Source: Burkholderiales bacterium (lineage in GTDB: Bacteria > Pseudomonadota > Gammaproteobacteria > Burkholderiales > SG8-41). From it: a DNA stretch of 64,000 nucleotides. The DNA lies in contig JAIEPF010000016.1 in assembly GCA_019749945.1 (NCBI GenBank), forward strand, positions 13,596-77,595. Direction: 5' to 3'. Below the pieces are notes generated by a model, which was not told the origin of the DNA, made no database searches, and saw only the letters and a list, made by a program, of their open reading frames with translations. The position numbers and the translations under genes were made by a program. Positions 1 through 64,000 of this stretch are shown piece by piece; the stretch's first letter is position 1, and each line of letters starts with the position of its first letter.

Positions 1-224
1 AAGGCGGTCGGTGCGCCCGTGCAGATGATCTCATGAGTGCATGATCATGGGGACATGAGTCAGGGATAAGTGCGGTGAAATGGGGCAGCGTAACGGTCCG
101 GACCGTTACGCGGGTTCCATGGATCGCCGCTTGCTTTAACCGGCAATCATTCAAGCGCCAGTGTTCCCGGTGGTTGCACTGGTCTGACCGGTACGGGCGA
201 ATCACGGGTATCGCAAAAGCCGGC

Positions 225-548
225 TCAAGCGATACCGGCAAACACCGCGAGTGAGCGATTGACCTTGAGCATCGTGGCGTCGTCGAGGCGGCCGATCACG
301 GCGCCGACCCGTTCCCGCGGCACCGACAGGATCTTGTCGATCTGGATTTGCGAGATGTTTTGCAGCCCGTTGTCCGGCCCCGGGTCCACCGTGATGCGGA
401 AGATGGGCGCGTTGCGCAGCTCGCTCGTCACCAGGCACAAGGCCACGCTGGGCAACTCGTCGAACAGGTCCGACTGGATGACCAGCGCCGGGCGCGGTTT
501 GCCGTAATCCCCGGGCGCCGCAACGGTCACCAAGTCACCGCGCCGCAT
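225..548 (-). CDS. Type II toxin, PemK/MazF family
   Basis: 107-aa ORF. N-terminus MRRGDLVTV...GKPRPALVIQSD and size are typical of PemK/MazF toxins. Overlaps the upstream small antitoxin ORF by 14 nt. Confidence 0.8.
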   Translation of the reverse strand: MRRGDLVTVAAPGDYGKPRPALVIQSDLFDELPSVALCLVTSELRNAPIFRITVDPGPDNGLQNISQIQIDKILSVPRERVGAVIGRLDDATMLKVNRSLAVFAGIA

Positions 549-747
549 CGTCCGTCCATGCCGCGGTCTGGCCGATGAACGCCAGCGCTTCGGTTTCAGC
601 CGGGTCGCCGCGCAGCAGCGCCGACTGGCGGCGGCATTCCGCTGCGAACACCGGCGAACGCGTGTCGGGCACCCAGAGCTGCACCAGCCGCAGGCCCGAG
701 GCCCGCTGCCGCACGCGGTACTTTTTCATGCGTTCGTTGACTTCCAT
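535..747 (-). CDS. MazE-like antitoxin (DUF3018-type)
   Basis: 70-aa ORF directly upstream of and overlapping the PemK/MazF ORF. The pattern MKKYRxRxRxxGLRxVQxWVPD is typical of the DUF3018 antitoxin family. GGGGG Shine-Dalgarno lies before the ATG. Confidence 0.7.
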   Translation of the reverse strand: MEVNERMKKYRVRQRASGLRLVQLWVPDTRSPVFAAECRRQSALLRGDPAETEALAFIGQTAAWTDDAAR

Positions 748-756
748 GGCGCCCCC

Positions 757-783
757 GTAACATGTTACGCAGCCATGTTATGG
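757..783. promoter_or_regulatory. Candidate operator of the MazEF-like operon
   Basis: Perfect 12-bp palindrome GTAACATGTTAC (757-768) and a second CCATGTTATGG element (773-783). Both share CATGTTA and lie 10-36 nt upstream of the antitoxin start. Confidence 0.3.
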
Positions 784-1040
784 CAACCGGAAGGCAGAAG
801 CAAGCCGTCATCCGATGGCAAACTCACCATCAAACAATCAATAACTATCTGTTTTTAATACAATAATTAAGTCAGCAATCACTCACTTCAGGACCCGGGC
901 GGCCGTGATCACCCGGGTCATGGTGATCACGGAATCCGGGATTGTGCCGATTCATGTCGGCAGCCATGACGAGGTGTATTGAGGGCTGAGTTTAAGAACC
1001 GGTGATGCAGGCCAGATCAATCGATACCGGTACCGGGGGC

Positions 1041-1616
1041 TCACTCGAGCGCCAGCGGCAACGGCCGGCCGTGGGCGATCAGCGTGTCGCGGATGAAATC
1101 CCGCCATTGTCGGGCGGGCTGCCACACGCGCAGCACATCATCGTAGGCCTGGTCCGGGTCTTCCTTGAGTGCAATCGCACGGTACAGGAATACGAAGCTC
1201 GAGGCGCGCAGGTTGATCTGGCAGTGAACCAGCACGCGTTTACCGCGCTGCGAATCGAGTATGCGCGCAAACTGTGCAAAGTCTTCAGGCATCGGCGCCG
1301 CAAAATCCACCGGGATATTGAAATAGCGCATGCCGCGCTGGGTCACCAGTGCCTCTTCATCGTCATGCGCACCCAAAACATTCGCCGGCGCCAGACTGAT
1401 GACGGTATCGAATCCGGCATTGGCGATGCCGGCGAATTGTGATCGCGTCGGCATGCCGGCGGAAGAAATCCGGGGGGTGTTCTCCACATAGTTCAGCGCC
1501 AGCGGGCCGGGGCTGACCATGAAGGGCATTGCGACGCGGCCAAAGACGATCAGCCCCGCGATCAACATGGCGGTGAATGTCAGGTAATCTGCCAGACGTG
1601 AACGATCAGCGAACAT
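1041..1616 (-). CDS. Membrane-anchored dual-specificity/tyrosine phosphatase-like protein (CX5R)
   Basis: N-terminal hydrophobic helix followed by the HCQINLRAS motif (HCX5R-S/T P-loop). Start chosen at the second ATG, which is preceded by GGGGGA. Confidence 0.65.
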   Translation of the reverse strand: MFADRSRLADYLTFTAMLIAGLIVFGRVAMPFMVSPGPLALNYVENTPRISSAGMPTRSQFAGIANAGFDTVISLAPANVLGAHDDEEALVTQRGMRYFNIPVDFAAPMPEDFAQFARILDSQRGKRVLVHCQINLRASSFVFLYRAIALKEDPDQAYDDVLRVWQPARQWRDFIRDTLIAHGRPLPLALE

Positions 1617-1674
1617 GGTTCCCCCGGATATCATGGGTCATCAACTGTGGTGAATCATTGACCTTCGTGACTCA

Positions 1675-1848
1675 TCAAGCGCACACGCAACCCTGCTCGG
1701 CGCCCTCGCAACCACAGGACTGCCTGCAATCGCATTGCGGCGGCAGGGCCATCGCCGGCGCGATGGAGGTGCCGGTCTGGCAGCCGCAGGGGCAGCCGGC
1801 GCCGGGGCAGTTGCAGCAGTTGCATTGGGCATTCATCGCCTGGCTCAT
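1675..1848 (-). CDS. 57-aa cysteine-rich metallothionein-like protein
   Basis: ATG at 1848 preceded by AAGGAAG. 13 Cys of 57 residues in CxC/CC/CxxC clusters, with no His or aromatic residues. It is the 3' part of a longer 199-aa ORF in the track. Confidence 0.55.
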   Translation of the reverse strand: MSQAMNAQCNCCNCPGAGCPCGCQTGTSIAPAMALPPQCDCRQSCGCEGAEQGCVCA

Positions 1849-2094
1849 GAAAAACTTCCTTATTAACAAGTATTTATGGTTGCGGACGGGCTTGTCCGAC
1901 ACCGGCATTGTGCTGGCCGGGCGCGTTTTCCACTTGAATGAAAGGGCTGACTTGCGGCGGGAAGGATGCAGCGCGTGAGCACCGCGCAGATTCGTGCGCC
2001 AGCCGCGGCGAAGCCCGTGCGCATCGCCGCACTCAAGATCGGCGTCGGGCGCGTCTGCATGTGACAGGGTGGCAGCCTGTGGATCGGGCGCGAG

Positions 2095-2802
2095 GTGGGG
2101 CGCGCGCAGCCCCACGCCCACCACGGCATACAGATCTCTCTGTCGCTGGATGGACCCGCCGGAAAACTCCTGCTGCGCAGTGGCACAGATGGCGAGTGGC
2201 CTGCTTTCAGGGCGGCCATCGTCAGGCCCAACCGCCGGCATGCGTTCGACGGCCTGGGCGGTTCCGTCGCCCAACTCTTTGTCGAGCCCGAAACCGTGCG
2301 GGGCCGCAGCCTGCTCAAGCGCTATGCGGTGGAGGACATCACCGCATTGCCGCTGGAAATGATTGAACCCGCATTAAACCGGCTGGCGAAGCGGTATGCG
2401 AAGGGCGGTGACATTCAGGCGCTGGTCGCGATCAGCCAGGGCATTGTCGACACGCTGGCCGGTGCGGAGCGCGCGCAACCTTCCGCGAATCCGCGCATCG
2501 CGGCGGCGATCGAATTCATCTCGCAGCACATGACCTCAACCCTCACGCTGCAGCAGGTGGCGGCCGCGGTGCATCTGTCACCCAGCCGACTGCGGCACCT
2601 CTTCGTGCAGGAAACGGGGACCACCTATCGTGGCTATGTGCTGTGGCTGCGCATCAACCGTGCAGTGGTGGCCATGATGGATGGCCGCAGCTGGACCGAG
2701 GCGGCCCATGAAACCGGATTTGCCGATTCGGCGCATCTCAGCCGGACGTTTCGGCGGATGTTTGGCATTTCGCCGGCGATGTTGATCAAGGAGAAGCGGT
2801 AG
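2095..2802 (+). CDS. AraC family transcriptional regulator
   Basis: C-terminal double HTH region (LTLQQVAAAVHLSPSRLRHLF ... FADSAHLSRTFRRMFGISP). The start codon is uncertain. Confidence 0.8.
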   Translation: MGRAQPHAHHGIQISLSLDGPAGKLLLRSGTDGEWPAFRAAIVRPNRRHAFDGLGGSVAQLFVEPETVRGRSLLKRYAVEDITALPLEMIEPALNRLAKRYAKGGDIQALVAISQGIVDTLAGAERAQPSANPRIAAAIEFISQHMTSTLTLQQVAAAVHLSPSRLRHLFVQETGTTYRGYVLWLRINRAVVAMMDGRSWTEAAHETGFADSAHLSRTFRRMFGISPAMLIKEKR

Positions 2803-5345
2803 GTAATCTCAATAAATCGACCCGGTAACGAAGGTTTTTCTCGGGCTCTCTTCGGATAGGATCTTGTCATTCGAGATGAGTGAATCGAACAAGAGGGAGT
2901 GAAAAAAGGATTAGGAACTTTTGGTTTTGTTGGCCCTATTTATATCTAGGTGCTGCAAATTGTTTTGGCGATAGCCAAGAGTTCACCTGGTATTTTTTCC
3001 CTTGTCACGGATAATTGTTTGATGAGAGAATTTTGTAGCGGTATTGAATTCGAGATCCCAAACCGCTTGGCACACATTGCAAGAAGTTCCTTGCCGGGAA
3101 AGAGTTGAAGCCATTGGTCAGAGTTCAACGCGCCCGCCACTTGCTTTTCCGCTGCATTAAGAACTTCATTAATGGCCGATTCAGACAAGGTTGTTTGAAA
3201 TTCAGCATGTATGCGTTGTGTGGACTCAAGGAGTTTAGTGCGCAGTATCTCTTGATGCTGAGTGACAGGAGTAACGCTACCGATAGTAAAGTACGACTCC
3301 GAAGTAAGTATTCTCCCAAGTGAAAAGTCTTGCGGTCTAACGGTCAAGTTGAGTCGGAACGCGACCATATCTCTGATAACGCTAGACGAGAGCTTATACG
3401 CATTCTCAAGAAAAATAGATTTTAATTCGACGGGAGTTTTTTGGAGCTGAAAAACTTCGGCAAGTACTTTTTGAATAAGCTCGAAATCAAGTAGATAGTT
3501 TTCAAGTTCGTGGCTTGACAGTACAAATATCCGTCCTGATGGGTGGGAACGATAACTATTGACCATTTCCTCAGTTAGATAATCCCGATCGCGTATAAGA
3601 GAAAATCTCATCCAGCCAAAATTGGCCTCCAAGATTGAGAGTATTGCCGCGTTAATACGATTCAGGGCGCCACTTGCTGTTGCGGGAATAAGTTTGACGG
3701 CCGCGTCGTCTTCTGAAAAAACGCTAGAAAAAAGTTTTCTGTCTTGACTGGTATTTTCGCCCTCTAAAAAGACAAGATTTTTGGCGACGCCGATGTATCC
3801 GGAGAAGCCAAATAAGTTTCTTAGTTCAGCTAGCGCCTCATTTTCATCGGTTGCTGCGATAAGTTTTGATTTCCGAGTCGCGGCGTCACGTGCTAGGTAA
3901 AGAACTTTGTCTCGTCCCGCCTCATCAATTATTTCGGCATTGTGTGTGGCCACCCATATCTGGTTTCCTGCCTTGATGGCTTTGATGTTTTGAATAAGTA
4001 GTCTTGACAATTCCGGGTGCAAATGAAGCTCGGGCTCATCGATAACAATAATTGCATTTTCGACGTTGTGACGAATAAAAAATGAAAGGATAAAAAATAC
4101 TTCTTTCTCTCCGGACGACAGATCGTTGAAAGTGATGACTTCCCCGGAGGGGATTTGAATAAACAAGTTCGAAGGAACTGGTTCATCGGGATTTGAAAAT
4201 TTGTATTCAGGAAAGAGTCTACTCAATAACTTTTCGTACGGAACAAGTGGGTCTTCAGGTTTTTGATTGACGGCGGCACCTTTGTTAATGGCGTCGTGAT
4301 ATGCGCCTAGTGCACGCAAATAATGGTAACGTTGCTGCACTAAAAACTCATACATTTCTCGATACTGAATGTCGCTGGTATTAAATGCCATCGACCACAA
4401 ATGCTCTTTGCGGCTAACGGTTTCAAATTCAAAAATTTTGTTGCGATCGAAAGATCGTTGAGGGTAGTTTCGATCTGCACGTAAAAAGAAACCTAAGGAG
4501 CGTTTAAGAATGTCTTTTAACTCTCGGGTGGCATACGAATGTAAATGGTTGTGTAAAGATTGGTCTTTTTGATATTCACCTTCAGTGTAGTTAAAGGCGC
4601 GATAGTAAATATTGCTCCGTCCTAGATACTCAAGCATTTGAAGGTGATGTTTGTATCCCCTGTTGTATTCTTCGGTTAACGCTTGGGTTCTTGCGGACTT
4701 TTGTTCAGGTGTGAAATCAGATTGCGCTACTACCCCCAATATTTTTTCATTGAGCAGTTTTTTGGGCTCCGATAGTTCATGATTTAGTTTGTCTCGAATG
4801 ATTGAGCATTCCTCCAACGTTAGTCCAATTCCAACCTCAAACGAAAAGCTTTCAAATGTTCTACCTAAACTCCAGTTCAGGCTGTAAGAGTTTGATAGCG
4901 CGTAACTGATGAGTTCTAGAACCGAGCTCTTTCCGCTGCCATTTGGACCGGCGAAGGCAATTAGATCAGAGAATTTTCCGAATAGATGTAAGGGGCCAAT
5001 AAACTCATTTTCTAAATGGCGAAACTTTTTTATTGAAACTGAGCTGATATACATTGGTGCGGCTCCTCATTTCCTATTTAAGCGTTTCCGAGGTAGTGAT
5101 GGGTCATATGTTTGTTGCATCAAAAGCAATATTTCGAACTAAGAATGGATGCGTGAGTTTGATGGCTACTTTCGTCAATAAAAAATTAGGGACCCAGTGT
5201 TTGTGCGGCCAGTTACATTTATAACAACTTAAATCCCTTTTTCAGCAGCTTGTTTGCACTTGAAATTCTCTCTCCTTGTTGTTCAATCCACGGCTTATCA
5301 AGGTCTAATGATGCGATTGCATCTGAGCTACGGCACCGAGATTCC
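2803..5345. mobile_element. AT-rich genomic islet (probable horizontal acquisition; no recombinase gene present)
   Basis: Composition changes abruptly from GC-rich to AT-rich immediately after the AraC stop. It returns to GC-rich at the duplicated lyase 3' segment near 5350. Confidence 0.55.
2946..5054 (-). CDS. ABC/AAA-type ATPase fused to a DUF4435/TOPRIM-like nuclease domain (OLD / PARIS AriA-AriB-like defence candidate)
   Basis: 702 aa. Walker A GPNGSGKS (aa 36-43), ABC signature LSSGE (312-316), Walker B IIVIDEPE (335-342), H-loop THN (370-372). These are followed by FLEGENTSQD (429-438), IRDRDY (487-492) and HELENY (515-520), which resemble TOPRIM/DUF4435 acidic motifs. Confidence 0.8.
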   Translation of the reverse strand: MYISSVSIKKFRHLENEFIGPLHLFGKFSDLIAFAGPNGSGKSSVLELISYALSNSYSLNWSLGRTFESFSFEVGIGLTLEECSIIRDKLNHELSEPKKLLNEKILGVVAQSDFTPEQKSARTQALTEEYNRGYKHHLQMLEYLGRSNIYYRAFNYTEGEYQKDQSLHNHLHSYATRELKDILKRSLGFFLRADRNYPQRSFDRNKIFEFETVSRKEHLWSMAFNTSDIQYREMYEFLVQQRYHYLRALGAYHDAINKGAAVNQKPEDPLVPYEKLLSRLFPEYKFSNPDEPVPSNLFIQIPSGEVITFNDLSSGEKEVFFILSFFIRHNVENAIIVIDEPELHLHPELSRLLIQNIKAIKAGNQIWVATHNAEIIDEAGRDKVLYLARDAATRKSKLIAATDENEALAELRNLFGFSGYIGVAKNLVFLEGENTSQDRKLFSSVFSEDDAAVKLIPATASGALNRINAAILSILEANFGWMRFSLIRDRDYLTEEMVNSYRSHPSGRIFVLSSHELENYLLDFELIQKVLAEVFQLQKTPVELKSIFLENAYKLSSSVIRDMVAFRLNLTVRPQDFSLGRILTSESYFTIGSVTPVTQHQEILRTKLLESTQRIHAEFQTTLSESAINEVLNAAEKQVAGALNSDQWLQLFPGKELLAMCAKRFGISNSIPLQNSLIKQLSVTREKIPGELLAIAKTICST

Positions 5346-5432
5346 TTGGTCTGTGGTCCCCCCAACCCCTTCCGCCCAAACACCATATATTCCGCACTGA
5401 TCACCTCGCGGAAATCCGCTGCCGTCAGGGGC
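5219..5432 (-). pseudogene. Displaced 3' fragment of the argininosuccinate-lyase-like gene
   Basis: Translates to ISAEYMVFGRKGLGGPQTKE, matching ISAETMVFGRKGLGGPQVKE near the C-terminus of the 6255-7706 gene. It has no N-terminal part. Confidence 0.6.
5351..5431. repeat. Direct repeat copy A (~81 bp, about 88 percent identical to 6402-6482)
   Basis: Aligned by eye: ctgtggtccccccaaccccttccgcccaaacaccata... versus ctgcggcccgcccaaccccttccgcccgaacaccata..., with 10 mismatches and no gaps. Confidence 0.8.
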
Positions 5433-5478
5433 GACCAATGGGGTCATGGGCGACCAATGCTAGGACCAATGGGGTCAG
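5433..5478. repeat. GACCAATGGGGTCA repeats next to repeat copy A
   Basis: GACCAATGGGGTCA occurs at 5433-5446 and 5465-5478, with a half copy CGACCAATGC at 5451-5460. Each unit has GACC/GGTC inverted arms. Confidence 0.5.
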
Positions 5479-5518
5479 GTCTAGCAAAGTAGCTCGTCCC
5501 TACATCCTGGCCGGTGAC

Positions 5519-5881
5519 TTAAGCCGCCTTGCGCGCCCGGGCACGACTCGGCACGCGTTTGGGGCCGGGCGCAGTCGAGTGCGCCGCGTTGAACGCGGCT
5601 CGAACTGCGGCCGGTTGTTTTGACGCGACCAGCAGCAGGGCGCGCGCGGGGCCATGCGGCTCTCGCCGGGCCTGCTCCCAATTGCGCAGCGTGCCGAGGC
5701 TGACGCCCATGAAGCCCGCGAATTCGGGCTGTGACAGGCCCAGTTCCTTGCGGATGGCCGGTACGTCAGCGGCAGTGGGCATGTCGACGACGTGGGTCTT
5801 CAGCTTCACTTCGCCACGGCGCCAGGCCTTGAGCTCTTCAAGGCCGGCGATGATTTCTTTGCCGATGTTGCGCTTGTTCAT
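5519..5881 (-). CDS. XRE-type HTH antitoxin (HigA-like)
   Basis: 120 aa with the HTH segment LGLSQPEFAGFMGVSLGTLRNWEQ. It lies downstream of the RelE/HigB-like toxin and overlaps it by 4 nt (ATGA). Confidence 0.8.
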   Translation of the reverse strand: MNKRNIGKEIIAGLEELKAWRRGEVKLKTHVVDMPTAADVPAIRKELGLSQPEFAGFMGVSLGTLRNWEQARREPHGPARALLLVASKQPAAVRAAFNAAHSTAPGPKRVPSRARARKAA

Positions 5882-6192
5882 TTGAATTCCTCAATGAGTT
5901 TGACCACTTGCTTCAGTTCGGCGGCGCTCAGGTTTCCTTTTTCGCTTTTTCCGTACAGCGTGAGAAACATGATCTGGTCTTCCGCCGTGAGCCAGTAATA
6001 GATCACGCGCAGGCCGCCCGACTTGCCCTTGCCGCCGGCGGCCCAGCGCACCTTGCGCACGCCGCCGGAACCGCGGATCACCGCGCCGGCGTCGGGCTGC
6101 ACCATCAGGTGGTTCTGCAGCGCCCGATAGTCTTCGTCGCCGAGGTATTCCCCCCGCAGCTTGCTGAACAGGCTGGCTTCGATGAATATCAT
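5878..6192 (-). CDS. RelE/ParE-superfamily toxin (HigB-like)
   Basis: 104 aa. The segment GGVRKVRWAAGGKGKSGGLRVIYYW...MFLTLYGKSEKGNLS is typical of HigB-type toxins. The toxin-first gene order matches HigBA. Confidence 0.8.
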   Translation of the reverse strand: MIFIEASLFSKLRGEYLGDEDYRALQNHLMVQPDAGAVIRGSGGVRKVRWAAGGKGKSGGLRVIYYWLTAEDQIMFLTLYGKSEKGNLSAAELKQVVKLIEEFK

Positions 6193-6254
6193 GGAGGAAT
6201 ATACGCCGTTGACGTATAGTAGGTCAATGACGCAGTATCGACTGTGGCCGGAGG

Positions 6255-7706
6255 TTACACCGGGCCGCCGTGCAGCGCCTGGAACGCACGATCGGCATGA
6301 GCCGCGCTCCGCGAGAGGTTTTCCGCCTTGTTGTTACGCCATGCCGCGCAGGCGCTGGCGAGGGTTCGGGTCGTTGCGAGCATGCGCTGCGTCTCTTTGA
6401 CCTGCGGCCCGCCCAACCCCTTCCGCCCGAACACCATAGTTTCCGCACTGATCGCCTCGCGGAATTCCGCTTCCGTCAGCGGCAGTTTATCCTTCGCCTG
6501 TTCCTCGTAAATCCGCTGCGCTTCGCTGTAGGGGATTTCGTGGATTTTCAGGCCCTTGCCGCGGCCGTAGTCGGTCAGCTTGCTGGCGAAATGGTGGCCG
6601 GTGCGGAAGGGCACTTCAGCTTTTTGTAGCAGGGCGTCGGCGATTTCGGTGGTGGTGGAGTAATCGGCGTTTACTTCTTCCAGCGCGCGTGCCTTGTTGA
6701 CCACCACTGCATCGACCACGCTGCCGAAGAGTTTGAACACCGTCAGCGCGCGGGCATAGGGCACCGGGTCATACATGCGGTAATCAAACATGCCGGTGCG
6801 GTTGTTGTGCGCGACAAAGGTCATGGTCTGCATTTCACTGAGCAGGATGCTGGACTGCGCGCGCAGTTGTTCGAGGGCGGCGGGGTTGCGCTTCTGCGGC
6901 ATGATGCTGCTGGTGCCGGTGAGTTCGCCGCTGCCGAGCATGAACCACGGTGTCGGGTTGGCGTACTGGGTGTGCAGGTCCTGCGCGAACATGCCGGTCT
7001 GCACCGCGGTCATCGCCCAGGCATTGGCGACGTCGAGCGCGCTGTCGATGGGTGCCAAGTGGTTGGCGTCGTAGGCGTTTTCGACCAGCCCGACAAAACC
7101 CAATAACTCGGCTAAGCGGTGCCGGTCGAGCGGGAAGCTGGAGGTCGCCAGTGCCGCCGTGCCCAGCGGGCATTGGTTCACCCGCGTGTAGGCCTGCTGC
7201 AAGCGCTCGGTCGCGCGCGCGAGGGCGGATTCAAAGGCCAGCAGGTAATGCGCGAACGTCGTCGGCTGCGCCTGCACGCCGTGGGTGTAGGCGGGGATGA
7301 TGGTTTCGATATGTTCTTCCGCGCGTTTGAGCAGTTTCTCGCGTGCTTCGATCAGCGCGCCGATGGTGTGCAGCAGGCCGTCGCGCAGGTTCATCCGCGC
7401 AATGGTCGAGGCCAGGTCCTGCCGGCTGCGGCCGGTGTGCAACCGCGAGGCTTCCTGTCCGGCGACGGCGATCAGGCGCGGTTCGTAATCGAGATAGTCC
7501 GCGGAGGTACGCTTCTCACCCGTGCGTTCATTTTCAATCACCTGCGCGATGCCCCTGGCGATGCGCTGCGCAACGTCCTTCGGCACGATGCCGGTCTCGG
7601 CGAGCATGACGATCGAGGCCTTGTTGATTTCATCCAGCCATTCAATCGAACGGCCGCCGCCGCGGAAGCTGGCGTTGATGTCGAGGGTGTGTGCGGAGTC
7701 GCTCAT
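6255..7706 (-). CDS. Argininosuccinate lyase-like enzyme (fumarate lyase superfamily)
   Basis: 483 aa with the fumarate-lyase signature GTSSIMPQKRNP and ArgH-like length and N-terminus. Confidence 0.85.
   Translation of the reverse strand: MSDSAHTLDINASFRGGGRSIEWLDEINKASIVMLAETGIVPKDVAQRIARGIAQVIENERTGEKRTSADYLDYEPRLIAVAGQEASRLHTGRSRQDLASTIARMNLRDGLLHTIGALIEAREKLLKRAEEHIETIIPAYTHGVQAQPTTFAHYLLAFESALARATERLQQAYTRVNQCPLGTAALATSSFPLDRHRLAELLGFVGLVENAYDANHLAPIDSALDVANAWAMTAVQTGMFAQDLHTQYANPTPWFMLGSGELTGTSSIMPQKRNPAALEQLRAQSSILLSEMQTMTFVAHNNRTGMFDYRMYDPVPYARALTVFKLFGSVVDAVVVNKARALEEVNADYSTTTEIADALLQKAEVPFRTGHHFASKLTDYGRGKGLKIHEIPYSEAQRIYEEQAKDKLPLTEAEFREAISAETMVFGRKGLGGPQVKETQRMLATTRTLASACAAWRNNKAENLSRSAAHADRAFQALHGGPV
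6402..6482. repeat. Direct repeat copy B (inside the 3' end of the lyase-like gene)
   Basis: Partner of 5351-5431. Confidence 0.8.
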
Positions 7707-7823
7707 GTTTTTTTCGAGGTGGTTGATGTGGCTGGATACTCATACCACGGTGCTGTCGGGGCGTCATTCCGGCGGAGCCCGCTTTTTGGCTGCGCCGGGA
7801 TGGCGGCGAATCATTTTAAAAAT

Positions 7824-7844
7824 ATCAATAAAATCAATTATTTA
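7824..7844 (+). repeat. AT-rich 21-nt motif ATCAATAAAATCAATTATTTA (family member 1)
   Basis: Near-identical copies at 62557-62577 and 54029-54049 (reverse complement). Contains an exact match to the IHF core WATCAANNNNTTR. Confidence 0.6.
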
Positions 7845-8413
7845 CAATCATTCCCCGCAGCGGGCTGCACGGGCTCTGCATACCGTGCCCTGACGCGCCG
7901 GCGCCACATCACCAGCAGCGGAATCACGATGGCGCTGGCGACGATATAGGCGAGCAGGATCAGCCAGGTGTTCATCTGCTGATCGGTTTCGTGCTTGAAA
8001 GTCTCGCGGTAGTCCATCAGCCGCTGCCCCTGCTGGTCGATCTGCCACGGCCGGTTGCCGAGGGCGGGATGCTGTTCGTACCACAGCGTGATTTCGCTGC
8101 CGCGGCGCAGTGCGCGGCTGGTGCGGGCATAGGCGCCGGGGTCGTTGCGGCGTCCGCTGTCGATGATGTATTCGGTGTCGGCGCCGCGCAGTTGCAGGTG
8201 CAGCGTGTACACATCGGGGCCGTGGCGGACGTGGCGCGAATCCTCGCTCAGGCGGTCGATGATGCCCGAGACCTGGGTCAGGTCGTCGCGGCCGGGGATG
8301 GACTGGTTCTGCAGCGCGAGGTTGGCCATCACAATGCCGAACACCAGCCAGAGCATTGCAAAAATCTCGGGGCGGTAGCGTTTGACGAATTCAGAGTCGC
8401 GGAGGCTGGTCAT
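7838..8413 (-). CDS. Hypothetical membrane protein
   Basis: 191 aa from ATG 8413, with predicted N- and C-terminal hydrophobic helices. The longer 303-aa ORF extension looks non-coding. Confidence 0.55.
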   Translation of the reverse strand: MTSLRDSEFVKRYRPEIFAMLWLVFGIVMANLALQNQSIPGRDDLTQVSGIIDRLSEDSRHVRHGPDVYTLHLQLRGADTEYIIDSGRRNDPGAYARTSRALRRGSEITLWYEQHPALGNRPWQIDQQGQRLMDYRETFKHETDQQMNTWLILLAYIVASAIVIPLLVMWRRRVRARYAEPVQPAAGNDCK

Positions 8414-8763
8414 CGGTCTGTGCTCAGCGGCTGCGTTCGGCCGGGCGGGCTTGGCCGCGGCAGTCGGCCTGGGTGTCGCGGGCGGAATCAGGCAAGGCAG
8501 CCCCCTGAAAACATGAATTGAATCAATTTCTTGTAAGGGATCCCGGGTTTGGCATCCAGCCTGGCGTTTCAGTTGGCAAAGTACTGACCCGGTTGTTATC
8601 GAGGGCCTGGACGGCACGGGGTGCGCGCAGGCACAAACGAGAATACACGGGATGCCATGGCTTGTGCTCGTGTGATCAACGGATGATTCCGCAATGTGTG
8701 GGGGCGTATGCCGGTAAGATGGGTCCTTGCGGCGGCAGTGGCGGGGCATAACGGGAGGCGCAG

Positions 8764-9405
8764 ATGGAATTTCTGAACATGATGGGCAGTCAAGGCGTCC
8801 GGCTGTGGCTGGCGCAGGCGACGGTGCTGTTTTTTCTGATGGGCGGTGTTGTGCTGCTGGGCATCGGCGTCAGTCTGCTCGTCAACAGCGCGCGGGCCCT
8901 GCGCTTTTTCGGCAGCATGAACCGCTGGGTGTCGATGCGCAGCGCGTCGAGGCCGCTGGAGATTCCCCGCGATACCCGGCAGGCGGTGCAGCAATACCGT
9001 TACTGGCTGGCGGCGGTTTTTGTCGCCGGCGGCGTGTTTGCGGTATTCAGCCTGCTCACCCAGTTCAAGGCCGCCGCAGTGGTGAACCTGTTCGGCCTCG
9101 ATTTCATGCGGCCGGCAGTCGCGGGCTGGCTGGTCGACAGCCTGCGCTGGATGCTGATCGCCGGCAACCTCGCCGCTGTGGTGGCCGGCATCATGCTCGC
9201 TTTTTTCCCCGATGCCGTGGTTGCGCTGGAAGCGCGCGGCAGCCACTGGTATTCGGAGCGCAAGATCACCAAGGGCGCCGATGACATGAACACCCGGCTC
9301 GATGCCTGGGTGACGGTTTATCCGCGGGCGGCGGGCGGCATCATCGTGGTTTTTGCGCTGGCGCTGATCGGCGCGTTCGGACTGATCCTGCCGAAGGTCT
9401 GGTAA
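8764..9405 (+). CDS. Hypothetical multi-pass membrane protein
   Basis: 213 aa with about 5 hydrophobic segments. GGGAGG lies upstream of the ATG. Confidence 0.6.
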   Translation: MEFLNMMGSQGVRLWLAQATVLFFLMGGVVLLGIGVSLLVNSARALRFFGSMNRWVSMRSASRPLEIPRDTRQAVQQYRYWLAAVFVAGGVFAVFSLLTQFKAAAVVNLFGLDFMRPAVAGWLVDSLRWMLIAGNLAAVVAGIMLAFFPDAVVALEARGSHWYSERKITKGADDMNTRLDAWVTVYPRAAGGIIVVFALALIGAFGLILPKVW

Positions 9406-9533
9406 ACCTGCTGCGTTACACCACGCGGCCCTTAAGTTCGGTAGCGAACTGACGCGGTTTCCCGCAGCGGGCAGGGTTGCTGTCCGGGCAGACGGAGCGG
9501 GGAGCGTACTGCCGCCAGCAAGGAGCCGCCACT

Positions 9534-9812
9534 ATGGAAACAAAACCGTTTGAAATGCGCGAACGCAAGGAAAGGCGCGCGCTTCCCGTGCGGCGCGCAA
9601 CCATTGACCAATTGACCGAGCAACTTTTTGTGGTGCAGAAGATCGGCCAATGGCTCGCGCGTGAAACCCACGGTGATGCCTATGTCCAAATCCGGGAACT
9701 GAACGAACTCTTTCACCAGGCGAACATTCAGCTGCGCCGGATCAAAAATGGCGCGGGTGCAAACAAGCGCTTGCCCTCATCCGGCGCAGCGTCTCAATTC
9801 ATGCCGGGTTGA
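9534..9812 (+). CDS. Hypothetical small protein
   Basis: 92 aa from ATG 9534, preceded by AAGGAG at 8-nt spacing. No family recognised. Confidence 0.35.
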   Translation: METKPFEMRERKERRALPVRRATIDQLTEQLFVVQKIGQWLARETHGDAYVQIRELNELFHQANIQLRRIKNGAGANKRLPSSGAASQFMPG

Positions 9813-10437
9813 TATTGTTTCGGGCCCTTTTGCCGTGCCCGGTGGTGCTGAAGGATGTGCGTGCCGCCAGCCGTGCGGCGAGCCGCGCCAGCGCCGGGTG
9901 TGATCCGCGCCATGCGTAATCCGGCAGCGCGAAGTCGAGATAACCCAGCGCGTAACCGGTGCTGATGTCGGCCAGCGTCAGGCGGCCGCCAAAACACCAG
10001 TCCTTGGTCCCCAGATCTTTTTCCAGCAACGCGAGACCGCGGTCTATTTTTGACTGCTGCTTGGCAAACCATGCGGCGGAGCGCTGCTTCTCCGCCGGTT
10101 CGCGGTATTCGTGGTTGATGGCAACGGTGGCTTCGGCGATGCCGTCGGCCAGCGCTTCCCAGCGTTTGACCTCGATGCGCGATTCAAAATCTTCCGGAAT
10201 CAGTTTCGCTCCGCTGCCGAAGGCATCCAGGTATTCGACGATCACCGGCGAGTCATACAGCGCGCGGCCGTCATCGCGTACCAGCGTCGGGATCTTGGCC
10301 AGAGGGTTGAACGCGGGCACCGGGGAATCCGGTGTCGAGGCGCGGGCGACGATGTACTCGCATGGAATGTTTTTTTCTGCAACAAACACGCGCACCTTGC
10401 GCACAAACGGGCTTCCCGGCGTGCCGAACAGTTTCAT
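9799..10437 (-). CDS. Glutathione S-transferase
   Basis: GST N-terminal thioredoxin-like pattern (MKLFGTPGSPFVRKVR...IPTLVRDDGRALYDSPVIVEYL) and matching length. Confidence 0.85.
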   Translation of the reverse strand: MKLFGTPGSPFVRKVRVFVAEKNIPCEYIVARASTPDSPVPAFNPLAKIPTLVRDDGRALYDSPVIVEYLDAFGSGAKLIPEDFESRIEVKRWEALADGIAEATVAINHEYREPAEKQRSAAWFAKQQSKIDRGLALLEKDLGTKDWCFGGRLTLADISTGYALGYLDFALPDYAWRGSHPALARLAARLAARTSFSTTGHGKRARNNINPA

Positions 10438-10571
10438 GTGACCTCCTCCAGTGGAGCGGGGATTCTAACGTCCACGCAGGCCGGGGCCGGTGGAGGCTGG
10501 CCGCGTGCTGCAAGCCACGCTAAGATGTGCGGCCCCGGGCTGGGTCGGCCCGGCCCCATCAGGGAGGCGGC

Positions 10572-10787
10572 ATGGAAACCCTTTACAAGTGGCGTGTTCA
10601 GGAAAAAGATCCGCGTGGCCGCGTGCGCTGGCGTCTTGTCAAAGCGCCGATGACCGAAGACACCGCCCGGTTCTGGGCGGCGAACAACAACAAGGTGATT
10701 GAGCGTATTGATGCGCTGAGCCCGGCGCAGCAGAGGCCGCAGCCGGGCACGGCCATCAATCCCGGCGTGTCGATGAAACTGCGCTGA
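10572..10787 (+). CDS. Hypothetical small protein
   Basis: 71 aa from ATG 10572, preceded by GGGAGG. No family recognised. Confidence 0.35.
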   Translation: METLYKWRVQEKDPRGRVRWRLVKAPMTEDTARFWAANNNKVIERIDALSPAQQRPQPGTAINPGVSMKLR

Positions 10788-10814
10788 GCGCGCGATCCGC
10801 CGTTCCCGCGGGCG

Positions 10815-11777
10815 TCAGCGCCTGGGGATGATCTCGTCCAGTCCCACGCCTTCGAGCGCGCCGAACAGCGCGGCGAGTTTCTGGCGGTCTGCATCCGGCA
10901 GCGGCGGCTGCAGGATGGCGTTGATGTTGGGAGCCAGGTGATCGGGATTGCCGGTGCCGAACAGCACGACATTGGCGCCGGGTTCGTGCCGCGCATAGCG
11001 ATAGGCGGCTTCGATGATGCTGCGCGCGCCCTGATCGTGCAGCAGGAAGTCCAGCGGGTTTTTCTTTTCGGCGAGCCATTTCGGCACCTTGCCCGCTGCC
11101 GCGAGTTCGGTGATGTCCTGCTGCAGGCGGCCCGGCACGCTGAAAATGGCGCGCACCGCGAACATCAGCAGCGTGCCGATGTTTTTGGCCTGTGTCGCCG
11201 GAAACACGCGTTGCCGCGCGTTCTGGTTGAGCATGTGGAAGGCCACCATTATCACGTCCCAGCAATCGTCGCTGAGCGCGCGGGCGAGCATGTCGTGCCG
11301 CGGATCGCGTCCGGCGAACTCGGTGATGCCGAGAAAACGGAACTTGCCTTTTTCCTTTTCGCGCAGCAGCGGCGGCACGATCTCGGCCAGCACGCGGTCG
11401 TATTCCTGCGGCAGCACGGTGTGCAGGCAGAACACATCGACATGGTCGGTGCCCAGCACCCGCAGCGAGCGGTCAAGCCCGGCGAGGACTTCCGCGACTG
11501 AGGCGATGCCGCTTTCACGCGATGCCACTTTGAGTTTGGTGGAGATGACCACAGAGTCGCGCGCGCGGTCCTTGATCGCTTTGCCGACGGCGGCTTCGGT
11601 GCCGTAGTGCTGCGCGGTGTCGATGAAGCTGATGCCGAGGTCGAGCGCGCGGCGCACGATGTCGACCGCATGCGCTTCGCTGTGGCCGGTGCCGAGGCCG
11701 AGTTTGCTGTTGCCGCCGCAGCCGAGGCCGGCGACGCTGACCTGGAGGCCGCTGCGGCCGAGGGTGGTGTATTGCAT
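10815..11777 (-). CDS. Aldo/keto reductase
   Basis: The segments LGRSGLQVSVAGLGCG and IDTAQHYGTE are typical AKR N-terminal motifs. Confidence 0.85.
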   Translation of the reverse strand: MQYTTLGRSGLQVSVAGLGCGGNSKLGLGTGHSEAHAVDIVRRALDLGISFIDTAQHYGTEAAVGKAIKDRARDSVVISTKLKVASRESGIASVAEVLAGLDRSLRVLGTDHVDVFCLHTVLPQEYDRVLAEIVPPLLREKEKGKFRFLGITEFAGRDPRHDMLARALSDDCWDVIMVAFHMLNQNARQRVFPATQAKNIGTLLMFAVRAIFSVPGRLQQDITELAAAGKVPKWLAEKKNPLDFLLHDQGARSIIEAAYRYARHEPGANVVLFGTGNPDHLAPNINAILQPPLPDADRQKLAALFGALEGVGLDEIIPRR

Positions 11778-11794
11778 AAGTCGTTTATAAAAAA

Positions 11795-11815
11795 ATTAAT
11801 AAAAACAATAACTTA
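11795..11815 (+). repeat. AT-rich motif variant ATTAATAAAAACAATAACTTA
   Basis: 18 of 21 positions identical to the 62557 copy. Intergenic. Confidence 0.45.
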
Positions 11816-11865
11816 TGAGTATACACCCTCTGCGCCCGCGGTGCCGGGCCTGTGCCGTGTCGAAC

Positions 11866-12840
11866 TTAATCCGCAGTGATCCCCGCCGCCTTGACCACCT
11901 TGCCCCATTTCGCGATTTCGCTTTTGATGTGCGCGGCGAATTGTTCCGGTGTGTTGCCGACGGCTTCCGAGCCGTCGGCGGCGAGGCGTTCGGCGGCCGC
12001 CGGCGAACGCAGGATGGCGACGATCTCGGTGTTGAGGCGGTTGATGATGTCGGCCGGTGTTTTTGCCGGGGCGAGGATGCCGTACCAGCCGCTGACGTCG
12101 TAGCCGGGGAATCCGGATTCGGCGACGGTGGGCACGCCCGGCGCGACCTGTGCGCGTTTGGCGGAGGACACCGCCAGCGCGCGCAGCTTGCCGGCATTGA
12201 CCTGCGGCATGCCCGACACCACGGTCGAGTACAACAGCGAGACATGGCCGCCGACGATGTCGGTGATCGCGGGCACGATGCCCTTGTACGGCACATGCAC
12301 CATGTTGATGCTGGCGCTGGTCTTCAGCAGCTCGAAGCCGAGGTGGCCCAGGGTGCCGGCGCCCGATGACGCGTAATTGATCTGTCCCGGCCGCATGCGC
12401 GCCAGCGCCACCAGTTCCCTGACGTTTTTCGCCGGCAGCGACGGATGCGCGAGCATCACGTAGGGCTGCGCGGTGGCCATGGTGACCGGTGCGAAGTCGG
12501 TGATGGAGTCGTAGGGCAGGTTGCGGCGCAGGCTGGGGTTGACGCTGTGCGTCGCGCTGACAATGGCGATGGTGTAGCCGTCGGCTGCGGCCTTGGCGGT
12601 CAGTTCGACGCCGATGATGCCGCCGGCGCCGGCGCGGTTTTCATGCACCACCGGCTGGCCGAATTTTTCCGCGAGCCGGCTGCCGATCATGCGCGCCACG
12701 GTGTCGGTGGCGGAGCCCGCCGATTGCGGGATGATGAAACGGATGGCGCGCGTCGGATAGTTTTGCGCCTGTGCCGCCGCGGCGCACAGGCTGCCGCAGG
12801 CGATCAGCGTGATGGCGACGGCGCGATGGATGATGGTCAT
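11866..12840 (-). CDS. Bug family (TctC-like) tripartite tricarboxylate transporter substrate-binding protein
   Basis: Signal peptide followed by QNYPTRAIRFIIPQSAGSATD. Length and C-terminus are typical of Bug proteins. Confidence 0.9.
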   Translation of the reverse strand: MTIIHRAVAITLIACGSLCAAAAQAQNYPTRAIRFIIPQSAGSATDTVARMIGSRLAEKFGQPVVHENRAGAGGIIGVELTAKAAADGYTIAIVSATHSVNPSLRRNLPYDSITDFAPVTMATAQPYVMLAHPSLPAKNVRELVALARMRPGQINYASSGAGTLGHLGFELLKTSASINMVHVPYKGIVPAITDIVGGHVSLLYSTVVSGMPQVNAGKLRALAVSSAKRAQVAPGVPTVAESGFPGYDVSGWYGILAPAKTPADIINRLNTEIVAILRSPAAAERLAADGSEAVGNTPEQFAAHIKSEIAKWGKVVKAAGITAD

Positions 12841-12867
12841 GGTGACTCCTCTCCGGGGTTTCCGGTT

Positions 12868-13858
12868 TTATTCAGGCTTGATGCCGGCGGTCTGGATCAC
12901 CTTCGACCATTTCGCCGATTCGGTCTGGATCACCTTGCGGAATTCTTCCGGGGTGCTGCCGATGACATCGGTGCCCTGGCCGGCCATGCGTTTTTTGACC
13001 TCGGGCTGCTGCGTGATCTTGACCAGCTCGGCATGCAGTTGTTTGATGATCGGCGCGGGCACTTTGACCGGCGCGACAATGCCATGCCAGGACGTGGATT
13101 GATAACCGGGGAATCCGCTTTCGGCGATGGTCGGGATGTCGGGTGCCGCGATGGAGCGTTTGGCGCTGGTCACACCGAGGCCGCGCAGCCGGCCGTTGGC
13201 GACAAACGGCGTCGCCGGCAGCAGGTTGATGAACATGAACTGGACCTGGCCGGAGAGCACGTCGTTCATGCCGACGCCGCTGCCCTTGTACGGGATGTGC
13301 ACGACATCGATGCCGGACAACATGCGAAAGAGTTCGCCGGAGAAATGGTTGCCGGTGCCGACGCCGCCTGAAGCGAAGTTCATTTTGCCGGGCTGGGATT
13401 TCGCCAGCGCCACCAGCTCCTTCACCGATTTGGCGGGCACATTGGGATTCACCACCAGCAGATACGGCGTTTCGGTGAGCAGCGAGATCGGTGCAAAGTC
13501 ACGCAGCGGTTCATACGGCAGTTTCAGGTAGAGGCCGGGGTTGATCGACATGGTGCCGGGTGGCCTGCATCAGGGTGTAGCCGTCGGGCGCGGCATTTTT
13601 GGCGATTTCACAGGCGATGTTGCCGGCGGCGCCGCCGCGGTTGTCGATCACCACCTGCTGGCCGAGGGATTCGCCGAGTTTTTGCGCAAACATGCGGCCG
13701 ACGATGTCGCTGGGGCCGCCGGGCGGGAAGGGCAGCATCAGCCGGATCGGACGATCGGGATAAGCGCCGGCTGCCGTTGCGGTTCCTGCGAACAGCGCGG
13801 CTGCGATCACAACGGCAATACGGGACAGGCATGCAAACGAACTCATCAATACCTCCAT
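12868..13858 (-). pseudogene. Bug family binding protein interrupted by a frameshift
   Basis: The N-terminal 115-aa ORF and C-terminal 227-aa ORF are in different frames. Together they rebuild one Bug protein. The shift maps to the GGG run near 13557. Confidence 0.75.
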
Positions 13859-13870
13859 GGCTGGATTGTT

Positions 13871-14548
13871 TTATGCCGGCGGCCAGATGCGGCGGCCGAC
13901 GGCGGGTGAATACGGGGCATGGGTCAGCTGCGGCACCACGCGACCCATCCAGGTGTCCGGGTCGTCGCGTTCGGCTTCGTGCGGAGCGAAAAACCGTTCG
14001 CGCAGTTCGAGGCTGCTGAACTCGTGCAGTATGGCGTGTTTGTAGAGTCCGACCGTCGCCAGCATTTTGCGCGCACCGACGCAGCCGGGCAGTTTCATCA
14101 GCAGCGGAAACCGCTGCTGCGCGTACCAGCCGCCGAGGTCGTCCTCGACGGCGGGCGTCGGCGCGTTGTAGTTGCCGATCTGCAGCACCGGCGCGGGAGC
14201 CAGGCCGGGGCCGCGCCTGGCGGCATCGGGGCCATAGATGCGCGTCTCTTCGGCGAGAATGCAGGCGGCGGGCTGCTGCCGCATGCCGATGAATGCTCGG
14301 GTCTCGGCACTTTGCCGTGATGCAAGCTGGCCGGGGCTGGGATTGAGGAAGCTGTGCGTGGTTTCGCCGCCGAACAAGGCAAGATAACCCCTGCCGCGTC
14401 CGCCGTGGCCGAGTTCATAGTGCGCGGCCCATTGATAACCGGGGCGGGCGAGTTTTTCCGGGATGTGCACGCGATGAAACCAGTCGCAGTATTCCACGCG
14501 CTGTTGTGCGGCGATGTCGTACCAGATTGCCCAGATGCCGTGATCCAT
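13871..14548 (-). CDS. Hypothetical protein (two similar ~100-aa halves)
   Basis: 225 aa from ATG 14548. No confident family assignment. Confidence 0.5.
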   Translation of the reverse strand: MDHGIWAIWYDIAAQQRVEYCDWFHRVHIPEKLARPGYQWAAHYELGHGGRGRGYLALFGGETTHSFLNPSPGQLASRQSAETRAFIGMRQQPAACILAEETRIYGPDAARRGPGLAPAPVLQIGNYNAPTPAVEDDLGGWYAQQRFPLLMKLPGCVGARKMLATVGLYKHAILHEFSSLELRERFFAPHEAERDDPDTWMGRVVPQLTHAPYSPAVGRRIWPPA

Positions 14549-14629
14549 GTGCGGCTTTTGCAGTTTTGCGGGTGCCACGGATTCCACGGCACTGCCGGAA
14601 GCGGGCGGCTGCAGCGCCGCCCGCAATGT

Positions 14630-15106
14630 TCAGGAGAGTGTCAGTTCGAAGCTGGCGCGCAAGGTGTCGTGGTCGAGCAGTGTCCGCGCATGAACGCTGT
14701 TGCCGGTGTCACCGCCGCGCTCGAAATGCAGTTCGGCGTAATGGGGCCCGCCCGCCGGGGGCGTCACATAAACATGCATCGGCTGGAGGCCGTCGGCGGA
14801 CTGATGCGGGGCATCGCTGCTGAAAACAAAGCGGCCGTCGGCATCGCTGATCGCGCCGCAGCGGTCGATGCCGGGTTTGCCGCACATGGGCCAGGCGAGG
14901 ACCGCGGCGCCGGCGAGCGGTCGTCCATCGGCTGCAATGAGGCGTCCGGAGACGACCATCGTAGTGGCGTGGGGCGCGGCAGCGCAATTCGCGGGCGCGG
15001 CACGGGCGGTGCGCGTGGCCGCAAACCAGGCGGCGGGGACCGCGGCCATGGCGGTGCCGGCGATCATCAGCTGTCTGCGCTGCAGCGATATCAAATCAGG
15101 TTTCAT
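14630..15106 (-). CDS. Tat-signal exported protein, beta-sandwich (dioxygenase/carboxypeptidase-regulatory-like)
   Basis: Twin-arginine motif LQRRQLMIAG, then VSGRLIAADGRPLAGAAV...DADGRFVF. Confidence 0.5.
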   Translation of the reverse strand: MKPDLISLQRRQLMIAGTAMAAVPAAWFAATRTARAAPANCAAAPHATTMVVSGRLIAADGRPLAGAAVLAWPMCGKPGIDRCGAISDADGRFVFSSDAPHQSADGLQPMHVYVTPPAGGPHYAELHFERGGDTGNSVHARTLLDHDTLRASFELTLS

Positions 15107-15404
15107 CTGCGCATCCTCACGGTATCGTTGTCCGTTTCTTCGCCCCTTGCCGAAAGCTCGGGAACACCGCACTGCTGCGCCATCATACGCCGCGCTTGTG
15201 CTTGCGGGTAAGTTTGCGTGCGGCCGGTTCGAGGCTTAAGATATCGTCATATAAAGCGACGATCTGCTGCCAGAGGATCGCGCGGTGTCCCGGGGAACGC
15301 CAGAACAATAATAATTCGAAAACATCTCGAAAAATAAGCGGTTATTGCCGACAGATTTGGACGCCGGCATTTAACTCCGGTGTTCACGTCAGCGAGGGAC
15401 CACC

Positions 15405-16337
15405 ATGAAGCTCATGTATTTCAACGATTTCCGCCTGGGCGTACTGAAGGGTGACAACGTCGTCGATGTCACGACTGCGGTACAGAATATTCCACATACC
15501 GGGCCCGGCAACCTGATCAACGGTGTCATCGAACGCTGGGCTGATGTGCGCGGCGCGCTTGAACGCGCCGCCGCATCCGGCAGCGGCCTGCCGGTGAGCC
15601 AGGTCAAGATCCGTCCGCCGCTGCCCAAACCCGTCAACGTCGATTGCATGGCCGTCAATTACATGGAAGACGGCACGCGCAAGGAGCCGGCGCCGATCAA
15701 TGCCTTCCACAAGTCGCCGGGCTGCATCATCGGCCACGGCGACACCATGGTGATGCCGGATATTCCGATTTCGATTCTCGAGGGCGAGGCCGAGATGGCG
15801 GTGGTGATCGGCAAGCGCGCGCGCAACGTGCCGGCGGCAAAGGCGATGGAGCATGTCTTCGGCTACGTCAATTTCATCGACGGCTCGGCGCGCGATGCGA
15901 CCAAGCTTGGCAATTCTTTTTACCAGGTGAAGTCCCGGGATACTTTTGCACCCATCGGCCCGTATCTGGTCACCGCCGACGAAATCAAGGATCCGCTCAG
16001 GCTGCAGGTGCGGCTGTGGGTCAACGGGGTGATCAAGCAGAACTACAACACCAGCGACATGGCGCACAAGATCGACCGCTGCATCGAGTGGATCTCAGGC
16101 ATCCATGACCTGGAGCCGGGCGACATCCTCGCCACCGGCACCAATCACCGCGGGCTGTCGAGTTTCCAGGACGGCGACACTGTCGATCTGGAAGTGGAGG
16201 GGCTGGGCAGGCTGACGATCAGGGTGCGCGACGACCTGAAGCGCACCTGGGCGCGGGAAACCCGTCTCGAGCGCGAGCAGAAGGGCCTCAAGGGGTATAC
16301 GCCGCAGCTGAGCGGGAAATACGCGCCCACCGCCTGA
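15405..16337 (+). CDS. Fumarylacetoacetate hydrolase family protein
   Basis: 310 aa with the FAH-family core (GEAEMAVVIGKRA...FIDGSARD). Confidence 0.85.
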   Translation: MKLMYFNDFRLGVLKGDNVVDVTTAVQNIPHTGPGNLINGVIERWADVRGALERAAASGSGLPVSQVKIRPPLPKPVNVDCMAVNYMEDGTRKEPAPINAFHKSPGCIIGHGDTMVMPDIPISILEGEAEMAVVIGKRARNVPAAKAMEHVFGYVNFIDGSARDATKLGNSFYQVKSRDTFAPIGPYLVTADEIKDPLRLQVRLWVNGVIKQNYNTSDMAHKIDRCIEWISGIHDLEPGDILATGTNHRGLSSFQDGDTVDLEVEGLGRLTIRVRDDLKRTWARETRLEREQKGLKGYTPQLSGKYAPTA

Positions 16338-16461
16338 CTGCTGGCACAATGCCGGCTTGGGGGTGATGACCGTTTTGGGCCGATAGCCGGTTCCGTCGGG
16401 AACGGTCTGTCGGCCTTGTTTATTGATGGGCGCGGGCCTGTCGCAATCAAAGGGGAAGTGG

Positions 16462-17529
16462 ATGAGCATACGCAACACGGAGCACTGCTGCGCGGACGAT
16501 GGCGGCATCATTTTTACAGGCTGCAACATGAGCAATGCCGCGCAGGGACAGGCCGGCGGACGGCGCCGGCAGGTGATGGTCGGCGGCAAGCGCGTCAAAA
16601 CCATCGATGTACACGCGCATTGCGTGGTGGGCGAGGCGCTGGCGCTGCTCGGCATGAAGGTTGCGGACCAGCGCGGTCCGGGCATCGGCGACGTCGGTTC
16701 GCGGCGCATCGCCGAAATGGACGAGCAGGGCATCGACATCGAGGCACTGAGCATCAATCCCGTCTGGTATCACGCCAAGCGCGATGTGGCGGAAGAGGTG
16801 GTGCGCATCCAGAACGAAAAACTGGCTGAATGGTGCGGCACCTATCCCGACCGCTTTGTCGCCTATGCCTCGGTGGCTTTGCAGTTTCCGGAGCTGGCGG
16901 CGCAGCAGCTTGAGCATGCGGTGAAAAAGCTCGGACTGCGTGGCGCCGCGGTCGGCACCAGCATACCGGGCAAGGAGTTTTCGGATCCCTTCCTGCACCC
17001 GTTCTGGAAAAAAGCCGAGGAACTCGGGGTGCTGATTTTTATCCACCCGCGCAGCACGCCGGAACTGGAGCCGCGCTTCAAGGGCAACGGCTGGCTTTCG
17101 AACACCATCGGCAATCCGCTCGATACCACCATCGCGCTGTCACACCTGATTTTCGACGGCACGCTCGACCGTTTCCCCGGCCTGAAAATCTGCTCCGCAC
17201 ATGGCGGCGGTTACCTGCCGTCGTATGCGCCGCGTTCGGACAACGCCCTGCGCGTCGCCCCCGAGATGGACACCGGCGTCAAGCTGAAGAAAAAACCGAC
17301 CGAGTATTTGCGTGACATGTATTACGACACGCTGGTGTTCACCGACGAAGCGCTGCGCCATCTGGCGGCGGAAGTCGGCGTCGACAAGCTGGTCATCGGC
17401 ACCGACCACCCGATTCCGTGGCAGGCCGATTCGGTCAATCACATTCTCAATGCGCCGGGATTTACCGACGCCGAGCGCCGCATGATGCTGAGCGAGACGG
17501 CGGCAAAGCTGCTGGGCATTCCCCTTTGA
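16462..17529 (+). CDS. Amidohydrolase 2 family (ACMSD-like decarboxylase/hydrolase)
   Basis: IDVHAHC metal-binding motif near the N-terminus and GTDHP near the C-terminus. The start is uncertain (16423, 16462 or 16528). Confidence 0.8.
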   Translation: MSIRNTEHCCADDGGIIFTGCNMSNAAQGQAGGRRRQVMVGGKRVKTIDVHAHCVVGEALALLGMKVADQRGPGIGDVGSRRIAEMDEQGIDIEALSINPVWYHAKRDVAEEVVRIQNEKLAEWCGTYPDRFVAYASVALQFPELAAQQLEHAVKKLGLRGAAVGTSIPGKEFSDPFLHPFWKKAEELGVLIFIHPRSTPELEPRFKGNGWLSNTIGNPLDTTIALSHLIFDGTLDRFPGLKICSAHGGGYLPSYAPRSDNALRVAPEMDTGVKLKKKPTEYLRDMYYDTLVFTDEALRHLAAEVGVDKLVIGTDHPIPWQADSVNHILNAPGFTDAERRMMLSETAAKLLGIPL

Positions 17530-17551
17530 TTTTTCCGAACTGGAGCCTGTC

Positions 17552-18442
17552 ATGGAGCGCAAAAAAGCAAGCGATTTTCCGCCGGAAGTGCTGAAACTGT
17601 TTGACGGTTACGTGCATGGCCAGCTGGACCGGCGCGAGTTTCTCGATCGCGCCGCGAAATTCGCGGTCGGCGCATTTACAGCGACCGCGATGCTGGAAAG
17701 CCTGAAGCCGAATTTCGCCTGGGCGCAGCAGGTGGCGAAGGACGACAAACGCATCAAGGCCGGTTACGCGGATTACGACTCCGCCACCGGTTCGGGAAAA
17801 ATGCGCGGCTATCTGGCGCAGCCGGCCGCCGCCGCCGGCAAGCTGCCGGCGGTGCTGGTGATCCATGAAAACCGCGGGCTCAATCCCTATATCGAAGATG
17901 TGGCGCGGCGTCTGGCGACGGCGAACTTCGTGGCTTTCGCGCCGGATGCCCTGGCGCCGCTCGGCGGTTACCCCGGTGACGAGGACAAGGCGCGTGCGAT
18001 GTTCGCCGGGCAGGATGCGAAAAAGCGCGAAGAGGATCTTTACAACGCCGGGCTGTATCTGAAATCACGGCCGGAAACCAACGGCAGGATGGGCGTGGTC
18101 GGATTCTGCTTCGGCGGCTACATCTGCAACCTGCTGGCTGTGCGCATGCCCGAACTCGCCGCCGCGGTGCCGTACTACGGCCGCCAGGTGCCCGCCGCCG
18201 ACGTGCCGAAGATCAAGGCGGCGTTGCTGCTGCACTTCGCCAGCGACGACGAAGGCGTCAACAAGACCTGGCCGGCATACGAAGAGGCTTTGAAGGCGAA
18301 CAAGATCCGTTACACGGCGCATGTCTATCCGAACACGCTGCACGGTTTTCACAACGACACGACACCGCGTTACGACGAGGCGGCGGCGAAACTGTCGTGG
18401 CAGCGCACCCTGGAGTTTTTCAACCAGCATCTGCGGGGTTGA
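17552..18442 (+). CDS. Dienelactone hydrolase family protein
   Basis: Tat-like leader (DRREFLDRAAKFAVGA), then VIHENRGLNPYIEDVARRLA and GFCFGG. Confidence 0.85.
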   Translation: MERKKASDFPPEVLKLFDGYVHGQLDRREFLDRAAKFAVGAFTATAMLESLKPNFAWAQQVAKDDKRIKAGYADYDSATGSGKMRGYLAQPAAAAGKLPAVLVIHENRGLNPYIEDVARRLATANFVAFAPDALAPLGGYPGDEDKARAMFAGQDAKKREEDLYNAGLYLKSRPETNGRMGVVGFCFGGYICNLLAVRMPELAAAVPYYGRQVPAADVPKIKAALLLHFASDDEGVNKTWPAYEEALKANKIRYTAHVYPNTLHGFHNDTTPRYDEAAAKLSWQRTLEFFNQHLRG

Positions 18443-19440
18443 GCACGGCCACGCCGCGTTTATCCTTGTGTTTTGCGCGGCGACTGGCCTGGGCGCTTGC
18501 CGTCGCCGCCGCACCCTGTGTCGCGCAACCGCCCCCGGCGGAGTATCCAGTGCGCTCGATCCGGCTGATTGTTGCTGAATCTCCGGGATCGGCAGACGAA
18601 TTTTTTGCGCGTTCGATCAGCAAGGAACTCGAGATGCTCTACGGACAGCGGGTGGTGATTGACAGCCGTCCGGGTGCCGGCGGACTGATCGGCAACACCC
18701 TTGTGTCGCAGGCGGCGGCTGATGGCTACACGCTGGGCATGGTCGGCGTCACCCGGCTGATCACGGCGCTGATGCGTGAACAGCCGCCGTACCGGCCGCT
18801 GGCGGATATTGTCGGCGTTGCCCATGTGGCCTCGATCACCAATGTGCTGGTGGTGACGCCGCAGATACCCGTGCGCGGCGCCGCGGAATTTGTGCGTTAC
18901 GCCAGGGTGCGTCCGGGCGAACTCAATTTTGCCTCGCTGGGCATCGGTTCGGCATCACATCTTGCCGGTGTGGTGTTTTCACGGGCGCTAGGCGTGACCG
19001 CCGTGCACGTGCCGTTCCGGACGATCACCAGCACGGATGTCGAAATGAGGCTGGGGCTTGTGCATTACGCGGTGCTGACGCTGCCGGCCGTACTGGCATC
19101 GTTGCGGGAGGAGCGGCTGCGTGCGCTGGCGGTGATGACGCCGCAGCGCAGTGTAATGCTGCCCGAGGTGCCGGCGATCGCCGAGGTCGGCTTGCCGGAC
19201 GCGCAGTTTGACACCTGGTCGGGGATTGTTGCGCCGCGCAGCACGTCACGGCGCATCGTCGAACAGTTGCACGGCGACATCATGCTGGGTTTGCGCAAGT
19301 CCGCGTTGCGCAGGAGTTTCATGCGTCAGGGCGCGGAATCGATGGTCGACAATACGCCGGACGGGTTCATGCGCATGATGCAGGAGGAATATCTGCGTTA
19401 CGAGGCGCTGATCCGCGACGGCGGAATCCGGCCGGAATGA
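18397..19440 (+). CDS. Bug family substrate-binding protein
   Basis: AEYPVRSIRLIVAESPGSADE and the Bug-like remainder. The ATG at 18397 overlaps the upstream gene; a TTG at 18466 is an alternative start. Confidence 0.8.
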   Translation: MAAHPGVFQPASAGLSTATPRLSLCFARRLAWALAVAAAPCVAQPPPAEYPVRSIRLIVAESPGSADEFFARSISKELEMLYGQRVVIDSRPGAGGLIGNTLVSQAAADGYTLGMVGVTRLITALMREQPPYRPLADIVGVAHVASITNVLVVTPQIPVRGAAEFVRYARVRPGELNFASLGIGSASHLAGVVFSRALGVTAVHVPFRTITSTDVEMRLGLVHYAVLTLPAVLASLREERLRALAVMTPQRSVMLPEVPAIAEVGLPDAQFDTWSGIVAPRSTSRRIVEQLHGDIMLGLRKSALRRSFMRQGAESMVDNTPDGFMRMMQEEYLRYEALIRDGGIRPE

Positions 19441-19465
19441 TGCGGACGCGGCGCGTCGTGGCGGA

Positions 19466-19490
19466 TAAAAAAGCCCCGCTGCGGCGGGGC
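19466..19490 (-). terminator. Rho-independent terminator of the MBL-fold gene
   Basis: 7-bp GC stem GCCCCGC/GCGGGGC with a 4-nt loop, followed on the minus strand by TTTTTT. Confidence 0.55.
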
Positions 19491-19516
19491 TGTTGCAGAT
19501 CAAACCGTAACGGCGT

Positions 19517-20416
19517 TCAGGTGCCGCGACCCCACAGGCCGCAGTAGCGGCGCAGCACGAACGGCAGATTGTTCTTGTAGCCGGCCCAGTTTTCGTACTG
19601 CGGCAGCGTGACTTCCTTCTCCGCCGGCTCCCAGCACTTGCCTTCGCGTGCAGCGGCTTTCACGGCTTCAGAGGCGTCGCGCAAAAATTGCAACTGCGCG
19701 CGCACGTCATCCTTGGTGCCGAGGCGGCCGTTGGGTGCGCCGGGGTGGCCGGGGATCAGGCGTTCCCAATCCATGGCCAGCATGGACTCGATGGATTTTT
19801 CGGCTTCCAGCGGATGGAAGTCGATCATGCCGCGGCCGGGCACCGATCCCACGGGCAGCACGTCGACCACGAACAGGATTTTTTCCTTGGGCAGGCGCAT
19901 CGCGATGGTGCTGTCGGAATGGTTGAGGCCGTGGTAGGTCAGCTCGAGCGTGGTATCACCGAGCTTGATCACGCGTTTTTTGTCCATGACCTCGTCCGGA
20001 AGCGGGGTAAACGGATCCTTGATCACCGCCAGGCGCTCCTTAGCGCGTTTGTGGGCGATGATTTTCGCACCCGCGTCCTTGAACGGCTGGCCGCCGGCGA
20101 TGTGGTCGTAATGGTGGTGGCTGTAGATCAGGTACTTGACCGGTTTGTCGGTGACTTTTTTGATTTCATCAAGGTAGGTGGTTACCGCCTGAGGTCGGCC
20201 GTAGCCGATGGGATCGGTGGCGATGACACCGGCGGAGGTGACGACAAACATCGCCTGGTGATTGCCGTAACGGAATACATAGACGTTGTCGGTGCCGTCG
20301 ACTTTGGTGGTGGCGTAGAGCGGCGGTTTTTCGGCGGGTGCGGCGGCGGGTTTGTCCTGCGCGGTGGCGCCAGTGATGAACCCAAGGGTGATGATGGAAA
20401 GCATGATGCGCAACAT
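19517..20416 (-). CDS. MBL-fold metallo-hydrolase, exported
   Basis: Signal peptide, HHHYDH metal motif, and GGAGG before ATG 20416. Confidence 0.8.
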   Translation of the reverse strand: MLRIMLSIITLGFITGATAQDKPAAAPAEKPPLYATTKVDGTDNVYVFRYGNHQAMFVVTSAGVIATDPIGYGRPQAVTTYLDEIKKVTDKPVKYLIYSHHHYDHIAGGQPFKDAGAKIIAHKRAKERLAVIKDPFTPLPDEVMDKKRVIKLGDTTLELTYHGLNHSDSTIAMRLPKEKILFVVDVLPVGSVPGRGMIDFHPLEAEKSIESMLAMDWERLIPGHPGAPNGRLGTKDDVRAQLQFLRDASEAVKAAAREGKCWEPAEKEVTLPQYENWAGYKNNLPFVLRRYCGLWGRGT

Positions 20417-20589
20417 GTTGGACCTCCAAGATTGGGCAGTCGGGCCTCCCCCCACTGCGACGGTGATCATTATGCCTACTGAAGCTGTTAAAAAAACGGC
20501 CTGAAAAAAAATCACGGACAGCGGGAATAGCAGGTATGTTGCCTGTGTTTCCTGCCGCCATCCCGCTTTACAACAGCTAAGCGCGCGGC

Positions 20590-20618
20590 GAGAATCATCA
20601 CACTATTTGATAATCATC
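20590..20618. promoter_or_regulatory. Direct repeat GA(G/T)AATCATC x2, weak Fur-box-like
   Basis: GAGAATCATC at 20590-20599 and GATAATCATC at 20609-20618 in the divergent promoter region. TGATAATCAT matches the centre of the Fur consensus. Confidence 0.2.
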
Positions 20619-20653
20619 CGGTCAATGACCCGGCTGCCAAGGGGGAAATCAGC

Positions 20654-21637
20654 ATGTCAGGCAACAACCAGGTTCGCAGCATTTGCATTTTGTTGGGCAT
20701 CACCCTGTTCGGCGGAGCGCTGGGCGTTGCAGCGCAGCAGAATTATCCGGCGCGGACGATCAGGATCATCATCCCTTCCGGCGCCGGTGGCGGAACCGAT
20801 TCGACGACACGGATGGTCATCCCCAAAATGGATGAATCTCTCGGCCAGCGGGTGATTGCGGAAAACCGTCCTGGCGCCGGCTCCATCGTCGGCAGTGAAG
20901 CGGTCGCCCGCGCCGCGCCCGACGGTTACACGCTCCTCACGGCAATCAGCAGCATGACCATCCAGCCGTCGATGCAGAAGAACCTGCCCTTCGATCCGGT
21001 GCGCGATTTTGCGCCGATCAGCCAGTTTGTGGTGTTACCCAACATGCTGGTGGGCCATCCTTCGATGCAGCCGAAAACCATCAAGGAACTCATTGCTTAC
21101 TCGAAGGCCCGTCCCGGCAAGCTGGAGTTCGGTTCGGCCGGCACCGGGTCCAATCTGCACCTGTGCATGGAAATGTTTCTGAGCATGGCCGGGCTGAAGA
21201 TGGTGCATGTGCCGTACAAGAGTGCGAACACGGCCATTTCTGATCTGATCGCAGGTTATGTGCCGTTCATGGTCACCAACATGATCGTCGGCGCGCAGCA
21301 GCTCAAGGCCGGCCGAGTACACGCCTACGGAGTCACCAGTGCCGCACGTTCAAAGATCGCACCCAACATTCCCACCATCGCCGAACAGGGTGTCACCGGT
21401 TATGACGCCGTGCAGTGGTACGGCCTGATGGCCCCGGCGAACACGCCGAAGGACATCGTTGCCAAGCTGCACAAGGCCGTGGTGTTCGCGCTGCAGGACC
21501 CCGGCGTGCGCGAGCGTTTCCTCGCGAGTGGTGCCGACCCGGTCGGCAATACACCGGAGGAATTCTCAGCCTTGGTGCGCTCGGAAGTGACCAAGTGGGC
21601 CAAGGTGGTACAGGCTGCCGGCATCAAACCGGAGTAG
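20654..21637 (+). CDS. Bug family substrate-binding protein
   Basis: Signal peptide, then QNYPARTIRIIIPSGAGGGTD. Confidence 0.9.
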   Translation: MSGNNQVRSICILLGITLFGGALGVAAQQNYPARTIRIIIPSGAGGGTDSTTRMVIPKMDESLGQRVIAENRPGAGSIVGSEAVARAAPDGYTLLTAISSMTIQPSMQKNLPFDPVRDFAPISQFVVLPNMLVGHPSMQPKTIKELIAYSKARPGKLEFGSAGTGSNLHLCMEMFLSMAGLKMVHVPYKSANTAISDLIAGYVPFMVTNMIVGAQQLKAGRVHAYGVTSAARSKIAPNIPTIAEQGVTGYDAVQWYGLMAPANTPKDIVAKLHKAVVFALQDPGVRERFLASGADPVGNTPEEFSALVRSEVTKWAKVVQAAGIKPE

Positions 21638-21646
21638 TCTTCCCGG

Positions 21647-22867
21647 TCAGTACGGCGTAACGACCACGCGCCCGCTGGCTTCGACAAACCAGCGTTCGCT
21701 GTCAAACGGTTTGCCCGCGAGGCGGGCGTTCATCCAGTCCGCGACCAGCACCGCGGGTGTCGGGCCAAGACTCGCGGCGGGCACGTTGCCGACCGAGTGG
21801 CGGCTGTCCTGATACACCACCAGCCGTTTCGGGCATTGCAGCGTCGCCAGCAGCCGTTCGGTGTGGGCGAGCGGCGACAGTTCATCGGCTTCGCCGGCCA
21901 CGCACAGGTAGGGGACGCGGATTTTTGCGGCGTGTCCTTCCCAGGTCAGCGTCTTGCGGAATTCGTCAAAAGCGGCTTCGTCGGTATAACCGGACATGTA
22001 CATGAAGCGCTGCTTGAAGGTGGGGGAGGCTTCCTCGAAGATGGTGTGGCAGCCTGGCTCCAGGCAGGTGGCGGTCACTGCGCAGGCACGGTAGCGCGGT
22101 TCGGCGGCGGCCGAGATGGTCGCAAAAAATGAGCCGAAGCTCTGGCCGGTGACGCCGATGCGCTGCGGATCGATTTCGGGGCGCGCCGCCATCCACTCCA
22201 TGAGCGCGCGGCCGGCCTCGATCCAGTTCGGCATGCTGACGGGGATGCCCAGCACCGCGCTTTCGTATTGCCCCGGTCCTTCGACGCTGAGCACTGCGAT
22301 GCCGCGCGACAGCCAGCGGTCGCCGTACATGGCGACGCCCGCTTCCTTGAAGCCGTCCATTCCGGGGATTGCCACCACGGCCGGAATGCGTCCGCCGCTG
22401 TAGCCGGGCGGCAGATGAAACCAGCCGGGGAGCGCCTTGCCCTGAAACGGTATCCATGCCGCCTCGACCTTGTGGTCGGCGTATTTGGCGTAATTCTGAT
22501 AACACTCGCGCTTGCGCCGGTTGAGCGCCAGGTTTTTTTCATTGTTTTCGTCATAAGGCCACTGCGAGGCGGCGTACTGCACCGCGGCGATGAAATAGTT
22601 CTGGCGCGCGGTGACGGTCTCACCGGCCTCTTCCGCGGCCCGGGCTTTCGCTTCGCGCCGTTTGGCCGCGGTTTCGAACGCCGGTGAAATATCGGCGTAT
22701 TTTTTGACGCGCTCGCGGATGGCGGCGAAGTCGGGGTTGGCTTCAGGGCCGCAGGGCGCGTTGTAGTTGATGCTGCGCGGCTGGTCCCAGTCGATGCCGA
22801 CCGAGCGGATGATGTTGTCGATCAGCCAGCGTTGTTCGGTCCAGCGTCGGGTCAGGGGTGCGTTCAT
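21647..22867 (-). CDS. Alpha/beta hydrolase (dihydroxypseudooxynicotine-hydrolase-like)
   Basis: 406 aa with the nucleophile elbow GQSFGS and an N-terminal helical cap typical of this subfamily. Confidence 0.75.
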   Translation of the reverse strand: MNAPLTRRWTEQRWLIDNIIRSVGIDWDQPRSINYNAPCGPEANPDFAAIRERVKKYADISPAFETAAKRREAKARAAEEAGETVTARQNYFIAAVQYAASQWPYDENNEKNLALNRRKRECYQNYAKYADHKVEAAWIPFQGKALPGWFHLPPGYSGGRIPAVVAIPGMDGFKEAGVAMYGDRWLSRGIAVLSVEGPGQYESAVLGIPVSMPNWIEAGRALMEWMAARPEIDPQRIGVTGQSFGSFFATISAAAEPRYRACAVTATCLEPGCHTIFEEASPTFKQRFMYMSGYTDEAAFDEFRKTLTWEGHAAKIRVPYLCVAGEADELSPLAHTERLLATLQCPKRLVVYQDSRHSVGNVPAASLGPTPAVLVADWMNARLAGKPFDSERWFVEASGRVVVTPY

Positions 22868-22965
22868 GATGTGGCATTGCTCACGGTGATGGACGAGCGG
22901 GCATTCTACTCACGCCCCGGTGCGTCGTGTATTGTTGCGGTCATTCATTTTCGTGAGCCCGGCCA

Positions 22966-23913
22966 ATGTCCAGTGAAAAAAAACCGCTGCAGACCGTCAA
23001 CATGATCACCTTCGGCGGCGGTTATTCGCTGCCGGCCTGGGTGGCGCAGAAGCAGGGTTTTTTCGCGAAGCACGGCATCGAGGTCAACATCACCCATACG
23101 CCGAACTCGGTGTTCCTGATGAAAAACCTGATCGAAGGCAGCTTCGATCTCACCGTGACTGCGATGGACAACCTGGTGGCCTACCAGGAGGGGCAGGGCG
23201 AGGCGGAATACACGGGGACCTGCGATCTGGTCGCCTTCATGGGTGTGGACGACAGCTTTCAGAGTTTGATGGCGGCACCGGAGATCAAGTCGGTGGCCGA
23301 CCTGCGCGGCAGGAAAATCGCGGTCGATGCGCTGACCACCGGTTATGCCTTCATCCTGCGCGAGATGATCGCGCGTGCCGGCATGAGCGATGCCGACGTC
23401 AGCTACGAGCGCACCGGCGGCGGTCCAATGCGCCTCAAGGCGATGCTCGACGGCAATTATGCCGCGGGCCTGCTCGCCACCCCGCTGGACAGGATCGCCG
23501 CCGACCGGGGATTTACCAGGCTGGGTACGGCGCGCGAATTGCTCGGCCGTTATCAGGGCCGTACCGGTTTTGCGCAGCGCTCATGGATCAAGAACAACGA
23601 GGCCGCAGTGATCGGTTTCATGCGCGGTTATCGCGATGCGATGGACTGGCTTTATGACCGCAACAACCGCGCTGCCGCCGCCGATCTGCTGATGGCCAAC
23701 GATGCTTCCGTGACGCCGGATCTGGCGCGTTTGTCGCTCGACATCCTGCTTGATGAAAAGGACGGTTTCTGGCGCGACCTGGCGCTGGACCTCGAAGGCA
23801 TCCGTACCGTGCTGGCGTTGCGTACGCGTTTTGGTGTGCCGCAGAAAACCCTGACTGATCCCATGCCTTATGTGGATCTGTCGCTGCACGACAGGGCGTT
23901 CGCGAACCTCTAG
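22966..23913 (+). CDS. NMT1/THI5-like (NitT/TauT-type) substrate-binding domain protein
   Basis: 315 aa with periplasmic-binding-protein type 2 patterns. No obvious signal peptide. Confidence 0.65.
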   Translation: MSSEKKPLQTVNMITFGGGYSLPAWVAQKQGFFAKHGIEVNITHTPNSVFLMKNLIEGSFDLTVTAMDNLVAYQEGQGEAEYTGTCDLVAFMGVDDSFQSLMAAPEIKSVADLRGRKIAVDALTTGYAFILREMIARAGMSDADVSYERTGGGPMRLKAMLDGNYAAGLLATPLDRIAADRGFTRLGTARELLGRYQGRTGFAQRSWIKNNEAAVIGFMRGYRDAMDWLYDRNNRAAAADLLMANDASVTPDLARLSLDILLDEKDGFWRDLALDLEGIRTVLALRTRFGVPQKTLTDPMPYVDLSLHDRAFANL

Positions 23914-23925
23914 TCGCGGCCCGGC

Positions 23926-24915
23926 TTATTCCGGCTTGATGCCGCTTTCGCGCGCCACCCTGGCCCATTTTTGCAGTTCAGACTGCACGATGGGCCGGAA
24001 TTCATCGGGGCCCGCACCCGCGGGCTGGGTGCCGATGGCGGCAAGACGGGCTTTGACGTCTTCCGTGCCCAGCGCCCTGAGGGTTTCCTTGTGCAGCCGG
24101 TCGACAATGGAACGCGGTGTTTTGGCCGGCACAAAAAAACCGTACCAGACCCTGATCTCATAACCGGGCAGGCCGGCTTCTTCCATCGTCGGCACTTCCG
24201 GCAGCAACGCAAACCGTTCCTTCGCCGCGACGCCCAGCGCCTTGATTTTGCCCTGCTTGACGAATTGCAGCATGGCCGTGGGGGTGTCGATGTACATGGA
24301 GACTTCGCCGCTGATCATCGCCGCCGATGCCGGTGCGCCGCCCTTGTAGGGCACGTGGGTCATGCGGATTTTGGCCATGAAATTCAGCAGTTCGCCGGCG
24401 AAATGCGGCACGGTGCCGGTGCCGCCGGAGCTGAAATTGAATTGCCCCGGCCGCGTTTTGATGAAGGCAATCAGCTCCTGCAGCGAGTTGGCGGGTACGG
24501 CGGTGTTGACGAAAACCAGCATCGGTGCCGAGCCGATCATGGTCACCGGCTGCAGGTCCTTGTCGACGTCGTAGGGCAGCTTGCGATAAACGTTCGGTGA
24601 AATGGTCAGCGTGGTGCTGGTAACCAGCAGCGTGTAGCCGTCGGGATTGGCCTTGGCGACAACGTCCGCACCGATGGTGCCGCCGGCTCCGGCGCGGTTG
24701 TCGACGATCACCTGTTGCCCGATGCCGTCGGTGATGTGCCTGCCGATCAGTCGCCCGACGATGTCATTCGGGCTGGCGCCCGGCGGAAAGGGCACTACCA
24801 GGCGTATCGGGCGGGTGGGATAGGTTTCGGCGGCCCAGGCCACGGTCGGCGCGGAGTGCGCCAGCAGGGGAACCAGCAACAGCGCACGGCAGCAAACGCC
24901 AGCGTCCAGTTTCAT
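23926..24915 (-). CDS. Bug family substrate-binding protein
   Basis: Signal peptide, then ETYPTRPIRLVVPFPPGASPND. Confidence 0.9.
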   Translation of the reverse strand: MKLDAGVCCRALLLVPLLAHSAPTVAWAAETYPTRPIRLVVPFPPGASPNDIVGRLIGRHITDGIGQQVIVDNRAGAGGTIGADVVAKANPDGYTLLVTSTTLTISPNVYRKLPYDVDKDLQPVTMIGSAPMLVFVNTAVPANSLQELIAFIKTRPGQFNFSSGGTGTVPHFAGELLNFMAKIRMTHVPYKGGAPASAAMISGEVSMYIDTPTAMLQFVKQGKIKALGVAAKERFALLPEVPTMEEAGLPGYEIRVWYGFFVPAKTPRSIVDRLHKETLRALGTEDVKARLAAIGTQPAGAGPDEFRPIVQSELQKWARVARESGIKPE

Positions 24916-25068
24916 GTGCTCCTCCTTTTACACGTCGATCCCGTCGCCGTCGGCGGGCGGCAGGGCTGCTGCTGATCGGCGGTTTTGTGGTTTTCGCCGG
25001 TCATGCCTTGCCTCCGGCGCCGTTTCATGTGAGCGCTGCAGGAGTATCCCCAGCAGCCGTGGCCGCAG

Positions 25069-25320
25069 TCAATCCCGCCGCAGTTTTTGCAGCCGCTCGC
25101 GGATGCGGGGCTGGGCGAATCTGACAAAGCTGCGTACGTTCGGCGACTGGTGGCGCGCCGAGGGGTAGATGATGCTGGCCGGGACCGGCTTTTCCTCGTA
25201 GGCATCCAGCAGGCGGCCGGCCTTGATCTGATCCAGCACATGATAGTCGAAGAATTGTCCGAAGCCCGCGCCCCGCAGGCAGGCGAGAATCCCGGCATCG
25301 ATCTTGTTGGTGACCGAACT
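25069..25320 (-). pseudogene. LysR-family regulator, C-terminal remnant only
   Basis: Reverse-strand translation reads SVTNKIDAGILACLRGAGFGQFFDYHVLDQIKAGRLLDAYEEKPVPASIIYPSARHQSPNVRSFVRFAQPRIRERLQKLRRD*. The HTH and N-terminal ~215 aa are absent. Confidence 0.65.
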
Positions 25321-25523
25321 ACCGGGCGCGGATCGAGCGTGGTGTGGTGATCAGCGTCGAAGGCTACGACTGGAATTGCCCGCAGCACATCACGCCGCGT
25401 TTTACCGAGGCGGAGATTGCGGCGGCTACCGCGCCGCTGCGCGAGGAGATCGCCCGATTGCAGGAATTGCTCGACAACAGGGGGCGCGCTGACGGTGACC
25501 CGAAGCTCGTCACCGTCATGTAA
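25314..25523 (+). pseudogene. Pyridoxamine-5'-phosphate-oxidase-family protein, C-terminal remnant only
   Basis: Translation reads IERGVVISVEGYDWNCPQHITPRFTEAEIAAATAPLREEIARLQELL...*. There is no start codon or N-terminal domain. Confidence 0.5.
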
Positions 25524-25638
25524 TGTCCGCAACCCCGAGCGGAATGATTTCCGGTGGATTGCAAATTGCTTTTCGCGCTGTGTAATGGTTCAATTCCGGC
25601 AACGATAAAAACAACAAAATGCATTCGAGAGGAGAGCC

Positions 25639-26625
25639 ATGCAGAACCTGATCCATCACTGCGCCGGTTTTGTGAGAGTGCTGCTGGCGGCTGCAGTTGT
25701 CGCCGCCGCCGCACCGGCTTACGCCCAATCCTTCCCGACCCGCCCGGTGCGCATGGTCGTGCCTTATCCGCCCGGCGGGGCCAACGACATCGTCGCGCGC
25801 CTGCTGGCACCGTCGCTGACCCAGCAACTGGGCCAGAACGTGATCGTCGACAACCGTGGCGGCGGCAATACGCTGATCGGTTCCGAGATTGTCGCCACCT
25901 CCGCGCCCAACGGCTACACGCTGCTGGTGGTGGCCGCCGGCCATGCCATCAATCCGGCTTTGTACAAAAAACTGCCCTATGACACTGCGCGTGATTTTGT
26001 ACCGGTGGCCTTGTTCGGCGACGGCGCCTATGTGTTTGTCGCGCATCCCGGCACCGGTGTTGCATCGAGCAGCGAACTGATCGCGCTGGCGAAAGCAAAG
26101 CCGGGGCAGGTTTCGTACGCGTCGTCGAGCACCGGTAACCTGACGCATCTCGCTGCTGAGCTGTTCAACGCGCTGGCCGGCATCAGGATGCTGCATGTGC
26201 CGTACAAAGGCGGCAATCCGGCGATGGCGGATCTGCTCGGAGGCAGGGTCAATGTGTTTTTCTCGACGGTTGCGGTGGCACGACCGCACCTGCAGTCGGG
26301 CAAGATCAGGGCGCTGGGGGTGACGACACCGAAGCGTACGCCGGCATTGCCCAATGTTCCGACCATTGCCGAATCAGGTCTGCCGGGCTACGCGGTCAGC
26401 GGCTGGTACGGCGTGGTTGCACCCAGGGGCACGCCAAAAGCGGCGATCGAGCGGCTGCATGCGGTGATCCAGGTCGCGCTGCGGCAGCCGGAAACCAAAG
26501 AGCGGTTGCTCGGCATCGGCGTCGAGGCAGCCGAGGCGTCCACCGCAGAATTCGGAAAACTGATCGATACCGATATCGCGAAATGGATCAAGGTGGCGAA
26601 GCCGCTGAACATCAACATGGAATGA
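25639..26625 (+). CDS. Bug family substrate-binding protein
   Basis: Signal peptide, then QSFPTRPVRMVVPYPPGGANDI. GAGAGGAG lies before the ATG. Confidence 0.9.
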   Translation: MQNLIHHCAGFVRVLLAAAVVAAAAPAYAQSFPTRPVRMVVPYPPGGANDIVARLLAPSLTQQLGQNVIVDNRGGGNTLIGSEIVATSAPNGYTLLVVAAGHAINPALYKKLPYDTARDFVPVALFGDGAYVFVAHPGTGVASSSELIALAKAKPGQVSYASSSTGNLTHLAAELFNALAGIRMLHVPYKGGNPAMADLLGGRVNVFFSTVAVARPHLQSGKIRALGVTTPKRTPALPNVPTIAESGLPGYAVSGWYGVVAPRGTPKAAIERLHAVIQVALRQPETKERLLGIGVEAAEASTAEFGKLIDTDIAKWIKVAKPLNINME

Positions 26626-26628
26626 CAC

Positions 26629-26682
26629 GCGCAGTGTGAACAAAAAACCCCGCAGCTGCGGGGTTTTTTGTTCACACTGCGC
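26629..26682. terminator. Bidirectional intrinsic terminator (54-bp perfect palindrome)
   Basis: GCGCAGTGTGAACAAAAAACCCCGCAG|CTGCGGGGTTTTTTGTTCACACTGCGC between convergent genes. The GC core is flanked by A6 and T6. Confidence 0.7.
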
Positions 26683-26688
26683 AAACGG

Positions 26689-27552
26689 TCATGCGGCTTT
26701 TTGCAGGGCACGCAACTGTCTGGCAATGAAGGCCTTGACCATTTCGTGCGAACGGTCGGCTTCCGGGCCGGGTACGGCGGTCCATTCGTGTTCGCAGCCC
26801 TCGAAAATCTCGAGCTGGCATTCACCGCCGGCGGCACGGTAGGTCGCGGCGAATTTTTCCTGGATCGGCGGAATCACGTTGTCGTCGAGGCCGCCCTGCA
26901 TGATAAGCATCGGCAGCAGATTGACCTTTTCCTTGCGTTCGAGGATTTCCTGCGGATTGCCCTCGTGAATGGTTTCCGGCGGATTGAAGAAGGTGTCGGA
27001 CTTTTTCATCATGTCCTTGTTGCCCTTCTTTTCCGCCTGGGCGCGGCGCGCCACCGGGTTGCTGATCGGCGAACGGGTGGCGACGTAGGAGAAGGTGGCG
27101 TCGAGCTGCGGCGCTTCCGGCAGCGGGATCGCGGCGTATTTCGGATCGTGCGGTTTCATCGCAAGCAGCTGGGCAACGTGGCCGCCGCTGGAGCTGCCCA
27201 GCACGCCAAAATGGGTCGGGTCGCCGTTCCATCCGCGGGATTTGTGTTTCAACCAGCGGATGGCGTAGTGCGCGTCCTGCACGCAGGCGGGATAGGGCGC
27301 TTCGCTGGAGATGCGCAGGTCGGGCGACACCACCAGCATGCCGGCGGCGGCGATGGCGCGCGCCATGGGTTCATTGGCATAACGGTCCTTGCGGCTCCAC
27401 GCCCCGCCGTGGAGATCAAGCAGCACCGGGAACGGTCCCGTGCCCTGCGGCTGGTAGATGCGCGCAATCAGCGTGCGCTGGTCGGTCTTGCGGAATTCCA
27501 CTTCCCAGACTTTGACGGCAAACAGGCTGGCGGGATTGTAGGCGAGCGTCAT
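26689..27552 (-). CDS. Alpha/beta hydrolase fold-3 esterase/lipase
   Basis: HGGAW oxyanion motif and the GSSSGG nucleophile elbow. Confidence 0.8.
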   Translation of the reverse strand: MTLAYNPASLFAVKVWEVEFRKTDQRTLIARIYQPQGTGPFPVLLDLHGGAWSRKDRYANEPMARAIAAAGMLVVSPDLRISSEAPYPACVQDAHYAIRWLKHKSRGWNGDPTHFGVLGSSSGGHVAQLLAMKPHDPKYAAIPLPEAPQLDATFSYVATRSPISNPVARRAQAEKKGNKDMMKKSDTFFNPPETIHEGNPQEILERKEKVNLLPMLIMQGGLDDNVIPPIQEKFAATYRAAGGECQLEIFEGCEHEWTAVPGPEADRSHEMVKAFIARQLRALQKAA

Positions 27553-27668
27553 CGCGGTTTCTCCAAACAGGGGCGGTTCACAAAGTGCAATATGATAAGC
27601 CTTCCCGCGCGGTTCGCGTGATCCGCCGAATGCGGGAAAAAGTCCACATTTAATTTCGGAGAATCACC

Positions 27669-27971
27669 ATGCTTTGGGCCATTTCCTGCGTCGACAAACC
27701 GAATACTGCCGCGATCCGCGATTCCGTATTGCAGCCGCATCGTGATTATCTTGGCAGCCAGAAACACATCCTGGTGCTGGCGGGTGCTACGCAGAACGAC
27801 GAGGGCACCGCGGCCGTCGGCAGCCTGTTCATCGTCAACGTCAACAGCCGCGCGGAGGCGAAAAAATTTTCGGATGGTGATCCGTTTACGCAAAAGGGCG
27901 TGTTCGCCAGCATCACCATCACCCGCATGCGCAAGGGACAATGGAATCCGGACGCGGCCGAGGGCGCATGA
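27669..27971 (+). CDS. YciI family protein
   Basis: 100 aa with RxxHxxYL and DPF motifs typical of YciI. Confidence 0.85.
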   Translation: MLWAISCVDKPNTAAIRDSVLQPHRDYLGSQKHILVLAGATQNDEGTAAVGSLFIVNVNSRAEAKKFSDGDPFTQKGVFASITITRMRKGQWNPDAAEGA

Positions 27972-28005
27972 GGTTGCGGGGTTCATTCCGAAGGCAAACC
28001 GGTGA

Positions 28006-29205
28006 ATGGCGGTGAGCAGCGAGCGATTTTATTCCGCATTGCCTGTGATCACCGACTTCGAGGCGATCACGCTTGCGGAGAGTTATGCGGCATTGCCCGA
28101 CGACTGGCATGTCGCGTTGTGCGACGTGCGCAATTCCACCGCCGCGGTCACCGAAGGCAAATACCGCAACGTCAATTCGATCGGCGCCGCAGCGATCACC
28201 GCGATCATCAATGCCGCCGGTGAGGTCGAGGTGCCGTTCAGTTTCGAGGGGGACGGCAGCCTGGTGTGCGTACCGCAGCAGTTGCTGGAGGTTACCCGCG
28301 CTGCACTGGCAAAGACACAGCAGGTCGCACGCGATGCCTTCGGCCTTGATCTGCGCATCGCGACGGTGCCGGTGACGGCTATTCGCGCCGCTGGGTTTTC
28401 GGTGCGGGTGGCGCGTTACCGCGTTTCCGAGAACTATATACAGGCGGTGTTTTCCGGCGGCGGTGTTGCCTGCGCCGACAGCCTGATCAAGGACCCGGCC
28501 ACCGAGGCGATATATGCCATCGCGCCTGGCAGCGTGGAGCCGCGCGGCAGCTTCGACGGTTTCGAGTGCCGCTGGGAGGATATACCCAGCCGCCACGGTG
28601 AGACGGTGAGCCTGATGGTGCTGGCGCTGCATTACGAACCCGAGCGTGCGGCGGCGGTGTACCGCGAGGTGATCCGCAAGGTGCGCGAAATTTACGGTGA
28701 CGAGGATGCCTGTCATCCGGTGTCGGTGCCGCAGCTGGCGATGACGCTGAAGTCGGATTTGCTTGCCGACGAACTGGGCGTGCGCACCGGCAAGGCTGGG
28801 GGATTTGACCGCTGGCGGCGGCTGATGAAAACGCGCGGGATCGTGCTGCTGGGCAGAGCGCTGATGCATTTCGGCATGCAAACCGAGGAAACCGACTGGA
28901 GTCAGTACAAGGCGACGCTGGCGCGCAACTCCGACGTGCGCAAATTCTCCGATGTCTACCGGCAGATTCTCGCCGGTAACGAGGCGCAGCGGCTGGCGCT
29001 TGATGCCTGGCTGCAGCAGCAGTTCAAGCGGCGCCAGTTGTTGTACGGTCTTCACGTCACTGATCGCGCCCACATGACCTGCCTGGTGTTCGATTATTCC
29101 GGCCGCCATCTGCATTTCATCGACGGCGCCGACGGCGGGCTGTTTCTCGCGGCCAAGGCGTTCAAGGACCGGGCGAACCAGTACGTCAGCCGTACCGGAG
29201 TCTAG
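28006..29205 (+). CDS. DUF3095-like protein (possible nucleotidyl-cyclase-type fold)
   Basis: 399 aa. The N-terminal pattern FYSALPVITDF...W.VALCDVRNSTAAV..GKYRNVN..GAA.I.A..N....E.PF.FEGDG recalls DUF3095 as I remember it. Confidence 0.65.
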   Translation: MAVSSERFYSALPVITDFEAITLAESYAALPDDWHVALCDVRNSTAAVTEGKYRNVNSIGAAAITAIINAAGEVEVPFSFEGDGSLVCVPQQLLEVTRAALAKTQQVARDAFGLDLRIATVPVTAIRAAGFSVRVARYRVSENYIQAVFSGGGVACADSLIKDPATEAIYAIAPGSVEPRGSFDGFECRWEDIPSRHGETVSLMVLALHYEPERAAAVYREVIRKVREIYGDEDACHPVSVPQLAMTLKSDLLADELGVRTGKAGGFDRWRRLMKTRGIVLLGRALMHFGMQTEETDWSQYKATLARNSDVRKFSDVYRQILAGNEAQRLALDAWLQQQFKRRQLLYGLHVTDRAHMTCLVFDYSGRHLHFIDGADGGLFLAAKAFKDRANQYVSRTGV

Positions 29206-29351
29206 AACAGAGAACAACATAACCTGTTGTTATTAAAAGATATTTTATTCTATACCGTCGGACACCAGTTTTGCTTTCATCGGGGCTGGCGTGTATTGTC
29301 ATTTTCATGACGATCCGGACGCCGATCCGACGCCACCAGGGAGAGAGAACC

Positions 29352-30317
29352 ATGACGCATCATTTGCCGAAGCTGCTGTTTGCAGTTGCCGCAGTGGTTT
29401 CGTTGCAGGTCACGGCACAGGATTACCCGACACGCTCGATCCGGGTGGTGGTGCCGTTTCCGCCGGGCGGCGCCGGCGACACTCTGGCGCGGCTGATTGC
29501 GCCGCCGGTTTCAAAAGCGCTGGGCCAGAACATGGTGATCGAAAGCCGCACCGGCGCCAACACCGTGATCGCCACCGAGGTCGTGGCGCGCGCGCCGGCC
29601 GACGGCCATACCCTGCTGGTGATGGCGACGAGTTTCACGGTGAATCCGTTCGCCTATTCAAAACTGCCTTATGACACGCTGCGCGATTTTCACGGCGTGA
29701 CGCGGATGGTCTATAACCCGCTGATTTTCTGTACGCATCCGTCACTGCCGGTGAAAACCATGAAGGAACTTGTGGCGCTGGCGAAGGCGCGGCCCGGCGA
29801 GCTGACCTGGGCCGTGTCGAGCATCATCGGCGGCGGCCGCATTGCCGGGGAGCTGTTCAAGGAGATCGCGAAAATCGACATGATCAACGTGCCCTATGGC
29901 GGCGGCGCGCCGGCGGCGACCGCAGTCCTCGGCGGTCACACCAGCATGATCGTCGGCAATGTGCTCGAGTGCGTGCCGCACGTATTGTCGGGCAAGTTGC
30001 GCGGCATCGCGGTGACCTCGGCGCAACGCGCCGAGATTCTGCCGAACGTGCCGACCGTGGATGAATCGGGGTGGCCGGGTTTTGAGTCACTGAACTGGTT
30101 CGGCATCGTGGTCCGCGCCGGCACGCCGCGGCCGATCATCGAGCGCTTGTCAGGAGAAATCGGCAAGTCGCTGCAGACACCGGAGGCGCGCACGGTGCTG
30201 ATGAAGCAGGGTTTTACCGCAGGCACAATGACGCCCGCAGACTACGACGCCTACATCCGCAACGAGATGCAGCGCAACGAGAAAATCCTGAAAAAACTGA
30301 ACCTGAAGCTCGATTAG
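29352..30317 (+). CDS. Bug family substrate-binding protein
   Basis: Signal peptide, then QDYPTRSIRVVVPFPPGGAGD. Start chosen at the ATG after GGGAGAGAG. Confidence 0.85.
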   Translation: MTHHLPKLLFAVAAVVSLQVTAQDYPTRSIRVVVPFPPGGAGDTLARLIAPPVSKALGQNMVIESRTGANTVIATEVVARAPADGHTLLVMATSFTVNPFAYSKLPYDTLRDFHGVTRMVYNPLIFCTHPSLPVKTMKELVALAKARPGELTWAVSSIIGGGRIAGELFKEIAKIDMINVPYGGGAPAATAVLGGHTSMIVGNVLECVPHVLSGKLRGIAVTSAQRAEILPNVPTVDESGWPGFESLNWFGIVVRAGTPRPIIERLSGEIGKSLQTPEARTVLMKQGFTAGTMTPADYDAYIRNEMQRNEKILKKLNLKLD

Positions 30318-30380
30318 CCCGGAAATAAAAGCAGAAATGCGGCAGCGGTGCGGCCCGACCGGGCGGCACCATGCATCAGG

Positions 30381-30956
30381 TCAGCGCATTTTTTCCAGCA
30401 CTTCGAGCAGTTCATCGTTGGGCATGATGCCGCGGGGATCTTCAACCTTGGCGTAGCGGATGACCCCCTCCCTGTCGATGATGAACCATGAGCGTTTCGC
30501 GCGCAGGTAGCCGGCGATGCGCTTGGCATCATTGGCCATTGCCGGATTGTCGTTGAGCACGCCGTAATCACGGGTCATTATCCGGCGCGTGTCACTCAGC
30601 AACGGGAACTTCAGGCCGAGTTTTTCGGCGAACACCGTATTGGCGGCGTTGAAATCGACACTGATGCCCAGAACCTGGGCATTGGCGGCCTCGAACTTGG
30701 GGAGATCAAGCTGGAAGGCCACGATTTCGGTCGTTCAGGTGTCGGTGAAGGCGCCGATATAGAAGAACAGCACCACGTTTTTCTTGCCGAGATAATCGGC
30801 AAGCGCCACCGGTTTGCCGGTGGATGAGATGACCGAAAAGGCGGGGGCCTTGTCGCCAACCTTCAGGGTCTGCGCCTGGGCAGTCCCGGCGAACAGCGCA
30901 GCGCTTCCCAGCAAACCCGCCGCGATCCAGCGTTGCAACAACGACATCCGGGACAT
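30381..30956 (-). CDS. Exported peroxiredoxin (AhpC/TSA-Bcp type) with an in-frame TGA at the peroxidatic position; candidate selenoprotein
   Basis: ORFs 30735-31058 and 30381-30722 are in the same frame and separated only by TGA (30735-30737). The readthrough gives VVLFFYIGAFTDT-U-TTEIVAF, matching the Prx motif FTxxCxxE. Signal peptide present; AGGAGG before ATG 30956. No other Cys after the signal peptide. Confidence 0.7.
30687..30720 (-). other. Candidate SECIS-like hairpin for the Prx-like gene (weak)
   Basis: Interrupted 12-bp hairpin GGCCUUccAGCUUG-AUCUCCC-CAAGUUcGAGGCC starting 14 nt after the UGA. The loop lacks G. A tighter hairpin AUGCCCAG-GUU-CUGGGCAU lies further downstream (~52 nt). 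Confidence 0.25.
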
Positions 30957-30981
30957 GGAGCACCTCCTGTGGTGGTGAAAA

Positions 30982-31512
30982 TCATTGTTTGGCGAGTTTG
31001 CGCGCGTAATTGCGCAGCACCTGGCCGTCAAAATCGACGTGGCCCAGGCCGCGCGCATTGATCATGCCCTTTTTGTCGACGATCACGGTGGACGGCACGC
31101 CGCGTACGCCGAAGCCGCGCGCAACATCCATGTTCTGATCAAGCAGTGCGGGCAGGGAATAGCCGCCCTTGGCGAACACCGGTTTGACCGCGGCCTCGCC
31201 GGTGCCGTCGATGGAAATGGTGATGACGTTGATGCCGTCTTTTTTCAGCTCGTCATGTGCCCTCTGCACGGAGGGCATTTCGCGGACGCAGCTACTTCAC
31301 CAGGAGGCCCAGAAGCGGATCACCGTGACCTTGTTGCGCAGGTCGGCATCGCTGCCGCTGGTGCCGTTGAGCCCCGGAAGCTTGAACACCGGCATGGGAA
31401 CCGGTGGTGAAACCGGCGCCAGCGTATCGCCGAGCGCAGGTTGTGCCAGTACGAAGCCGAACATGCAGCACGCGGCAATCAGGGATTTGAGGCTTGTCGT
31501 TGTCAGGGGCAT
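30982..31512 (-). CDS. TlpA/ResA-like thioredoxin-fold thiol:disulfide oxidoreductase with an in-frame TGA in a UxxC motif; candidate selenoprotein
   Basis: ORFs 31297-31545 and 30982-31278 are in the same frame and separated only by TGA (31297-31299). The readthrough gives VIRFWASW-U-SSCVREMP, matching FWAxWCxxCxxEMP. Hydrophobic N-terminal leader. Start is ATG 31512 (GGGAG upstream) or 31545. Confidence 0.7.
31258..31277 (-). other. Candidate bacterial SECIS hairpin for the TlpA-like gene
   Basis: The mRNA segment UGCCCUC-CGUGCA-GAGGGCA forms a 7-bp perfect stem with a G-containing 6-nt loop. It starts 19 nt downstream of the UGA. Confidence 0.4.
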
Positions 31513-31665
31513 GGGAACTCCCGTAATTAACAGCGTGGTTAACATCTGTCCCGGGGATTCTAATCCGAATGACGCCTTGGCGAAGGTTTACGATGCGGCC
31601 CGTTCGTTGGTTGTCATGGACAGGGCCCCGGCGGTCGCATGCGCGCGACGCCTGGGTAATCCAGA

Positions 31666-32628
31666 TTACTGCGGTTCGATGCCCGCAGCCTTGGCGATAT
31701 CAGCGAAACGTTTGACGTCAGCGCGGAACTGCTTGGCCCAGACTTCCGGCGGATCGCCGTTGGGCTCGTAGCCGTTGTCGATGAAGTGGGCATGGATCTT
31801 CGGCTCCTGCAGCGCCTTGTGGATGGCCTGCTGCAGTTTCCTGGCGACGGGCATCGGCATTTTGGCTGGACCGAACACGCCGTGCCAGCCGGCATCGGCC
31901 ACGTAACCGTTGACCGTTTCGCCGACGGTCGGGATTTCCGGCAGCGAGGCCAGACGCTTGGCGCCGGTGAAGGCGATGGCGCGGACGCGACCGGCCTTGT
32001 GTTGCGGCACACCGACCGAACCCGCGGGGAAATGCACCTGCACTTCACCGCCGGCAACGGCGGCGACGGCCGGGCCGCCGCCCTTGTAGGGCACATGCAG
32101 CATGTCGATTTTGGCCATGGTGTTGAGCAGCGCGCCCGCCAGATGCTGGCCGTTGCCGACCCCAGCGGTGCTGTAGCGCAAGGGCTGTTTTTTTGCGGCC
32201 TCAATAAGTTCGGCGGTGTTTTTGACCGGCAGCTTGGGATTGACGACGACCAGATAACCCAGGCCGGTGGCGACATTGGTGACCGGCAGGAAGTCGCGAA
32301 CCACATCAAACGGCATTTTTTTCATGATCGCCGGATTCACCGCAAAACCGAACGAAGTGTTCATGATGGTGTAACCGTCGGGGTTGGCATTCTTGACGGT
32401 GTCCGCGCCGACGATGCCGTTGGCGCCGCCACGGTTGTCGATGACGAAAGTCGCACCGAGTTCGGTTTCAACCTGTTTGAACAGCACGCGGGAGAACACG
32501 TCGACGTTGCCGCCGGCGGGGAAAGGCACGATCAGCCGGATCGGCCGGTTCGGGTATTGCTGGGCGATGCAATGGCCCGCCAGTGAGAGCGCAAGCAGGC
32601 CGAGCATAATGGAAATACTGCGCTGCAT
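31666..32628 (-). CDS. Bug family substrate-binding protein
   Basis: Signal peptide, then QQYPNRPIRLIVPFPAGGNVD. GGAGGAG before ATG 32628. Confidence 0.85.
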   Translation of the reverse strand: MQRSISIMLGLLALSLAGHCIAQQYPNRPIRLIVPFPAGGNVDVFSRVLFKQVETELGATFVIDNRGGANGIVGADTVKNANPDGYTIMNTSFGFAVNPAIMKKMPFDVVRDFLPVTNVATGLGYLVVVNPKLPVKNTAELIEAAKKQPLRYSTAGVGNGQHLAGALLNTMAKIDMLHVPYKGGGPAVAAVAGGEVQVHFPAGSVGVPQHKAGRVRAIAFTGAKRLASLPEIPTVGETVNGYVADAGWHGVFGPAKMPMPVARKLQQAIHKALQEPKIHAHFIDNGYEPNGDPPEVWAKQFRADVKRFADIAKAAGIEPQ

Positions 32629-32813
32629 GATGTCTCCTCCGATGTTTTTGAACATGGATGCCGGGTGCGCGGATTTTTGGCTGCGCTTCGTTTGCTGCGT
32701 CACCGACAGGTTCATTTTAGTGGTACCGGCGGTCATGCAGGAAATAAGTTGGGCCGGGCCGGAATCGGGTAATCTGCGCGGCAATCAATGATTGCAGGCA
32801 AAGGGAGTGGAAT

Positions 32814-33794
32814 TTGGGAAAACCGGTCGTACTGGTGACTGCGGCAACGGTCTCCGAACTGGCGCAGAAGCTGCTGCGGGAAGGTGGCGCCGATATCGAG
32901 TTCATGCCGGGTGCCGTAGACGAGGATGCGCTGGCAACGGCTCTGGCAAGGGACCATGTTGCCGCAGTGTTGCTGCGCGGTTCGCCGCCGCTGACGGAGC
33001 GTGTGTTTGCCGCCGCCCGCGGCCTGAAAATTGTCGCCAAACATGGCGCCGGCGTCGATTCGGTGGATATGGCCAGCGCCACCCGACACGGTATTGCGGT
33101 GATGGTCGCCGGCGGCGCCAATGCCGATGCGGTGGCCGAACATGCGCTGACCCTGATGTTGTGTCTGGCGCGGGAGGTGCCGCGTTTTGACCGTGAGACC
33201 CGCTGTGGCGCGTGGCGCGACCTGAAACATTTCACCCGTGAATTCCATACCCTGACCGTCGGCATCGTCGGTTACGGCCAGATTGGCGAACGCACTGCCC
33301 GACTGGTACAGGCCTGCGGCGCAAAGGTGGTGGTGCATACCCGTTCCAAACCCGCACTGCCGGAGGGCATGACGCTGGAAACCGACCTCGAGCGTCTGCT
33401 GGAGCGCGTCGATGTTTTGAGCCTGCATTGCCCGTTGACGGACAAGACCCGCGGCATGATCGGCGCCGCCCGGTTCGCGCGCATGAAGCCGGGCGCCATT
33501 GTGGTCAACACCGCGCGCGGGCCGATCATCGACGAGCCGGCGCTGGTGGCGGCGCTAAAGAGCGGAACAATCGCCGGCGCCGGACTGGATACTTTCGCAA
33601 CGGAGCCGCCTGATGCGGCGAATCCGTTGTTTGCATTGCCCAATGTGCTGGTTACGCCGCATATCGCCGCCGCGACCACCGACGCCATGGTGCGTATGGG
33701 CACGATCGCTGCCAGCAACATCACCAGCTACCTGCGCGGAGAGGTATACGACAGGCGCAATTTTCTGAATCCGGAGGTATTCAAAGGCGTTTGA
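32814..33794 (+). CDS. D-isomer-specific 2-hydroxyacid dehydrogenase
   Basis: NAD-binding segment GIVGYGQIGERTA and catalytic region NTARG...TPHIA. TTG start after AAGGGAG. Confidence 0.85.
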   Translation: MGKPVVLVTAATVSELAQKLLREGGADIEFMPGAVDEDALATALARDHVAAVLLRGSPPLTERVFAAARGLKIVAKHGAGVDSVDMASATRHGIAVMVAGGANADAVAEHALTLMLCLAREVPRFDRETRCGAWRDLKHFTREFHTLTVGIVGYGQIGERTARLVQACGAKVVVHTRSKPALPEGMTLETDLERLLERVDVLSLHCPLTDKTRGMIGAARFARMKPGAIVVNTARGPIIDEPALVAALKSGTIAGAGLDTFATEPPDAANPLFALPNVLVTPHIAAATTDAMVRMGTIAASNITSYLRGEVYDRRNFLNPEVFKGV

Positions 33795-33893
33795 TGTAAA
33801 AAATGCAGAACGTATTGTGGTCGCTTGCTGGCACGGAAGGCGGCTGCCATGTTCAACTATCGGGGTCAGATACCACTCTCTGGGGATACAAAA

Positions 33894-34682
33894 ATGGCTG
33901 CAGACAGGATACTTGCCGGCAAGGAAGGCCCGATCGGCTTCCTGATTTTCAACAACCCCGAGCGCCGCAACGCGGTGTCGCTGGAAATGTGGCAGCGTGC
34001 CGGAGAGGTGCTCACGGAATTTGCCGGCGATGACGGCGTAAGGGTAATCGTGCTGACCGGCGCGGGCGACAAATCCTTCGTCTCCGGCGCGGACATTTCG
34101 AGATTTGAAAGTGAGCGCGCCAATGCGGAGGCGCAGGAAAAATACACCAAGACCTCCTCGGGCATGCGCAAAATACTGCGCGAGGTCGGCAAACCTACCA
34201 TCGCGATGATCCGCGGCTATTGCATCGGCGGCGGCATGTCGCTGGCCTTGAGCTGCGACATGCGCATCTGCTCCGACGACGCCCAGTTCGGCATCCCGGC
34301 GGCGCGCCTCGGCATCGGTTACGGCATCGAAGGCCTGGGCCGGCTGGTGGAACTGGTCGGCCCTTCGGCAGCCAAGGAATTCATCTACACGGCGCGCCGC
34401 TACAATGCCGACGAGGCGCTGCGCATGGGTATCGTCAATCGGGTGTTTCCGGCGCAGGCGCTGGGTGCCGCGGTGCGCGAAATGGCGAACGGCATGGCGG
34501 ACAACGCGCCGCTGTCGATCCTGACCGCAAAACGCGTGGTCGATGAACTGATGAAAGACCCAGCCAAGCGTAATGTCGCGTTGTGCGAACAGTTGGTCAA
34601 GGATTGTGGCGCGAGCGAAGATTTCATCGAAGGCCGCCGCGCGTTCATGGAAAAACGCAAACCGGTGTTCAAGGGGCGCTGA
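33894..34682 (+). CDS. Enoyl-CoA hydratase/isomerase family protein
   Basis: Crotonase motifs (FNNPERRNA, VLTGAGDKSFVSGADI, GYCIGGG). The start is uncertain (33825, 33849 or 33894). Confidence 0.8.
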   Translation: MAADRILAGKEGPIGFLIFNNPERRNAVSLEMWQRAGEVLTEFAGDDGVRVIVLTGAGDKSFVSGADISRFESERANAEAQEKYTKTSSGMRKILREVGKPTIAMIRGYCIGGGMSLALSCDMRICSDDAQFGIPAARLGIGYGIEGLGRLVELVGPSAAKEFIYTARRYNADEALRMGIVNRVFPAQALGAAVREMANGMADNAPLSILTAKRVVDELMKDPAKRNVALCEQLVKDCGASEDFIEGRRAFMEKRKPVFKGR

Positions 34683-34684
34683 TA

Positions 34685-35686
34685 ATGAAGCAACGCAATT
34701 CCGCGTGGTACCGATTCGGCAGGGTTACCGCCGCAGTGTTGTTTGCGGCATGGAGCGGCGCGTCCGTTGCGGCTGACGCAACCAGCGGTTATCCCAATCG
34801 CCCGGTGCGCTTCATCGTCGCCCAGGCTGCGGGCGGTAACGCCGACTTTGTCGCGCGCATGGTTGCTGCCGAGCTGGTAAAAAAACTGGGGCAGCAGTTC
34901 GTGGTTGACAATCGCTCCGGTGGCGGTGGTGGCGTGCTCGCTGCCGACATGGTGGCCAAGGCCAACCCGGATGGCTATACGATGCTGCTCGTCGGCAGTT
35001 CCTTTGGCGTCAATCCCAGCATCTACAAAAAACTGCCTTACGACTCGGAGCGTGATCTTGCACCGATTACGCTGGCGTCCACCGCATCGCAGATCCTGGT
35101 GGTCAACCCCTCCTTGCCGGTGAACACCGTGCAGGACCTGATCAAACTCGCCCAGGCCAGGCCTGGTGAACTGAATTTCGGTTCTTCGGGCAATGGCGGC
35201 GGCCCGCATCTGGCGGGGGAACTCTTTAACCTGATGGCGAAGACGAAGATGACCCACATTCCGTACAAGGGTGCTTCGGGTTCCATTCTTGATCTGCTGT
35301 CCGGACGGATCCAGGTGGTGTTCGCCACCATGCCTTCGGTGATGTCGCACATCCGGTCGAACAAACTGCGCGGTGTCGCGGTGACCAGTCTCGAACGCTC
35401 GGCGCTGGTGCCGGAGCTGCCGACGATTTCCGAGGCAGGGTTGAAGGGATTCCAGTCGGGCACCTGGCAGGGAATATTTGTGCCGCGCGGTACGCCCGAG
35501 CCGATCATCAAACTGCTCAACCGCGAAATCGTTGCTGTCGTGAAATTGCCAGAGGTGCGCAAACGTTTCGAGCTGGAGGGCGGTGTGCCGGTGGGCAATA
35601 CGCCGCATGAATTTGCCGTATGGCTGCACGCGGAAATCGCGAAATGGGCGAAAGTGGTCAAGGCGGCGAACATCACGCTGGAATAG
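34685..35686 (+). CDS. Bug family substrate-binding protein
   Basis: Signal peptide, then SGYPNRPVRFIVAQAAGGNAD. The ATG lies 2 nt after the upstream stop. Confidence 0.85.
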   Translation: MKQRNSAWYRFGRVTAAVLFAAWSGASVAADATSGYPNRPVRFIVAQAAGGNADFVARMVAAELVKKLGQQFVVDNRSGGGGGVLAADMVAKANPDGYTMLLVGSSFGVNPSIYKKLPYDSERDLAPITLASTASQILVVNPSLPVNTVQDLIKLAQARPGELNFGSSGNGGGPHLAGELFNLMAKTKMTHIPYKGASGSILDLLSGRIQVVFATMPSVMSHIRSNKLRGVAVTSLERSALVPELPTISEAGLKGFQSGTWQGIFVPRGTPEPIIKLLNREIVAVVKLPEVRKRFELEGGVPVGNTPHEFAVWLHAEIAKWAKVVKAANITLE

Positions 35687-35701
35687 AGTAAAGAGGGCAG
35701 C

Positions 35702-36721
35702 ATGGCGAAGCGCTGGAAAAACCGCCCCGAGGGTTCGAACTGGGGCGAATTCGGTGACGACGATCAGCATGGTCGGCTGAACCTGCTGACGCCTCAGCGG
35801 CGGCTCGCAGCGATGAAGGAGGTGCAGGCGGGCCTGGTGTTCTGCCTGTCGCACCCGCTCGACAAGCCCGGTGGCAGCGTGCTGAATCCCTTCCGCAAGC
35901 CGCCGGAATTCCACCCGGTGATGCGCGAGGGCAAACTGTATTTCAACCTCGACATGAGCGAGACCAACCCGCGTTACACCGACGTCGGCTCGGATGAGGC
36001 GATTTTCCTGTATTCGCAGTATTCGACGCACTGGGACGGCTTTGCGCACAAGGGCGTGCGTTTTGACGCCGATGGCGACGGAGTCGCAGAGAAGGTTTCG
36101 TACAACGGATTCAGCCTGGTCGATGCGCAGGGCCGTGGCCTGCATGGCGATACCGGCGCGGTGGCCTTGTCGGTGGCGGAGATGGCGGAAACCGGCGTGC
36201 AGGGCCGGGCAGTGCTGGTCGATCTGCGCCACCACTTCGGCGATGCCCGCACTGTCATCACTTGCGAAATGCTGGAAAAGGTCATGAAAGACGACGCGAT
36301 TACCGTGGAGCAGGGCGACATCCTGTGCCTGCACACCGGTCTCGGCCAGTTGATCCGCGATGCCAACGGCAAACTCGACAATGCAATCAAGACGCAGTGC
36401 GCGGTGCTCGACGGCCATGACAAACGGCTGCTGGAGTGGATCTCGGATATCGGCGTGGCGGCGATCGCTGCGGACAACCTCGCAGTTGAGCGCTCCGGCA
36501 CGCTGGGCATAGATCCGCGCATGCCGCACCGCGGACCGCAGCTGCCGTTGCACGAACATTGCTTGGTCAAGCTGGGCATCCACCTCGGCGAATTGTGGTA
36601 TTTCACCGAGCTCGCGGCATGGCTGCGCAAAAACAAACGCAGCCGTTTCCTGCTGACCGCGCCACCGCTCAGAATGCCCGGTGCCGCGGGTTCGCCGGTG
36701 ACGCCGGTTGCGACTGTTTGA
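35702..36721 (+). CDS. Putative cyclase family protein (kynurenine-formamidase-like)
   Basis: 339 aa with the STHWDGFAH motif, resembling the cyclase-family HxGTHxDxPxH. Confidence 0.7.
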   Translation: MAKRWKNRPEGSNWGEFGDDDQHGRLNLLTPQRRLAAMKEVQAGLVFCLSHPLDKPGGSVLNPFRKPPEFHPVMREGKLYFNLDMSETNPRYTDVGSDEAIFLYSQYSTHWDGFAHKGVRFDADGDGVAEKVSYNGFSLVDAQGRGLHGDTGAVALSVAEMAETGVQGRAVLVDLRHHFGDARTVITCEMLEKVMKDDAITVEQGDILCLHTGLGQLIRDANGKLDNAIKTQCAVLDGHDKRLLEWISDIGVAAIAADNLAVERSGTLGIDPRMPHRGPQLPLHEHCLVKLGIHLGELWYFTELAAWLRKNKRSRFLLTAPPLRMPGAAGSPVTPVATV

Positions 36722-36919
36722 GTGCGGATCGAGGCGCGCTTACATTTTTTTACATCCAGGATGTGACGGTTATCACGCTTTTGGGCCTAGTACGGCGCTC
36801 TGGGTGCGCAGACGCACAATCCGGACGGTTTTCCCGGGGTACGATCCTAAGTGCAGGTTTTGCCGCAGCCTGCATTAACTTAACTGGGCTGCGAATTGAT
36901 CAACAGAAAAGGAACAGTC

Positions 36920-37453
36920 ATGAAAATCAATAAATCCATGTCGATCAGCCGGGTCATGGCACTGGTCATCGCAGGAACCCTGGTTACAACGCCGGTGTTC
37001 GCCGAAAAGCCGGACTTCGCGGGCAAAGGAAAGTCCCAGGGTGAACGCGATAACCGCGGCGGCAAGCATCGTGACCGCGATGATCGCAAGAGCCAGGGTG
37101 GCAAGCACGATGATCGTGATGACCGTGCGCAGGGCGGCCGCAGTCATTTTGGCGATCGCCAGCATGTGATCGTCCGCGAGTACTACGAGCAGGAATATCG
37201 CGGCGGCCACTGCCCGCCGGGACTGGCCAAAAAGAACAATGGCTGCATGCCGCCGGGACAGGCGAAAAAATGGCATAAGGGCCGGCCTTTGCCGCGTGAT
37301 GTCGTGTACTACGATGTGCCGCCGCAACTGGTGGTGCGCCTGGGCGCTCCGCCCGCCGGGCACAAGTATGTGCGCGTCGCTTCCGACATCCTGCTGATTG
37401 CCGTCGGCACATCGATGGTGGTGGACGCGATCAGCGACCTCGGCCGGATGTAA
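36920..37453 (+). CDS. Secreted RcnB/CigR-like protein
   Basis: Signal peptide and a charged G/K/D/R-rich region. C-terminal segments PPGLAKK...PPGQAKKW...LP are typical of this family. Confidence 0.55.
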   Translation: MKINKSMSISRVMALVIAGTLVTTPVFAEKPDFAGKGKSQGERDNRGGKHRDRDDRKSQGGKHDDRDDRAQGGRSHFGDRQHVIVREYYEQEYRGGHCPPGLAKKNNGCMPPGQAKKWHKGRPLPRDVVYYDVPPQLVVRLGAPPAGHKYVRVASDILLIAVGTSMVVDAISDLGRM

Positions 37454-37473
37454 GCCGCACCGGCTCCACCCAG

Positions 37474-37504
37474 ACGCGGGCCGCATTGCGGCCCGCGTTT
37501 TATT
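37474..37504 (+). terminator. Rho-independent terminator
   Basis: 11-bp GC-rich stem ACGCGGGCCGC/GCGGCCCGCGT with a 3-nt loop, then TTTTATT. Confidence 0.65.
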
Positions 37505-37566
37505 GTGTCCCGTGAATTCGCTGCCCCCCGATGTAATAATTGCCCAATCTTCACGGAGTAATCGCC

Positions 37567-38427
37567 ATGACCATGCGCAAGCTGCATCAAATAATCCCGG
37601 CAATGCCGACCTCGGATGGCGCCGGCGTGAAATTGCGCCGCAGCCTCGGCCAGTCGCAGCAGGCGCGGCTTGATCCCTTCCTGATGCTCGACGAATTTTC
37701 TTCGGAAAACGCCGATGATTATCTCGCCGGATTTCCGAACCACCCGCACCGCGGTTTCGAGACAGTGACTTACATGCTCGACGGCCACATGCTGCATGAA
37801 GATCATCTCGGGAATCGCGGTGACCTCAAAAGCGGGGATGTGCAGTGGATGACCGCGGGTCGCGGCATCATCCATTCCGAAATGCCGCAGCAGCTGCAGG
37901 GGCGGATGCGGGGCTTCCAGCTGTGGATCAACCTGCCGGCGAAGGAAAAGATGAAACCCGCCGGTTACCGCGATATCCCAGCAGCCTCGATACCGGTGGT
38001 TGCGCTGCCGGGCGGGGGCAGTGTGAAAGTGATTGCCGGAACCCTGATCGTGGACGGACGGCGTACGCCGGGACCGATGCAGGGGCTCAGCACCGAGCCG
38101 CTGTATTTCGATGTGTCATTACAGCCGGACGAGATATTTGCGCAGGCGCTGCCCGCCGGGCATAACGCGTTTCTTTATGTCTACGAGGGTGACGTCACTG
38201 TCGGCGGCGCAGGGGATGCGCGCAAGCTGCCGCGGCACAGCGCCGGCGTGCTGTCCGAGGGTGATGTCGTAACCATCACGGCTGCGGATGCCGCGACGCG
38301 GTTCATTCTGCTGGCCGGCAAACCCTTGCGCGAACCGGTGGTGCAGTACGGGCCGTTCGTGATGAATACGCGGGAGGAAATCGAGCAGGCGATCAGTGAC
38401 TATCAGACAGGGCGCCTCACGGCATGA
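37567..38427 (+). CDS. Pirin family protein
   Basis: HPHRGFETVTYML motif and bicupin length. Confidence 0.85.
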   Translation: MTMRKLHQIIPAMPTSDGAGVKLRRSLGQSQQARLDPFLMLDEFSSENADDYLAGFPNHPHRGFETVTYMLDGHMLHEDHLGNRGDLKSGDVQWMTAGRGIIHSEMPQQLQGRMRGFQLWINLPAKEKMKPAGYRDIPAASIPVVALPGGGSVKVIAGTLIVDGRRTPGPMQGLSTEPLYFDVSLQPDEIFAQALPAGHNAFLYVYEGDVTVGGAGDARKLPRHSAGVLSEGDVVTITAADAATRFILLAGKPLREPVVQYGPFVMNTREEIEQAISDYQTGRLTA

Positions 38428-38472
38428 TGCCGGGGAAACCCGCCGGCCGCCGGCCGGCGGGTTGACGCTCAA

Positions 38473-39459
38473 TTACTGAGGTTGAATGCCGGCCAGTTGC
38501 ATGGCTTTCTTGTAACGGGCAATTTCCTTCGGCAGCAGATCCGGCAACTGTGCCAGCGGCAGCGGCCAGGCTTCGGCGCCCTGGGTATCGAGGAATTTCT
38601 TCATGTCCGCACTGGCGATGATCTTGTTGATCGCCGCGTTGATGAAGTTCAGGCGCTCTGCTGACATTCCTGCCGGCGCGAAAGTGCCCCACCACAGCTG
38701 GTATTCGTAGCCCGGTACGCCCTGTGAGGCAATGGTCGGCAGATCAGGGAGCAGGGGAGACTTTTCCAGACTGGTGACGCCGAGGATGCGAATCCGTCCT
38801 GAATCGCGTTGCGGCAACAGCGCCGACGAACTGGCGATTACGATCTCGACTTCGCCGGAGGCAATCGCGGTCACGGCCAGTGAAATGCCCTTGTACGGCA
38901 CATGCTCCATTTTGATACCGGCAGCTGAAGCGAAAAGTGCGCCGGAGAAATGATTGTTGCCGCCGGTGCCCGATGAGCCATAGTTGAACTTACCCGGGTT
39001 TTTCTTGGCGAGGGCGATCAGTTCCTTGATGTTCTTTGCCGGCACCGACGGATGCAGTGCAAACAGCATTGGCGCGCGAGCCGTCATGCCTACCGGGATG
39101 ATGGCTTTGGCGGGATCAAAAGGCAGCTTGGCACGCACGGCAGCAGTTGCCGGATAGGAAGAGGTATGGCCGAGCAGCGTATGGCCGTCGGGTTCTGCTT
39201 TGGTGACCATCTCAGTGCCGATCATGCCGCTGGCGCCGGGGCGGTTGTCGACGATGACATTGCGTCCCCAGGCTTCGCCCAGCCGCTGCGCGATGGCCCG
39301 GCTCATTGCGTCGGCGGAGCCGGCTGCCGTGTAGGGCACGATCATCACCAGGTTTTTTGACGGAAAAGTGGTTTGCGCCAGCGCAGCCGGTGCAGCCAGC
39401 AGCGATATGGCGGTGATTGCGGCAGTGCCGGCTGAGACGGCGAATGACGGTTTTTTCAT
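38473..39459 (-). CDS. Bug family substrate-binding protein
   Basis: Signal peptide, then TTFPSKNLVMIVPYTAAGSADA. Confidence 0.9.
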   Translation of the reverse strand: MKKPSFAVSAGTAAITAISLLAAPAALAQTTFPSKNLVMIVPYTAAGSADAMSRAIAQRLGEAWGRNVIVDNRPGASGMIGTEMVTKAEPDGHTLLGHTSSYPATAAVRAKLPFDPAKAIIPVGMTARAPMLFALHPSVPAKNIKELIALAKKNPGKFNYGSSGTGGNNHFSGALFASAAGIKMEHVPYKGISLAVTAIASGEVEIVIASSSALLPQRDSGRIRILGVTSLEKSPLLPDLPTIASQGVPGYEYQLWWGTFAPAGMSAERLNFINAAINKIIASADMKKFLDTQGAEAWPLPLAQLPDLLPKEIARYKKAMQLAGIQPQ

Positions 39460-39501
39460 GTGTGCCTCCGTTATTGGTTGGTGCGGTGTAAGTCCCGCAT
39501 T

Positions 39502-40332
39502 TTAATCCCACGCCGGCGCACGGCCTGCCGGGTTGGCTATGCGGCCGTCAGGCCGCGCCAGTCCGTGAATGCGTTTCATCTCGTCCGCTGTCAGTGTGAA
39601 GTTGAACACGTCGAGGTTTTGCGCAATGCGCTGCGGATTTGAAGAGCGCGGGATGGGCGCAATGTTGCCTTGTTGCACGATCCAGCGCAACACGACCTGC
39701 GCGATGGTTTTTTCCTTGGTCTGGGCGATGTCAGCCAGCACGGGATCCTGGAACAGGCGACCACGGGCGAGCGGACAGTAGGCGGTGAAAATCATGCCGT
39801 GCTTTCTGCAGTATTCGAGCACTTTGCTCTGGTCGAGGTATGGGTGGTATTCGCCCTGCAGCGTGGCCAGGGGTTCCGGACAGGCGTGCCGCGCTTCTTC
39901 GAGCAGCGCGATATTGAAGTTGGCGACACCGATATGGCGCGTGAGTCCCTGCCGCTTCGCTTTGGCCAGGGCACCCATGGTTTCAGCCATCGGAATTTTG
40001 TCGACGGTCGGCCAGTGCACGTGCAGCATGTCGACATAATCCACCTGCAGGTTTTGCAGGCTTTCCTCCACTGATCTCGCAAAATCGTCGGCGCGCAGGT
40101 ATTCGTGGGACACCTTGGTGACCAGGAAAATTTCGCTGCGCGGTACACCGGAGGCGCGGATGCCGGCGCCGACACCTTTTTCGGAGCCGTATTTCCACGC
40201 CGTATCAATGTGGCGGTAACCGAGCCCCAGCGCGGTCGCGACCAGATCGGCGCAATCACCGAGTTGTGAGGTGCCGAAGCCGATCTGCGGCATGGTGCAG
40301 CCGTGGGCGCTGAGTGAGGGAATGGCGGGCAT
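39502..40332 (-). CDS. Aldo/keto reductase (2,5-diketo-D-gluconate reductase-like)
   Basis: 276 aa with [14 protein letters not shown] and other AKR motifs. Confidence 0.85.
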
Positions 40333-40521
40333 GGTGATCAGAACTCCTCCTGGCCAAATGGGATTGGTGGTATGCGGTCTGCGCCGCCGGTGTGGCGGAA
40401 TCCTACACTGGCCGGTGACGTGTTGCGCGGCCAGGCACGTGATATGGTCGTCTGCCGGCGGGTACGCTTAAAATACTCACCTTGGTTCATTCATTGGGTT
40501 CAACCACACCGGATACCGCAA

Positions 40522-40941
40522 ATGGCACAACCGTCTTTCCATCTCGCTTTTCCCGTCGATGATCTGGCCCGCGCCCGCGCGTTTTATGGCGGATTGCTGG
40601 GTTGCCCGGAGGGGCGTTCTTCCCCGGAATGGGTTGATTTCAATTTTTACGGTCACCAGATCGTCGCGCATCTGGCACCGGATGAGGTCGGTCATCGCAG
40701 CACCAGTGCTGTGGACGGCGACAATGTGCCGGTGCGCCATTTTGGTGCCATCCTGGCGATGGCCGAATGGCAGGCGCTGGCCGACAAACTGGTCAAGGCC
40801 GGGACCAAGTTCGTCATCGAACCGCACATCCGCTTCAAGGGGCAGGTCGGGGAGCAGGCAACGATGTTTTTTCTGGATCCCTGCGGTAATGCCCTGGAGT
40901 TCAAGTCGTTCCAGGACATGTCGCAGGTCTTTGCCAAATAG
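40522..40941 (+). CDS. VOC (glyoxalase/bleomycin-resistance/dioxygenase) family protein
   Basis: 139 aa from ATG 40522, beginning [22 protein letters not shown]. Confidence 0.75.
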
Positions 40942-41047
40942 GTCCGCTGCGGCGCAAGGTTGACCGTCGCGGGGAATGTTCCTAAACTCGATAGACCACA
41001 ATCTGAAAAAACCGTGGGTTAAAAATCAACCTGTTGGAGGAAAAGAC

Positions 41048-42010
41048 ATGCATCAACTATTCAAGGCTTTGGCACTGGCGGCATGTGCGCTGATTACACT
41101 GCCGGCGACCGCAGCTGAAACCGTCAACCTGTCCATCGCCACCGGTGGCACCGGCGGCGTGTATTACCCGCTGGGCGGCGGCATGGCGAACGTGTTTTCG
41201 AAAAACATTCCCGGCATGACCGCGACCGCGGAGGTGACCGGCGGTTCGGTCGATAACATGCGCCTGATCGGCACCGGCAAGCCCTATATCGCCCTGTCCC
41301 AGGCCGATGCGGTAATCGATGCATACAACGGTGAAGGCAAGTTCAAGGGCACCAAGATTCCGGTGCGCGCGATGATGATGCTCTACACCAACATCATGCA
41401 TGCGGTGACGATCGAGGGCACGGGGATCAACACCATCAATGATCTCAAGGGCAAACGTGTGTCCACCGGTTCGCCGGGCAGCGCAACGGAAGTGTTCGCA
41501 TTCCGCGTGCTTGAGGCGGCGGGACTGGATCCGCAAAAGGACATGAAGATCGAGCGCCTGGGCGCGGCCGAGTCGGCCAATGCGATGAAGGACAAGAAAA
41601 TCGACGCGTTTTTCTTCGTGGTCGGCCTGCCGACCTCGGCCGTGACCGATCTTGCGGCCACACCCGGGGTAAAGATCAAATTCCTTGATCATGCGAATCT
41701 GCTGCCGGCGATGACCAAGAAAAACGGCCCCCCGTACATCGCCGATGTCATTCCGAAATCGACTTATCCGGGCATGACCGCAGACAATCAGGCGACCGCC
41801 GTGGCCAATCTGCTGGTGACGAATGCCAACATGAGCGAACAGACGGTTTACAACATCGTCAAGACCATTTTCGAAAAGCGGTCCGATCTGATCGCGGTAC
41901 ATAAAATCGCCGCCGATATCACGATGGAGCGACAAAAGCCTGAAGCGTCACCGGTGCCCTGGCATCCGGGCGCAGTGCGCTATTTCAAGGAAAAAGGGCT
42001 GAAGTTCTGA
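41048..42010 (+). CDS. TAXI-family TRAP transporter solute receptor
   Basis: Signal peptide, then the hallmark IATGGTGGVYYPLGGGMA. Confidence 0.85.
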   Translation: MHQLFKALALAACALITLPATAAETVNLSIATGGTGGVYYPLGGGMANVFSKNIPGMTATAEVTGGSVDNMRLIGTGKPYIALSQADAVIDAYNGEGKFKGTKIPVRAMMMLYTNIMHAVTIEGTGINTINDLKGKRVSTGSPGSATEVFAFRVLEAAGLDPQKDMKIERLGAAESANAMKDKKIDAFFFVVGLPTSAVTDLAATPGVKIKFLDHANLLPAMTKKNGPPYIADVIPKSTYPGMTADNQATAVANLLVTNANMSEQTVYNIVKTIFEKRSDLIAVHKIAADITMERQKPEASPVPWHPGAVRYFKEKGLKF

Positions 42011-42030
42011 TTGGGACAGCCCGCGTTCAG

Positions 42031-42060
42031 ACCCCGTCCGGTTACGGACGGGGTTTTTCG
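42031..42060 (+). terminator. Intrinsic terminator/attenuator between the TRAP receptor and permease genes
   Basis: 9-bp stem CCCCGTCCG/CGGACGGGG with loop GTTA, followed by TTTTT. Confidence 0.55.
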
Positions 42061-42149
42061 TTTCTGGACTTGCACGTATCGAAGCGTATTTCGCGCGCAT
42101 GTCCGGGACGGCATGACAAGACACAAAAAAACCTGGGCCGGAGAAAATA

Positions 42150-44264
42150 ATGGCTGAAAATTCCATTCCCGAATCATCCCGGGAGGAGCCCTTGCTCAGT
42201 GAGGAGGCGCGCAAGCGCGTCGAAGAACTGATCGAGGAAGAAGAGGGTACCCACAACCGTTATACCGGCGTACTCGCGGTCTTGCTGACGCTGGCCGCGG
42301 TGATCATGTCGCTGTTTCACCTTTATGCCGCGGTGGAGATCGTGCCGGCATTCAGGTTGCGGCCCATCCACGTCGCTTTTGCGCTGACACTGGTATTTCT
42401 GCTGTTCCCGATCGCGAAACGTTTCCGTCATCGCCTGATGTGGTGGGATGTCATCTTCGCCGCCGCATCGCTGGCAATCATCGGCTACATACTGTACTGG
42501 GGGGACTTGCTGGGCGACCGGGCAACGGTTCCGACAACGCTCGACCAGGTGGTTGGTGTCGCGTTGATTCTGCTGATCCTCGAGGCCAACCGGCGGAGCT
42601 CGACGTGGATACTGCCGTTCATAGTCTCGCTGTTCCTGGCTTATGCGCTGTTTGGCCCGTCTCTGCCGGCGCCGTGGACGCACAAGGGTTACGAAATTGC
42701 GCGGCTGACCGGGGCCTTGTACATGACGCTGGAGGGTATCTTTGGCGTTGCTGTTGATGTCTCTTCCACGCTGATCATCCTGTTCACCATTTTCGGCGCC
42801 TTTCTGCAGTATTCAGGCGCCGGCAAGTTTTTCCTCGACTTCTCGTTTGCCGCGATGGGCGGCAAGCCGTCGAGTGCGGGTCGCGCGGTGGTGATGTCCT
42901 CGTTCCTGCTCGGCGGTCCTTCGGGTTCCGGCGTGGCGACCACGGTGACCATCGGCGCCGTGGCCTACCCGCTGCTGGCCAAGGCGGGTTATGGCAAGGA
43001 GGCCGCCGGCGGATTGCTGGCGGCGGGGGGGCTGGGCGCGATCCTGTCGCCGCCGGTGCTGGGCGCGGCGGCCTTCCTGATCGCCGAGTTTCTCCGGATT
43101 TCCTATCTCGACGTGATCCTGATGGCCACCATCCCGACCATCATGTTTTATCTCGGCATTTTCATCATGGTCGAGATTGATGCGCGCAAATTCAACATGA
43201 AGGCGGTCGCTCTCGAAAAGCACCACCGTCCTCTGGAACTGGCCAAGCGCTACTGGTACCACTTTGTATCGCTGGTATCGATTGTGGTTTTCCTGCTCGC
43301 CGGTTATTCGCCGGTGCTGTCGGTGTTTTATGCCACGCTCGTGACCGCGCTGGTTTCGTTTTTTCAGAGGGATTCAGCGCTCATCCCCTACGACTGGTTC
43401 CGCGGCCGCATGCCCTGGATCAGGGGGTTCTGGGAGTCGGGGTTCATCAAGGCGCTGGAGGGCGGCTCGGTGGGCGTGCTCAACGTGGCGATGACCTGCG
43501 CATCGGCGGGCATCATCGTCGGCGTGGTGACATTGACCGGCCTGGGGCTGAAGTTCAGTTCCATCGTGCTGGACTACGCCGATTCCGGTTCGAAAGGGCT
43601 GGTCAGCCTGTGGGTGATGTTCGGCGCGGCCGCAACACCCGAACTGCTGCATGACATGAAGCTGCTGCTGACGGCGCTCTTCACTTCGCTGATTGTGTGG
43701 GTGGTCGGTCTGGCGGTGCCGGTGACCGCGTCGTACATCATCTGTGCGGTGATCACCGCGCCGGCGATGATCAAGCTCGGGGTTCCGGATTTTGCCGCGC
43801 ACATGTTCATTTTCTATTACGCGGTGTTGTCCGAGGTGTCGCCGCCCACCGCGCTGTCGCCGTTTGCGGCGGCGGCGATTACCGGCGGCGGCCCATACCG
43901 CACGACGCTGCAGAGCTGGAAATACTGCGCACCGGCGTTTCTGCTGCCCTTCATGTTTGTGCTTGACCCGTCGGGTACCGGCTTGCTGCTTGGCGGTTCC
44001 TTCAAGAATCTGGCCGCTGCCAACTGGGGTTCCATCGCGTTGGTGGCCGGTACTGCAGCGGTGGGCATTGCCGCGCTGGCCGGCGGCTTGCAGGGCTGGC
44101 TGCTCTGCAAGACCACCGCGCTTGAACGCTGGATGCTGATCATCGCCGGTCTTGCGCTGGTGTACCCGACGACGTTTGCCGATATCCTGGGGATCGTGCT
44201 GGTGGTGATCGTGGTGGCATTGCAGAAACTGCGGCCGCCGGCGCAAACGACCGTCACGACATGA
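42150..44264 (+). CDS. TRAP transporter fused permease (TAXI type)
   Basis: 704 aa, highly hydrophobic multi-pass protein, immediately downstream of the TAXI receptor. Confidence 0.85.
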   Translation: MAENSIPESSREEPLLSEEARKRVEELIEEEEGTHNRYTGVLAVLLTLAAVIMSLFHLYAAVEIVPAFRLRPIHVAFALTLVFLLFPIAKRFRHRLMWWDVIFAAASLAIIGYILYWGDLLGDRATVPTTLDQVVGVALILLILEANRRSSTWILPFIVSLFLAYALFGPSLPAPWTHKGYEIARLTGALYMTLEGIFGVAVDVSSTLIILFTIFGAFLQYSGAGKFFLDFSFAAMGGKPSSAGRAVVMSSFLLGGPSGSGVATTVTIGAVAYPLLAKAGYGKEAAGGLLAAGGLGAILSPPVLGAAAFLIAEFLRISYLDVILMATIPTIMFYLGIFIMVEIDARKFNMKAVALEKHHRPLELAKRYWYHFVSLVSIVVFLLAGYSPVLSVFYATLVTALVSFFQRDSALIPYDWFRGRMPWIRGFWESGFIKALEGGSVGVLNVAMTCASAGIIVGVVTLTGLGLKFSSIVLDYADSGSKGLVSLWVMFGAAATPELLHDMKLLLTALFTSLIVWVVGLAVPVTASYIICAVITAPAMIKLGVPDFAAHMFIFYYAVLSEVSPPTALSPFAAAAITGGGPYRTTLQSWKYCAPAFLLPFMFVLDPSGTGLLLGGSFKNLAAANWGSIALVAGTAAVGIAALAGGLQGWLLCKTTALERWMLIIAGLALVYPTTFADILGIVLVVIVVALQKLRPPAQTTVTT

Positions 44265-44764
44265 CCGGCCGGGGACCGCTGGCGGGGCGGACGGAAACCC
44301 GCTACGCCGCACCGTTTGCCGTGCTGGGCATCGTCACTGATGGAAAAGTGATCACCAGCGTACGTTATCTGCCGCACAGCACGCCGCCGGCCATGCCGCA
44401 GGATCGCGTGGCGGAGCGCGCCTGCCGTGAAATCGAACGTTATCTGGCTGATCCCGAGTACCTTTTCACGGTACCCTATCGTTTGGATGGCACTCCGTTC
44501 CAGTGCCGGGTGTGGCGCGAAATAGAAAAACTTTGTCCAATAAAAACAATTACTTATGGTGGAATGGCGCAGCGCCTGCGCAGCGGCCCGCGCGCCGTGG
44601 GCGGCGCCTGCGGCGCCAATCCGGTGCCGCTGATCGTGCCCTGTCATCGCGTGCTCGCGGCCGGTGGCGCGCTGGGCGGCTTCATGGGCGGCAAGGATCC
44701 GTTTCCCTTGAGCGTCAAACGCTGGCTGCTGCGGCATGAAGGAATCCTCAAAGCAGATCATTGA
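44261..44764 (+). CDS. ogt: Methylated-DNA--protein-cysteine methyltransferase
   Basis: Active-site PCHRV motif, with TYGGMA upstream. The start overlaps the permease stop (ATGA). Confidence 0.8.
   Translation: MTGRGPLAGRTETRYAAPFAVLGIVTDGKVITSVRYLPHSTPPAMPQDRVAERACREIERYLADPEYLFTVPYRLDGTPFQCRVWREIEKLCPIKTITYGGMAQRLRSGPRAVGGACGANPVPLIVPCHRVLAAGGALGGFMGGKDPFPLSVKRWLLRHEGILKADH
44536..44556 (+). repeat. AT-rich motif variant TCCAATAAAAACAATTACTTA inside the ogt-like CDS
   Basis: 17 of 21 positions identical to the 7824 copy. It encodes PIKTITY, part of the conserved methyltransferase segment. Confidence 0.4.
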
Positions 44765-45635
44765 CGCGTTCTGCGATGCGTTGTGGCTGGAGGACGGTCT
44801 GGCGCGCAACACCCTCGACAGTTATCGCCGCGATCTGCAGCAGTTCGCCGGCTGGCTGGAAAAACGCGGCGGCAGCGATCTGCTGGCGGCCGACCAGGCC
44901 TTGATCCAGGATTATCTGGCGCACAAGTTCCGCAGCAAGGCGCGCGCGTCTACCGCGGCACGGCTGTTGTCGACCTTGAAGCGGTTTTATCGTCATGGCC
45001 TGCGCCAGAACATGATCAGGTCGGATCCCACGCTGCGCATCGACACGCCGAAGCTGCCGCGGCCGCTGCCGAAAACGCTGACCGAAGCCGATGTCGAAGG
45101 CCTGCTCGCGGCGCCGGCGCTGGATCAGCCGCTGGGCCTGCGCGACCGGGCGATGCTGGAAGTGCTTTATGCCAGCGGCCTCAGGGTGTCCGAACTGGTG
45201 ACGCTGAAAGTGCCCCAGGTCAGCCGCGACATGGGTGTGGTGCGCGTGATGGGCAAGGGCTCCAAGGAACGGCTGGTGCCGCTCGGCGAAGAGGCGCTGT
45301 CGTGGCTCGAGCGGTATCTGAAGGAAGCGAGACCGGTACTGCTTGGCGGCAAAACCAGCGATGCGCTGTTCGTCACCACCCGCGCGGCGGTGATGACGCG
45401 CCAGGCCTTCTGGCATTTGCTCAAACGTTATGCGCTGCAGGCGGGGCTCAACAAGCCGATTTCGCCGCACACGCTGCGCCACGCCTTTGCCACGCACCTG
45501 CTGAATCACGGCGCCGACCTGCGCGTGGTGCAGTTGTTGCTCGGCCACGCGGACATTTCAACGACGCAGATTTATACCCACGTTGCGCAGGAACGGATGA
45601 AGCAGTTGCATGCCAAGCACCATCCGCGGGGATGA
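44736..45635 (+). CDS. xerD: Site-specific tyrosine recombinase XerD
   Basis: 299 aa. XerD-like N-terminus (FCDALWLEDGLARNTLDSYRRDL) and C-terminal catalytic segment HTLRHAFATHLL...LLGH...TQIYTHV. Confidence 0.9.
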   Translation: MKESSKQIIDAFCDALWLEDGLARNTLDSYRRDLQQFAGWLEKRGGSDLLAADQALIQDYLAHKFRSKARASTAARLLSTLKRFYRHGLRQNMIRSDPTLRIDTPKLPRPLPKTLTEADVEGLLAAPALDQPLGLRDRAMLEVLYASGLRVSELVTLKVPQVSRDMGVVRVMGKGSKERLVPLGEEALSWLERYLKEARPVLLGGKTSDALFVTTRAAVMTRQAFWHLLKRYALQAGLNKPISPHTLRHAFATHLLNHGADLRVVQLLLGHADISTTQIYTHVAQERMKQLHAKHHPRG

Positions 45636-45705
45636 TGACCCATTGATGAGCTATGAGTGACGAGTGAGGAGTGAGGAGCGAAAACCGGATGTAACGTCTG
45701 GCGGA

Positions 45706-46062
45706 TCAGTTCTTTGTTCCGCGCTCGATGTGGATGCCGAGTTTTTTGACGCCGGCCAAAGGGGCGAGTTTGGCAATGCTGATGCGCAGCCACGGCGCCT
45801 TGAAATCCCGGATCACCATGTTGGCGATGGATTCCGCCGCATGTTCCAGCAGTGAAAAATGCTGTTCCGCAAAAAGTTTTTTGATGGCGGCAACGACTTT
45901 CGCATAATCGATGGTGTCTTCAATGCGGTCGCTGTCGGCGGCATGTTTGCCGCGCAGGCCGATTTCGAGATCAAGCTGCACGGTCTGCTTTGCCTGCTGC
46001 TCCCACGGGTAAATGCCGATGCGTGTTTCGATGCGCAGTTCGCTGATGAATATGGTGTCCAT
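45706..46062 (-). CDS. folB: Dihydroneopterin aldolase
   Basis: 118 aa; the segments IFISELRIETRIGIYPWEQ and DYAKV are typical of FolB. Confidence 0.85.
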   Translation of the reverse strand: MDTIFISELRIETRIGIYPWEQQAKQTVQLDLEIGLRGKHAADSDRIEDTIDYAKVVAAIKKLFAEQHFSLLEHAAESIANMVIRDFKAPWLRISIAKLAPLAGVKKLGIHIERGTKN

Positions 46063-46133
46063 GTGCGGCAGGTGTGCCTGAAACGGCGGTTCCGGTTGGG
46101 CTAAAATGGCCGCGCCATTCTAGGGGAAATCAT

Positions 46134-46739
46134 TTGGCGTTACTAATCGTGGTGATTACGGCCTATCTGCTCGGCTCGGTTTCGTTTGCGGTGGTCGTCA
46201 GCCGCGCGTTCCGGCTGCCGGATCCGCGGGCATACGGATCGGGCAATCCGGGTGCGACCAATGTGCTGCGCAGCGGGCGCAAGTCGGCGGCGGTGCTGAC
46301 CTTGCTCGGCGATTGCGTCAAGGGCTGGCTTGCGGTGTTTGCCGCCGGGCAGTGGGTTGTCGACGGCACTGCAATGGCGATGGCGCTTGCGGCGGTGGCG
46401 GTCATTCTCGGCCATCTGTATCCGGTGTTCCATGATTTCAAGGGCGGCAAGGGTGTCGCGACGGCGCTGGGCGCCCTGCTTGCGCTGAGTCCCTATCTGG
46501 GACTGGGCGTGCTGCTCACCTGGATCATCATTGCGGTGTTTTTCCGCTACTCTTCGCTCGCGGCATTGATTTCCGCGCTGTTTGCGGTGTTTTTCACCTT
46601 GATCCTGTTCAACCCCGCGCATCCGTTTTTGTTTGCGGTGATCGTGATCGCAGCGCTGCTGATCTGGCGCCATCGCTCGAACATCCGTAACTTGCTGGAT
46701 GGCAAAGAAGGCAAAATCGGCGCGAAAGCCGACAGTTAA
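46134..46739 (+). CDS. plsY: Glycerol-3-phosphate acyltransferase PlsY
   Basis: [14 protein letters not shown]...[12 protein letters not shown] motif. TTG start after AGGGGAAA; the ORF track's ATG at 46074 is probably too early. Confidence 0.85.
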
Positions 46740-47764
46740 CCAGCGGCGAGGTTTGCCAGATCCCAGCGCGGGCGCACGGTAAACCCGGAACCGCCACCCT
46801 GCGTGTTTTCCTGCTTATCCTGCTGCAAACGCAGCGCGCCGGCAAACGCGATCATCGCGCCGTTGTCGGTGCAGAACTCGAACGGCGGATAAAACACCGC
46901 GCAGCCATGGCGTTGCGCACCCGCACTCAGTTGCGCGCGCAAGCGGTGATTGGCGCCGACACCACCCGCAACCACCAGCCGTGTCAGTCCGGTCTGTGCC
47001 ATGGCCGCGAGGGCTTTGCCGGCCAGCACATCAACGATGGCCGCCTGCAGTTCGGCGGCGAGGTCGGCGCGGGCCTGTGCCTCCGGCGGCAGATTGCGCA
47101 CGGCGGTGAGCACTGCGGTTTTGAGGCCGCTGAAACTGAAATCGAGGTTGTTACTGTGCAGCATCGGCCGCGGCAACGGGTATTTTCCGGCATGTCCTGA
47201 TTCAGCGAGTGCTGCGATCGCCGGACCGCCGGGGTAGCCCAGGCCCAGCAGTTTTGCCGATTTGTCGAAGGCTTCACCGGCGGCGTCGTCCAGGGTCTCG
47301 CCGAGCAGGGTGTAGTCGCCGACACCGCCGACCCGCATCAGCTGGGTGTGGCCGCCCGAGACCAGCAGCGCGACAAACGGGAACTGCGGCGCCGGATCGG
47401 CCAGCAGCGGCGACAACAGGTGGCCTTCGAGGTGGTGGATACCGATTGCGGGGATATCCAGAGCGTAGGCGAGGCTGGTGCCGACCCCGGCGCCGACCAG
47501 CAGCGCGCCGGCCAGTCCGGGGCCGGCGGTGTAAGCCACGGCGTCGAGCTCGGCCAGTGTGGCGTTAGCCTCGCGCAGCACCTCCCGGGTCAGCGGCAGC
47601 ACCCGGCGAATATGGTCGCGGGAGGCCAGCTCCGGCACCACCCCGCCATAATCGGTGTGCAGCGCCACCTGGGAGTGCAGGGCATGGGCGCGCAGGCCCC
47701 GCCCGCTGTCATACAGGGCGATGCCGGTTTCGTCGCAGGAGGTTTCGATGCCTAATACAAGCAC
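46736..47764 (-). CDS. tsaD: tRNA N6-adenosine threonylcarbamoyltransferase TsaD
   Basis: [20 protein letters not shown]-terminus, with GTG start inferred at 47764. About 342 aa. The 457-aa ORF extension is not TsaD-like. Confidence 0.85.
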
Positions 47765-47839
47765 GGGATTCTGGCCGGGGGTAGAAAAGGGGGCAAACCG
47801 GAGGCATTCCGGGCTCTGTAACTCCGGGCCGGATGTGGT

Positions 47840-47845
47840 TATAAT
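47840..47845 (+). promoter_or_regulatory. Candidate -10 box (TATAAT) for rpsU
   Basis: Perfect TATAAT in the GC-rich tsaD-rpsU divergent region, 75 nt upstream of the rpsU ATG. The -35 is weak. Confidence 0.3.
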
Positions 47846-47920
47846 ACGCGCCTTTCCGATTCCGGCCGACTGCATGTTCGGGTACGGCAGGTAGTGTCGG
47901 ATACGACAGACGAGGGTTTG

Positions 47921-48133
47921 ATGACGACAGTACGTGTAAAGGAAAACGAGCCGTTCGAGGTGGCCCTGCGCCGCTTCAAGCGCACCGTGGAAAAAACCGG
48001 GCTGCTGACCGAACTGCGTGCCCGCGAGTTCTACGAAAAACCGACTTCCGAGCGCAAGCGCAAGCTGGCCGCCGCGGTGAAGCGCACGCACAAACGCCTG
48101 CGCTCGCAACTGCTGCCGCCGAAGCTCTACTAA
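47921..48133 (+). CDS. rpsU: 30S ribosomal protein S21
   Basis: 70 aa; [42 protein letters not shown] is a near-canonical S21. Confidence 0.9.
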
Positions 48134-48163
48134 GAAGCGTCCGGCGCGCCGTTCAGGCCGTCA

Positions 48164-48200
48164 AAGGGTGCAGGGGCCAAGCCTCGCACCCTTTTGTCAT
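48164..48200 (+). terminator. Possible partial terminator after rpsU
   Basis: 8-bp stem AAGGGTGC/GCACCCTT with a 14-nt loop, followed by TTGTCATTT. Confidence 0.35.
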
Positions 48201-48217
48201 TTCTGGAGTCCAGTCCC

Positions 48218-48667
48218 ATGTCTTTGCGTGAACAGATCAACGATGACTTGAAGGCGGCGATGCGCGGCGGTGAGGTTGCGCGCCGCGACACCATCCGGCT
48301 GCTGCTCGCCGCGCTGAAACAGCGTGAAGTCGACGAACGCAAGGTGCTGACCGATGCCGACGTGCTGGGCATCATCGAAAAAATGCTCAAGCAGCGCCGC
48401 GATTCGATCAGCCAGTTTGAAAAGGGTGGCCGCCAGGATCTGGCCGACAAGGAAAAGCAGGAACTCGTGCTGTTGCAGGCGTACATGCCGCAGGCGCTGA
48501 GTGATGCGGAAATCACCGCAGCCGTTGCGGCGGCGGTGACCGAGACGGCTGCTGCTGCGCCGTCCGATATGGGCAAGGTGATGGCGGTGCTGAAGCCGAA
48601 GCTGGCCGGGCGCGCCGATATGACCAAAGTGTCCGCTGCCGTCAAAGCGCAACTGACGAAATCATAA
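48218..48667 (+). CDS. GatB/YqeY domain-containing protein
   Basis: 149 aa. The segments LREQINDDLKAAMRGGE, LLLAALKQREVDE and MGKVMAVLKPKLAGRADM are typical of YqeY. Confidence 0.85.
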   Translation: MSLREQINDDLKAAMRGGEVARRDTIRLLLAALKQREVDERKVLTDADVLGIIEKMLKQRRDSISQFEKGGRQDLADKEKQELVLLQAYMPQALSDAEITAAVAAAVTETAAAAPSDMGKVMAVLKPKLAGRADMTKVSAAVKAQLTKS

Positions 48668-48825
48668 TCCCTTTATACCCCGTTGTTTTTGCGGCTGTTT
48701 TTGCGGGGGTGCCACGATTCCGCCCTGATGCAGCGTGCCGCTCCGCACTGCCTGCCCATATAATTCCCTGATAACCACGGCCCGCCACCGGGTCGCCGGT
48801 TCCGAGTGGAGCATTTGCCGCGCGC

Positions 48826-50586
48826 ATGATTCCGCAGTCGTTCATCCAGGATTTGCTCGGCCGGGTCGACATCGTCGAAGTGGTCGATCGCCACGTGAAA
48901 CTGAAGCGCAGCGGCGCCAATTATTCGGCGTGCTGCCCGTTCCACACCGAAAAATCCCCGTCATTCACCGTCAGTCCGACCAAGCAGTTCTATCACTGCT
49001 TCGGCTGCGGCGCGCACGGCACCGCCATCGGCTTCATGATGGAGTACAGCGGCATGGGGTTTGTCGATGCGGTGAAGGATCTCGCGCAAAGCGTCGGCAT
49101 GCAGGTGCCGGAAGAAGCGCGTTCCGAATACACCCAGCGCCGCACCGAAGAGGGCCCTGATCTGTACGGCGTGTTGCTGCAGGCGGCGCAGTTCTACCGC
49201 AACCAGTTGAAGGATGCGCCGCGGGCCATCGAATACCTGAAGAAGCGCGGCCTTTCGGGTGAAATCGCGAAGCGCTTTGGCATCGGTTACGCCCCGGACG
49301 GCTGGCAGAACCTGGAGCAGGTGTTCCCCGACTACGCGGACAAGGCGCTCAATGCCGCCGGCCTGGTCAAGCAGAACGAGGAAGGTCGGCGTTATGACGT
49401 GTTCCGCGACCGCATCATGTTTCCGATCGTCGATGTACGCGGCAACATCATCGGTTTCGGCGGCCGCGTGCTTGGTGATGGTGAACCCAAATACCTGAAT
49501 TCCCCGGAAACCCCGGTGTTCGAAAAAGGCCGCGAACTCTACGGCCTGTTTCACGCACGGCGCGCGATCCGCGACGCCGGATGCGTGATCGTGGTTGAAG
49601 GCTACATGGATGTGGTGGCGCTGGCGCAGGCGGGTGTCGAGTACGCGGTGGCGACACTGGGTACGGCGACCACGCCGAACCATGTGCAAAAACTGCTGCG
49701 CCAGTCGGACGAGATCGTGTTTTGTTTCGATGGGGATGCCGCCGGCCGCCGCGCGGCGTGGCGCGCGCTGGAGAACAGCCTCACGCAACTGGTGGACGGC
49801 AAACAGCTGCGTTTCCTGTTCCTGCCCGACGGCGAGGATCCCGATACCTATGTGCGAACGAACGGCAAAGCCGCGTTCGAAGCTTTGCTCGCCAAGGCGG
49901 AGCCGCTGTCGCGATTTTTGCTCGATGAGCTGCGCGCGAATGTTGACATTCATACTTCCGAAGGCCGCGCCAGGCTGATGCAGCAGGCGAAACCGCTGGT
50001 GAAGCAGATTGCCGCGCCGATGCTGTCGCTGCTGATCCGCAAGGAACTGGCGCAACTGGCCGGCGTGTCGCAGCAGGAACTCGACGCAAATTTCGAAATC
50101 CGGGCGCAGGGCACGCCGGCGCCGGCGCGGCGGGCAGCGCCGGCGACGCAGTCGATTTTACGCACGGTGCTCGAATTGCTGATCGTGGAGCCGCGGTTTG
50201 CAGCGCTGATCAGGCGCGATGATCTGGCCGCGGCGGTCGGTGTCGCGGGCGTGGATCAGGCGGATCTGCAGGCCCTGGATGCGGTGCTGGAGGCGACGGG
50301 CGGCGGGGAGGCCGTGATCAATCTGGGTGAATTGTTTCGCGGTTCGCCGCATGAGGCCGCGGTCCGTCAGGCCGAGGCCGGGGCCCTGCGCTGGCAGGAC
50401 CGGACGCTGGAGCCGGGGGAATTCGAGGCCGAGTTCCGCGGCGCCTGGGAGCAGGCTATGGTCTTGATTCGTAAGGCCAGAATCAATGCACTGTTGGAAA
50501 AATCCAAGCGACAGGGCTGGAATTCCGAGGAGCAGGCCCAATATCGTCTTTTGCAACAAGCACTTAGCATGCCAGCCGGCAAGTGA
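48826..50586 (+). CDS. dnaG: DNA primase
   Basis: Zinc-ribbon segment CCPFHTEKSPSFTVSPTKQFYHCFGCGAHG, the TOPRIM segment VVEGYMDVV, and 586 aa length. Confidence 0.9.
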   Translation: MIPQSFIQDLLGRVDIVEVVDRHVKLKRSGANYSACCPFHTEKSPSFTVSPTKQFYHCFGCGAHGTAIGFMMEYSGMGFVDAVKDLAQSVGMQVPEEARSEYTQRRTEEGPDLYGVLLQAAQFYRNQLKDAPRAIEYLKKRGLSGEIAKRFGIGYAPDGWQNLEQVFPDYADKALNAAGLVKQNEEGRRYDVFRDRIMFPIVDVRGNIIGFGGRVLGDGEPKYLNSPETPVFEKGRELYGLFHARRAIRDAGCVIVVEGYMDVVALAQAGVEYAVATLGTATTPNHVQKLLRQSDEIVFCFDGDAAGRRAAWRALENSLTQLVDGKQLRFLFLPDGEDPDTYVRTNGKAAFEALLAKAEPLSRFLLDELRANVDIHTSEGRARLMQQAKPLVKQIAAPMLSLLIRKELAQLAGVSQQELDANFEIRAQGTPAPARRAAPATQSILRTVLELLIVEPRFAALIRRDDLAAAVGVAGVDQADLQALDAVLEATGGGEAVINLGELFRGSPHEAAVRQAEAGALRWQDRTLEPGEFEAEFRGAWEQAMVLIRKARINALLEKSKRQGWNSEEQAQYRLLQQALSMPAGK

Positions 50587-50654
50587 AGGCGCTGGTGGTT
50601 TGCGGTATAATTTGCGGCTTTTTCACCGAACCATCGCCCGGCGGAGCCTAACCC

Positions 50655-52991
<2,337 letters not shown>

Positions 52992-53060
52992 GCAACGCGG
53001 GTTGAGCAACCGGGGCCGGAACCGGCGGCCCGCTTGCACACCGGGCGAATTCCGGAATGC

Positions 53061-53137
<77 letters not shown>

Positions 53138-53219
53138 GTATTGCCGCGGGCCGGTTTGATCCCCACAAAAATCGGGGGCATACGGCAGTGGAGTTTTGCA
53201 AAGCAATGGAGGAGAGGGC

Positions 53220-54026
53220 ATGACGGGCACGGTTACCGCGGTTAATCCGGTAAAAGCGATGATGCGCGAAGGCAAGGTCGCGCTCGGCATGAACGTGCGG
53301 CTGGCGCGCTCCGGCGACATTGCGCGGATCGCCAAATCCAGCGGCCACGATTTCATTTTCATCGATGCCCAGCATTCGCTGTTCAATCTCGAAACCATCG
53401 GCCATATCGCGCAGGCGGCGCTGGGCTGCGGCGTGGCGCCCCTGGTGCGGGTGCGCAGCTGCGATGATCCCGATACCTCCCTGTTGCTCGACAACGGCGT
53501 CACCGGCATCGTGTTTCCCGACATCGGCAGCGCAGAAGAGGCCAGGCGCGCCGTGAACCGCGCGAAATTTCCGCCGCTAGGCCGGCGCTCGGTGTCGGGC
53601 GGTTACGCGCTTTTTGATTACCGTCCGATGTCCACCGCCGATGCCGTGCCGGCGCTGCAGGAGAACACGCTGGTGGTGTGCATGATTGAAACCCGCGAAG
53701 GCGTTGAAAACATCGATGCCATTGCCGCGGTGGAAGGTGTCGATGTGATCCATGTCGGCGCCAATGATCTGCTGACGGCACTGGGCAAGCCGGGGCAGTT
53801 CGGTGATGCGGAGGGGGCTGCGGCGATCGAGAAGGTGATTGCGTCCGCGGTTCGTCACGGCAAGATTGCCGGCGTCGGCGGCGACCGCAATCTCGGGCGG
53901 CAGATGGAATACATCCGCCGCGGCGCGCGCTTCATCACCACCAACAGCGAGATCGCTTTCATCATGGCGGAAGCATCCCGCGTCACCGCTGAGCTGCGGC
54001 GTGCTCTGCAGTCTGCGGGAAATTAA
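53220..54026 (+). CDS. HpcH/HpaI family aldolase
   Basis: 268 aa with the family pattern (GHDFIFIDAQHS...MIETREGVENIDAIAAVEGVD). Confidence 0.8.
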   Translation: MTGTVTAVNPVKAMMREGKVALGMNVRLARSGDIARIAKSSGHDFIFIDAQHSLFNLETIGHIAQAALGCGVAPLVRVRSCDDPDTSLLLDNGVTGIVFPDIGSAEEARRAVNRAKFPPLGRRSVSGGYALFDYRPMSTADAVPALQENTLVVCMIETREGVENIDAIAAVEGVDVIHVGANDLLTALGKPGQFGDAEGAAAIEKVIASAVRHGKIAGVGGDRNLGRQMEYIRRGARFITTNSEIAFIMAEASRVTAELRRALQSAGN

Positions 54027-54028
54027 AC

Positions 54029-54049
54029 TAAATTATTGATTATATTGAT
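54029..54049 (-). repeat. AT-rich motif ATCAATATAATCAATAATTTA (reverse strand)
   Basis: 20 of 21 positions identical to the 62557 copy. Contains the IHF core match. Lies between the aldolase stop and the Bug start. Confidence 0.55.
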
Positions 54050-54068
54050 ATTTTTTGGAGAAATAAGC

Positions 54069-55046
54069 ATGGCAAAAACCCTGAAACCGGCACTCGCCGG
54101 CATGATCGTGGTGGCACTGGCGCTGCCGGTATTTGTGCAGGCGGCCGATTGGGCGCCGACCAAACCGGTGCGGGTGATCGTGCCCTTCCCGCCGGGCGGC
54201 AGCAACGACATTGTCGGTCGCCTGGTCGCCAATGATCTGAGTCCGCTGCTCGGTCAGCAGGTGGTGATCGACAACCGCGGCGGCGCGGGCGGCATCATCG
54301 GTTCCGAAATCGCCGCGAATGCGCAGCCCGACGGACACACGCTGCTGATTGCCTCGGTGGCTTTTGCCTACAACCCTTCGATCTACAAATCGCAGGTGCG
54401 CTTCAATCCGGAGAAGTCGTTCACGCCGATCGCGCTGATCGGCACCGGCCCCAGCGCGCTGACGGTGAACCCGAAGATGGCGGCGAAGACGACCAAGGAG
54501 CTGATCGACATGGCGAAGGCCAAGCCGGGTTCGCTGAACTATGCGACCGCCGGCATCGGCAGCTTCCAGCACCTCAGCACGGAACTGCTGAAGCTGCAGG
54601 CCAAGATCAATATTGTTCACATCCCGTTCAAGGGCGGCGGTCCGGCGATGGCCGACGTGATCGCCGGCAACACCCAGATCACCATGGGTTCGTTGCTGCA
54701 ACTCGTGCCGCACATCCAGAGCAACCGGCTGCGCCTGCTCGCCGTCGGCAGCGCCAAGCGCAACAGCGCGTTTCCCAACACGCCGACGGTCGCGGAAACC
54801 GTTCCCGGCTACGAGGCGAACAACTGGTGGGGCATCCTTGCGCCCGCCGGCGTGTCGCCCGCGATCGTGCGCACACTGGAAGCCGCTGTCGCAAAAGTGG
54901 TGAACACGCCGGACATGCAGAAGAAGTTCGATACCCAGGGTGCCGAGGTTGCGTACATGAACTCTGTGAATTACGGCAAGTTCATCAAGGCTGAAACGAC
55001 CAAGTGGTCAAAGGTTGTCCGCGACGCGGGCATCAAGGACGAATAA
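54069..55046 (+). CDS. Bug family substrate-binding protein
   Basis: Signal peptide, then DWAPTKPVRVIVPFPPGGSNDI. Confidence 0.85.
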   Translation: MAKTLKPALAGMIVVALALPVFVQAADWAPTKPVRVIVPFPPGGSNDIVGRLVANDLSPLLGQQVVIDNRGGAGGIIGSEIAANAQPDGHTLLIASVAFAYNPSIYKSQVRFNPEKSFTPIALIGTGPSALTVNPKMAAKTTKELIDMAKAKPGSLNYATAGIGSFQHLSTELLKLQAKINIVHIPFKGGGPAMADVIAGNTQITMGSLLQLVPHIQSNRLRLLAVGSAKRNSAFPNTPTVAETVPGYEANNWWGILAPAGVSPAIVRTLEAAVAKVVNTPDMQKKFDTQGAEVAYMNSVNYGKFIKAETTKWSKVVRDAGIKDE

Positions 55047-55092
55047 ATCTGGCCGGGCGGCGCGGGCGCCGTCCTTTTTTCTGGAGACTCAA

Positions 55093-56064
55093 ATGCCGCA
55101 CGTCATACGCATACATCAGAACGGTGGTCCGGAGCAGATGCGCTGGGAGGAAATCACTGTCGGTGATCCCGGCCCCGGTGAAGTCCGCGTCCGCAACACC
55201 GCGATCGGGCTCAATTACATCGATACCTATCATCGTTCCGGCCTCTATCCGATGCCCTTGCCGCTGGTGCTGGGCTCCGAGGGCGCGGGCGTGGTCGAAG
55301 CGGTCGGGCCGAAGGTCAGGGAGTTCAAGGTCGGTGACCGCGTCGCCTACGCGCAGCCGATCGGGGCTTATGCCGAAGTGCTGATCCGTCCGGTGGCGCG
55401 GCTGGTGAAAATTCCCGCCGGCATCAAGGATGAAACGGCGGCGGCGATGATGCTGAAGGGCATGACCGCCTGGTATCTGTGCCGGCGCACTTACCGCGTG
55501 AAAAAGGGCGACACCATCGTTGTCCATGCCGCGGCGGGCGGCGTCGGCCAGATCCTCTGCCAGTGGGCGAAACACCTGGGCGCCACCGTGATCGGCACCG
55601 TCGGCAGCGACGAAAAAGTCGCGCTCGCCAAAAAAGCCGGCTGCAAACATGTGGTGGTGATGTCGCGTGAAAAACTGTCCGAACGCGTCAAGGCGATCAC
55701 CAAGGGTCGCGGCGTGCCGGTGGTGTACGACGGCATCGGCAAGGACACCTTCGTCGAATCGCTGGACTGCCTGGCGCCGCTGGGTCTGATGGCGAGTTTC
55801 GGCAACGCTTCGGGTGCCGTGGCGCCGGTCAACATCGGCATACTCGCGCAGAAGGGTTCGCTGTTCCTGACGCGGCCGACGCTGGGCAATTACACGGCGA
55901 CGCGCGAAGACCTGCTCGCCGCAACCCGCGAGCTGTTTGCCGTGGTCAAAAAGGGCGCGGTGAAGATCACCATCAACCAGCGTTATCCGCTGCGCGAAGC
56001 GGCGCAGGCGCATCGCGATCTTGAGGCGCGCAAGACCACCGGTTCCACGGTGCTGCTGCCCTAG
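55093..56064 (+). CDS. NADPH:quinone oxidoreductase (zinc-type ADH superfamily)
   Basis: 323 aa with GLNYIDTYHRSGLYP and the AAGGVG nucleotide-binding motif. Confidence 0.85.
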   Translation: MPHVIRIHQNGGPEQMRWEEITVGDPGPGEVRVRNTAIGLNYIDTYHRSGLYPMPLPLVLGSEGAGVVEAVGPKVREFKVGDRVAYAQPIGAYAEVLIRPVARLVKIPAGIKDETAAAMMLKGMTAWYLCRRTYRVKKGDTIVVHAAAGGVGQILCQWAKHLGATVIGTVGSDEKVALAKKAGCKHVVVMSREKLSERVKAITKGRGVPVVYDGIGKDTFVESLDCLAPLGLMASFGNASGAVAPVNIGILAQKGSLFLTRPTLGNYTATREDLLAATRELFAVVKKGAVKITINQRYPLREAAQAHRDLEARKTTGSTVLLP

Positions 56065-56119
56065 GTCCTCTCAACAGGCCCGAATCCCCTTCACACGGGC
56101 GCAGCGGTATGATGGCCGC

Positions 56120-58222
56120 ATGCTTGAACATGCGCCCGCCCCAGCCCAAAACGCAATCGCCGCGGCGCCCGCGGCTGACAGTGATGCTGTCAACCGGCTG
56201 GCGCTGCGGCTGATTGCCGCCAATGCGCGGGTTAATGCCATCGCGCTGGTGGTGGCATTCAGCCTGATTGCGCTCGGCGCCTGGGCTTACTCCGGCATTG
56301 AGCAGTCGCTGCGCGACCTGCGTGCGGCGGGACTTGCCGCGGTGCTCGATGCCGAAGTGCAGGCCCTGGGTTTGTGGATAGAAGACCGCAAAGACGAAGT
56401 CCGGCATTGGGCCGCCGATCCGCGCATCCGTGCCGCCACCGTGGCGCTGTCCACCCGCGCCGCGCCGGAAAAGGCCCGCGCCAATCTCGCGGCGGCGCTG
56501 GCACCGGCACTCAAGGAATCGGGTGCCGCGGCCTACAACGTCATCGACCGGCAGGGTGTGGTCATGGCCTCATCGGCGACCGAGTATTTCGGCCGCCGCA
56601 TCAGTCCCGGCGAGTATCTGGCGGCCGTGCGTGATGTGCTCGGCGGATCCACGCGTTTTGTCCGTCCCTATCGCGAACGTGATCGCATCGAGGGTGAACC
56701 CAGTGCGGTATTTGCGCGGCCGATGGTCTGGTTCAAGAGCCCGGTTTTTGATGCGAATGGCGAAGCCGTTGCCGGCCTCGGTTTTGCGCGTTATGCCGAC
56801 AGCCGGTTCACCGGAATACTCGGTGCGGCGAGCCCGGGCGTCACCGGCGAGATTTATGCGCTGACCGCGGATGGCCTGATGTTGTCGGACAGCCGTTACG
56901 CGACTGAACTGCGCGCGGCCGGCGCCTTGCCGCCAGCCGCCGGCAACGGCGCGCTGCAGGTGCAGATCCGCGATCCCGGCGGGGCGTTTGCCAAAGGCCA
57001 CAAGCTGCCGGCCGACTGGGCGGCTGCGCCGCTGACGCGGCTGGCGGCGCTGGCCGGGGCGGCCCGCGGCAAAACGGATCCGGCGGAACAGCGCGGGGTG
57101 ATCCTGGAACCCTATCGCAATTATCGCGGCAGCGAAGTGATCGGCGCCTGGCGCTGGCTCGCCGATTACGACTTTGCGGTGGCCGTCGAAATGTCGCGCG
57201 ACGAGGCTTACGCGCCGCTGCGTTATCTCAATTTCGCCTTTGGCCTGCTCGGCGCCCTGGTCGGCCTCGCGGTCCTCGCGGTGCTGGGCTCGATGTGGAA
57301 TGTGCGCCGGCTGCGTCTGGCCGCGGGCGACGCCCGCGTTATCGGCCAGTACCAGCTGGAGCGGCAGCTCGGCGAAGGTGCGATGGGTACGGTTTATCTC
57401 GCGCGGCATGCCCTGCTCAAACGGCCGACCGCGATCAAACTGCTGAAACCCCATCTGGCCACCGACGAGATGATCGGACGGTTCGAGCGCGAGGCGCGCC
57501 TGGCCAGCCAGCTGGTACATCCGAACACGATCAGCATTTACGACTACGGACGCACGCCGGAAGGCGTTTTTTATTATGTGATGGAGTATCTGGAAGGACA
57601 GTCTCTTGACGAGATCGTGCTTGCCTGGGGACCGCTGCCGGTGGCGCGGGTGATCCACGTCTTGCGCCAGACCTGCGCTGCGCTGCGCGAGGCGCATGGC
57701 CGCGGCCTGATTCATCGCGATATCAAGCCGCATAACCTGATGCTGTGCCAGCGTGGCGGCGAATTTGATGTGGTCAAGATACTCGATTTCGGCCTGGTCA
57801 AGGATCTGACAACGCCGCAATCGCGCAACATCACCCAGTTTCAGCGCGTCGTCGGCACCCCGGTGTACATGGCGCCGGAACGCGTGCGCAACCCAGCCGA
57901 CGCGGATAACCGCTCCGACATCTATGCGGTCGGCGCGACGGCATTTCACCTGCTGACCGGCCGGCCGCCGTACGAAGCTGCCGGAGAACATGACCTCACT
58001 TACCAGATCCTGCATGCGCCAGTGCCGGCAATCGGCGATTTCGCGCCGCAGCTGCCGCCGCGCCTCGGCGAACTGATCACGCGCTGCCTGGCCAAGGAAC
58101 GCGGCGAACGCCCGCACGACATCGTGGTCATACTGGCGGCGCTGGAGGCGCTGGCCATCGTACATCCGTGGACGCAACGCGAAGCTGCTGCATGGTGGGC
58201 CGGGATCCGTGCGGCGTCGTGA
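56120..58222 (+). CDS. Receptor-type Hanks Ser/Thr protein kinase with an N-terminal periplasmic Cache-like sensor
   Basis: TM1, then ~290-aa extracytoplasmic region, then TM2, then the kinase domain: GEGAMGTVY, AIK, HRDIKPHN, DFG, GTPVYMAPE. Confidence 0.85.
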   Translation: MLEHAPAPAQNAIAAAPAADSDAVNRLALRLIAANARVNAIALVVAFSLIALGAWAYSGIEQSLRDLRAAGLAAVLDAEVQALGLWIEDRKDEVRHWAADPRIRAATVALSTRAAPEKARANLAAALAPALKESGAAAYNVIDRQGVVMASSATEYFGRRISPGEYLAAVRDVLGGSTRFVRPYRERDRIEGEPSAVFARPMVWFKSPVFDANGEAVAGLGFARYADSRFTGILGAASPGVTGEIYALTADGLMLSDSRYATELRAAGALPPAAGNGALQVQIRDPGGAFAKGHKLPADWAAAPLTRLAALAGAARGKTDPAEQRGVILEPYRNYRGSEVIGAWRWLADYDFAVAVEMSRDEAYAPLRYLNFAFGLLGALVGLAVLAVLGSMWNVRRLRLAAGDARVIGQYQLERQLGEGAMGTVYLARHALLKRPTAIKLLKPHLATDEMIGRFEREARLASQLVHPNTISIYDYGRTPEGVFYYVMEYLEGQSLDEIVLAWGPLPVARVIHVLRQTCAALREAHGRGLIHRDIKPHNLMLCQRGGEFDVVKILDFGLVKDLTTPQSRNITQFQRVVGTPVYMAPERVRNPADADNRSDIYAVGATAFHLLTGRPPYEAAGEHDLTYQILHAPVPAIGDFAPQLPPRLGELITRCLAKERGERPHDIVVILAALEALAIVHPWTQREAAAWWAGIRAAS

Positions 58223-58268
58223 TGCCGGCGGCATTAAACCTCGATACAACAGGCATGGGGGCATCAAC

Positions 58269-58622
58269 ATGAAACGATGGATATTTGCCGCCGTACTGTG
58301 CGTGGCGGGCGGGGTGCAGGCACAGGTCCCCGTGGAGGAGCGGGGTAACGCGCTGCAGCAGGGCCAGTACCGCGCCGGTGTTGCCTGGCGCGAACTGCAG
58401 CAGGCGCGCCATGACGCAAAACTGGCGGAGCAGGATGTGCTGAACCTGCGCGACGCACACACGGCCGCCCAGCAGCAGGCCGACTTGCGCAAGCGTGAGC
58501 TGGATGCCGCGCAAAAAGCATGGGATGCCGCACGCAACAGACTGGCCGCGACGCAGAAAGCCTATGATCAGGCGGTCAACGCCGTCGATGCCACCCAGCG
58601 CGCCGCGAAGCAAGTCCCCTAG
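58269..58622 (+). CDS. Secreted coiled-coil protein, hypothetical
   Basis: 117 aa with signal peptide MKRWIFAAVLCVAGGVQA, then an A/Q/R-rich helical sequence. Confidence 0.5.
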   Translation: MKRWIFAAVLCVAGGVQAQVPVEERGNALQQGQYRAGVAWRELQQARHDAKLAEQDVLNLRDAHTAAQQQADLRKRELDAAQKAWDAARNRLAATQKAYDQAVNAVDATQRAAKQVP

Positions 58623-58701
58623 GGGGGGCGCCGCGAAGCAAGTCCCCCTGGGGGACGCGGCGCCTGCCGCGCAGGCCAAATAAAAAACCGAAGCCGGCGG
58701 C

Positions 58702-59478
58702 TCAGGCGCGGCGGCTGCTCGCGCCGCCATCCACCGTGATGATGGTGCCGGTGGTGTAACCCGACAGCGGTGAGCAGAGAAAAGCGACCAGGGCGCCGAT
58801 TTCCTCCACGGTGGCCATGCGGCCGAACGGCGATTTGCTGACCAGTTCCGGCCAGCGCTCGGCGTTGCCCAGTTCCCTGGCCGCGCGTTCGCGCAGCCGT
58901 TTTACCGCGCGGTCGGTGGCGGTGCCGCCGGGATTGATGCCGACCACGCGCACGCCGAATTCGGGGCTTTCAGCGCCGAGCGCGCGGGTCATCGCCATCA
59001 GCGCGGCATTGCCCATGCTGCCGGCGATGTAACTGGCGACCGGCCGTTCGCCGGCGGCGCCGATCACGTTGACAATGACACCGCTGCGCCGCTCACGCAT
59101 GCGTTTGTAAATTTCGCGGGTGATGTCGATGAAGCCGAAGACCTTGAGGTCCCAGGATTGTTTCCACGTCGCATCGTCCAGCGTATCCAGAGTGCCCTGC
59201 GGAATGGCGCCGGCATTGTTGACCAGAAAGTCGACATCGCCGCATTCCCGCGCCAGCACCGCGGCATTTGCGCCATTCGACAGATCCACGGCGTGGCAGC
59301 TGATCTCAACCTGGTGGTCGCGCAGGATGCCGGCTTTTGCCGTTTCCAGATCAGCAGCACTGCGGGCGGCGAGATGCAAATGGCATCCTTCGCCGGCCAG
59401 CACTTGTGCGGCACCCAGACCGATGCCGCGGGAGCCGCCGGTGATCAACGCGTGTTTGCCCTGAAGTCCCAGTTTCAT
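58702..59478 (-). CDS. SDR family oxidoreductase
   Basis: TGGSRGIG cofactor motif; GGAGG before ATG 59478. Confidence 0.85.
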   Translation of the reverse strand: MKLGLQGKHALITGGSRGIGLGAAQVLAGEGCHLHLAARSAADLETAKAGILRDHQVEISCHAVDLSNGANAAVLARECGDVDFLVNNAGAIPQGTLDTLDDATWKQSWDLKVFGFIDITREIYKRMRERRSGVIVNVIGAAGERPVASYIAGSMGNAALMAMTRALGAESPEFGVRVVGINPGGTATDRAVKRLRERAARELGNAERWPELVSKSPFGRMATVEEIGALVAFLCSPLSGYTTGTIITVDGGASSRRA

Positions 59479-59651
59479 GTTGAATTTCCTCCGGATCGTC
59501 GTGATTTGACGACATTCCTGCGATGTTAACACCGCGATGGCGCCGCTCCGTCAACCGGGATGCGCTACAGGCGTTATGGGCATACGACCCGAAAAGTTCG
59601 GGACGAATCGCGCAACAACGCGAACTACAAATTCAAGAAACTGGAGAAATC

Positions 59652-59978
59652 ATGAACAAACTGCTGACCACCCTGCTTGCCACCGCCTTTGCCGCGGTAA
59701 CCTTCAATGCTGTTGCCCAGACCGCGCCGGCGACTCCGGCAGCCCCGGCAAAAGCAACGCCGGCGACCCCGGCAGCGCCGGCCAAGGCTGACGCAGCGAA
59801 AGCGACCCCGGCAACGCCGGCCGCGCCTGCTGCCAAGGCGGATGCACCGAAAAAAGCGAAAGCCAAGTCGGATGCGCCGAAAAAAGCCAAAGCCAAGTCC
59901 GACAAGCCGAAAAAAGCCAAAGCCGACGCGCCGAAAAAAGCGCCGAAAGCCGAAGCAGCGCCGGCACCGGCGAAGTAA
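59652..59978 (+). CDS. Secreted low-complexity Ala/Pro/Lys repeat protein
   Basis: 108 aa with a signal peptide, ATPATPAAPAKA repeats and DAPKKAKAKS repeats. GGAG before the ATG. Confidence 0.55.
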   Translation: MNKLLTTLLATAFAAVTFNAVAQTAPATPAAPAKATPATPAAPAKADAAKATPATPAAPAAKADAPKKAKAKSDAPKKAKAKSDKPKKAKADAPKKAPKAEAAPAPAK

Positions 59979-60025
59979 CCGTGTAGTACCGTCGCCGCCG
60001 GTTTCGGCGGCGCGTTACAATCAGC

Positions 60026-60057
60026 AAGGCAGGCGCAATGCGCCTGCCTTCTTTTTT
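60026..60057 (+). terminator. Rho-independent terminator
   Basis: Stem GGCAGGCGC/GCGCCTGCC with loop AAT, followed by TTCTTTTTT. Confidence 0.7.
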
Positions 60058-60127
60058 GTTAACGACGTCAGGCGGACAGGGAAGTTAGTACTTACCTTAC
60101 AGACGCCTCCCGCAGCAGTAAAGGTTT

Positions 60128-60143
60128 ATCAATAAAATCAATG
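60128..60143 (+). repeat. Partial AT-rich motif ATCAATAAAATCAATG overlapping a start codon
   Basis: The first 15 nt are identical to the 7824 and 62557 copies. The ATG of the downstream PLP enzyme lies inside it. Confidence 0.45.
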
Positions 60144-61277
60144 GACTACATAGATTCACAAAACGGCACCCACTACCCGTCCAAGGCCGCGAGATGGTGC
60201 GGTGACCAAGGCGCTTACCTCAATCTCGCGCCCGGGCCGGGCATGACGCGCGATGCGATCCAGGCGGACGACCGCTCGGTGTGGCGTTATGCGCGGGCTA
60301 TCGATGTGGACCGGCAGAGTGCGGTGTCGCTGGGCGAAGGCGGCACGCCGCTGCTCAGCCGCACCTGGCATGGCGTAGCGGTGCGTTTCAAGCTCGAATT
60401 CATGATGCCCACCGGTTCGTTCAAGGATCGCGGCATGACGGTGATGGTCAGCTACCTGAAAAGCCGCGGCATCGATCATGTGCTGGAGGATTCATCGGGC
60501 AATGCCGGTGCGTCGTTGTCGGCCTACGCTGCGGCGGCGGGCATGCGTTGCTGCATCCTCGTCCCGGAAACGGCGTCGTATCCGAAAATCGCGCAGATCG
60601 CCGCCTGCGGCGCGGATGTGGTGACGGTGCCGGGCACGCGCCAGAACGTGGCCGATGCCGCGCTGTGCATGAGCAGCGAAATTTTTTATGCCAGCCACAA
60701 CTGGCAGCCCTTTTTCATCGAGGGCACCAAGACGCTGGCCTACGAATTGTGGGAATCGCTGGGTTTTCGTGCGCCGGACAATGTGGTCACGCCGCTGGGT
60801 TACGGCAGCAACGTGCTGGGTCTCGATCGCGGTTTCGACGAACTGCTGCGCAACGGCGAGATCAAAAAACGCCCGCGCATTTTCGGCGTGCAGGCGGCGA
60901 ATTGCGCGCCCTGCCATGCCGCCTGGCGGGCCGGCAGTGAGTCGCCGGTGCCGGTCACGGTGACGCCGACCGTGGCCGAGGGCATAGCTTCATCGCAACC
61001 GACGCGACTGCGTGAAGTGCTGCGCGCCGTGCGCAGCTCGGATGGCGCCATCGCTGCAGTCAGTGAAACGGAAATTGTCGATGCGCTGTGCGGACTTGCC
61101 GGCATGGGCTTTTATGTGGAACCGACCTGTGCCGCGGCGGCCGCAGGCCTGACGCAGCTACTCGACTCCGGCGCGATCCGCCGCGATGAAGAAACCATCG
61201 TGGTGCTGACCGGCAGCGGCCTGAAAAGCTCGGAACGCATCGGTCAGTTGCTGAATCTGCGGCCGCGCACGCTGTAA
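60141..61277 (+). CDS. PLP-dependent threonine-synthase-like enzyme
   Basis: PTGSFKDRG lysine motif and EDSSGNAG. Confidence 0.8.
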   Translation: MDYIDSQNGTHYPSKAARWCGDQGAYLNLAPGPGMTRDAIQADDRSVWRYARAIDVDRQSAVSLGEGGTPLLSRTWHGVAVRFKLEFMMPTGSFKDRGMTVMVSYLKSRGIDHVLEDSSGNAGASLSAYAAAAGMRCCILVPETASYPKIAQIAACGADVVTVPGTRQNVADAALCMSSEIFYASHNWQPFFIEGTKTLAYELWESLGFRAPDNVVTPLGYGSNVLGLDRGFDELLRNGEIKKRPRIFGVQAANCAPCHAAWRAGSESPVPVTVTPTVAEGIASSQPTRLREVLRAVRSSDGAIAAVSETEIVDALCGLAGMGFYVEPTCAAAAAGLTQLLDSGAIRRDEETIVVLTGSGLKSSERIGQLLNLRPRTL

Positions 61278-61391
61278 TACCCGCGCTGCGCGGTCGCATG
61301 TTGGACCCGTTGCGGGCGTTCTTGACACTGCGAATGCCGGGCGCATAGATTCAGGCCCTTCATTTTGATCCGTTCACCAAGGGCAGCCGCC

Positions 61392-62543
61392 ATGAAAATC
61401 ACCGCCGTCAAAAGCTACGCCGTACATCCGGGCTGGCGCAAAAATCTCATTTTTGTCAAAGTCGAAACCGATGCCGGCATCCACGGCTGGGGCGAAGCCT
61501 ATTCGCAGTACGACCGCGACACCGCGGTGATGGCGCAGCTCAACGCGCTGGGCCCCTATCTCGTCGGGCGCAGCCCCTTCGACATCAAACATTTCACCCA
61601 GTTTGCCTTCGACGATTACGCGGCGCGCCGCGGTTCGGTGGAACTGTTCTGCGCGATCAGCGGCATCGAGCAGGCGCTGTGGGACATCGTCGGCAAGGCG
61701 ACCCAGCAGCCGGTGTACAACCTGCTCGGCGGCAAATACCGCGAAAAAATCCGCGTCTATGCCAACGGCTGGAGTTACGGCATGAAAGAACCCGCGGATT
61801 ACGCGCGTGCCGCGGAAAAAGTGGTGAAGCAGGGTTTCACCGCGATGAAATTCGATCCACTGCCCTCGCCGTGGCGCACCTGGATACCCAAGGAACACGA
61901 GAAACGCGCGATCAGCGTGGTGAAGGCGATCCGCGACGCGGTCGGTCCCGATGTCGATCTGTTGATTGAACAGCACCGGCGTCTCGCGCCGATGCACGCC
62001 ATTCGCCTCGACAAACAATTGGCCGAATTCGACCTGTACTGGATGGAAGAATCCTGCCAGGCGGAATTCCCCGATGAACTCGCGCAGATCCGCCGCGAGA
62101 TCGGCGTGCCGGTGGTGATCGGCGAGGCGACCTACACCAAGACCGGATTCAGGCCGCTGCTGGAAAAACGCTCGGCCGACATCCTCAATCCCGATGTCGC
62201 CTGCGTTGGCGGCATACTGGAACTGAAGGAAATCGCCGCGATGGCCGAGTCCTTCCTGGTCGCCATGTCACCGCACAATTACAACTCGACGCTGGTGGCG
62301 CTGGCGTCAACGGTGCATGCATCGGCGACCATGCCCAACTTCATCATCACTGAATACTTCCTGCCCTTCGTCGATTTCTGCGACAAGATTTCGCCGAACC
62401 AACTGAAACCGAAAAACGGCTATATCGATCTGCCGACCGCGCCCGGACTGGGCATCGATGTCGATGAGGAAGCGCTGAAAAAACATCCGGCCAAGGTCTA
62501 CCCGCAGCGCAAGCTGCGCACCCCGGCCGATGAGGGGCCGTAG
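61392..62543 (+). CDS. Mandelate racemase/muconate lactonizing enzyme family (sugar-acid dehydratase-like)
   Basis: Enolase-superfamily N-terminus (VKVETDAGIHGWGEA) and barrel motifs. Confidence 0.85.
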   Translation: MKITAVKSYAVHPGWRKNLIFVKVETDAGIHGWGEAYSQYDRDTAVMAQLNALGPYLVGRSPFDIKHFTQFAFDDYAARRGSVELFCAISGIEQALWDIVGKATQQPVYNLLGGKYREKIRVYANGWSYGMKEPADYARAAEKVVKQGFTAMKFDPLPSPWRTWIPKEHEKRAISVVKAIRDAVGPDVDLLIEQHRRLAPMHAIRLDKQLAEFDLYWMEESCQAEFPDELAQIRREIGVPVVIGEATYTKTGFRPLLEKRSADILNPDVACVGGILELKEIAAMAESFLVAMSPHNYNSTLVALASTVHASATMPNFIITEYFLPFVDFCDKISPNQLKPKNGYIDLPTAPGLGIDVDEEALKKHPAKVYPQRKLRTPADEGP

Positions 62544-62556
62544 GCGGCATTAAAAC

Positions 62557-62577
62557 ATCAATAAAATCAATAATTTA
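62557..62577 (+). repeat. AT-rich motif ATCAATAAAATCAATAATTTA
   Basis: Lies between convergent gene ends. Contains an exact IHF core match. Confidence 0.6.
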
Positions 62578-62581
62578 TATT

Positions 62582-63625
62582 TCAGGCGGCGTGAAACACG
62601 GCATGGTTGCCGTCGATTTTGATCGCGGTCTTGAAGGGCGCGCTGCGTAGGCGCAAAGCTTGCAGCGTTGCCTGTTCATGCGCCAGATCGCAGATCACCG
62701 TTTCGTTGCGCTCGTTGTGACGGACGAATTCGAATGAGGCGTTTTCGCAGACCCGGCCGTTCAGCGTGACACGGGCGAGCATGCCCACCCAGTCGCCGTG
62801 TTTTTTGCCGCCGTGTCCGGTGTGGAAGGAAAAACTGCCGAGGCCGTAGAACACCGGTTTGCCCTTGTAGATTTCCACCGGCAGCGCATAGTGCGGGCCG
62901 TGGCCGATGACGATGTCGGCGCCGGCGTCGATCACGGCGTGGGCAATTTCGGTCATGTAATCCAGCACGTCCTCCTTGAAGCCCCAGTGCTGTGAAGCCA
63001 CCAGCACATCGACCTCCTTGCGCAGCGTTGCGATTTCCGCGATGTATTCAACCAGGTATTCCGGATCGGCCCAGGTCACGATCACCGGCGGCACACCGGG
63101 GCGGTTGGCCGGCGGAATGTCCTGGCGCGTCTTGTGCAATGGCAGCTGGTAGGCGGTGTGGCCGCGCAGTGCGGCAACGCCGGGCGAATGTTCACCCGCT
63201 TCATGGTTGGTCGGCCAGTAGACGGAGGTGCGCTGCACGAAGCCGTAACGCAGGCCGTTGCGGGTGATGATCACCGGTTTGCGCGCCTCAGCGCGGTTGA
63301 GACCGGTGCCGGTGCCGGGGATGCCGAGTTTTTCCAGCTCACGCAACGAAGACTTGATGGCTTCGGCGCCGTAGTTGACGTTGTTGGCGTTGCCGATGGC
63401 ATGATAACCGGCGAGCTTGAGCGCCTGACCGGCGGCGGGTGCCGCATAAAAACCTTCGTCGGTCACCGATACTTCGGCGGAGGGCTGATACAGGCAGCAT
63501 TCCAGATTGCCGAACAACACGTCAGCGCTGTGCAGCGTGTCGGCAACACGCGCGAAGGGCAGCGCGGGATCGGCGACATTCATCAGGTTGATGTCGCCAG
63601 TGAACATCATCAGCGTACGGCTCAT
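62582..63625 (-). CDS. CapA family (PGA_cap metallophosphatase-like) protein
   Basis: The segments FTGDINLMN and ADVLFGNLEC are typical of the CapA N-terminus. Confidence 0.8.
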   Translation of the reverse strand: MSRTLMMFTGDINLMNVADPALPFARVADTLHSADVLFGNLECCLYQPSAEVSVTDEGFYAAPAAGQALKLAGYHAIGNANNVNYGAEAIKSSLRELEKLGIPGTGTGLNRAEARKPVIITRNGLRYGFVQRTSVYWPTNHEAGEHSPGVAALRGHTAYQLPLHKTRQDIPPANRPGVPPVIVTWADPEYLVEYIAEIATLRKEVDVLVASQHWGFKEDVLDYMTEIAHAVIDAGADIVIGHGPHYALPVEIYKGKPVFYGLGSFSFHTGHGGKKHGDWVGMLARVTLNGRVCENASFEFVRHNERNETVICDLAHEQATLQALRLRSAPFKTAIKIDGNHAVFHAA

Positions 63626-63854
63626 GCCAGGTTTTCTCCGGGTGTGTCGGGAGGGGGGGGATTCGCGGTGCGCGCCCGGCGCGACGGCGCTTTGTTTATC
63701 GCTCAGCCGCAGACGCGGCGCAAGTGCGCCCGGTCTTTGCCGCTGGGGGGTATTTCGTGAAACAGGTCACAGACGAGACGCCGCAGCCCTTTCCGGTTTA
63801 GTTATTCTCATTCGTTCGACAATAAAATTTATATTGCGAAGCAACAAAAATCGC

Positions 63855-63882
63855 TTGACCGCGAACTTGGCCGTGGCAGAAT
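63855..63882 (+). promoter_or_regulatory. Candidate sigma-70 promoter (-35 TTGACC, 16-bp spacer, -10 CAGAAT)
   Basis: Preceded by an AT-rich UP-like tract. About 95 nt upstream of a strong terminator, with no ORF in between. Confidence 0.4.
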
Positions 63883-63888
63883 GGGAAC

Positions 63889-63984
63889 CGTGTTGGGTGT
63901 CTTTACAGACATCGGCACACATCCTCCAAAACCTCCTCCTTTGGTGGAACTTCAGCGCAACCCTCCGGGGTTGCGCTTTTTTTT
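63889..63984 (+). ncRNA. Candidate small RNA (~95 nt) with CU-rich anti-Shine-Dalgarno loop
   Basis: Three predicted hairpins. The second presents ACCUCCUCC in its loop (stem CCAAA/UUUGG, 63926-63944) next to CAUCCUCC. It ends in an intrinsic terminator. Confidence 0.45.
63955..63984 (+). terminator. Rho-independent terminator
   Basis: 9-bp stem GCGCAACCC/GGGTTGCGC with loop TCCG, followed by T8. Confidence 0.8.
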
Positions 63985-64000
63985 GTGCTGTCGATGCGGC

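Follow-up and report, generated by a model that had tools for sequence, protein, structure and literature searches.

Two adjacent genes for predicted exported selenoproteins form a conserved module and may encode a periplasmic peroxide-reduction system

The window analysed here, a stretch of DNA of 64,000 nucleotides, carries on its minus strand two adjacent genes, A and B, with a spacer of 25 nt between the stop codon of A and the start codon of B. We interpret them as a bicistronic operon for two selenoproteins that would be exported by the Sec pathway and would jointly reduce peroxides in the periplasm, a reading to which we assign, on comparative sequence evidence, a probability of roughly 0.6. 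The pair is best read as a Sec/Sec (selenocysteine/selenocysteine) counterpart of the Cys-based periplasmic TlpA to PprX pathway of Caulobacter. The gene structure, the signals for recoding and for export, the fold and family and the conservation of the pair were read directly from the window and its orthologous loci, and the following features were located.

31557..31562, minus strand: -10-like box TAGAAT, conserved at the aligned position; promoter inferred
31518..31522, minus strand: Shine-Dalgarno sequence GGGAG of gene A, with GGAG kept ahead of the aligned ATG
30982..31512, minus strand: gene A, TlpA/ResA-like thioredoxin-fold selenoprotein of 176 aa, from translation, Pfam and orthologues; export predicted
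31429..31512, minus strand: predicted signal peptide of gene A, MPLTTTSLKSLIAACCMFGFVLAQPALG, ending before DTL, read by eye from the sequence
31297..31299, minus strand: Sec codon TGA of gene A, first position of UxxC, TGA in 72/72 loci
31258..31277, minus strand: SECIS-like hairpin of gene A, stem UGCCCUC/GAGGGCA, loop CGUGCA, -12.3 kcal/mol
30963..30968, minus strand: Shine-Dalgarno sequence AGGAGG of gene B, within the 25-nt spacer and 6 nt ahead of the ATG
30381..30956, minus strand: gene B, Cys-free one-Sec peroxiredoxin (AhpE/BCP-like) of 191 aa, from translation, Pfam and PDB relatives; export predicted
30873..30956, minus strand: predicted signal peptide of gene B, MSRMSLLQRWIAAGLLGSAALFAGTAQA, ending before QTLKV, from the sequence by eye and from orthologues
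30735..30737, minus strand: Sec codon TGA of gene B, peroxidatic position of TxxU
30687..30720, minus strand: SECIS-like hairpin of gene B, bipartite stem of 6 + 6 bp, -13.4 kcal/mol

The in-frame TGA of gene A (31299-31297) lies within F-W-A-S-W-U-S-S-C and the gene stops at TGA 30984-30982. Gene B begins with ATG 30956 and ends with TGA 30383-30381, and its in-frame TGA (30737-30735) lies within G-A-F-T-D-T-U-T-T-E. Alignment of orthologous loci placed a TGA at the same column in 72/72 loci for gene A and in 80/80 loci, representing species-level genomes, for gene B. No further in-frame stop codon occurred over 60 codons downstream of the TGA, divergence was greater at third codon positions than at the other two, both before and after each TGA, and the Pfam AhpC-TSA/Redoxin matches of both proteins ran across it uninterrupted. 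The relatives P0048, P0064, P0074 and P0115 have Cys at the U column of gene B, and a Cys form of gene A (WCSIC) was found in locus L085 and in P0210. Both window genes terminate in TGA and their orthologues in TAA, TAG or TGA; thus TGA is an ordinary stop codon here and not a Trp codon. As judged from the conserved TGA, the coding-type evolution on both sides of it and SECIS-like hairpins with compensatory changes, A and B are real selenoprotein genes, and chance is far exceeded. The initial annotation had proposed two co-oriented candidate selenoprotein genes 25 nt apart, each with its own Shine-Dalgarno sequence; the conserved TGA, the Cys residues at the U column and the hairpins substantiate the former, and GGGAG (gene A) and AGGAGG (gene B) account for the latter.

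In the databases, hundreds of entries consist of a C-terminal fragment that starts right after the TGA. The products proposed by gene callers are fragments of 113 aa and 98 aa; JGI calls put Trp at the Sec position, and elsewhere each gene is split into two fragments. With mis-annotation everywhere, both genes are invisible to routine annotation.

For the evaluation of the hairpins we used the published bSECIS model, which specifies an apical loop of 3-9 nt with a G in loop positions 1-2, an upper stem of 4-16 bp, a distance of 16-37 nt between UGA and loop and a minimum free energy of at most -7.5 kcal/mol (PMC13188914). The hairpin of gene A, with a 7-bp stem, a 6-nt loop located 26 nt from the UGA and a G at loop position 2 followed by U, lies within all of these limits. 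Its stem positions were paired in 98.6% of the alignment cells, with 14 sequences having UA in place of CG and two having GC in place of UA, and its loop CGUGCA was invariant (72/72). The gene B hairpin has its loop 27-28 nt from the UGA and was paired in 95.5% of the cells, with changes on both sides at three pairs; its stem, spacing and energy lie within the limits of the model. [quoted passage not shown] Compensation within the hairpins included a change from Ser to Ala (UCC to GCC) that was paired with the synonymous change AGG to CGG. A hairpin remains at the SECIS position in the Cys-type form of A and is weakened in the Cys-type B; we therefore dropped the Cys forms as a control group lacking the hairpin. 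The hairpins of the Cys forms may be fossil SECIS elements.

The 64-kb window and the related loci, which comprised up to ±10 kb, yielded neither sel genes nor a tRNA-Sec. ARAGORN and Rfam searches of the window yielded tRNA-Met only, 50 related loci (±10 kb each) contained no tRNA of any kind, and Pfam searches of the ten largest open reading frames of the window gave no SelA, SelB, SelD, FdhA, DsbD or CcdA. Betaproteobacteria are known to decode Sec (PMC1794560).

The start of gene A had been placed at ATG 31545 in the initial annotation. This is a possible alternative, but ATG 31512 is the more likely start as judged from the sequence, because GGGAG lies 5 nt upstream of it, because the orthologues start at the aligned position and because the TAGAAT box is situated 44 nt upstream, compared with just 11 nt before ATG 31545. 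The box is probably the promoter of the A-B operon: TA[GCA]AAT occurred at the aligned position in about 26/31 close loci. A scan of the window for promoter and terminator consensus sequences gave nothing above threshold and no full sigma-70 match.

Both proteins begin with export-type leaders, as had been noted for the window proteins and as now extends, by eye, to nearly all orthologues. The orthologues of gene A have equivalent N-termini, which are basic, then hydrophobic, with an AxA/AxG-type site (read by eye), and in an AlphaFold2 (AF2) model of the gene B orthologue P0001 residues 1-25 are disordered. Two other modes of export were considered and rejected. The sequence L-I-A-A-C in the window would fit a lipoprotein but is not kept among the gene A orthologues, and export by the Tat pathway would call for a twin-arginine motif, which is absent.

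Gene B gave a strong match to Pfam AhpC-TSA (4.7e-33; 114.2 bits with a cutoff of 26). Its relatives in the PDB, with E-values from 1e-17 to 1e-24, are 2ywn (1.9e-24), Bcp4 and AhpE, and the AF2 model, which was built for orthologue P0001 and not for the window protein itself (pLDDT 78.5), matches Bcp4 and AhpE with TM-scores of 0.86-0.91. From sequence and model, gene B is predicted to have a peroxiredoxin fold that is nearest to the 1-Cys peroxiredoxin AhpE and to archaeal Bcp. The window protein is free of Cys throughout, and no Cys occurs in the mature protein of 72/73 orthologues. Thr(-3) and Glu(+3) are each kept in 72/73; the window protein (KRSWFIID) and most orthologues have the Arg of RxxFxxD. 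At position -7 the 73 Sec-type orthologues have Ile (60), Val (10), Phe (2) or Thr (1) and never Pro, whereas this Pro, called absolutely conserved in the peroxiredoxin motif PxxxTxxC (PMC3322552, PMC13188914), is present in the Cys-type relatives of gene B.

For gene A the Pfam matches were AhpC-TSA (2.8e-21), Redoxin (4.3e-19) and also Thioredoxin_8. Its relatives in the PDB are 3kcm (8.8e-25), ResA and TlpA, and the alignment to 3kcm and ResA includes WCxxC and the G-V-P of the cis-Pro loop; a strict search for GxRG[VL]P found this motif in 39/67 orthologues. The active site is W-U-S-S-C, and the orthologues (n = 72) carry FWxxW-TGA-xxC. The mature protein has exactly one Cys, that of UxxC, in 67/67 orthologues. 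Together with the residue counts of gene B and the linkage described below, this bears out the assignment in the initial annotation of a UxxC redoxin upstream of a Cys-free 1-Sec peroxiredoxin. By sequence, gene A is nearest to the periplasmic ResA/TlpA/DsbE-type reductases. Its scores remain below the NCBIfam cutoffs for ResA (74.5 vs 170 bits), TlpA (52 vs 230) and DsbE (51.9 vs 123), which indicates a separate subfamily that lies within the TlpA/ResA/DsbE superfamily and is an orthologue of no named member.

In 72/73 loci with sufficient upstream DNA, gene A is the immediate upstream neighbour of gene B on the same strand; it begins 513-635 nt before B, and the intergenic distance is -1 to 110 nt. 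The pair occurs in more than 70 species, from Burkholderiales to genomes labelled Entotheonella/Tectomicrobia; the carriers are metagenome-assembled genomes, mostly of uncultured bacteria. OX639990.1, OY282375.1 and CAZZSM010000001.1, as complete or near-complete genomes, and the assemblies JAIETP01 and LNDW01 are examples of carriers. By these alignments A-B is a conserved, tightly linked two-gene module. All-vs-all clustering of the neighbouring open reading frames revealed no third conserved gene beside it, and between distant loci the neighbouring genes show no relationship. TctC/Bug-family genes, which were co-oriented with the pair and upstream of it in 35/68 loci, nearly all of them from Burkholderiales, were considered as a third member and rejected as lineage-specific synteny on the grounds of their absence from distant lineages. 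Other arrangements were seen as well: L074 has gene B without gene A, L086 has a Cys-type B with a MerR regulator upstream in place of A, and L085 has a Cys/Cys version of the pair. The question of co-variation between Sec and Cys in the two partners rests on the latter two loci, and a metagenome scan seeded with the Cys-type B returned three close relatives only, all of them Sec forms.

We infer where the two proteins are located, what they reduce, which way the electrons flow, that an Se-Se intermediate forms and what reduces A in turn; the reactions would proceed as follows. Both Sec residues would be inserted at UGA by SelB, directed by the SECIS hairpins in the coding regions about 26-28 nt downstream. 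After export, the selenolate of B would attack H2O2 or an organic hydroperoxide and be converted to a selenenic acid. The exposed N-terminal Sec of the UxxC site of A would then attack B-SeOH to form an intermolecular Se-Se bond, which the single Cys of A would resolve, freeing reduced B and leaving A as an intramolecular selenenylsulfide. A would in turn be re-reduced by a membrane electron transporter of the DsbD/ScsB/CcdA type encoded elsewhere, with cytoplasmic thioredoxin as the ultimate source of electrons. Two considerations link the partners in this scheme. B has no Cys, so it could not resolve itself and would need an external resolving partner, for which the Sec of A is the obvious candidate; and the two genes stay adjacent in genomes that have diverged widely, where nothing else beside them is conserved, which argues for a direct functional link. 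Sec might be selected in both partners because over-oxidised Cys cannot be repaired in the periplasm. In its most specific form, as an obligate two-selenoprotein relay of the envelope in which a UxxC partner dedicated to a Cys-free Sec-peroxiredoxin recycles it through an Se-Se bond, the proposal is tentative, and we would put it somewhat short of even odds; we know of no peroxiredoxin system with an intermolecular diselenide intermediate. Counting against a peroxide relay are the missing Pro of PxxxTxxC in B, the occurrence of B without A in L074 and of a Cys-type B without A in L086, and the lack of dsbD, ccdA, scsB or sel genes within the window or 10 kb; the searches for DsbD, CcdA and ScsB genes covered the window and ±10 kb in the loci examined.

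The missing Pro could also mean that A and B are a coupled exported donor-acceptor pair whose substrate is not a peroxide, with B as a diverged reductase of peroxiredoxin fold. Candidate substrates would be protein sulfenic acids, oxidised methionine (methionine sulfoxide repair), damage by hypohalous acids or peroxynitrite, or metals and metalloids (copper, selenite/tellurite). Such a role would be in line with the participation of TlpA-family proteins in Cu-protein maturation and of Scs proteins in copper tolerance, and with PrxL, a ScsB-dependent peroxiredoxin-like protein without detectable peroxidase activity (PMC3322552). Moreover, in three distant loci the pair, or its Cys form, is bordered by a multicopper oxidase, a Cu P-type ATPase or a MerR regulator. 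However, these neighbours occur in single loci each and none is conserved, B has kept its catalytic Thr, its peroxidatic Sec, Glu(+3) and the Arg, and the true peroxidases AhpE and Bcp are its nearest relatives in sequence and fold. We consider a non-peroxide substrate unlikely.

Less probable again is that A and B act as independent exported redox selenoproteins, which share an operon for co-regulation only, for example by selenium supply or envelope stress. B would then be recycled by the gamma domain of DsbD or by small thiols, and A would serve the maturation of cytochrome c or Cu centres. The thioredoxin-like domain of DsbD is able to reduce PprX directly, and the gene of Caulobacter TlpA is not beside pprX (CC2210 vs CC1673) (PMC3322552); L074 and L086 likewise show that B, or its Cys form, can occur without A. 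Against independence stand the adjacency in 72/73 loci, which extends across very divergent genomes and to no other neighbour, and the residue inventory, with no resolving residue in B and one Sec plus one Cys in A. Finally, that the TGA codons are plain stops of pseudogenes or split genes, from which N-terminal or re-initiated C-terminal fragments are made, might be suggested by the fragments that gene callers annotate and by the Sec machinery not found in the window or the ±10 kb loci, but it is effectively refuted by the comparative data, namely TGA precisely at the catalytic column in every genome (80/80 and 72/72), purifying selection on both sides with no other stop, hairpins with compensatory changes, one of them with an invariant loop, and the fact that such fragments would split the signal peptide from the fold.

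We found no published description of the A-B operon, of its export signals or of its distribution among Burkholderiales and Entotheonella that are mostly uncultured. If the relay exists, the sole characterised pathway of periplasmic peroxide reduction would have a selenium-based counterpart, and it would follow that selenoproteins can be exported via the Sec translocon and serviced by a reducing pathway of the DsbD type. The relay would also enlarge the selenoproteome of Betaproteobacteria and Entotheonella and bring to the Betaproteobacteria, for which FdhA has been reported as the only selenoprotein, a second and widespread class. In addition, it would offer a natural test of why evolution prefers Sec to Cys. 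All 72/72 genomes had Sec in both partners; among relatives, the rare Cys forms have the canonical Pro, and in one instance both partners are Cys forms.

Several known families share features with A or B. Like the ResA-like WAxxUGC selenoproteins (NF041054) and TlpA/ResA/DsbE, A is a predicted exported redoxin of thioredoxin fold with a site of the W-x-x-(C/U)-x-x-C type, yet it scores far below the cutoffs of all of these equivalogs (72 vs 300 for NF041054). With PF00578 as its best Pfam match and a UxxC site, A also resembles 'Prx-like 1', a peroxiredoxin-like thiol:disulfide oxidoreductase; this likeness is one of Pfam family and motif and not of comparison with the type sequence WP_010940744.1. 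'Prx' (TxxU) and 'Prx-like 1' (UxxC) are listed separately as selenoprotein families, the latter as a predicted one, and surveys describe it as stand-alone and of unknown function, with neither a Sec-peroxiredoxin as partner nor an export signal.

B, in turn, shares PF00578 and a Sec at the peroxidatic TxxU position with the Sec-peroxiredoxins (PrxU of Eubacterium acidaminophilum, NF040737), a family listed under 'Prx' as experimentally verified. PrxU is a cytoplasmic protein of an anaerobe with PxxxTxxU, whereas B is without the Pro, is predicted to be exported and belongs to genomes of the Burkholderiales and Entotheonella type; with 54.8 bits and a cutoff of 270, it is not a PrxU equivalog. 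The nearest solved structures to B are M. tuberculosis AhpE and the archaeal Bcp4/ST peroxiredoxin-like protein. AhpE, like B, has no resolving Cys and requires an external reductant, which is reported to be mycoredoxin/mycothiol and is not an operon-encoded partner of thioredoxin fold. Unlike B, AhpE and Bcp4 are cytoplasmic and Cys-based and have kept the Pro at -7.

The closest functional parallel is the ScsB to TlpA to PprX chain of Caulobacter crescentus, for which peroxide reduction in the periplasm has been shown experimentally (Cho et al. 2012, mBio; PMC3322552). The initial annotation knew of no characterised tandem Sec-Sec relay outside the cytoplasm and did not mention this Cys version; it is the selenium version alone that is uncharacterised. 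DsbD can stand in for ScsB in the TlpA/PprX pathway, and the PprX homologues of Bordetella and Burkholderia would use DsbD; deletion of pprX in Caulobacter gave no peroxide phenotype (PMC3322552), so that the physiological role is uncertain even for the Cys pathway. A and B are likened to Caulobacter TlpA and PprX by their described features and not by sequence orthology. Both systems would combine an exported TlpA-family reductant with an exported peroxiredoxin of the BCP/PrxQ type, and a donor of the DsbD family is expected for both. The Caulobacter pathway is all-Cys, whereas both active sites are Sec here; PprX is a 2-Cys peroxiredoxin, carries a resolving Cys of its own and has the canonical Pro-Thr-Cys-Arg, whereas B has neither Cys nor this Pro; and tlpA and pprX lie apart in Caulobacter, whereas A and B are joined in what appears to be an obligate operon.

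Genes A, a TlpA/ResA-like redoxin gene with a UxxC motif (U, selenocysteine), and B, the adjacent downstream peroxiredoxin gene with TxxU, lie among the following features.

31666-32784 (minus), 29271-30317 (plus) and 34583-35686 (plus): TctC/Bug-family periplasmic binding-protein genes, assigned by synteny with the Pfam-annotated relative locus L081
~31609-31619 (minus): conserved GTCCAyGACAA element, ~50 nt upstream of the TAGAAT box
31557-31562 (minus): conserved, -10-like TAGAAT box, 44 nt upstream of ATG 31512
5 nt before ATG 31512 (minus): GGGAG, Shine-Dalgarno sequence of A
31512 (ATG) to 30984-30982 (TGA), minus: gene A, in-frame TGA at 31299-31297 in F-W-A-S-W-U-S-S-C
6 nt before ATG 30956 (minus): AGGAGG, Shine-Dalgarno sequence of B
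30956 (ATG) to 30383-30381 (TGA), minus: gene B, in-frame TGA at 30737-30735 in G-A-F-T-D-T-U-T-T-E

The initial annotation had proposed two candidate selenoprotein genes on one strand, 25 nt apart and each with its own Shine-Dalgarno sequence, the second encoding a Cys-free peroxiredoxin with one selenocysteine (Sec). This layout was borne out: the product of B contains no cysteine, and with the TGAs read through, A gives an unbroken AhpC-TSA/Redoxin/Thioredoxin_8 domain and B an unbroken AhpC-TSA domain (Pfam, E = 4.7e-33 for B). The start proposed for A, ATG 31545, is the earliest ATG in its open frame and was not retained. ATG 31512 is likelier, since it follows GGGAG, matches the start of the orthologues in the alignment and lies 44 nt from the TAGAAT box, which precedes ATG 31545 by merely 11 nt.

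Database proteins reflect the TGA codons in two ways. Approximately 90 of the 120 best matches to B were proteins of 112-114 amino acids, 79-94% identical, that start right after the TGA, and nearly every match to A was a fragment of 96-105 amino acids starting at the Met after UxxC. "Full-length" JGI calls orthologous to B (P0001-P0010 and others; window 30381-30956) carry Trp at the Sec column, which indicates translation of TGA with genetic code 4. In NCBI, ENA and Logan, either gene is called as separate fragments. Mis-annotation of the family is systematic. Two database proteins are chimeras, probably deletions or assembly artefacts: in P0240 (122 amino acids) the C-terminal part of A runs into the central part of B through a common "VDF", and in P0117 (164 amino acids) a cytoplasmic-type peroxiredoxin N-terminus is followed by the C-terminus of a Sec-type B.

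At the DNA level, scanning one genome per species and retaining the best 80 of 164 relatives of B, the Sec column was TGA in 80 of 80, and 72 of the 73 loci that include upstream DNA carry FWxxW-TGA-xxC in the same orientation, 513-635 nt ahead. No further in-frame stop occurs within 60 codons past either TGA. Third codon positions diverge more than the other two on either side of each TGA: third versus first/second was 0.49 versus 0.29/0.23 upstream and 0.42 versus 0.16/0.17 downstream of the TGA in B, and 0.37 versus 0.22/0.13 and 0.49 versus 0.33/0.26, respectively, in A. Since orthologues of both genes terminate with TAA, TAG or TGA, these genomes use TGA as a normal stop. Cys stands at the Sec column in rare relatives, four of B (P0048, P0064, P0074 and P0115) and two of A (L085 and P0210). 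The genes selA, selB, selC and selD were not found within the window or the ±10 kb loci; Sec decoding is known from Betaproteobacteria (PMC1794560). Judged by these sequence patterns, A and B are almost certainly both real selenoprotein genes.

Both TGAs are followed by predicted hairpins that resemble the elements directing Sec insertion (SECIS). That of A, UGCCCUC-CGUGCA-GAGGGCA (-12.3 kcal/mol), has its loop 26 nt past the UGA, and 98.6% of cells were paired across 72 distinct sequences. In 14 sequences one pair is U-A instead of C-G, and in 2 another is G-C instead of U-A; in these two, a Ser-to-Ala replacement (UCC to GCC) is offset by a synonymous AGG to CGG change. All six loop bases are identical in 72/72, even at a locus with 39% G+C. 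The predicted hairpin fits published constraints on bacterial SECIS elements (PMC13188914). The B hairpin (6 + 6 bp, -13.4 kcal/mol; loop beginning 27-28 nt past the UGA) was 95.5% paired, with both-sided changes at three pairs; it agrees with the published loop rule more loosely, as a G falls in the first two loop positions only when the closing G-C pair is open. Locus L085 carries a Cys/Cys version of the entire pair (1976-2527 and 2681-3247); where the SECIS would lie, its Cys-type A' still folds into a hairpin (GGACG...CGUCC, loop containing GUGCA), which may be a fossil SECIS from a recent Sec-to-Cys conversion, and the hairpin of its B' is weakened.

Among solved structures, A comes closest to 3kcm, a thioredoxin-family protein of Geobacter (8.8e-25), and to ResA, StoA, DsbE/CcmG and TlpA. 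A scores well under all NCBIfam equivalog cutoffs (TlpA, ResA, DsbE, WAxxUGC) and therefore represents a separate subfamily of TlpA-like redoxins. B is closest to archaeal Bcp-type peroxiredoxins (2ywn, 1.9e-24; 3hjp) and the Mycobacterium tuberculosis 1-Cys peroxiredoxin AhpE. The AlphaFold model of its Sec-type orthologue P0001 (mean pLDDT 78.5, signal peptide disordered) gave target-normalised TM values of 0.86-0.91 against Bcp4 and AhpE. Export-type leaders, claimed earlier for both products, were recovered as signal peptides with basic, hydrophobic and AxA-type elements in the window and in nearly all orthologues; both proteins are very probably exported. In the same sequences we found neither a twin-arginine motif, as for Tat export, nor a conserved lipobox, as for lipoproteins.

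Where both starts were assigned, A and B are separated by -1 to 110 nt. A TA[GCA]AAT box occurs ~35-60 nt before the start of A, in the stretch that separates A from the TctC gene ahead of it, at ~26 of 31 close-relative loci, and this conservation suggests a dedicated promoter for the pair. A generic consensus scan returned no promoter or terminator within the region. The GTCCAyGACAA element directly follows a GC-rich inverted repeat, itself located behind the TctC gene, and may act as an operator or belong to a terminator.

Clustering of neighbouring ORFs across 80 loci gave no conserved partner besides A and B. The window's pair has TctC/Bug genes on both sides, the typical Burkholderiales arrangement; a co-oriented TctC/Bug gene precedes A in 35 of 68 loci, of Burkholderiales type, but such genes do not adjoin the pair in distant lineages. 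At the loci labelled Entotheonella, Tectomicrobia, Planctomycetota and Nitrospinota, the surrounding genes are unrelated (CoA-transferase, DUF547, luciferase-like monooxygenase, Cu-ATPase, multicopper oxidase). Metal- or stress-related genes occur beside the pair or its Cys-type B in three distant loci: in L053 the pair is directly followed by a Cu P-type ATPase containing HMA domains (2591-4621), in L069 it is directly preceded by a multicopper oxidase (8121-9257), and in L086, where A is absent, a MerR-family regulator (108-482) lies upstream of the Cys-type B. Labels of metagenome-assembled genomes (MAGs) are partly unreliable, certain records being labelled Streptomyces or Chitinophaga; chromosome-scale Entotheonella assemblies show that the module crosses phylum boundaries. 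The sole case among the 73 loci with no gene A within ~1.3 kb upstream of B is L074 (9689-10570; Nitrospinota-labelled MAG); there B itself is complete with TGA, SECIS hairpin and signal peptide. Elsewhere in the window, a housekeeping cluster (tsaD, dnaG, rpoD, tRNA-Met; 46736-53137) indicates chromosomal origin. The plus strand encodes a 399-aa DUF3095 protein two genes downstream of the pair (28006-29205; Pfam 3.1e-119), a 704-aa ORF with DctM (TRAP transporter) as its lone Pfam match (42150-44264) and a 733-aa protein that ends in a Ser/Thr kinase domain (56021-58222).

Mature B lacks Cys in 72/73 orthologues. In 67/67 orthologues of A, the only Cys of the mature protein is the C of UxxC. 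The absence of an internal resolving residue from B, with A as its only constant redox companion, gives the relay its logic. In thioredoxin-fold reductases the N-terminal active-site position is the nucleophile; in A this position is Sec and the single Cys occupies the resolving position. Most economical would be a four-step Sec/Sec cycle, of which we infer every step beyond the gene structure: B-Se(-) would reduce ROOH and become B-SeOH, A-Se(-) would attack it to give an A-Se-Se-B intermediate, the Cys of A would resolve this to A(Se-S) and reduced B, and a DsbD, ScsB or CcdA-type transporter would re-reduce A.

In the active site of B, Thr(-3) and Glu(+3) are each present in 72/73 Sec-type orthologues and the Arg of RxxFxxD in most of the 73. 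Pro(-7) of PxxxTxxC occurs in 0/73 (I 60, V 10, F 2, T 1) versus 4/4 of the Cys-type relatives P0048, P0064, P0074 and P0115; Cys-type relatives lack the RxxFxxD Arg and have an invariant Arg three residues earlier instead. By alignment, the Pro-less B is a real departure from the canonical peroxiredoxin active site. Together with a few copper-related neighbours, the missing Pro speaks for the main rival explanation, in which the coupling stands and peroxide is doubted as the substrate. Functional coupling of A and B is likely; for direct recycling of a peroxide-reducing B by A, we estimate a probability of about 0.6 from sequence and analogy.

Neither the component families nor the pathway logic is new. 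Selenoproteome surveys count among the widespread families both "Prx" (TxxU motif, PF00578), which has been verified in Eubacterium acidaminophilum, and "Prx-like 1 / Prx-like thiol:disulfide oxidoreductase" (UxxC motif, PF00578); taken singly, B and A are therefore new members of families already described. A 2006 survey gave FdhA as the sole selenoprotein in Sec-decoding Alpha- and Betaproteobacteria. Selenoprotein operons in reviews comprise grdAB, prdBC, frh/hdr, Prx/SelW, Prx-like/AhpD-like, SAO and Tso; the GOS study had one Prx/Prx-like 2 read, but Prx-like 2 is a different family from Prx-like 1. The literature searched contained no account of a conserved Prx-like-1/Prx operon, of two partners that both bear export signals, of a Cys-free, Pro-less Prx or of the pair's wide occurrence in Burkholderiales and Entotheonella. 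The initial view of an uncharacterised Sec-Sec relay holds for the selenium operon but not for the pathway logic, for which Caulobacter provides a direct experimental precedent with Cys: in its envelope, ScsB reduces TlpA and TlpA reduces the peroxiredoxin PprX, E. coli DsbD is able to replace ScsB, and PprX homologues in Bordetella and Burkholderia would use DsbD (PMC3322552). We rate the A-B pair as a putative Sec/Sec, operon-encoded form of this TlpA-to-peroxiredoxin envelope pathway, which sharply poses the question of why selenium is used in both partners.

Follow-up and report, generated by a model that had tools for sequence, protein, structure and literature searches.

Does an in-frame TGA at the catalytic residue of a thioredoxin-fold gene mark a broken gene, or does it specify selenocysteine (Sec)? 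The question is raised by a locus in the window analyzed here, a 64,000-nucleotide stretch of a Burkholderiales contig, in which two ORFs of the minus strand (31297..31545 and 30982..31278) share one frame and are separated solely by a TGA at 31299-31297. The initial annotation had described this arrangement as one gene split by a single codon, and its coordinates are borne out. Our analysis indicates that this TlpA-like gene is almost certainly intact, its in-frame UGA encoding Sec, and that the locus is very probably a two-gene operon for two exported selenoproteins, decoded through SelB and SECIS elements and probably acting in a peroxide relay. The decisive support for the predicted Sec, which we draw from aligned sequences, is comparative.

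The first gene encodes a TlpA/ResA-like thioredoxin-fold selenoprotein (30982..31512, minus strand; 176 codons including Sec), an assignment based on Pfam, PDB matches and the read-through translation. Translation likely begins with ATG at position 31512, 5 nt after a GGGAG, and the gene's true stop codon is a TGA (30984-30982). Translated through the internal TGA (31297..31299, minus strand), the protein reads ...KVTVIRFWASW-U-SSCVREMPSVQ..., with the active site W-U-S-S-C, and Pfam, NCBIfam and PDB alignments agree with the earlier proposal that the UGA takes the place of the first Cys of a TlpA/ResA CxxC motif. The Pfam families AhpC-TSA (76 bits) and Redoxin (69 bits) matched, with Thioredoxin_8 likewise above its cut-off; the closest solved structure was PDB 3kcm (E = 8.8e-25), in which a Cys lies opposite U, and PDB 4nmu (ResA) and 1jfu (TlpA) also match. 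Scores against the NCBIfam equivalogs for ResA (74 bits, cut-off 170), rhizobial TlpA (52, cut-off 230) and DsbE (52, cut-off 123) and against the model for ResA-like WAxxUGC selenoproteins (72, cut-off 300) place the predicted protein within the superfamily and outside all four of these named families. The N-terminus, MPLTTTSLKSLIAACCMFGFVLAQPALG, resembles a signal peptide when read by eye. A lipoprotein reading of the same region, based on an IAAC motif, was rejected: the hydrophobic stretch extends beyond the Cys, and relatives do not have that Cys.

The neighboring gene had been said to carry the same kind of interruption, and it does. It encodes a peroxiredoxin of the AhpC-TSA, BCP/PrxQ-like type (30381..30956, minus strand), its ATG lying 25 nt past the TlpA-like stop and 6 nt after a GGAGG ribosome-binding site, with a predicted signal peptide that ends in the cleavage motif ...AQA/Q. 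The in-frame UGA (30735..30737, minus strand) falls at the peroxidatic Cys site (FFYIGAFTDT-U-TTE). The protein scores 114 bits against Pfam AhpC-TSA (cut-off 26) and matches PDB 2ywn (E = 1.9e-24) with U opposite the peroxidatic Cys; T-D-T-U is present and the conserved Arg is retained (...AKRSWFIID aligning to AKRAVFVID of 2ywn). The mature window protein is free of Cys, as are 63 of 64 family members, and a peroxiredoxin that has no resolving Cys needs an external reductant. The conserved Pro of PxxxTxxC is missing (window FYIGAFTDTU, 2ywn FYPAAFTQVC), its place being taken across the family by Ile (the majority), Val or Thr; the Cys-form orthologue P0333 keeps it (FYPGAFTNAC).

We compared the pair with 68 loci from species-representative genomes, all of them uncultured Betaproteobacteria/Burkholderiales MAGs from freshwater, soil and groundwater, and with 10 metagenome loci. 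The TlpA-like codon is TGA in 68/68 genome loci, at 35-86% protein identity, and in 10/10 metagenome loci, which agrees with the earlier judgment that a nonsense mutation would be unlikely to land by chance on the catalytic Cys. An initial regex scan had found TGA in 77/77 sequences; L050 was added afterwards, and L077 is frameshifted with the TGA still there. The peroxiredoxin codon is TGA in 71/71 sequences covering the position. True stops of the TlpA-like genes vary (TAA 28, TGA 26, TAG 23). Past the TGA the frame stays open for ~103-113 codons in the TlpA-like genes and 115-117 codons in the peroxiredoxins, and purifying selection is equal on either side of it in both genes (pN/pS 0.53 upstream vs 0.52 downstream in the TlpA-like gene, 0.39 vs 0.36 in the peroxiredoxin). 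The initial annotation had named further decay in homologues as evidence against Sec; with the TGA kept, the frame open and pN/pS equal, the homologues show none.

The perfect 7-bp hairpin that had been reported 19 nt past the TlpA-like UGA is present at 31277-31258. This SECIS-type element (UGCCCUC-CGUGCA-GAGGGCA; 31258..31277, minus strand) encodes part of M-P-S-V-Q-R-A and has a 6-nt loop with GU, which starts 26 nt downstream of the UGA, a distance that fits the range of bacterial SECIS elements. The 65 nt from the UGA onward fold at -21.1 kcal/mol (z = -2.45), and 3 of 200 shuffles were as stable. Among 61 distinct sequences 99.5% of cells are paired, with compensatory changes at stem pairs 27:38 (CG 38 / UA 21 / UG 2) and 28:37 (UA 59 / GC 2), a degree of covariation matched by 0/500 shuffles. 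The loop CGUGCA is invariant including its synonymous sites, third codon positions being 100% conserved compared with ~0.5-0.65 elsewhere.

The peroxiredoxin mRNA carries two hairpins, and these covary as well. Hairpin 1 (30685..30722, minus strand; lower stem GUGGCCUU/GAGGCCGC, upper stem AGCUUG/CAAGUU, loop AUCUCCC) is part of the minimum-free-energy fold, with its apical loop ~29-35 nt downstream of the UGA; 89.7% of its cells are paired, there are three two-sided pair changes (e.g. 21:48, CG 34 / UA 7), and the most distant group (alignment A3) shows a one-nucleotide register slip. Hairpin 2 (AUGCCCAG-GUU-CUGGGCAU; 30664..30682, minus strand) has 8 bp and a GUN loop, starts 52 nt past the UGA and is paired in 99.8% of cells, with changes at 57:73 (CG 28 / UA 25 / UG 4), 58:72 (GC 52 / AU 5) and 63:67 (GC 56 / AU 1). 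The 83 nt spanning both hairpins fold at -33 kcal/mol (z = -3.45; 0/200 shuffles as stable). Because of the compensatory pairs, the invariant synonymous sites and a performance better than 500/500 shuffles and all slid registers, we conclude that the hairpins after the UGA in both genes are real RNA structures. Which of the two is the peroxiredoxin SECIS is ambiguous, since the loop at the canonical distance, AUCUCCC, is without the usual G/GU and the GUN-loop hairpin starts 52 nt off. We rejected sequence homology between hairpin 2 and the TlpA-like hairpin: family-wide, only the GCCC/GGGC core is common to them. Like bacterial SECIS elements, the TlpA-like hairpin is intragenic, lies soon after the UGA and has GU in its apical loop; unlike them, it shows no sequence similarity, no evident bulged U and no Rfam match, the search having returned no SECIS at the gathering threshold nor at E <= 10, and the two-hairpin layout of the peroxiredoxin gene departs from the simple SECIS model. 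When we scanned for further genes with an in-frame TGA followed by a UGCCC...GGGCA hairpin, the motif turned up in the TlpA-like and peroxiredoxin genes alone.

Some relatives use Cys, one orthologous pair among them serving as a natural control, and the alignment of homologues that the initial annotation had proposed did reveal Cys/Sec pairs. In P0143 the active site is FWATWCGFC, with Cys opposite the TlpA-like U, and the peroxiredoxin U aligns to Cys of both P0333 and L083. L083, drawn from Logan SRR31724235, holds an orthologous pair with TGC (Cys) at both codons, and it is nested in the family, its proteins being 69% and 73% identical to those of L007, a higher identity than that between L007 and the window. 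Compared with shuffles, the corresponding L083 RNA segments have z = -0.15 and +0.31, whereas the Sec forms have z = -2.1 to -3.45. In the L083 peroxiredoxin, C:A and G:G mismatches disrupt hairpin 2; in its Cys-form TlpA-like gene a 7-bp hairpin remains at the same place, with a different sequence and no stabler than shuffles. L083 records a concerted change of the two genes from Sec to Cys, with loss of the excess RNA structure.

What would two such proteins do side by side? In Caulobacter crescentus, ScsB, TlpA and PprX form, in that order, a pathway for peroxide reduction in the envelope (PMC3322552), and by analogy the operon probably encodes a relay of the TlpA-PprX kind, exported and based on selenium, that reduces peroxide. 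In both mRNAs the UGA would be read as Sec by the bacterial SelB/tRNA-Sec machinery, steered by a hairpin in the downstream coding sequence (the bacterial SECIS), to give a TlpA/ResA-like thiol-disulfide reductase with the active site U-S-S-C and a BCP/PrxQ-like peroxiredoxin whose sole redox-active residue would be the Sec of T-D-T-U. Both proteins would reach the periplasm via Sec-type signal peptides. There the peroxiredoxin selenolate would reduce H2O2 or an organic hydroperoxide and become a selenenic acid, which the Sec of the TlpA-like protein would attack to form a transient intermolecular Se-Se bond; the Cys of UxxC would resolve this into an intramolecular Se-S bond, and a DsbD/ScsB/CcdA-type electron transporter in the membrane would re-reduce the TlpA-like protein. 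We infer that decoding depends on SelB, that both proteins are exported, that the peroxiredoxin acts as a peroxidase and that the two work as partners, and for the redox partnership and the periplasmic location we draw on adjacency, signal-peptide-like N-termini and analogy. The likeness to Caulobacter lies in an exported TlpA-like thioredoxin combined with an exported BCP/PrxQ-type peroxiredoxin, and in the proposed flow of electrons from a membrane transporter through TlpA and the peroxiredoxin to peroxide. The Caulobacter proteins, by contrast, use Cys and have locus numbers far apart (CC2210 and CC1673), whereas the window pair has predicted Sec at both catalytic residues and sits in one operon; the resemblance is put forward as an analogy.

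In 64 of the 68 genome loci the peroxiredoxin follows the TlpA-like gene directly on its 3' side, 3 of the other 4 being contigs that end too early to show it, and the neighborhoods are otherwise variable around this conserved pair. Such adjacency, the joint switch from Sec to Cys at L083 and a peroxiredoxin in need of an external reductant argue against the reading that both are selenoproteins with no peroxidase-reductase couple between them, the TlpA-like protein serving another client (a copper chaperone, cytochrome maturation) and the peroxiredoxin another substrate or reductant. We consider that reading unlikely, while giving it real weight: several clients are known for TlpA-family proteins (PMC3322552), the peroxiredoxin is without its conserved Pro, and the neighborhoods showed no gene of the DsbD or ScsB type.

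A more ambitious form of the preferred relay, which we put forward tentatively, is a wholly selenium-based envelope relay that would run through an intermolecular diselenide to a dedicated TlpA-like partner, and in which the peroxiredoxin mRNA may use a composite SECIS. In such an element the conserved spacer hairpin would bring the SelB-binding GUN-loop hairpin, starting at 52 nt, to the ribosome. Current bacterial SECIS models seek a single hairpin at a distance of about 16-37 nt from the UGA and would miss a composite SECIS, if there is one. The two covarying hairpins of the peroxiredoxin are an unexplained extra and a test case for bacterial SECIS rules that may be too narrow.

Sec decoding is plausible as a trait of the host because it is common in Betaproteobacteria (PMC1794560) and because SelB occurs widely across Burkholderia and Paraburkholderia. 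A SelB search with a Burkholderia cenocepacia seed returned 120 entries, all from these two genera and with no link to the MAG lineage. Across the window and 60 related loci ARAGORN reported tRNA-Met and tRNA-Gly only, with no tRNA-Sec; the E. coli proteins SelA, SelB and SelD, used as tblastn queries, gave no match in the window and 1.07 Mb of related loci; and Pfam identified dnaG, rpoD, tsaD, DctM and others, with no sel genes, among the ten largest window ORFs. The carrier genomes presumably encode selABCD, the searches having covered the window and 1.07 Mb of flanking sequence.

Cys-recoding systems with a selC-like tRNA-Cys and a SelB-like factor exist. Insertion of Cys by such a system, which would equally require a hairpin and a conserved UGA, or of Trp by near-cognate read-through, would also leave both genes intact, and we regard either as highly improbable here. 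A plain TGC would do for Cys, as it does in L083, and so costly a device is unlikely to have been kept in 68 species; Trp in place of the catalytic nucleophile would kill both enzymes. The preferred identity, Sec, is in addition well documented in both protein families (PMC1088965, PMC13188914).

It is scarcely credible that the genes are truly split, with translation stopping at the UGA and restarting, so that two separate chains would come together as a single thioredoxin fold. The window does offer an ATG 7 codons past the TlpA-like UGA (MPSVQ...), but the first in-frame ATG, GTG or TTG is not conserved across the family (1-10 codons after the UGA in TlpA-like genes, 4-53 in peroxiredoxins), and some TlpA-like variants have CTG where the window has its ATG. 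The C-terminal piece would be without a signal peptide and without the catalytic nucleophile, and a break at the catalytic residue would be required in each of two unrelated genes. That both are pseudogenes struck by chance nonsense mutations and giving only truncated, non-functional products, as their division into ORFs by gene callers and the lack of Sec machinery found nearby might suggest, is effectively refuted by the comparative data: the TGA is identical in 68 species-level genomes with open frames and equally purifying selection downstream, true stops vary and the internal TGA never does, and both genes would have been hit exactly at the catalytic residue.

TlpA-like UxxC proteins and TxxU peroxiredoxins are kinds of selenoprotein already catalogued (PMC1088965, PMC13188914), and the first prediction of thiol-disulfide isomerase-like/TlpA-family (cd02966) UxxC selenoproteins came from the Sargasso Sea metagenome (PMC1088965; PMC13188914, Table 1). 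The window protein shares with these UxxC selenoproteins a TlpA/ResA/DsbE-type thioredoxin fold, predicted Sec where CxxC has its N-terminal Cys, a hairpin after the UGA and widespread Cys homologues. It differs, as far as their descriptions set the two apart, in belonging to freshwater, soil and groundwater Burkholderiales and not marine reads; its gene is fixed beside that of a Sec-peroxiredoxin, and it scores below the cut-off of every NCBIfam selenoprotein model. The peroxiredoxin has in common with PrxU (NCBIfam NF040737) and Prx-SUH (NF045827) the AhpC-TSA fold, the predicted peroxidatic Sec in T-x-x-U and the conserved Arg, and it falls outside both (54.8 bits, cut-off 270, and 33.7 bits, cut-off 298). 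Unlike them, it is predicted to be exported, is Cys-free when mature, has Ile/Val for the Pro of PxxxTxxC and is followed past its UGA by two conserved hairpins.

In a 2006 survey FdhA was the sole selenoprotein family listed for Betaproteobacteria (PMC1794560), and the selenoproteome of this group would gain two thioredoxin-fold families beyond FdhA. With two small, exported Sec-catalytic proteins (predicted) and the natural Cys-Cys pair of L083, the locus is a compact test system, and a comparison of Sec and Cys pairs could address why a defence against peroxide would use selenium in place of sulfur.

Both genes are known selenoprotein kinds that gene callers routinely split. In a set of 5.8 billion proteins, TlpA-like homologues at 51-85% identity are all C-terminal fragments of 102-122 aa, nearly all of them beginning immediately after the U position, and 11 of the best 12 cluster representatives from an exhaustive search are fragments of ~100 aa. 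The two genes are represented in public databases by hundreds of fragments, labeled hypothetical protein, redoxin-domain protein or AhpC. A promoter/terminator scan of 30200-31800 gave nothing useful. We rejected a reassignment of TGA in the window: dnaG, rpoD and other window genes terminate at TGA and have no internal stops, which indicates the standard code. Full-length peroxiredoxin calls at JGI show W at the Sec codon, that is, TGA read under another genetic code.

Two same-frame ORFs on the minus strand (31545..31297 and 31278..30982) are interrupted solely by a TGA at 31299-31297, as the initial annotation had proposed. Decoding through this codon gives one TlpA-like protein (...KVTVIRFWASW-U-SSCVREMPSVQ...), with GGGAG ahead of its probable ATG start at 31512. 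The next downstream gene (30956..30381, minus strand) begins 25 nt past the stop of the TlpA-like gene, has GGAGG before its ATG, and carries an in-frame TGA of its own at 30737-30735, within FFYIGAFTDT-U-TTE. Profile searches of the TlpA-like protein, run with Cys substituted for U (selenocysteine, Sec), match Pfam AhpC-TSA, Redoxin and Thioredoxin_8. Its nearest solved structures are TlpA/ResA/DsbE-type periplasmic thioredoxins (3kcm, E = 8.8e-25, then ResA, StoA and TlpA), and their alignment places U on the first Cys of W-C-x-x-C, the TlpA/ResA active-site position originally assigned to the TGA. The second gene encodes a peroxiredoxin (Pfam AhpC-TSA, 114 bits), closest among solved structures to archaeal BCP-type enzymes and Mycobacterium AhpE; its U aligns with the peroxidatic Cys, confirming the suspicion that the neighbouring gene behaves likewise. 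Both proteins score below the curated thresholds of all NCBIfam equivalogs, the selenoprotein models WAxxUGC, PrxU and Prx-SUH among them. By visual inspection, each protein appears to begin with a Sec-type signal peptide.

A word-indexed search of 5.8 billion proteins returned homologues of the TlpA-like protein only as C-terminal fragments of 102–122 aa (51–85% identity, the best match being 85% identical), nearly all of which start directly after the U position, and in an exhaustive HMMER search covering 1.84 billion representatives, 11 of the 12 best were fragments of ~100 aa. DNA of relatives was taken from metagenome contigs and one scan of species-representative genomes, the latter yielding 68 loci (35–86% identity), all in MAGs of uncultured Betaproteobacteria/Burkholderiales; all known carriers are MAGs or metagenome contigs. 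The TlpA-like codon is TGA in every relative locus examined (the 68 genome loci and metagenome contigs), and the peroxiredoxin TGA is present in 71/71 sequences covering the site. Genuine stops of the TlpA-like gene are mixed among relatives (TAA 28, TGA 26, TAG 23), so that TGA is invariant at the internal stop alone. Since dnaG, rpoD and other genes of the window terminate in TGA, the genetic code is standard. The initial annotation had considered that close relatives might share the stop and show further decay. They keep the TGA, but the frame stays open for ~103–113 codons beyond it, and pN/pS (uncorrected, with pS near saturation) is equal on both sides, at 0.53 upstream vs 0.52 downstream in the TlpA-like gene and 0.39 vs 0.36 in the peroxiredoxin gene. 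Relatives share no conserved candidate restart codon downstream of the UGA. In one nanopore MAG (L077:1489-2667) both genes are frameshifted with the TGA retained, probably through sequencing error rather than decay.

The 7-bp perfect hairpin claimed 3' of the first UGA (UGCCCUC-CGUGCA-GAGGGCA) lies at 31277-31258 on the minus strand, its first nucleotide 19 nt after the UGA. Folding of the 65-nt segment gives -21.1 kcal/mol (z = -2.45), a stability equalled by 3 of 200 shuffles. Across 61 distinct sequences, 99.5% of stem cells are paired, with switches at pair 27:38 (C:G 38, U:A 21, U:G 2) and pair 28:37 (U:A 59, G:C 2). None of 500 shuffles reached the observed covariation, a statistic only partly free of phylogenetic relatedness, and every slid register collapses. 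In the alignment, the switches recur across separate family sub-groups, which suggests repeated events. The loop CGUGCA is invariant, and within M-P-S-V-Q-R all third codon positions but the covarying one show 100% conservation, compared with ~50–65% elsewhere in the gene; the conservation of the peptide MPSVQRAH thus mostly reflects an RNA element. With its start 26 nt past the UGA and a G at its second position, the loop fits the bacterial SECIS consensus. Rfam holds no model matching this hairpin.

Downstream of its UGA the peroxiredoxin mRNA contains two hairpins, and the minimum-free-energy structure includes both (-33 kcal/mol, z = -3.45, 0/200 shuffles). Hairpin 1 (30722-30685, minus strand) has its loop, AUCUCCC, at the canonical SECIS distance but without the usual G; it is 89.7% paired, with two-sided changes in 3 pairs and a lower stem whose register slips in a distant group. 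Hairpin 2 (30682-30664, minus strand; loop GUN) starts 52 nt from the UGA and is 99.8% paired with 3 covarying pairs, among them 57:73 (CG 28, UA 25, UG 4), in which C:A is absent. The two hairpins in 30664-30722 covary independently, and neither cleanly fits simple bacterial SECIS rules.

Cys/Sec pairs, sought among homologues as the initial annotation had advised, were found. The closest full-length TlpA-like homologue (protein P0143, 47% identity) has Cys at this position (FWATWCGFC), and its DNA carries a disrupted hairpin. On a Logan contig (L083:1976-3247) the two genes again occur together, and each has TGC at the Sec codon. They share 69% and 73% protein identity with a Sec-form locus (L007), more than L007 shares with the window, which nests this Cys pair within the Sec family. 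The otherwise invariant MPSVQRAH reads MDAVQRVH in L083, and its mRNA segments show shuffle-level structure (z = -0.15 and +0.31, vs -2.1 to -3.45 in Sec forms). A concerted switch would be expected if both genes rely on a single host trait, the Sec machinery. At the SECIS position, the L083 TlpA-like segment still forms another perfect 7-bp hairpin (UGGACGC...GCGUCCA), which we attribute to chance (78/200 shuffles equally stable).

Neither the window nor 1.07 Mb of related-locus flanks yielded tRNA-Sec, SelA, SelB or SelD. Many Betaproteobacteria decode Sec (PMC1794560), and our SelB search, whose matches are not linked to carrier MAGs, found SelB common in Burkholderia and Paraburkholderia; the Sec trait is therefore plausible in carriers, and we infer that their genomes encode the machinery.

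The peroxiredoxin gene lies directly 3' of the TlpA-like gene in 64 of the 68 genome loci, while wider gene neighbourhoods vary. Three of the other four contigs end too early; the fourth, L067, has 526 nt without a peroxiredoxin gene (L067:10433-10958) and is the sole such locus with enough downstream sequence, in which there is no long ORF. The mature peroxiredoxin is Cys-free in 63/64 family members, and the Cys of UxxC is the only one in 68/69 TlpA-like proteins, so an external reductant is needed to recycle the peroxiredoxin. Its fixed TlpA-like neighbour is the obvious candidate. In such a cycle, peroxide would turn the peroxiredoxin selenolate into a selenenic acid, which the TlpA-like Sec would attack to form a Se-Se intermediate. 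The UxxC Cys would resolve this into an intramolecular Se-S bond, and a DsbD/ScsB/CcdA-type transporter would re-reduce the TlpA-like protein. This proposed scheme mirrors the Caulobacter envelope pathway ScsB -> TlpA -> PprX, which is established by experiment (PMC3322552). One feature deviates: the conserved Pro of PxxxTxxC is Ile/Val in Sec forms, whereas the Cys-form orthologue (P0333/L083) has Pro (FYPGAFTNAC); the Pro-to-Ile change seems to travel together with Cys-to-Sec.

Catalogues of selenoproteins already include UxxC proteins of the TlpA/thiol-disulfide-isomerase type and TxxU peroxiredoxins (PMC1088965; Table 1 of PMC13188914), and we assign the two genes to these kinds as new members. 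Other selenoprotein genes are known to pair up in operons, Prx with SelW-like and Prx-like with AhpD-like (PMC13188914), and a 2006 survey listed FdhA as the sole betaproteobacterial selenoprotein family (PMC1794560). Our literature search turned up no earlier description of a TlpA-like/peroxiredoxin Sec pair, nor of any Burkholderiales selenoprotein with a thioredoxin fold. What merits follow-up is the Sec-Sec operon and the double hairpin. Full-length JGI peroxiredoxins (P0286-P0289, P0305 and P0371) have W at the Sec position (FTGTWTQE), evidently from short contigs translated under a TGA = Trp code, a second type of mis-annotation beside ORF splitting. An NCBI entry from a 7.5-kb contig (P0011) is a chimeric 122-aa ORF in which TlpA-like ...GHVDF is fused to peroxiredoxin ...NAANIAFAERLGLKFPLL, suggesting that sequence between the two genes was deleted or misassembled at their common VDF motif.

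The operon is flanked by several ORFs resembling TctC/Bug-type periplasmic binding proteins (29271-30317, 31666-32784 and 34583-35686), whose syntenic genes in the related locus L001 match Pfam TctC, and by a DUF3095 gene at 28006-29205. Synteny with L001-type MAGs reaches 2-hydroxyacid dehydrogenase and enoyl-CoA hydratase genes. Unrelated to the predicted selenoprotein pair, the window also encodes a 702-aa AAA_15/AAA_21 (AbiEii-like) ATPase (2946-5054, minus strand) and a 733-aa protein whose C-terminal domain is a Ser/Thr kinase (56021-58222, plus strand).

Follow-up and report, generated by a model that had tools for sequence, protein, structure and literature searches.

Comparative sequence analysis identifies positions 63855-63984 of the stretch of DNA analyzed (64,000 nucleotides of a Burkholderiales bacterium contig; hereafter the window) as a genuine, well-conserved small-RNA gene, the conservation being such that chance is excluded. 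We consider it probable that this is an independent gene whose RNA, about 95 nt long and bearing anti-Shine-Dalgarno (anti-SD) sequences, acts in trans on translation initiation; this proposal draws on analogy with characterized small RNAs (sRNAs). The RNA is evidently related to the betaproteobacterial double-hairpin/toxic sRNAs, and by analogy would work like them. Judged by its sequence, it comes from a lineage that has the seed hairpin, layout and taxonomic range in common with RF02278, and it lies outside the curated boundary of that family.

Promoter architecture and RNA fold

The original prediction opened the unit with a promoter consisting of TTGACC, a 16-nt spacer and CAGAAT. A promoter scan located exactly this: the -35 hexamer TTGACC occupies 63855-63860 and the -10 hexamer CAGAAT 63877-63882, both on the plus strand and 16 nt apart, with TG two bases upstream of the -10 box. 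It is the sole sigma-70-type site between 63400 and 64000, where shuffled sequences lead one to expect 0.2. Orthologs keep TTGAC or TTGCA at the position of the -35 box, and have CATAAT, CAGAAT, CAAAAT or CATACT in the same place as the -10 box. Given the spacing to the -10 box, we infer that transcription starts at about 63889-63890, so that the first base of an RNA of about 95 nt would open hairpin 1.

The AT-rich, UP-like tract reported upstream of the promoter turned out to be something else, namely a conserved palindromic motif. This imperfect palindrome, TTTATATTGC-GAA-GCAACAAAAA (63828-63850, plus strand), adjoins the -35 box and is presumed to be a transcription-factor site. The motif, written TaTatTGC-N3-GCAgCA-N-AAA, recurs in 72 of the 73 orthologous loci, compared with 1.5 matches in shuffled upstream sequence, and in 69 of those 72 it sits 54-56 nt before hairpin 1. 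It matches its own pattern on both strands, and its conservation pattern has no 3-nt periodicity. Promoter hexamers and palindrome are kept together in 72 of the 73 copies. A regulon search of the window revealed no second convincing copy of the palindrome besides the site itself. The sRNA promoter is probably controlled via this adjacent palindrome, which provides a handle for finding the factor concerned.

No credible plus-strand ORF in the window ORF list covers 63855-63984, in agreement with the original prediction, which had also noted that no upstream plus-strand gene would need the terminator. That too is right: the plus-strand ORF at 63134-63760 is antisense to a real gene (62582-63625, minus strand) that encodes a PGA_cap-family protein and is divergently transcribed.

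Folding of the RNA from 63886 to 63984 gives three hairpins at a minimum free energy of -41 kcal/mol; its z-score against dinucleotide shuffles is -5.28, and none of 200 shuffles was as stable. Hairpin 1, the 5'-terminal stem-loop of the single-sequence fold, occupies 63890-63920 on the plus strand, as do all the elements that follow it. Hairpin 2, UCCUCCAAAACCUCCUCCUUUGGUGGA, is the 27-nt seed hairpin (63922-63948). Its 5' arm contains the first anti-SD motif, UCCUCC (63922-63927), and its loop the second, ACCUCCUCC (63931-63939), which is unpaired with a probability of 0.99. A linker, ACUUC (63949-63953), which is single-stranded in the fold and recognizable in the alignment, leads from hairpin 2 to a Rho-independent terminator with its U run (63954-63984). 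The terminator scan puts the stem at 63954-63977, with 10 pairs (seven of them G-C) and a loop of 4 nt; the T run extends to 63984. Three hairpins, a middle loop that exposes an anti-SD stretch and a terminal GC hairpin followed by a T run had all been foreseen correctly. The loop motif, however, had been given as CCUCCUCCC and actually reads CCUCCUCC(U). The CCUCCUCC sequence includes CCUCCUU, which is the core of the anti-Shine-Dalgarno sequence of 16S rRNA.

Conservation and covariation in related genomes

A collection of species-representative genomes was scanned with a pattern taken from hairpin 2 (TCCTCCA-N2-5-CCTCCTCC-N1-4-TGGNGGA). At least 120 loci matched, and the taxonomic range and copy numbers obtained in this way are lower bounds. 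About 110 of the matches listed are betaproteobacterial sRNA-like units comprising a -10 box, a variable 5' hairpin, the core hairpin and a terminator. Three subtypes can be recognized among the matches listed: AAAA (at least 65 loci), AAT (at least 37 copies) and ACC (at least 8 loci). The AAAA subtype is that of the window and, among the matches listed, belongs entirely to uncultured Burkholderiales/Betaproteobacteria; the AAT subtype is that of Thiobacillus. Nearly all the related loci are titled Burkholderiales, Betaproteobacteria or Thiobacillus. A motif similar to the upstream palindrome precedes some ACC-type copies.

The complete promoter-to-terminator unit is present once per locus in at least 72 further loci from uncultured Burkholderiales/Betaproteobacteria. 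A covariance model built from 66 AAAA-type sequences found exactly one copy in each of 73 sources (the window, 65 pattern-selected loci and 7 loci fetched via SucC), at 77-118 bits; the window copy scored 110.6. Neither this model nor an Rfam E-value scan detected a paralog in the 64-kb window. The count of one copy thus applies to the 64-kb window and to each locus of about 8 kb.

In the 73-sequence alignment 96.3% of cells are standard pairs, and sliding the partners by 1-3 columns brings pairing down to 35-46%. Compensatory double changes occur in 15 pairs, a figure reached by none of 500 shuffles. Eight of the 12 pairs of hairpin 1 have such double changes, and seven of the nine terminator pairs counted have compensatory changes, with 7-9 U residues kept after them. 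When folded singly, all 73 sequences form the three hairpins, with the CCUCCUCC loop 0.99 unpaired and the terminator present in every minimum-free-energy fold. The original prediction had been staked on the hairpins being conserved in related genomes: all 73 fold alike, and hairpin 1 and the terminator covary. As promoter and terminator are also kept across the 73 loci, its central claim, a stand-alone sRNA gene, is borne out.

Is the seed hairpin as rigidly conserved as the alignment implies? Hairpin 2 shows no variation and no compensatory change in any of the 73 sequences, but 65 of the 72 other loci had been chosen by a pattern that fixes most of this hairpin, so that only seven loci speak to its invariance without bias. 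These seven come from a second sample, which was drawn from metagenome contigs via the SucC protein alone because the first was pattern-selected. In this SucC-only sample 7 of 80 sucC loci carry the sRNA. All seven have a 27-nt hairpin that is 100% identical to that of the window, in a setting where the 5' hairpin, the terminator, the spacers and the flanking intergenic DNA diverge. The 73 other loci of this sample, several of them with a SucC 80-84% identical to the query, are without the sRNA, which makes the sRNA-sucC arrangement specific to one clade.

Relationship to known sRNA families

No Rfam family reaches its gathering score in 63855-63984. The Rfam scan proposed in the original prediction did give hits, all below threshold. 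RF02278 (Betaproteobacteria_toxic_sRNA; 32.0 bits vs a gathering score of 50) and RF02871 (ncS54; 31.9 vs 43) are level as the two best matches, and RF02344 (ar14) gave 15.6 bits vs 58.8. The match to Burkholderia ncS54 spans hairpin 2 and the terminator; its alignment is mostly generic terminator, and the first stem of the model is aligned with non-standard pairs. With RF02278 the AAAA subtype scores about 30-32 bits (29.9 in L177, a close relative of the window). The sister subtypes, by comparison, pass the threshold of 50, with 60-66 bits for ACC (core UCCUCCACC...) and 56 bits for AAT (core UCCUCCAAUCC..., Thiobacillus). Because the window copy scores 32 bits against 56-66 for these sisters, we read it as a divergent variant of the RF02278 kind, not as a certified member. 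The resemblance to the toxic sRNA class of Betaproteobacteria that was suggested at the outset is thus upheld as kinship, RF02278 being among the two closest families, and not as membership. The same shortfall (32 vs 50 bits) explains why genome annotation omits AAAA-type genes: the Rfam threshold misses them. The 73-sequence alignment could seed an extended Rfam model, and it extends the anti-SD double-hairpin sRNAs into many uncultured Burkholderiales of soil, groundwater and freshwater.

The known members of RF02278 are ncS03, ncS05, NcS27 and ncS62 of Burkholderia and Hsnc059/063/086/107 of Herbaspirillum. Like the window RNA they are betaproteobacterial, and they have in common with it the UCCUCCA...UGGUGGA arms, a CUCCUC-type loop, a short linker and a Rho-independent terminator. 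The double-hairpin 3' domain, a CU-rich hairpin and then the terminator, is present in the window RNA, and so is an unpaired CU-rich stretch complementary to ribosome-binding sites, in the form of the ACCUCCUCC loop. In NcS27 and the Herbaspirillum members the RF02278 domain is preceded by a 5' extension (PMC5688073, PMC7011215), just as a 5' hairpin precedes the RF02278-like domain of the window RNA. It differs from them in its stem, where AAAA/UUU replaces CC/GG and a U-U mismatch is added, and in having its own conserved promoter palindrome. It also differs in location, being fixed upstream of sucCD whereas the Burkholderia RF02278 copies lie elsewhere, NcS27 for instance between BCAL3348a and BCAL3349 (PMC4603805). 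RF02278 sRNAs come in three to five dispersed copies per genome (PMC5688073); of the window RNA, one copy was seen per locus or window. On sequence grounds we regard the window RNA as a distinct subtype, characterized by the 5' hairpin, the invariant 27-nt seed hairpin, a promoter palindrome of its own and a fixed place upstream of sucCD.

The sister subtypes have features of their own. Thiobacillus-type copies (56 bits with RF02278) were located at 3419-3482 and 3699-3762 in L166 and at 3996-4063 in L238; the two in L166 form a tandem pair 280 nt apart, the only such pair among the loci of all subtypes listed. Their promoter is different, with TTGACA, a 17-nt spacer and a TAATAT-type -10 box, and a palindrome, ATTAGA-N-TCTAAT, spans the -10 box and the start site. 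In L143 an ACC-type sRNA is followed, about 60 nt further on, by a match to a group II intron domain (RF02001; 1845-1973, 38.2 bits with a threshold of 32).

The window RNA also resembles NmsRA and NmsRB of Neisseria (= RcoF, NgncR_162/163), which are betaproteobacterial, have three stem-loops and carry UC-rich anti-SD sequence in two regions, the loop of stem-loop 2 being the site of one. NmsRA represses prpB, prpC, gltA, sucC, sdhC and fumC directly through its two anti-SD regions (PMC5362039). The NmsRs are a tandem pair, whereas the window RNA is single in all 73 loci, and the Rfam matches with E values up to 10 included no sRNA family from Neisseria. A further parallel is with the 'cuckoo' RNAs (alpha-r14, CcsR1-4, NfeR1; ar14, RF02344), which are trans-acting and have CCUCCUCCC-type anti-SD hairpin loops (PMC4615179). 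These are alphaproteobacterial and have repeated motif hairpins, neither of which is true of the window RNA, and the likeness is that of a functional analogue, probably arrived at by convergence.

Viral and plasmid sequences were also searched. BLAST of the window end and the sRNA against PLSDB gave no plasmid-borne copy, the only matches being a short piece of a Bosea gene and a chance one in Aeromonas. There was no sign of a phage-borne copy either: the specific pattern had three matches on viral contigs, all in CT-rich low-complexity sequence without an sRNA-like promoter or terminator, and those of a broad pattern were, in our assessment, mostly chance among the matches listed.

Linkage to sucCD

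The original prediction recommended inspecting the sequence past position 64000, and this was done by way of relatives. Five loci (L133, L168, L173, L177 and L205) align with the window to its last base; in these, sucC starts about 460-490 nt past the terminator and sucD is next. Going by synteny, sucC is the gene that the window stops short of, about 470 nt past the terminator. More generally, practically all AAAA-type loci of which enough downstream sequence was seen have sucC downstream in the same orientation, even where the upstream gene is not PGA_cap, and in the seven SucC-sampled loci the unit lies 205-483 nt upstream of sucC.

Could the unit then be part of sucCD itself? The original prediction had allowed for a 5' leader or attenuator of a gene beyond the window edge, and the conserved downstream gene that this calls for does exist. 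A cis-acting role as 5' leader or attenuator of sucCD, or as a promoter conditionally read through into it, with the terminator as a regulated attenuator, would be in keeping with the same-strand position of sucC, with the distances in the seven unbiased loci and with the alignment of the window end to relatives that have sucC about 470 nt past the terminator. Other features of these loci nevertheless make it an improbable reading. A strong terminator with 7-9 U residues is conserved, and the spacer, measured from the end of hairpin 2 to the sucC ATG, is anything from 241 to 639 nt long and shows little conservation apart from what appears to be a control region belonging to sucC. In 61 of 64 sRNA-bearing loci this region has a perfect FNR/CRP-like palindrome, TTGAC-N4-GTCAA (mostly TTGACTGCGGTCAA), 82-110 nt before the sucC ATG, and beside it is a conserved promoter-like GCTGTAATAGAT block. 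The palindrome is also present in six sRNA-less loci, including five of the closest that were fully seen. Its presence suggests regulation of sucCD by a member of the FNR/CRP family in this clade; the leader reading is disfavored because sucC has a conserved promoter region of its own. A further point against it is that the sister subtypes lie away from sucC, as in Thiobacillus thioparus (DSM 505), where by our own reading of the translations the sRNA is between dnaE-like and metG-like genes.

Inspection of the DNA around these genes turned up several minor features. In L177 the sucC palindrome TTGACTGCGGTCAA is at 2150-2163 and is accompanied by a GCTGTAATAGATTTGGCGTCCC block, which is conserved. 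The DNA of this locus that separates the sRNA terminator from the sucC promoter region (about 2003-2145) has a conserved extended -10-like sequence, TTTGATATACT, about 230 nt upstream of sucC, and about 130 nt past it a hairpin and then TTTATT; the stretch could represent a second small transcript, and its conservation is mainly a feature of the closest relatives. The 5' UTR of sucC contains a hairpin (GGCGTCCC...GGGACGC; 2187-2227 in L177), which in the five closest relatives is accompanied by a T run and looks attenuator-like; more distant relatives keep the hairpin, with compensatory changes, without the T run. On the other side of the sRNA, a trio of genes at 60141-63625 encoding a PLP-dependent enzyme (PALP), an enolase-superfamily MR_MLE protein and the PGA_cap protein keeps its synteny with the sRNA in roughly half of the related loci.

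Predicted mode of action and targets

We thus favor an independent, trans-acting anti-SD sRNA, for which the following mode of action can be proposed. The sigma-70 promoter would start transcription and the strong intrinsic terminator would end it, giving an RNA in three parts: a protective 5' hairpin, the invariant seed hairpin, and the terminator hairpin with its U tail. The CCUCCUCC loop and the UCCUCC arm would pair with the SD and start-codon regions of several mRNAs, and this pairing would block translation initiation in trans, as for NcS27, the RF02278 sRNAs and NmsR. Hfq would presumably be involved. No new mechanism is implied; the regulatory strategy is a known one, of which this would be a well-supported case.

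Published work on the relatives provides the basis for the analogy. In B. cenocepacia ncS03, ncS05, NcS27 and ncS62 are expressed and end at their own terminators; the CU-rich stretches of the RF02278 sRNAs are complementary to ribosome-binding sites, and translation start regions account for 55-80% of the interactions predicted for these sRNAs; overexpression of NcS27 slows growth and silencing speeds it up (PMC5688073). Where it touches on NcS27, the review PMC10987360 has it affecting carbon source use.

Which mRNAs might be regulated? The targets are probably in central carbon/TCA-cycle metabolism, because the sRNA has a fixed position upstream of sucCD; this strict placement suggests control of these pathways in parallel to NmsR. 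The parallel has its limits in that sucC is a validated target of NmsR (PMC5362039), whereas for the window RNA it is a conserved neighbor, by synteny only, and visual inspection of the sucC alignment showed no obvious extended complementarity to the seed at the start region. A simple RNAduplex scan run against every ORF start of the window was uninformative, with long bulged duplexes in spurious GC-rich ORFs dominating its output. The ACCUCCUCC loop has a perfect 9-nt complement in GGAGGAGGU (10441-10449, minus strand), the ribosome-binding site of a glutathione S-transferase-like gene with the Pfam domains GST_N and GST_C (9799-10437, minus strand), which sits 3 nt ahead of the ATG of that gene; apart from the sRNA itself, the 8-mer occurs nowhere else in the window. 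This mRNA is a possible target, although the match is anecdotal.

A purely trans-acting model does not account for the strict linkage to sucC. More speculatively, the sRNA and sucCD could form a dedicated, conserved regulatory module of an uncultured Burkholderiales clade, in which a factor bound to the palindrome switches on an sRNA that reprograms translation of TCA/central-carbon genes; we regard this as unlikely, if less so than the leader reading above. Conditional read-through of the sRNA terminator might also feed sucCD, which would make the unit a dual trans/cis element. The proposed module can be likened to Neisseria NmsR or to E. coli SdhX, which is encoded at the 3' end of sucD.

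A different possibility is that the RNA serves mainly to sequester something, either an RNA-binding protein or, as a mimic of the 16S 3' end, the SD sequences for which it would compete. Binding of a factor or of the ribosome would explain the invariance of the whole hairpin, in which all 27 nt including the stem are unchanged with no compensatory change, and the CCUCCUU of the loop matches the 16S anti-SD core. We know of no protein partner for such sRNAs, and most of the invariance in the large sample stems from how the loci were selected. That RF02278 relatives are toxic when cloned in E. coli, a point which PMC5688073 takes from Kimelman 2012, would also be in keeping with sequestration, but the effects of the relatives map to CU-rich seeds that pair with specific ribosome-binding sites (PMC5688073, PMC5362039). 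On balance we give sequestration little credence, marginally less than we give the leader.

It is extremely unlikely that the conserved sequence serves the opposite strand by encoding a small protein: a 51-codon ORF does run from 63922 down to 63767 behind a very strong SD-like sequence (AGGAGGAGG-N9-ATG, 9 nt upstream of the ATG), but we rejected it since its length is not conserved among the 73 orthologs (3 to 418 codons, five or fewer in about 40%, and no start codon in three), insertions and deletions in hairpin 1 break the frame, and the upstream motif is conserved in a pattern that lacks 3-nt periodicity.

Additional observations in the window

Two further features are recorded here. Opposite a G-rich run on the plus strand, GGGAGGGGGGGG (63646-63662), the 5' UTR of the divergent PGA_cap gene reads CCCCCCCCUCCC; the SD sequence of this gene, GGAGAA, follows about 8 nt further on, and CCCCCCCCUCCC could pair with it. 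At 26628-26683 Rfam gave sub-threshold matches to plant microRNA precursors (32-34 bits with a threshold of 100); because these occur on both strands, they point to a long near-perfect inverted repeat at this position.
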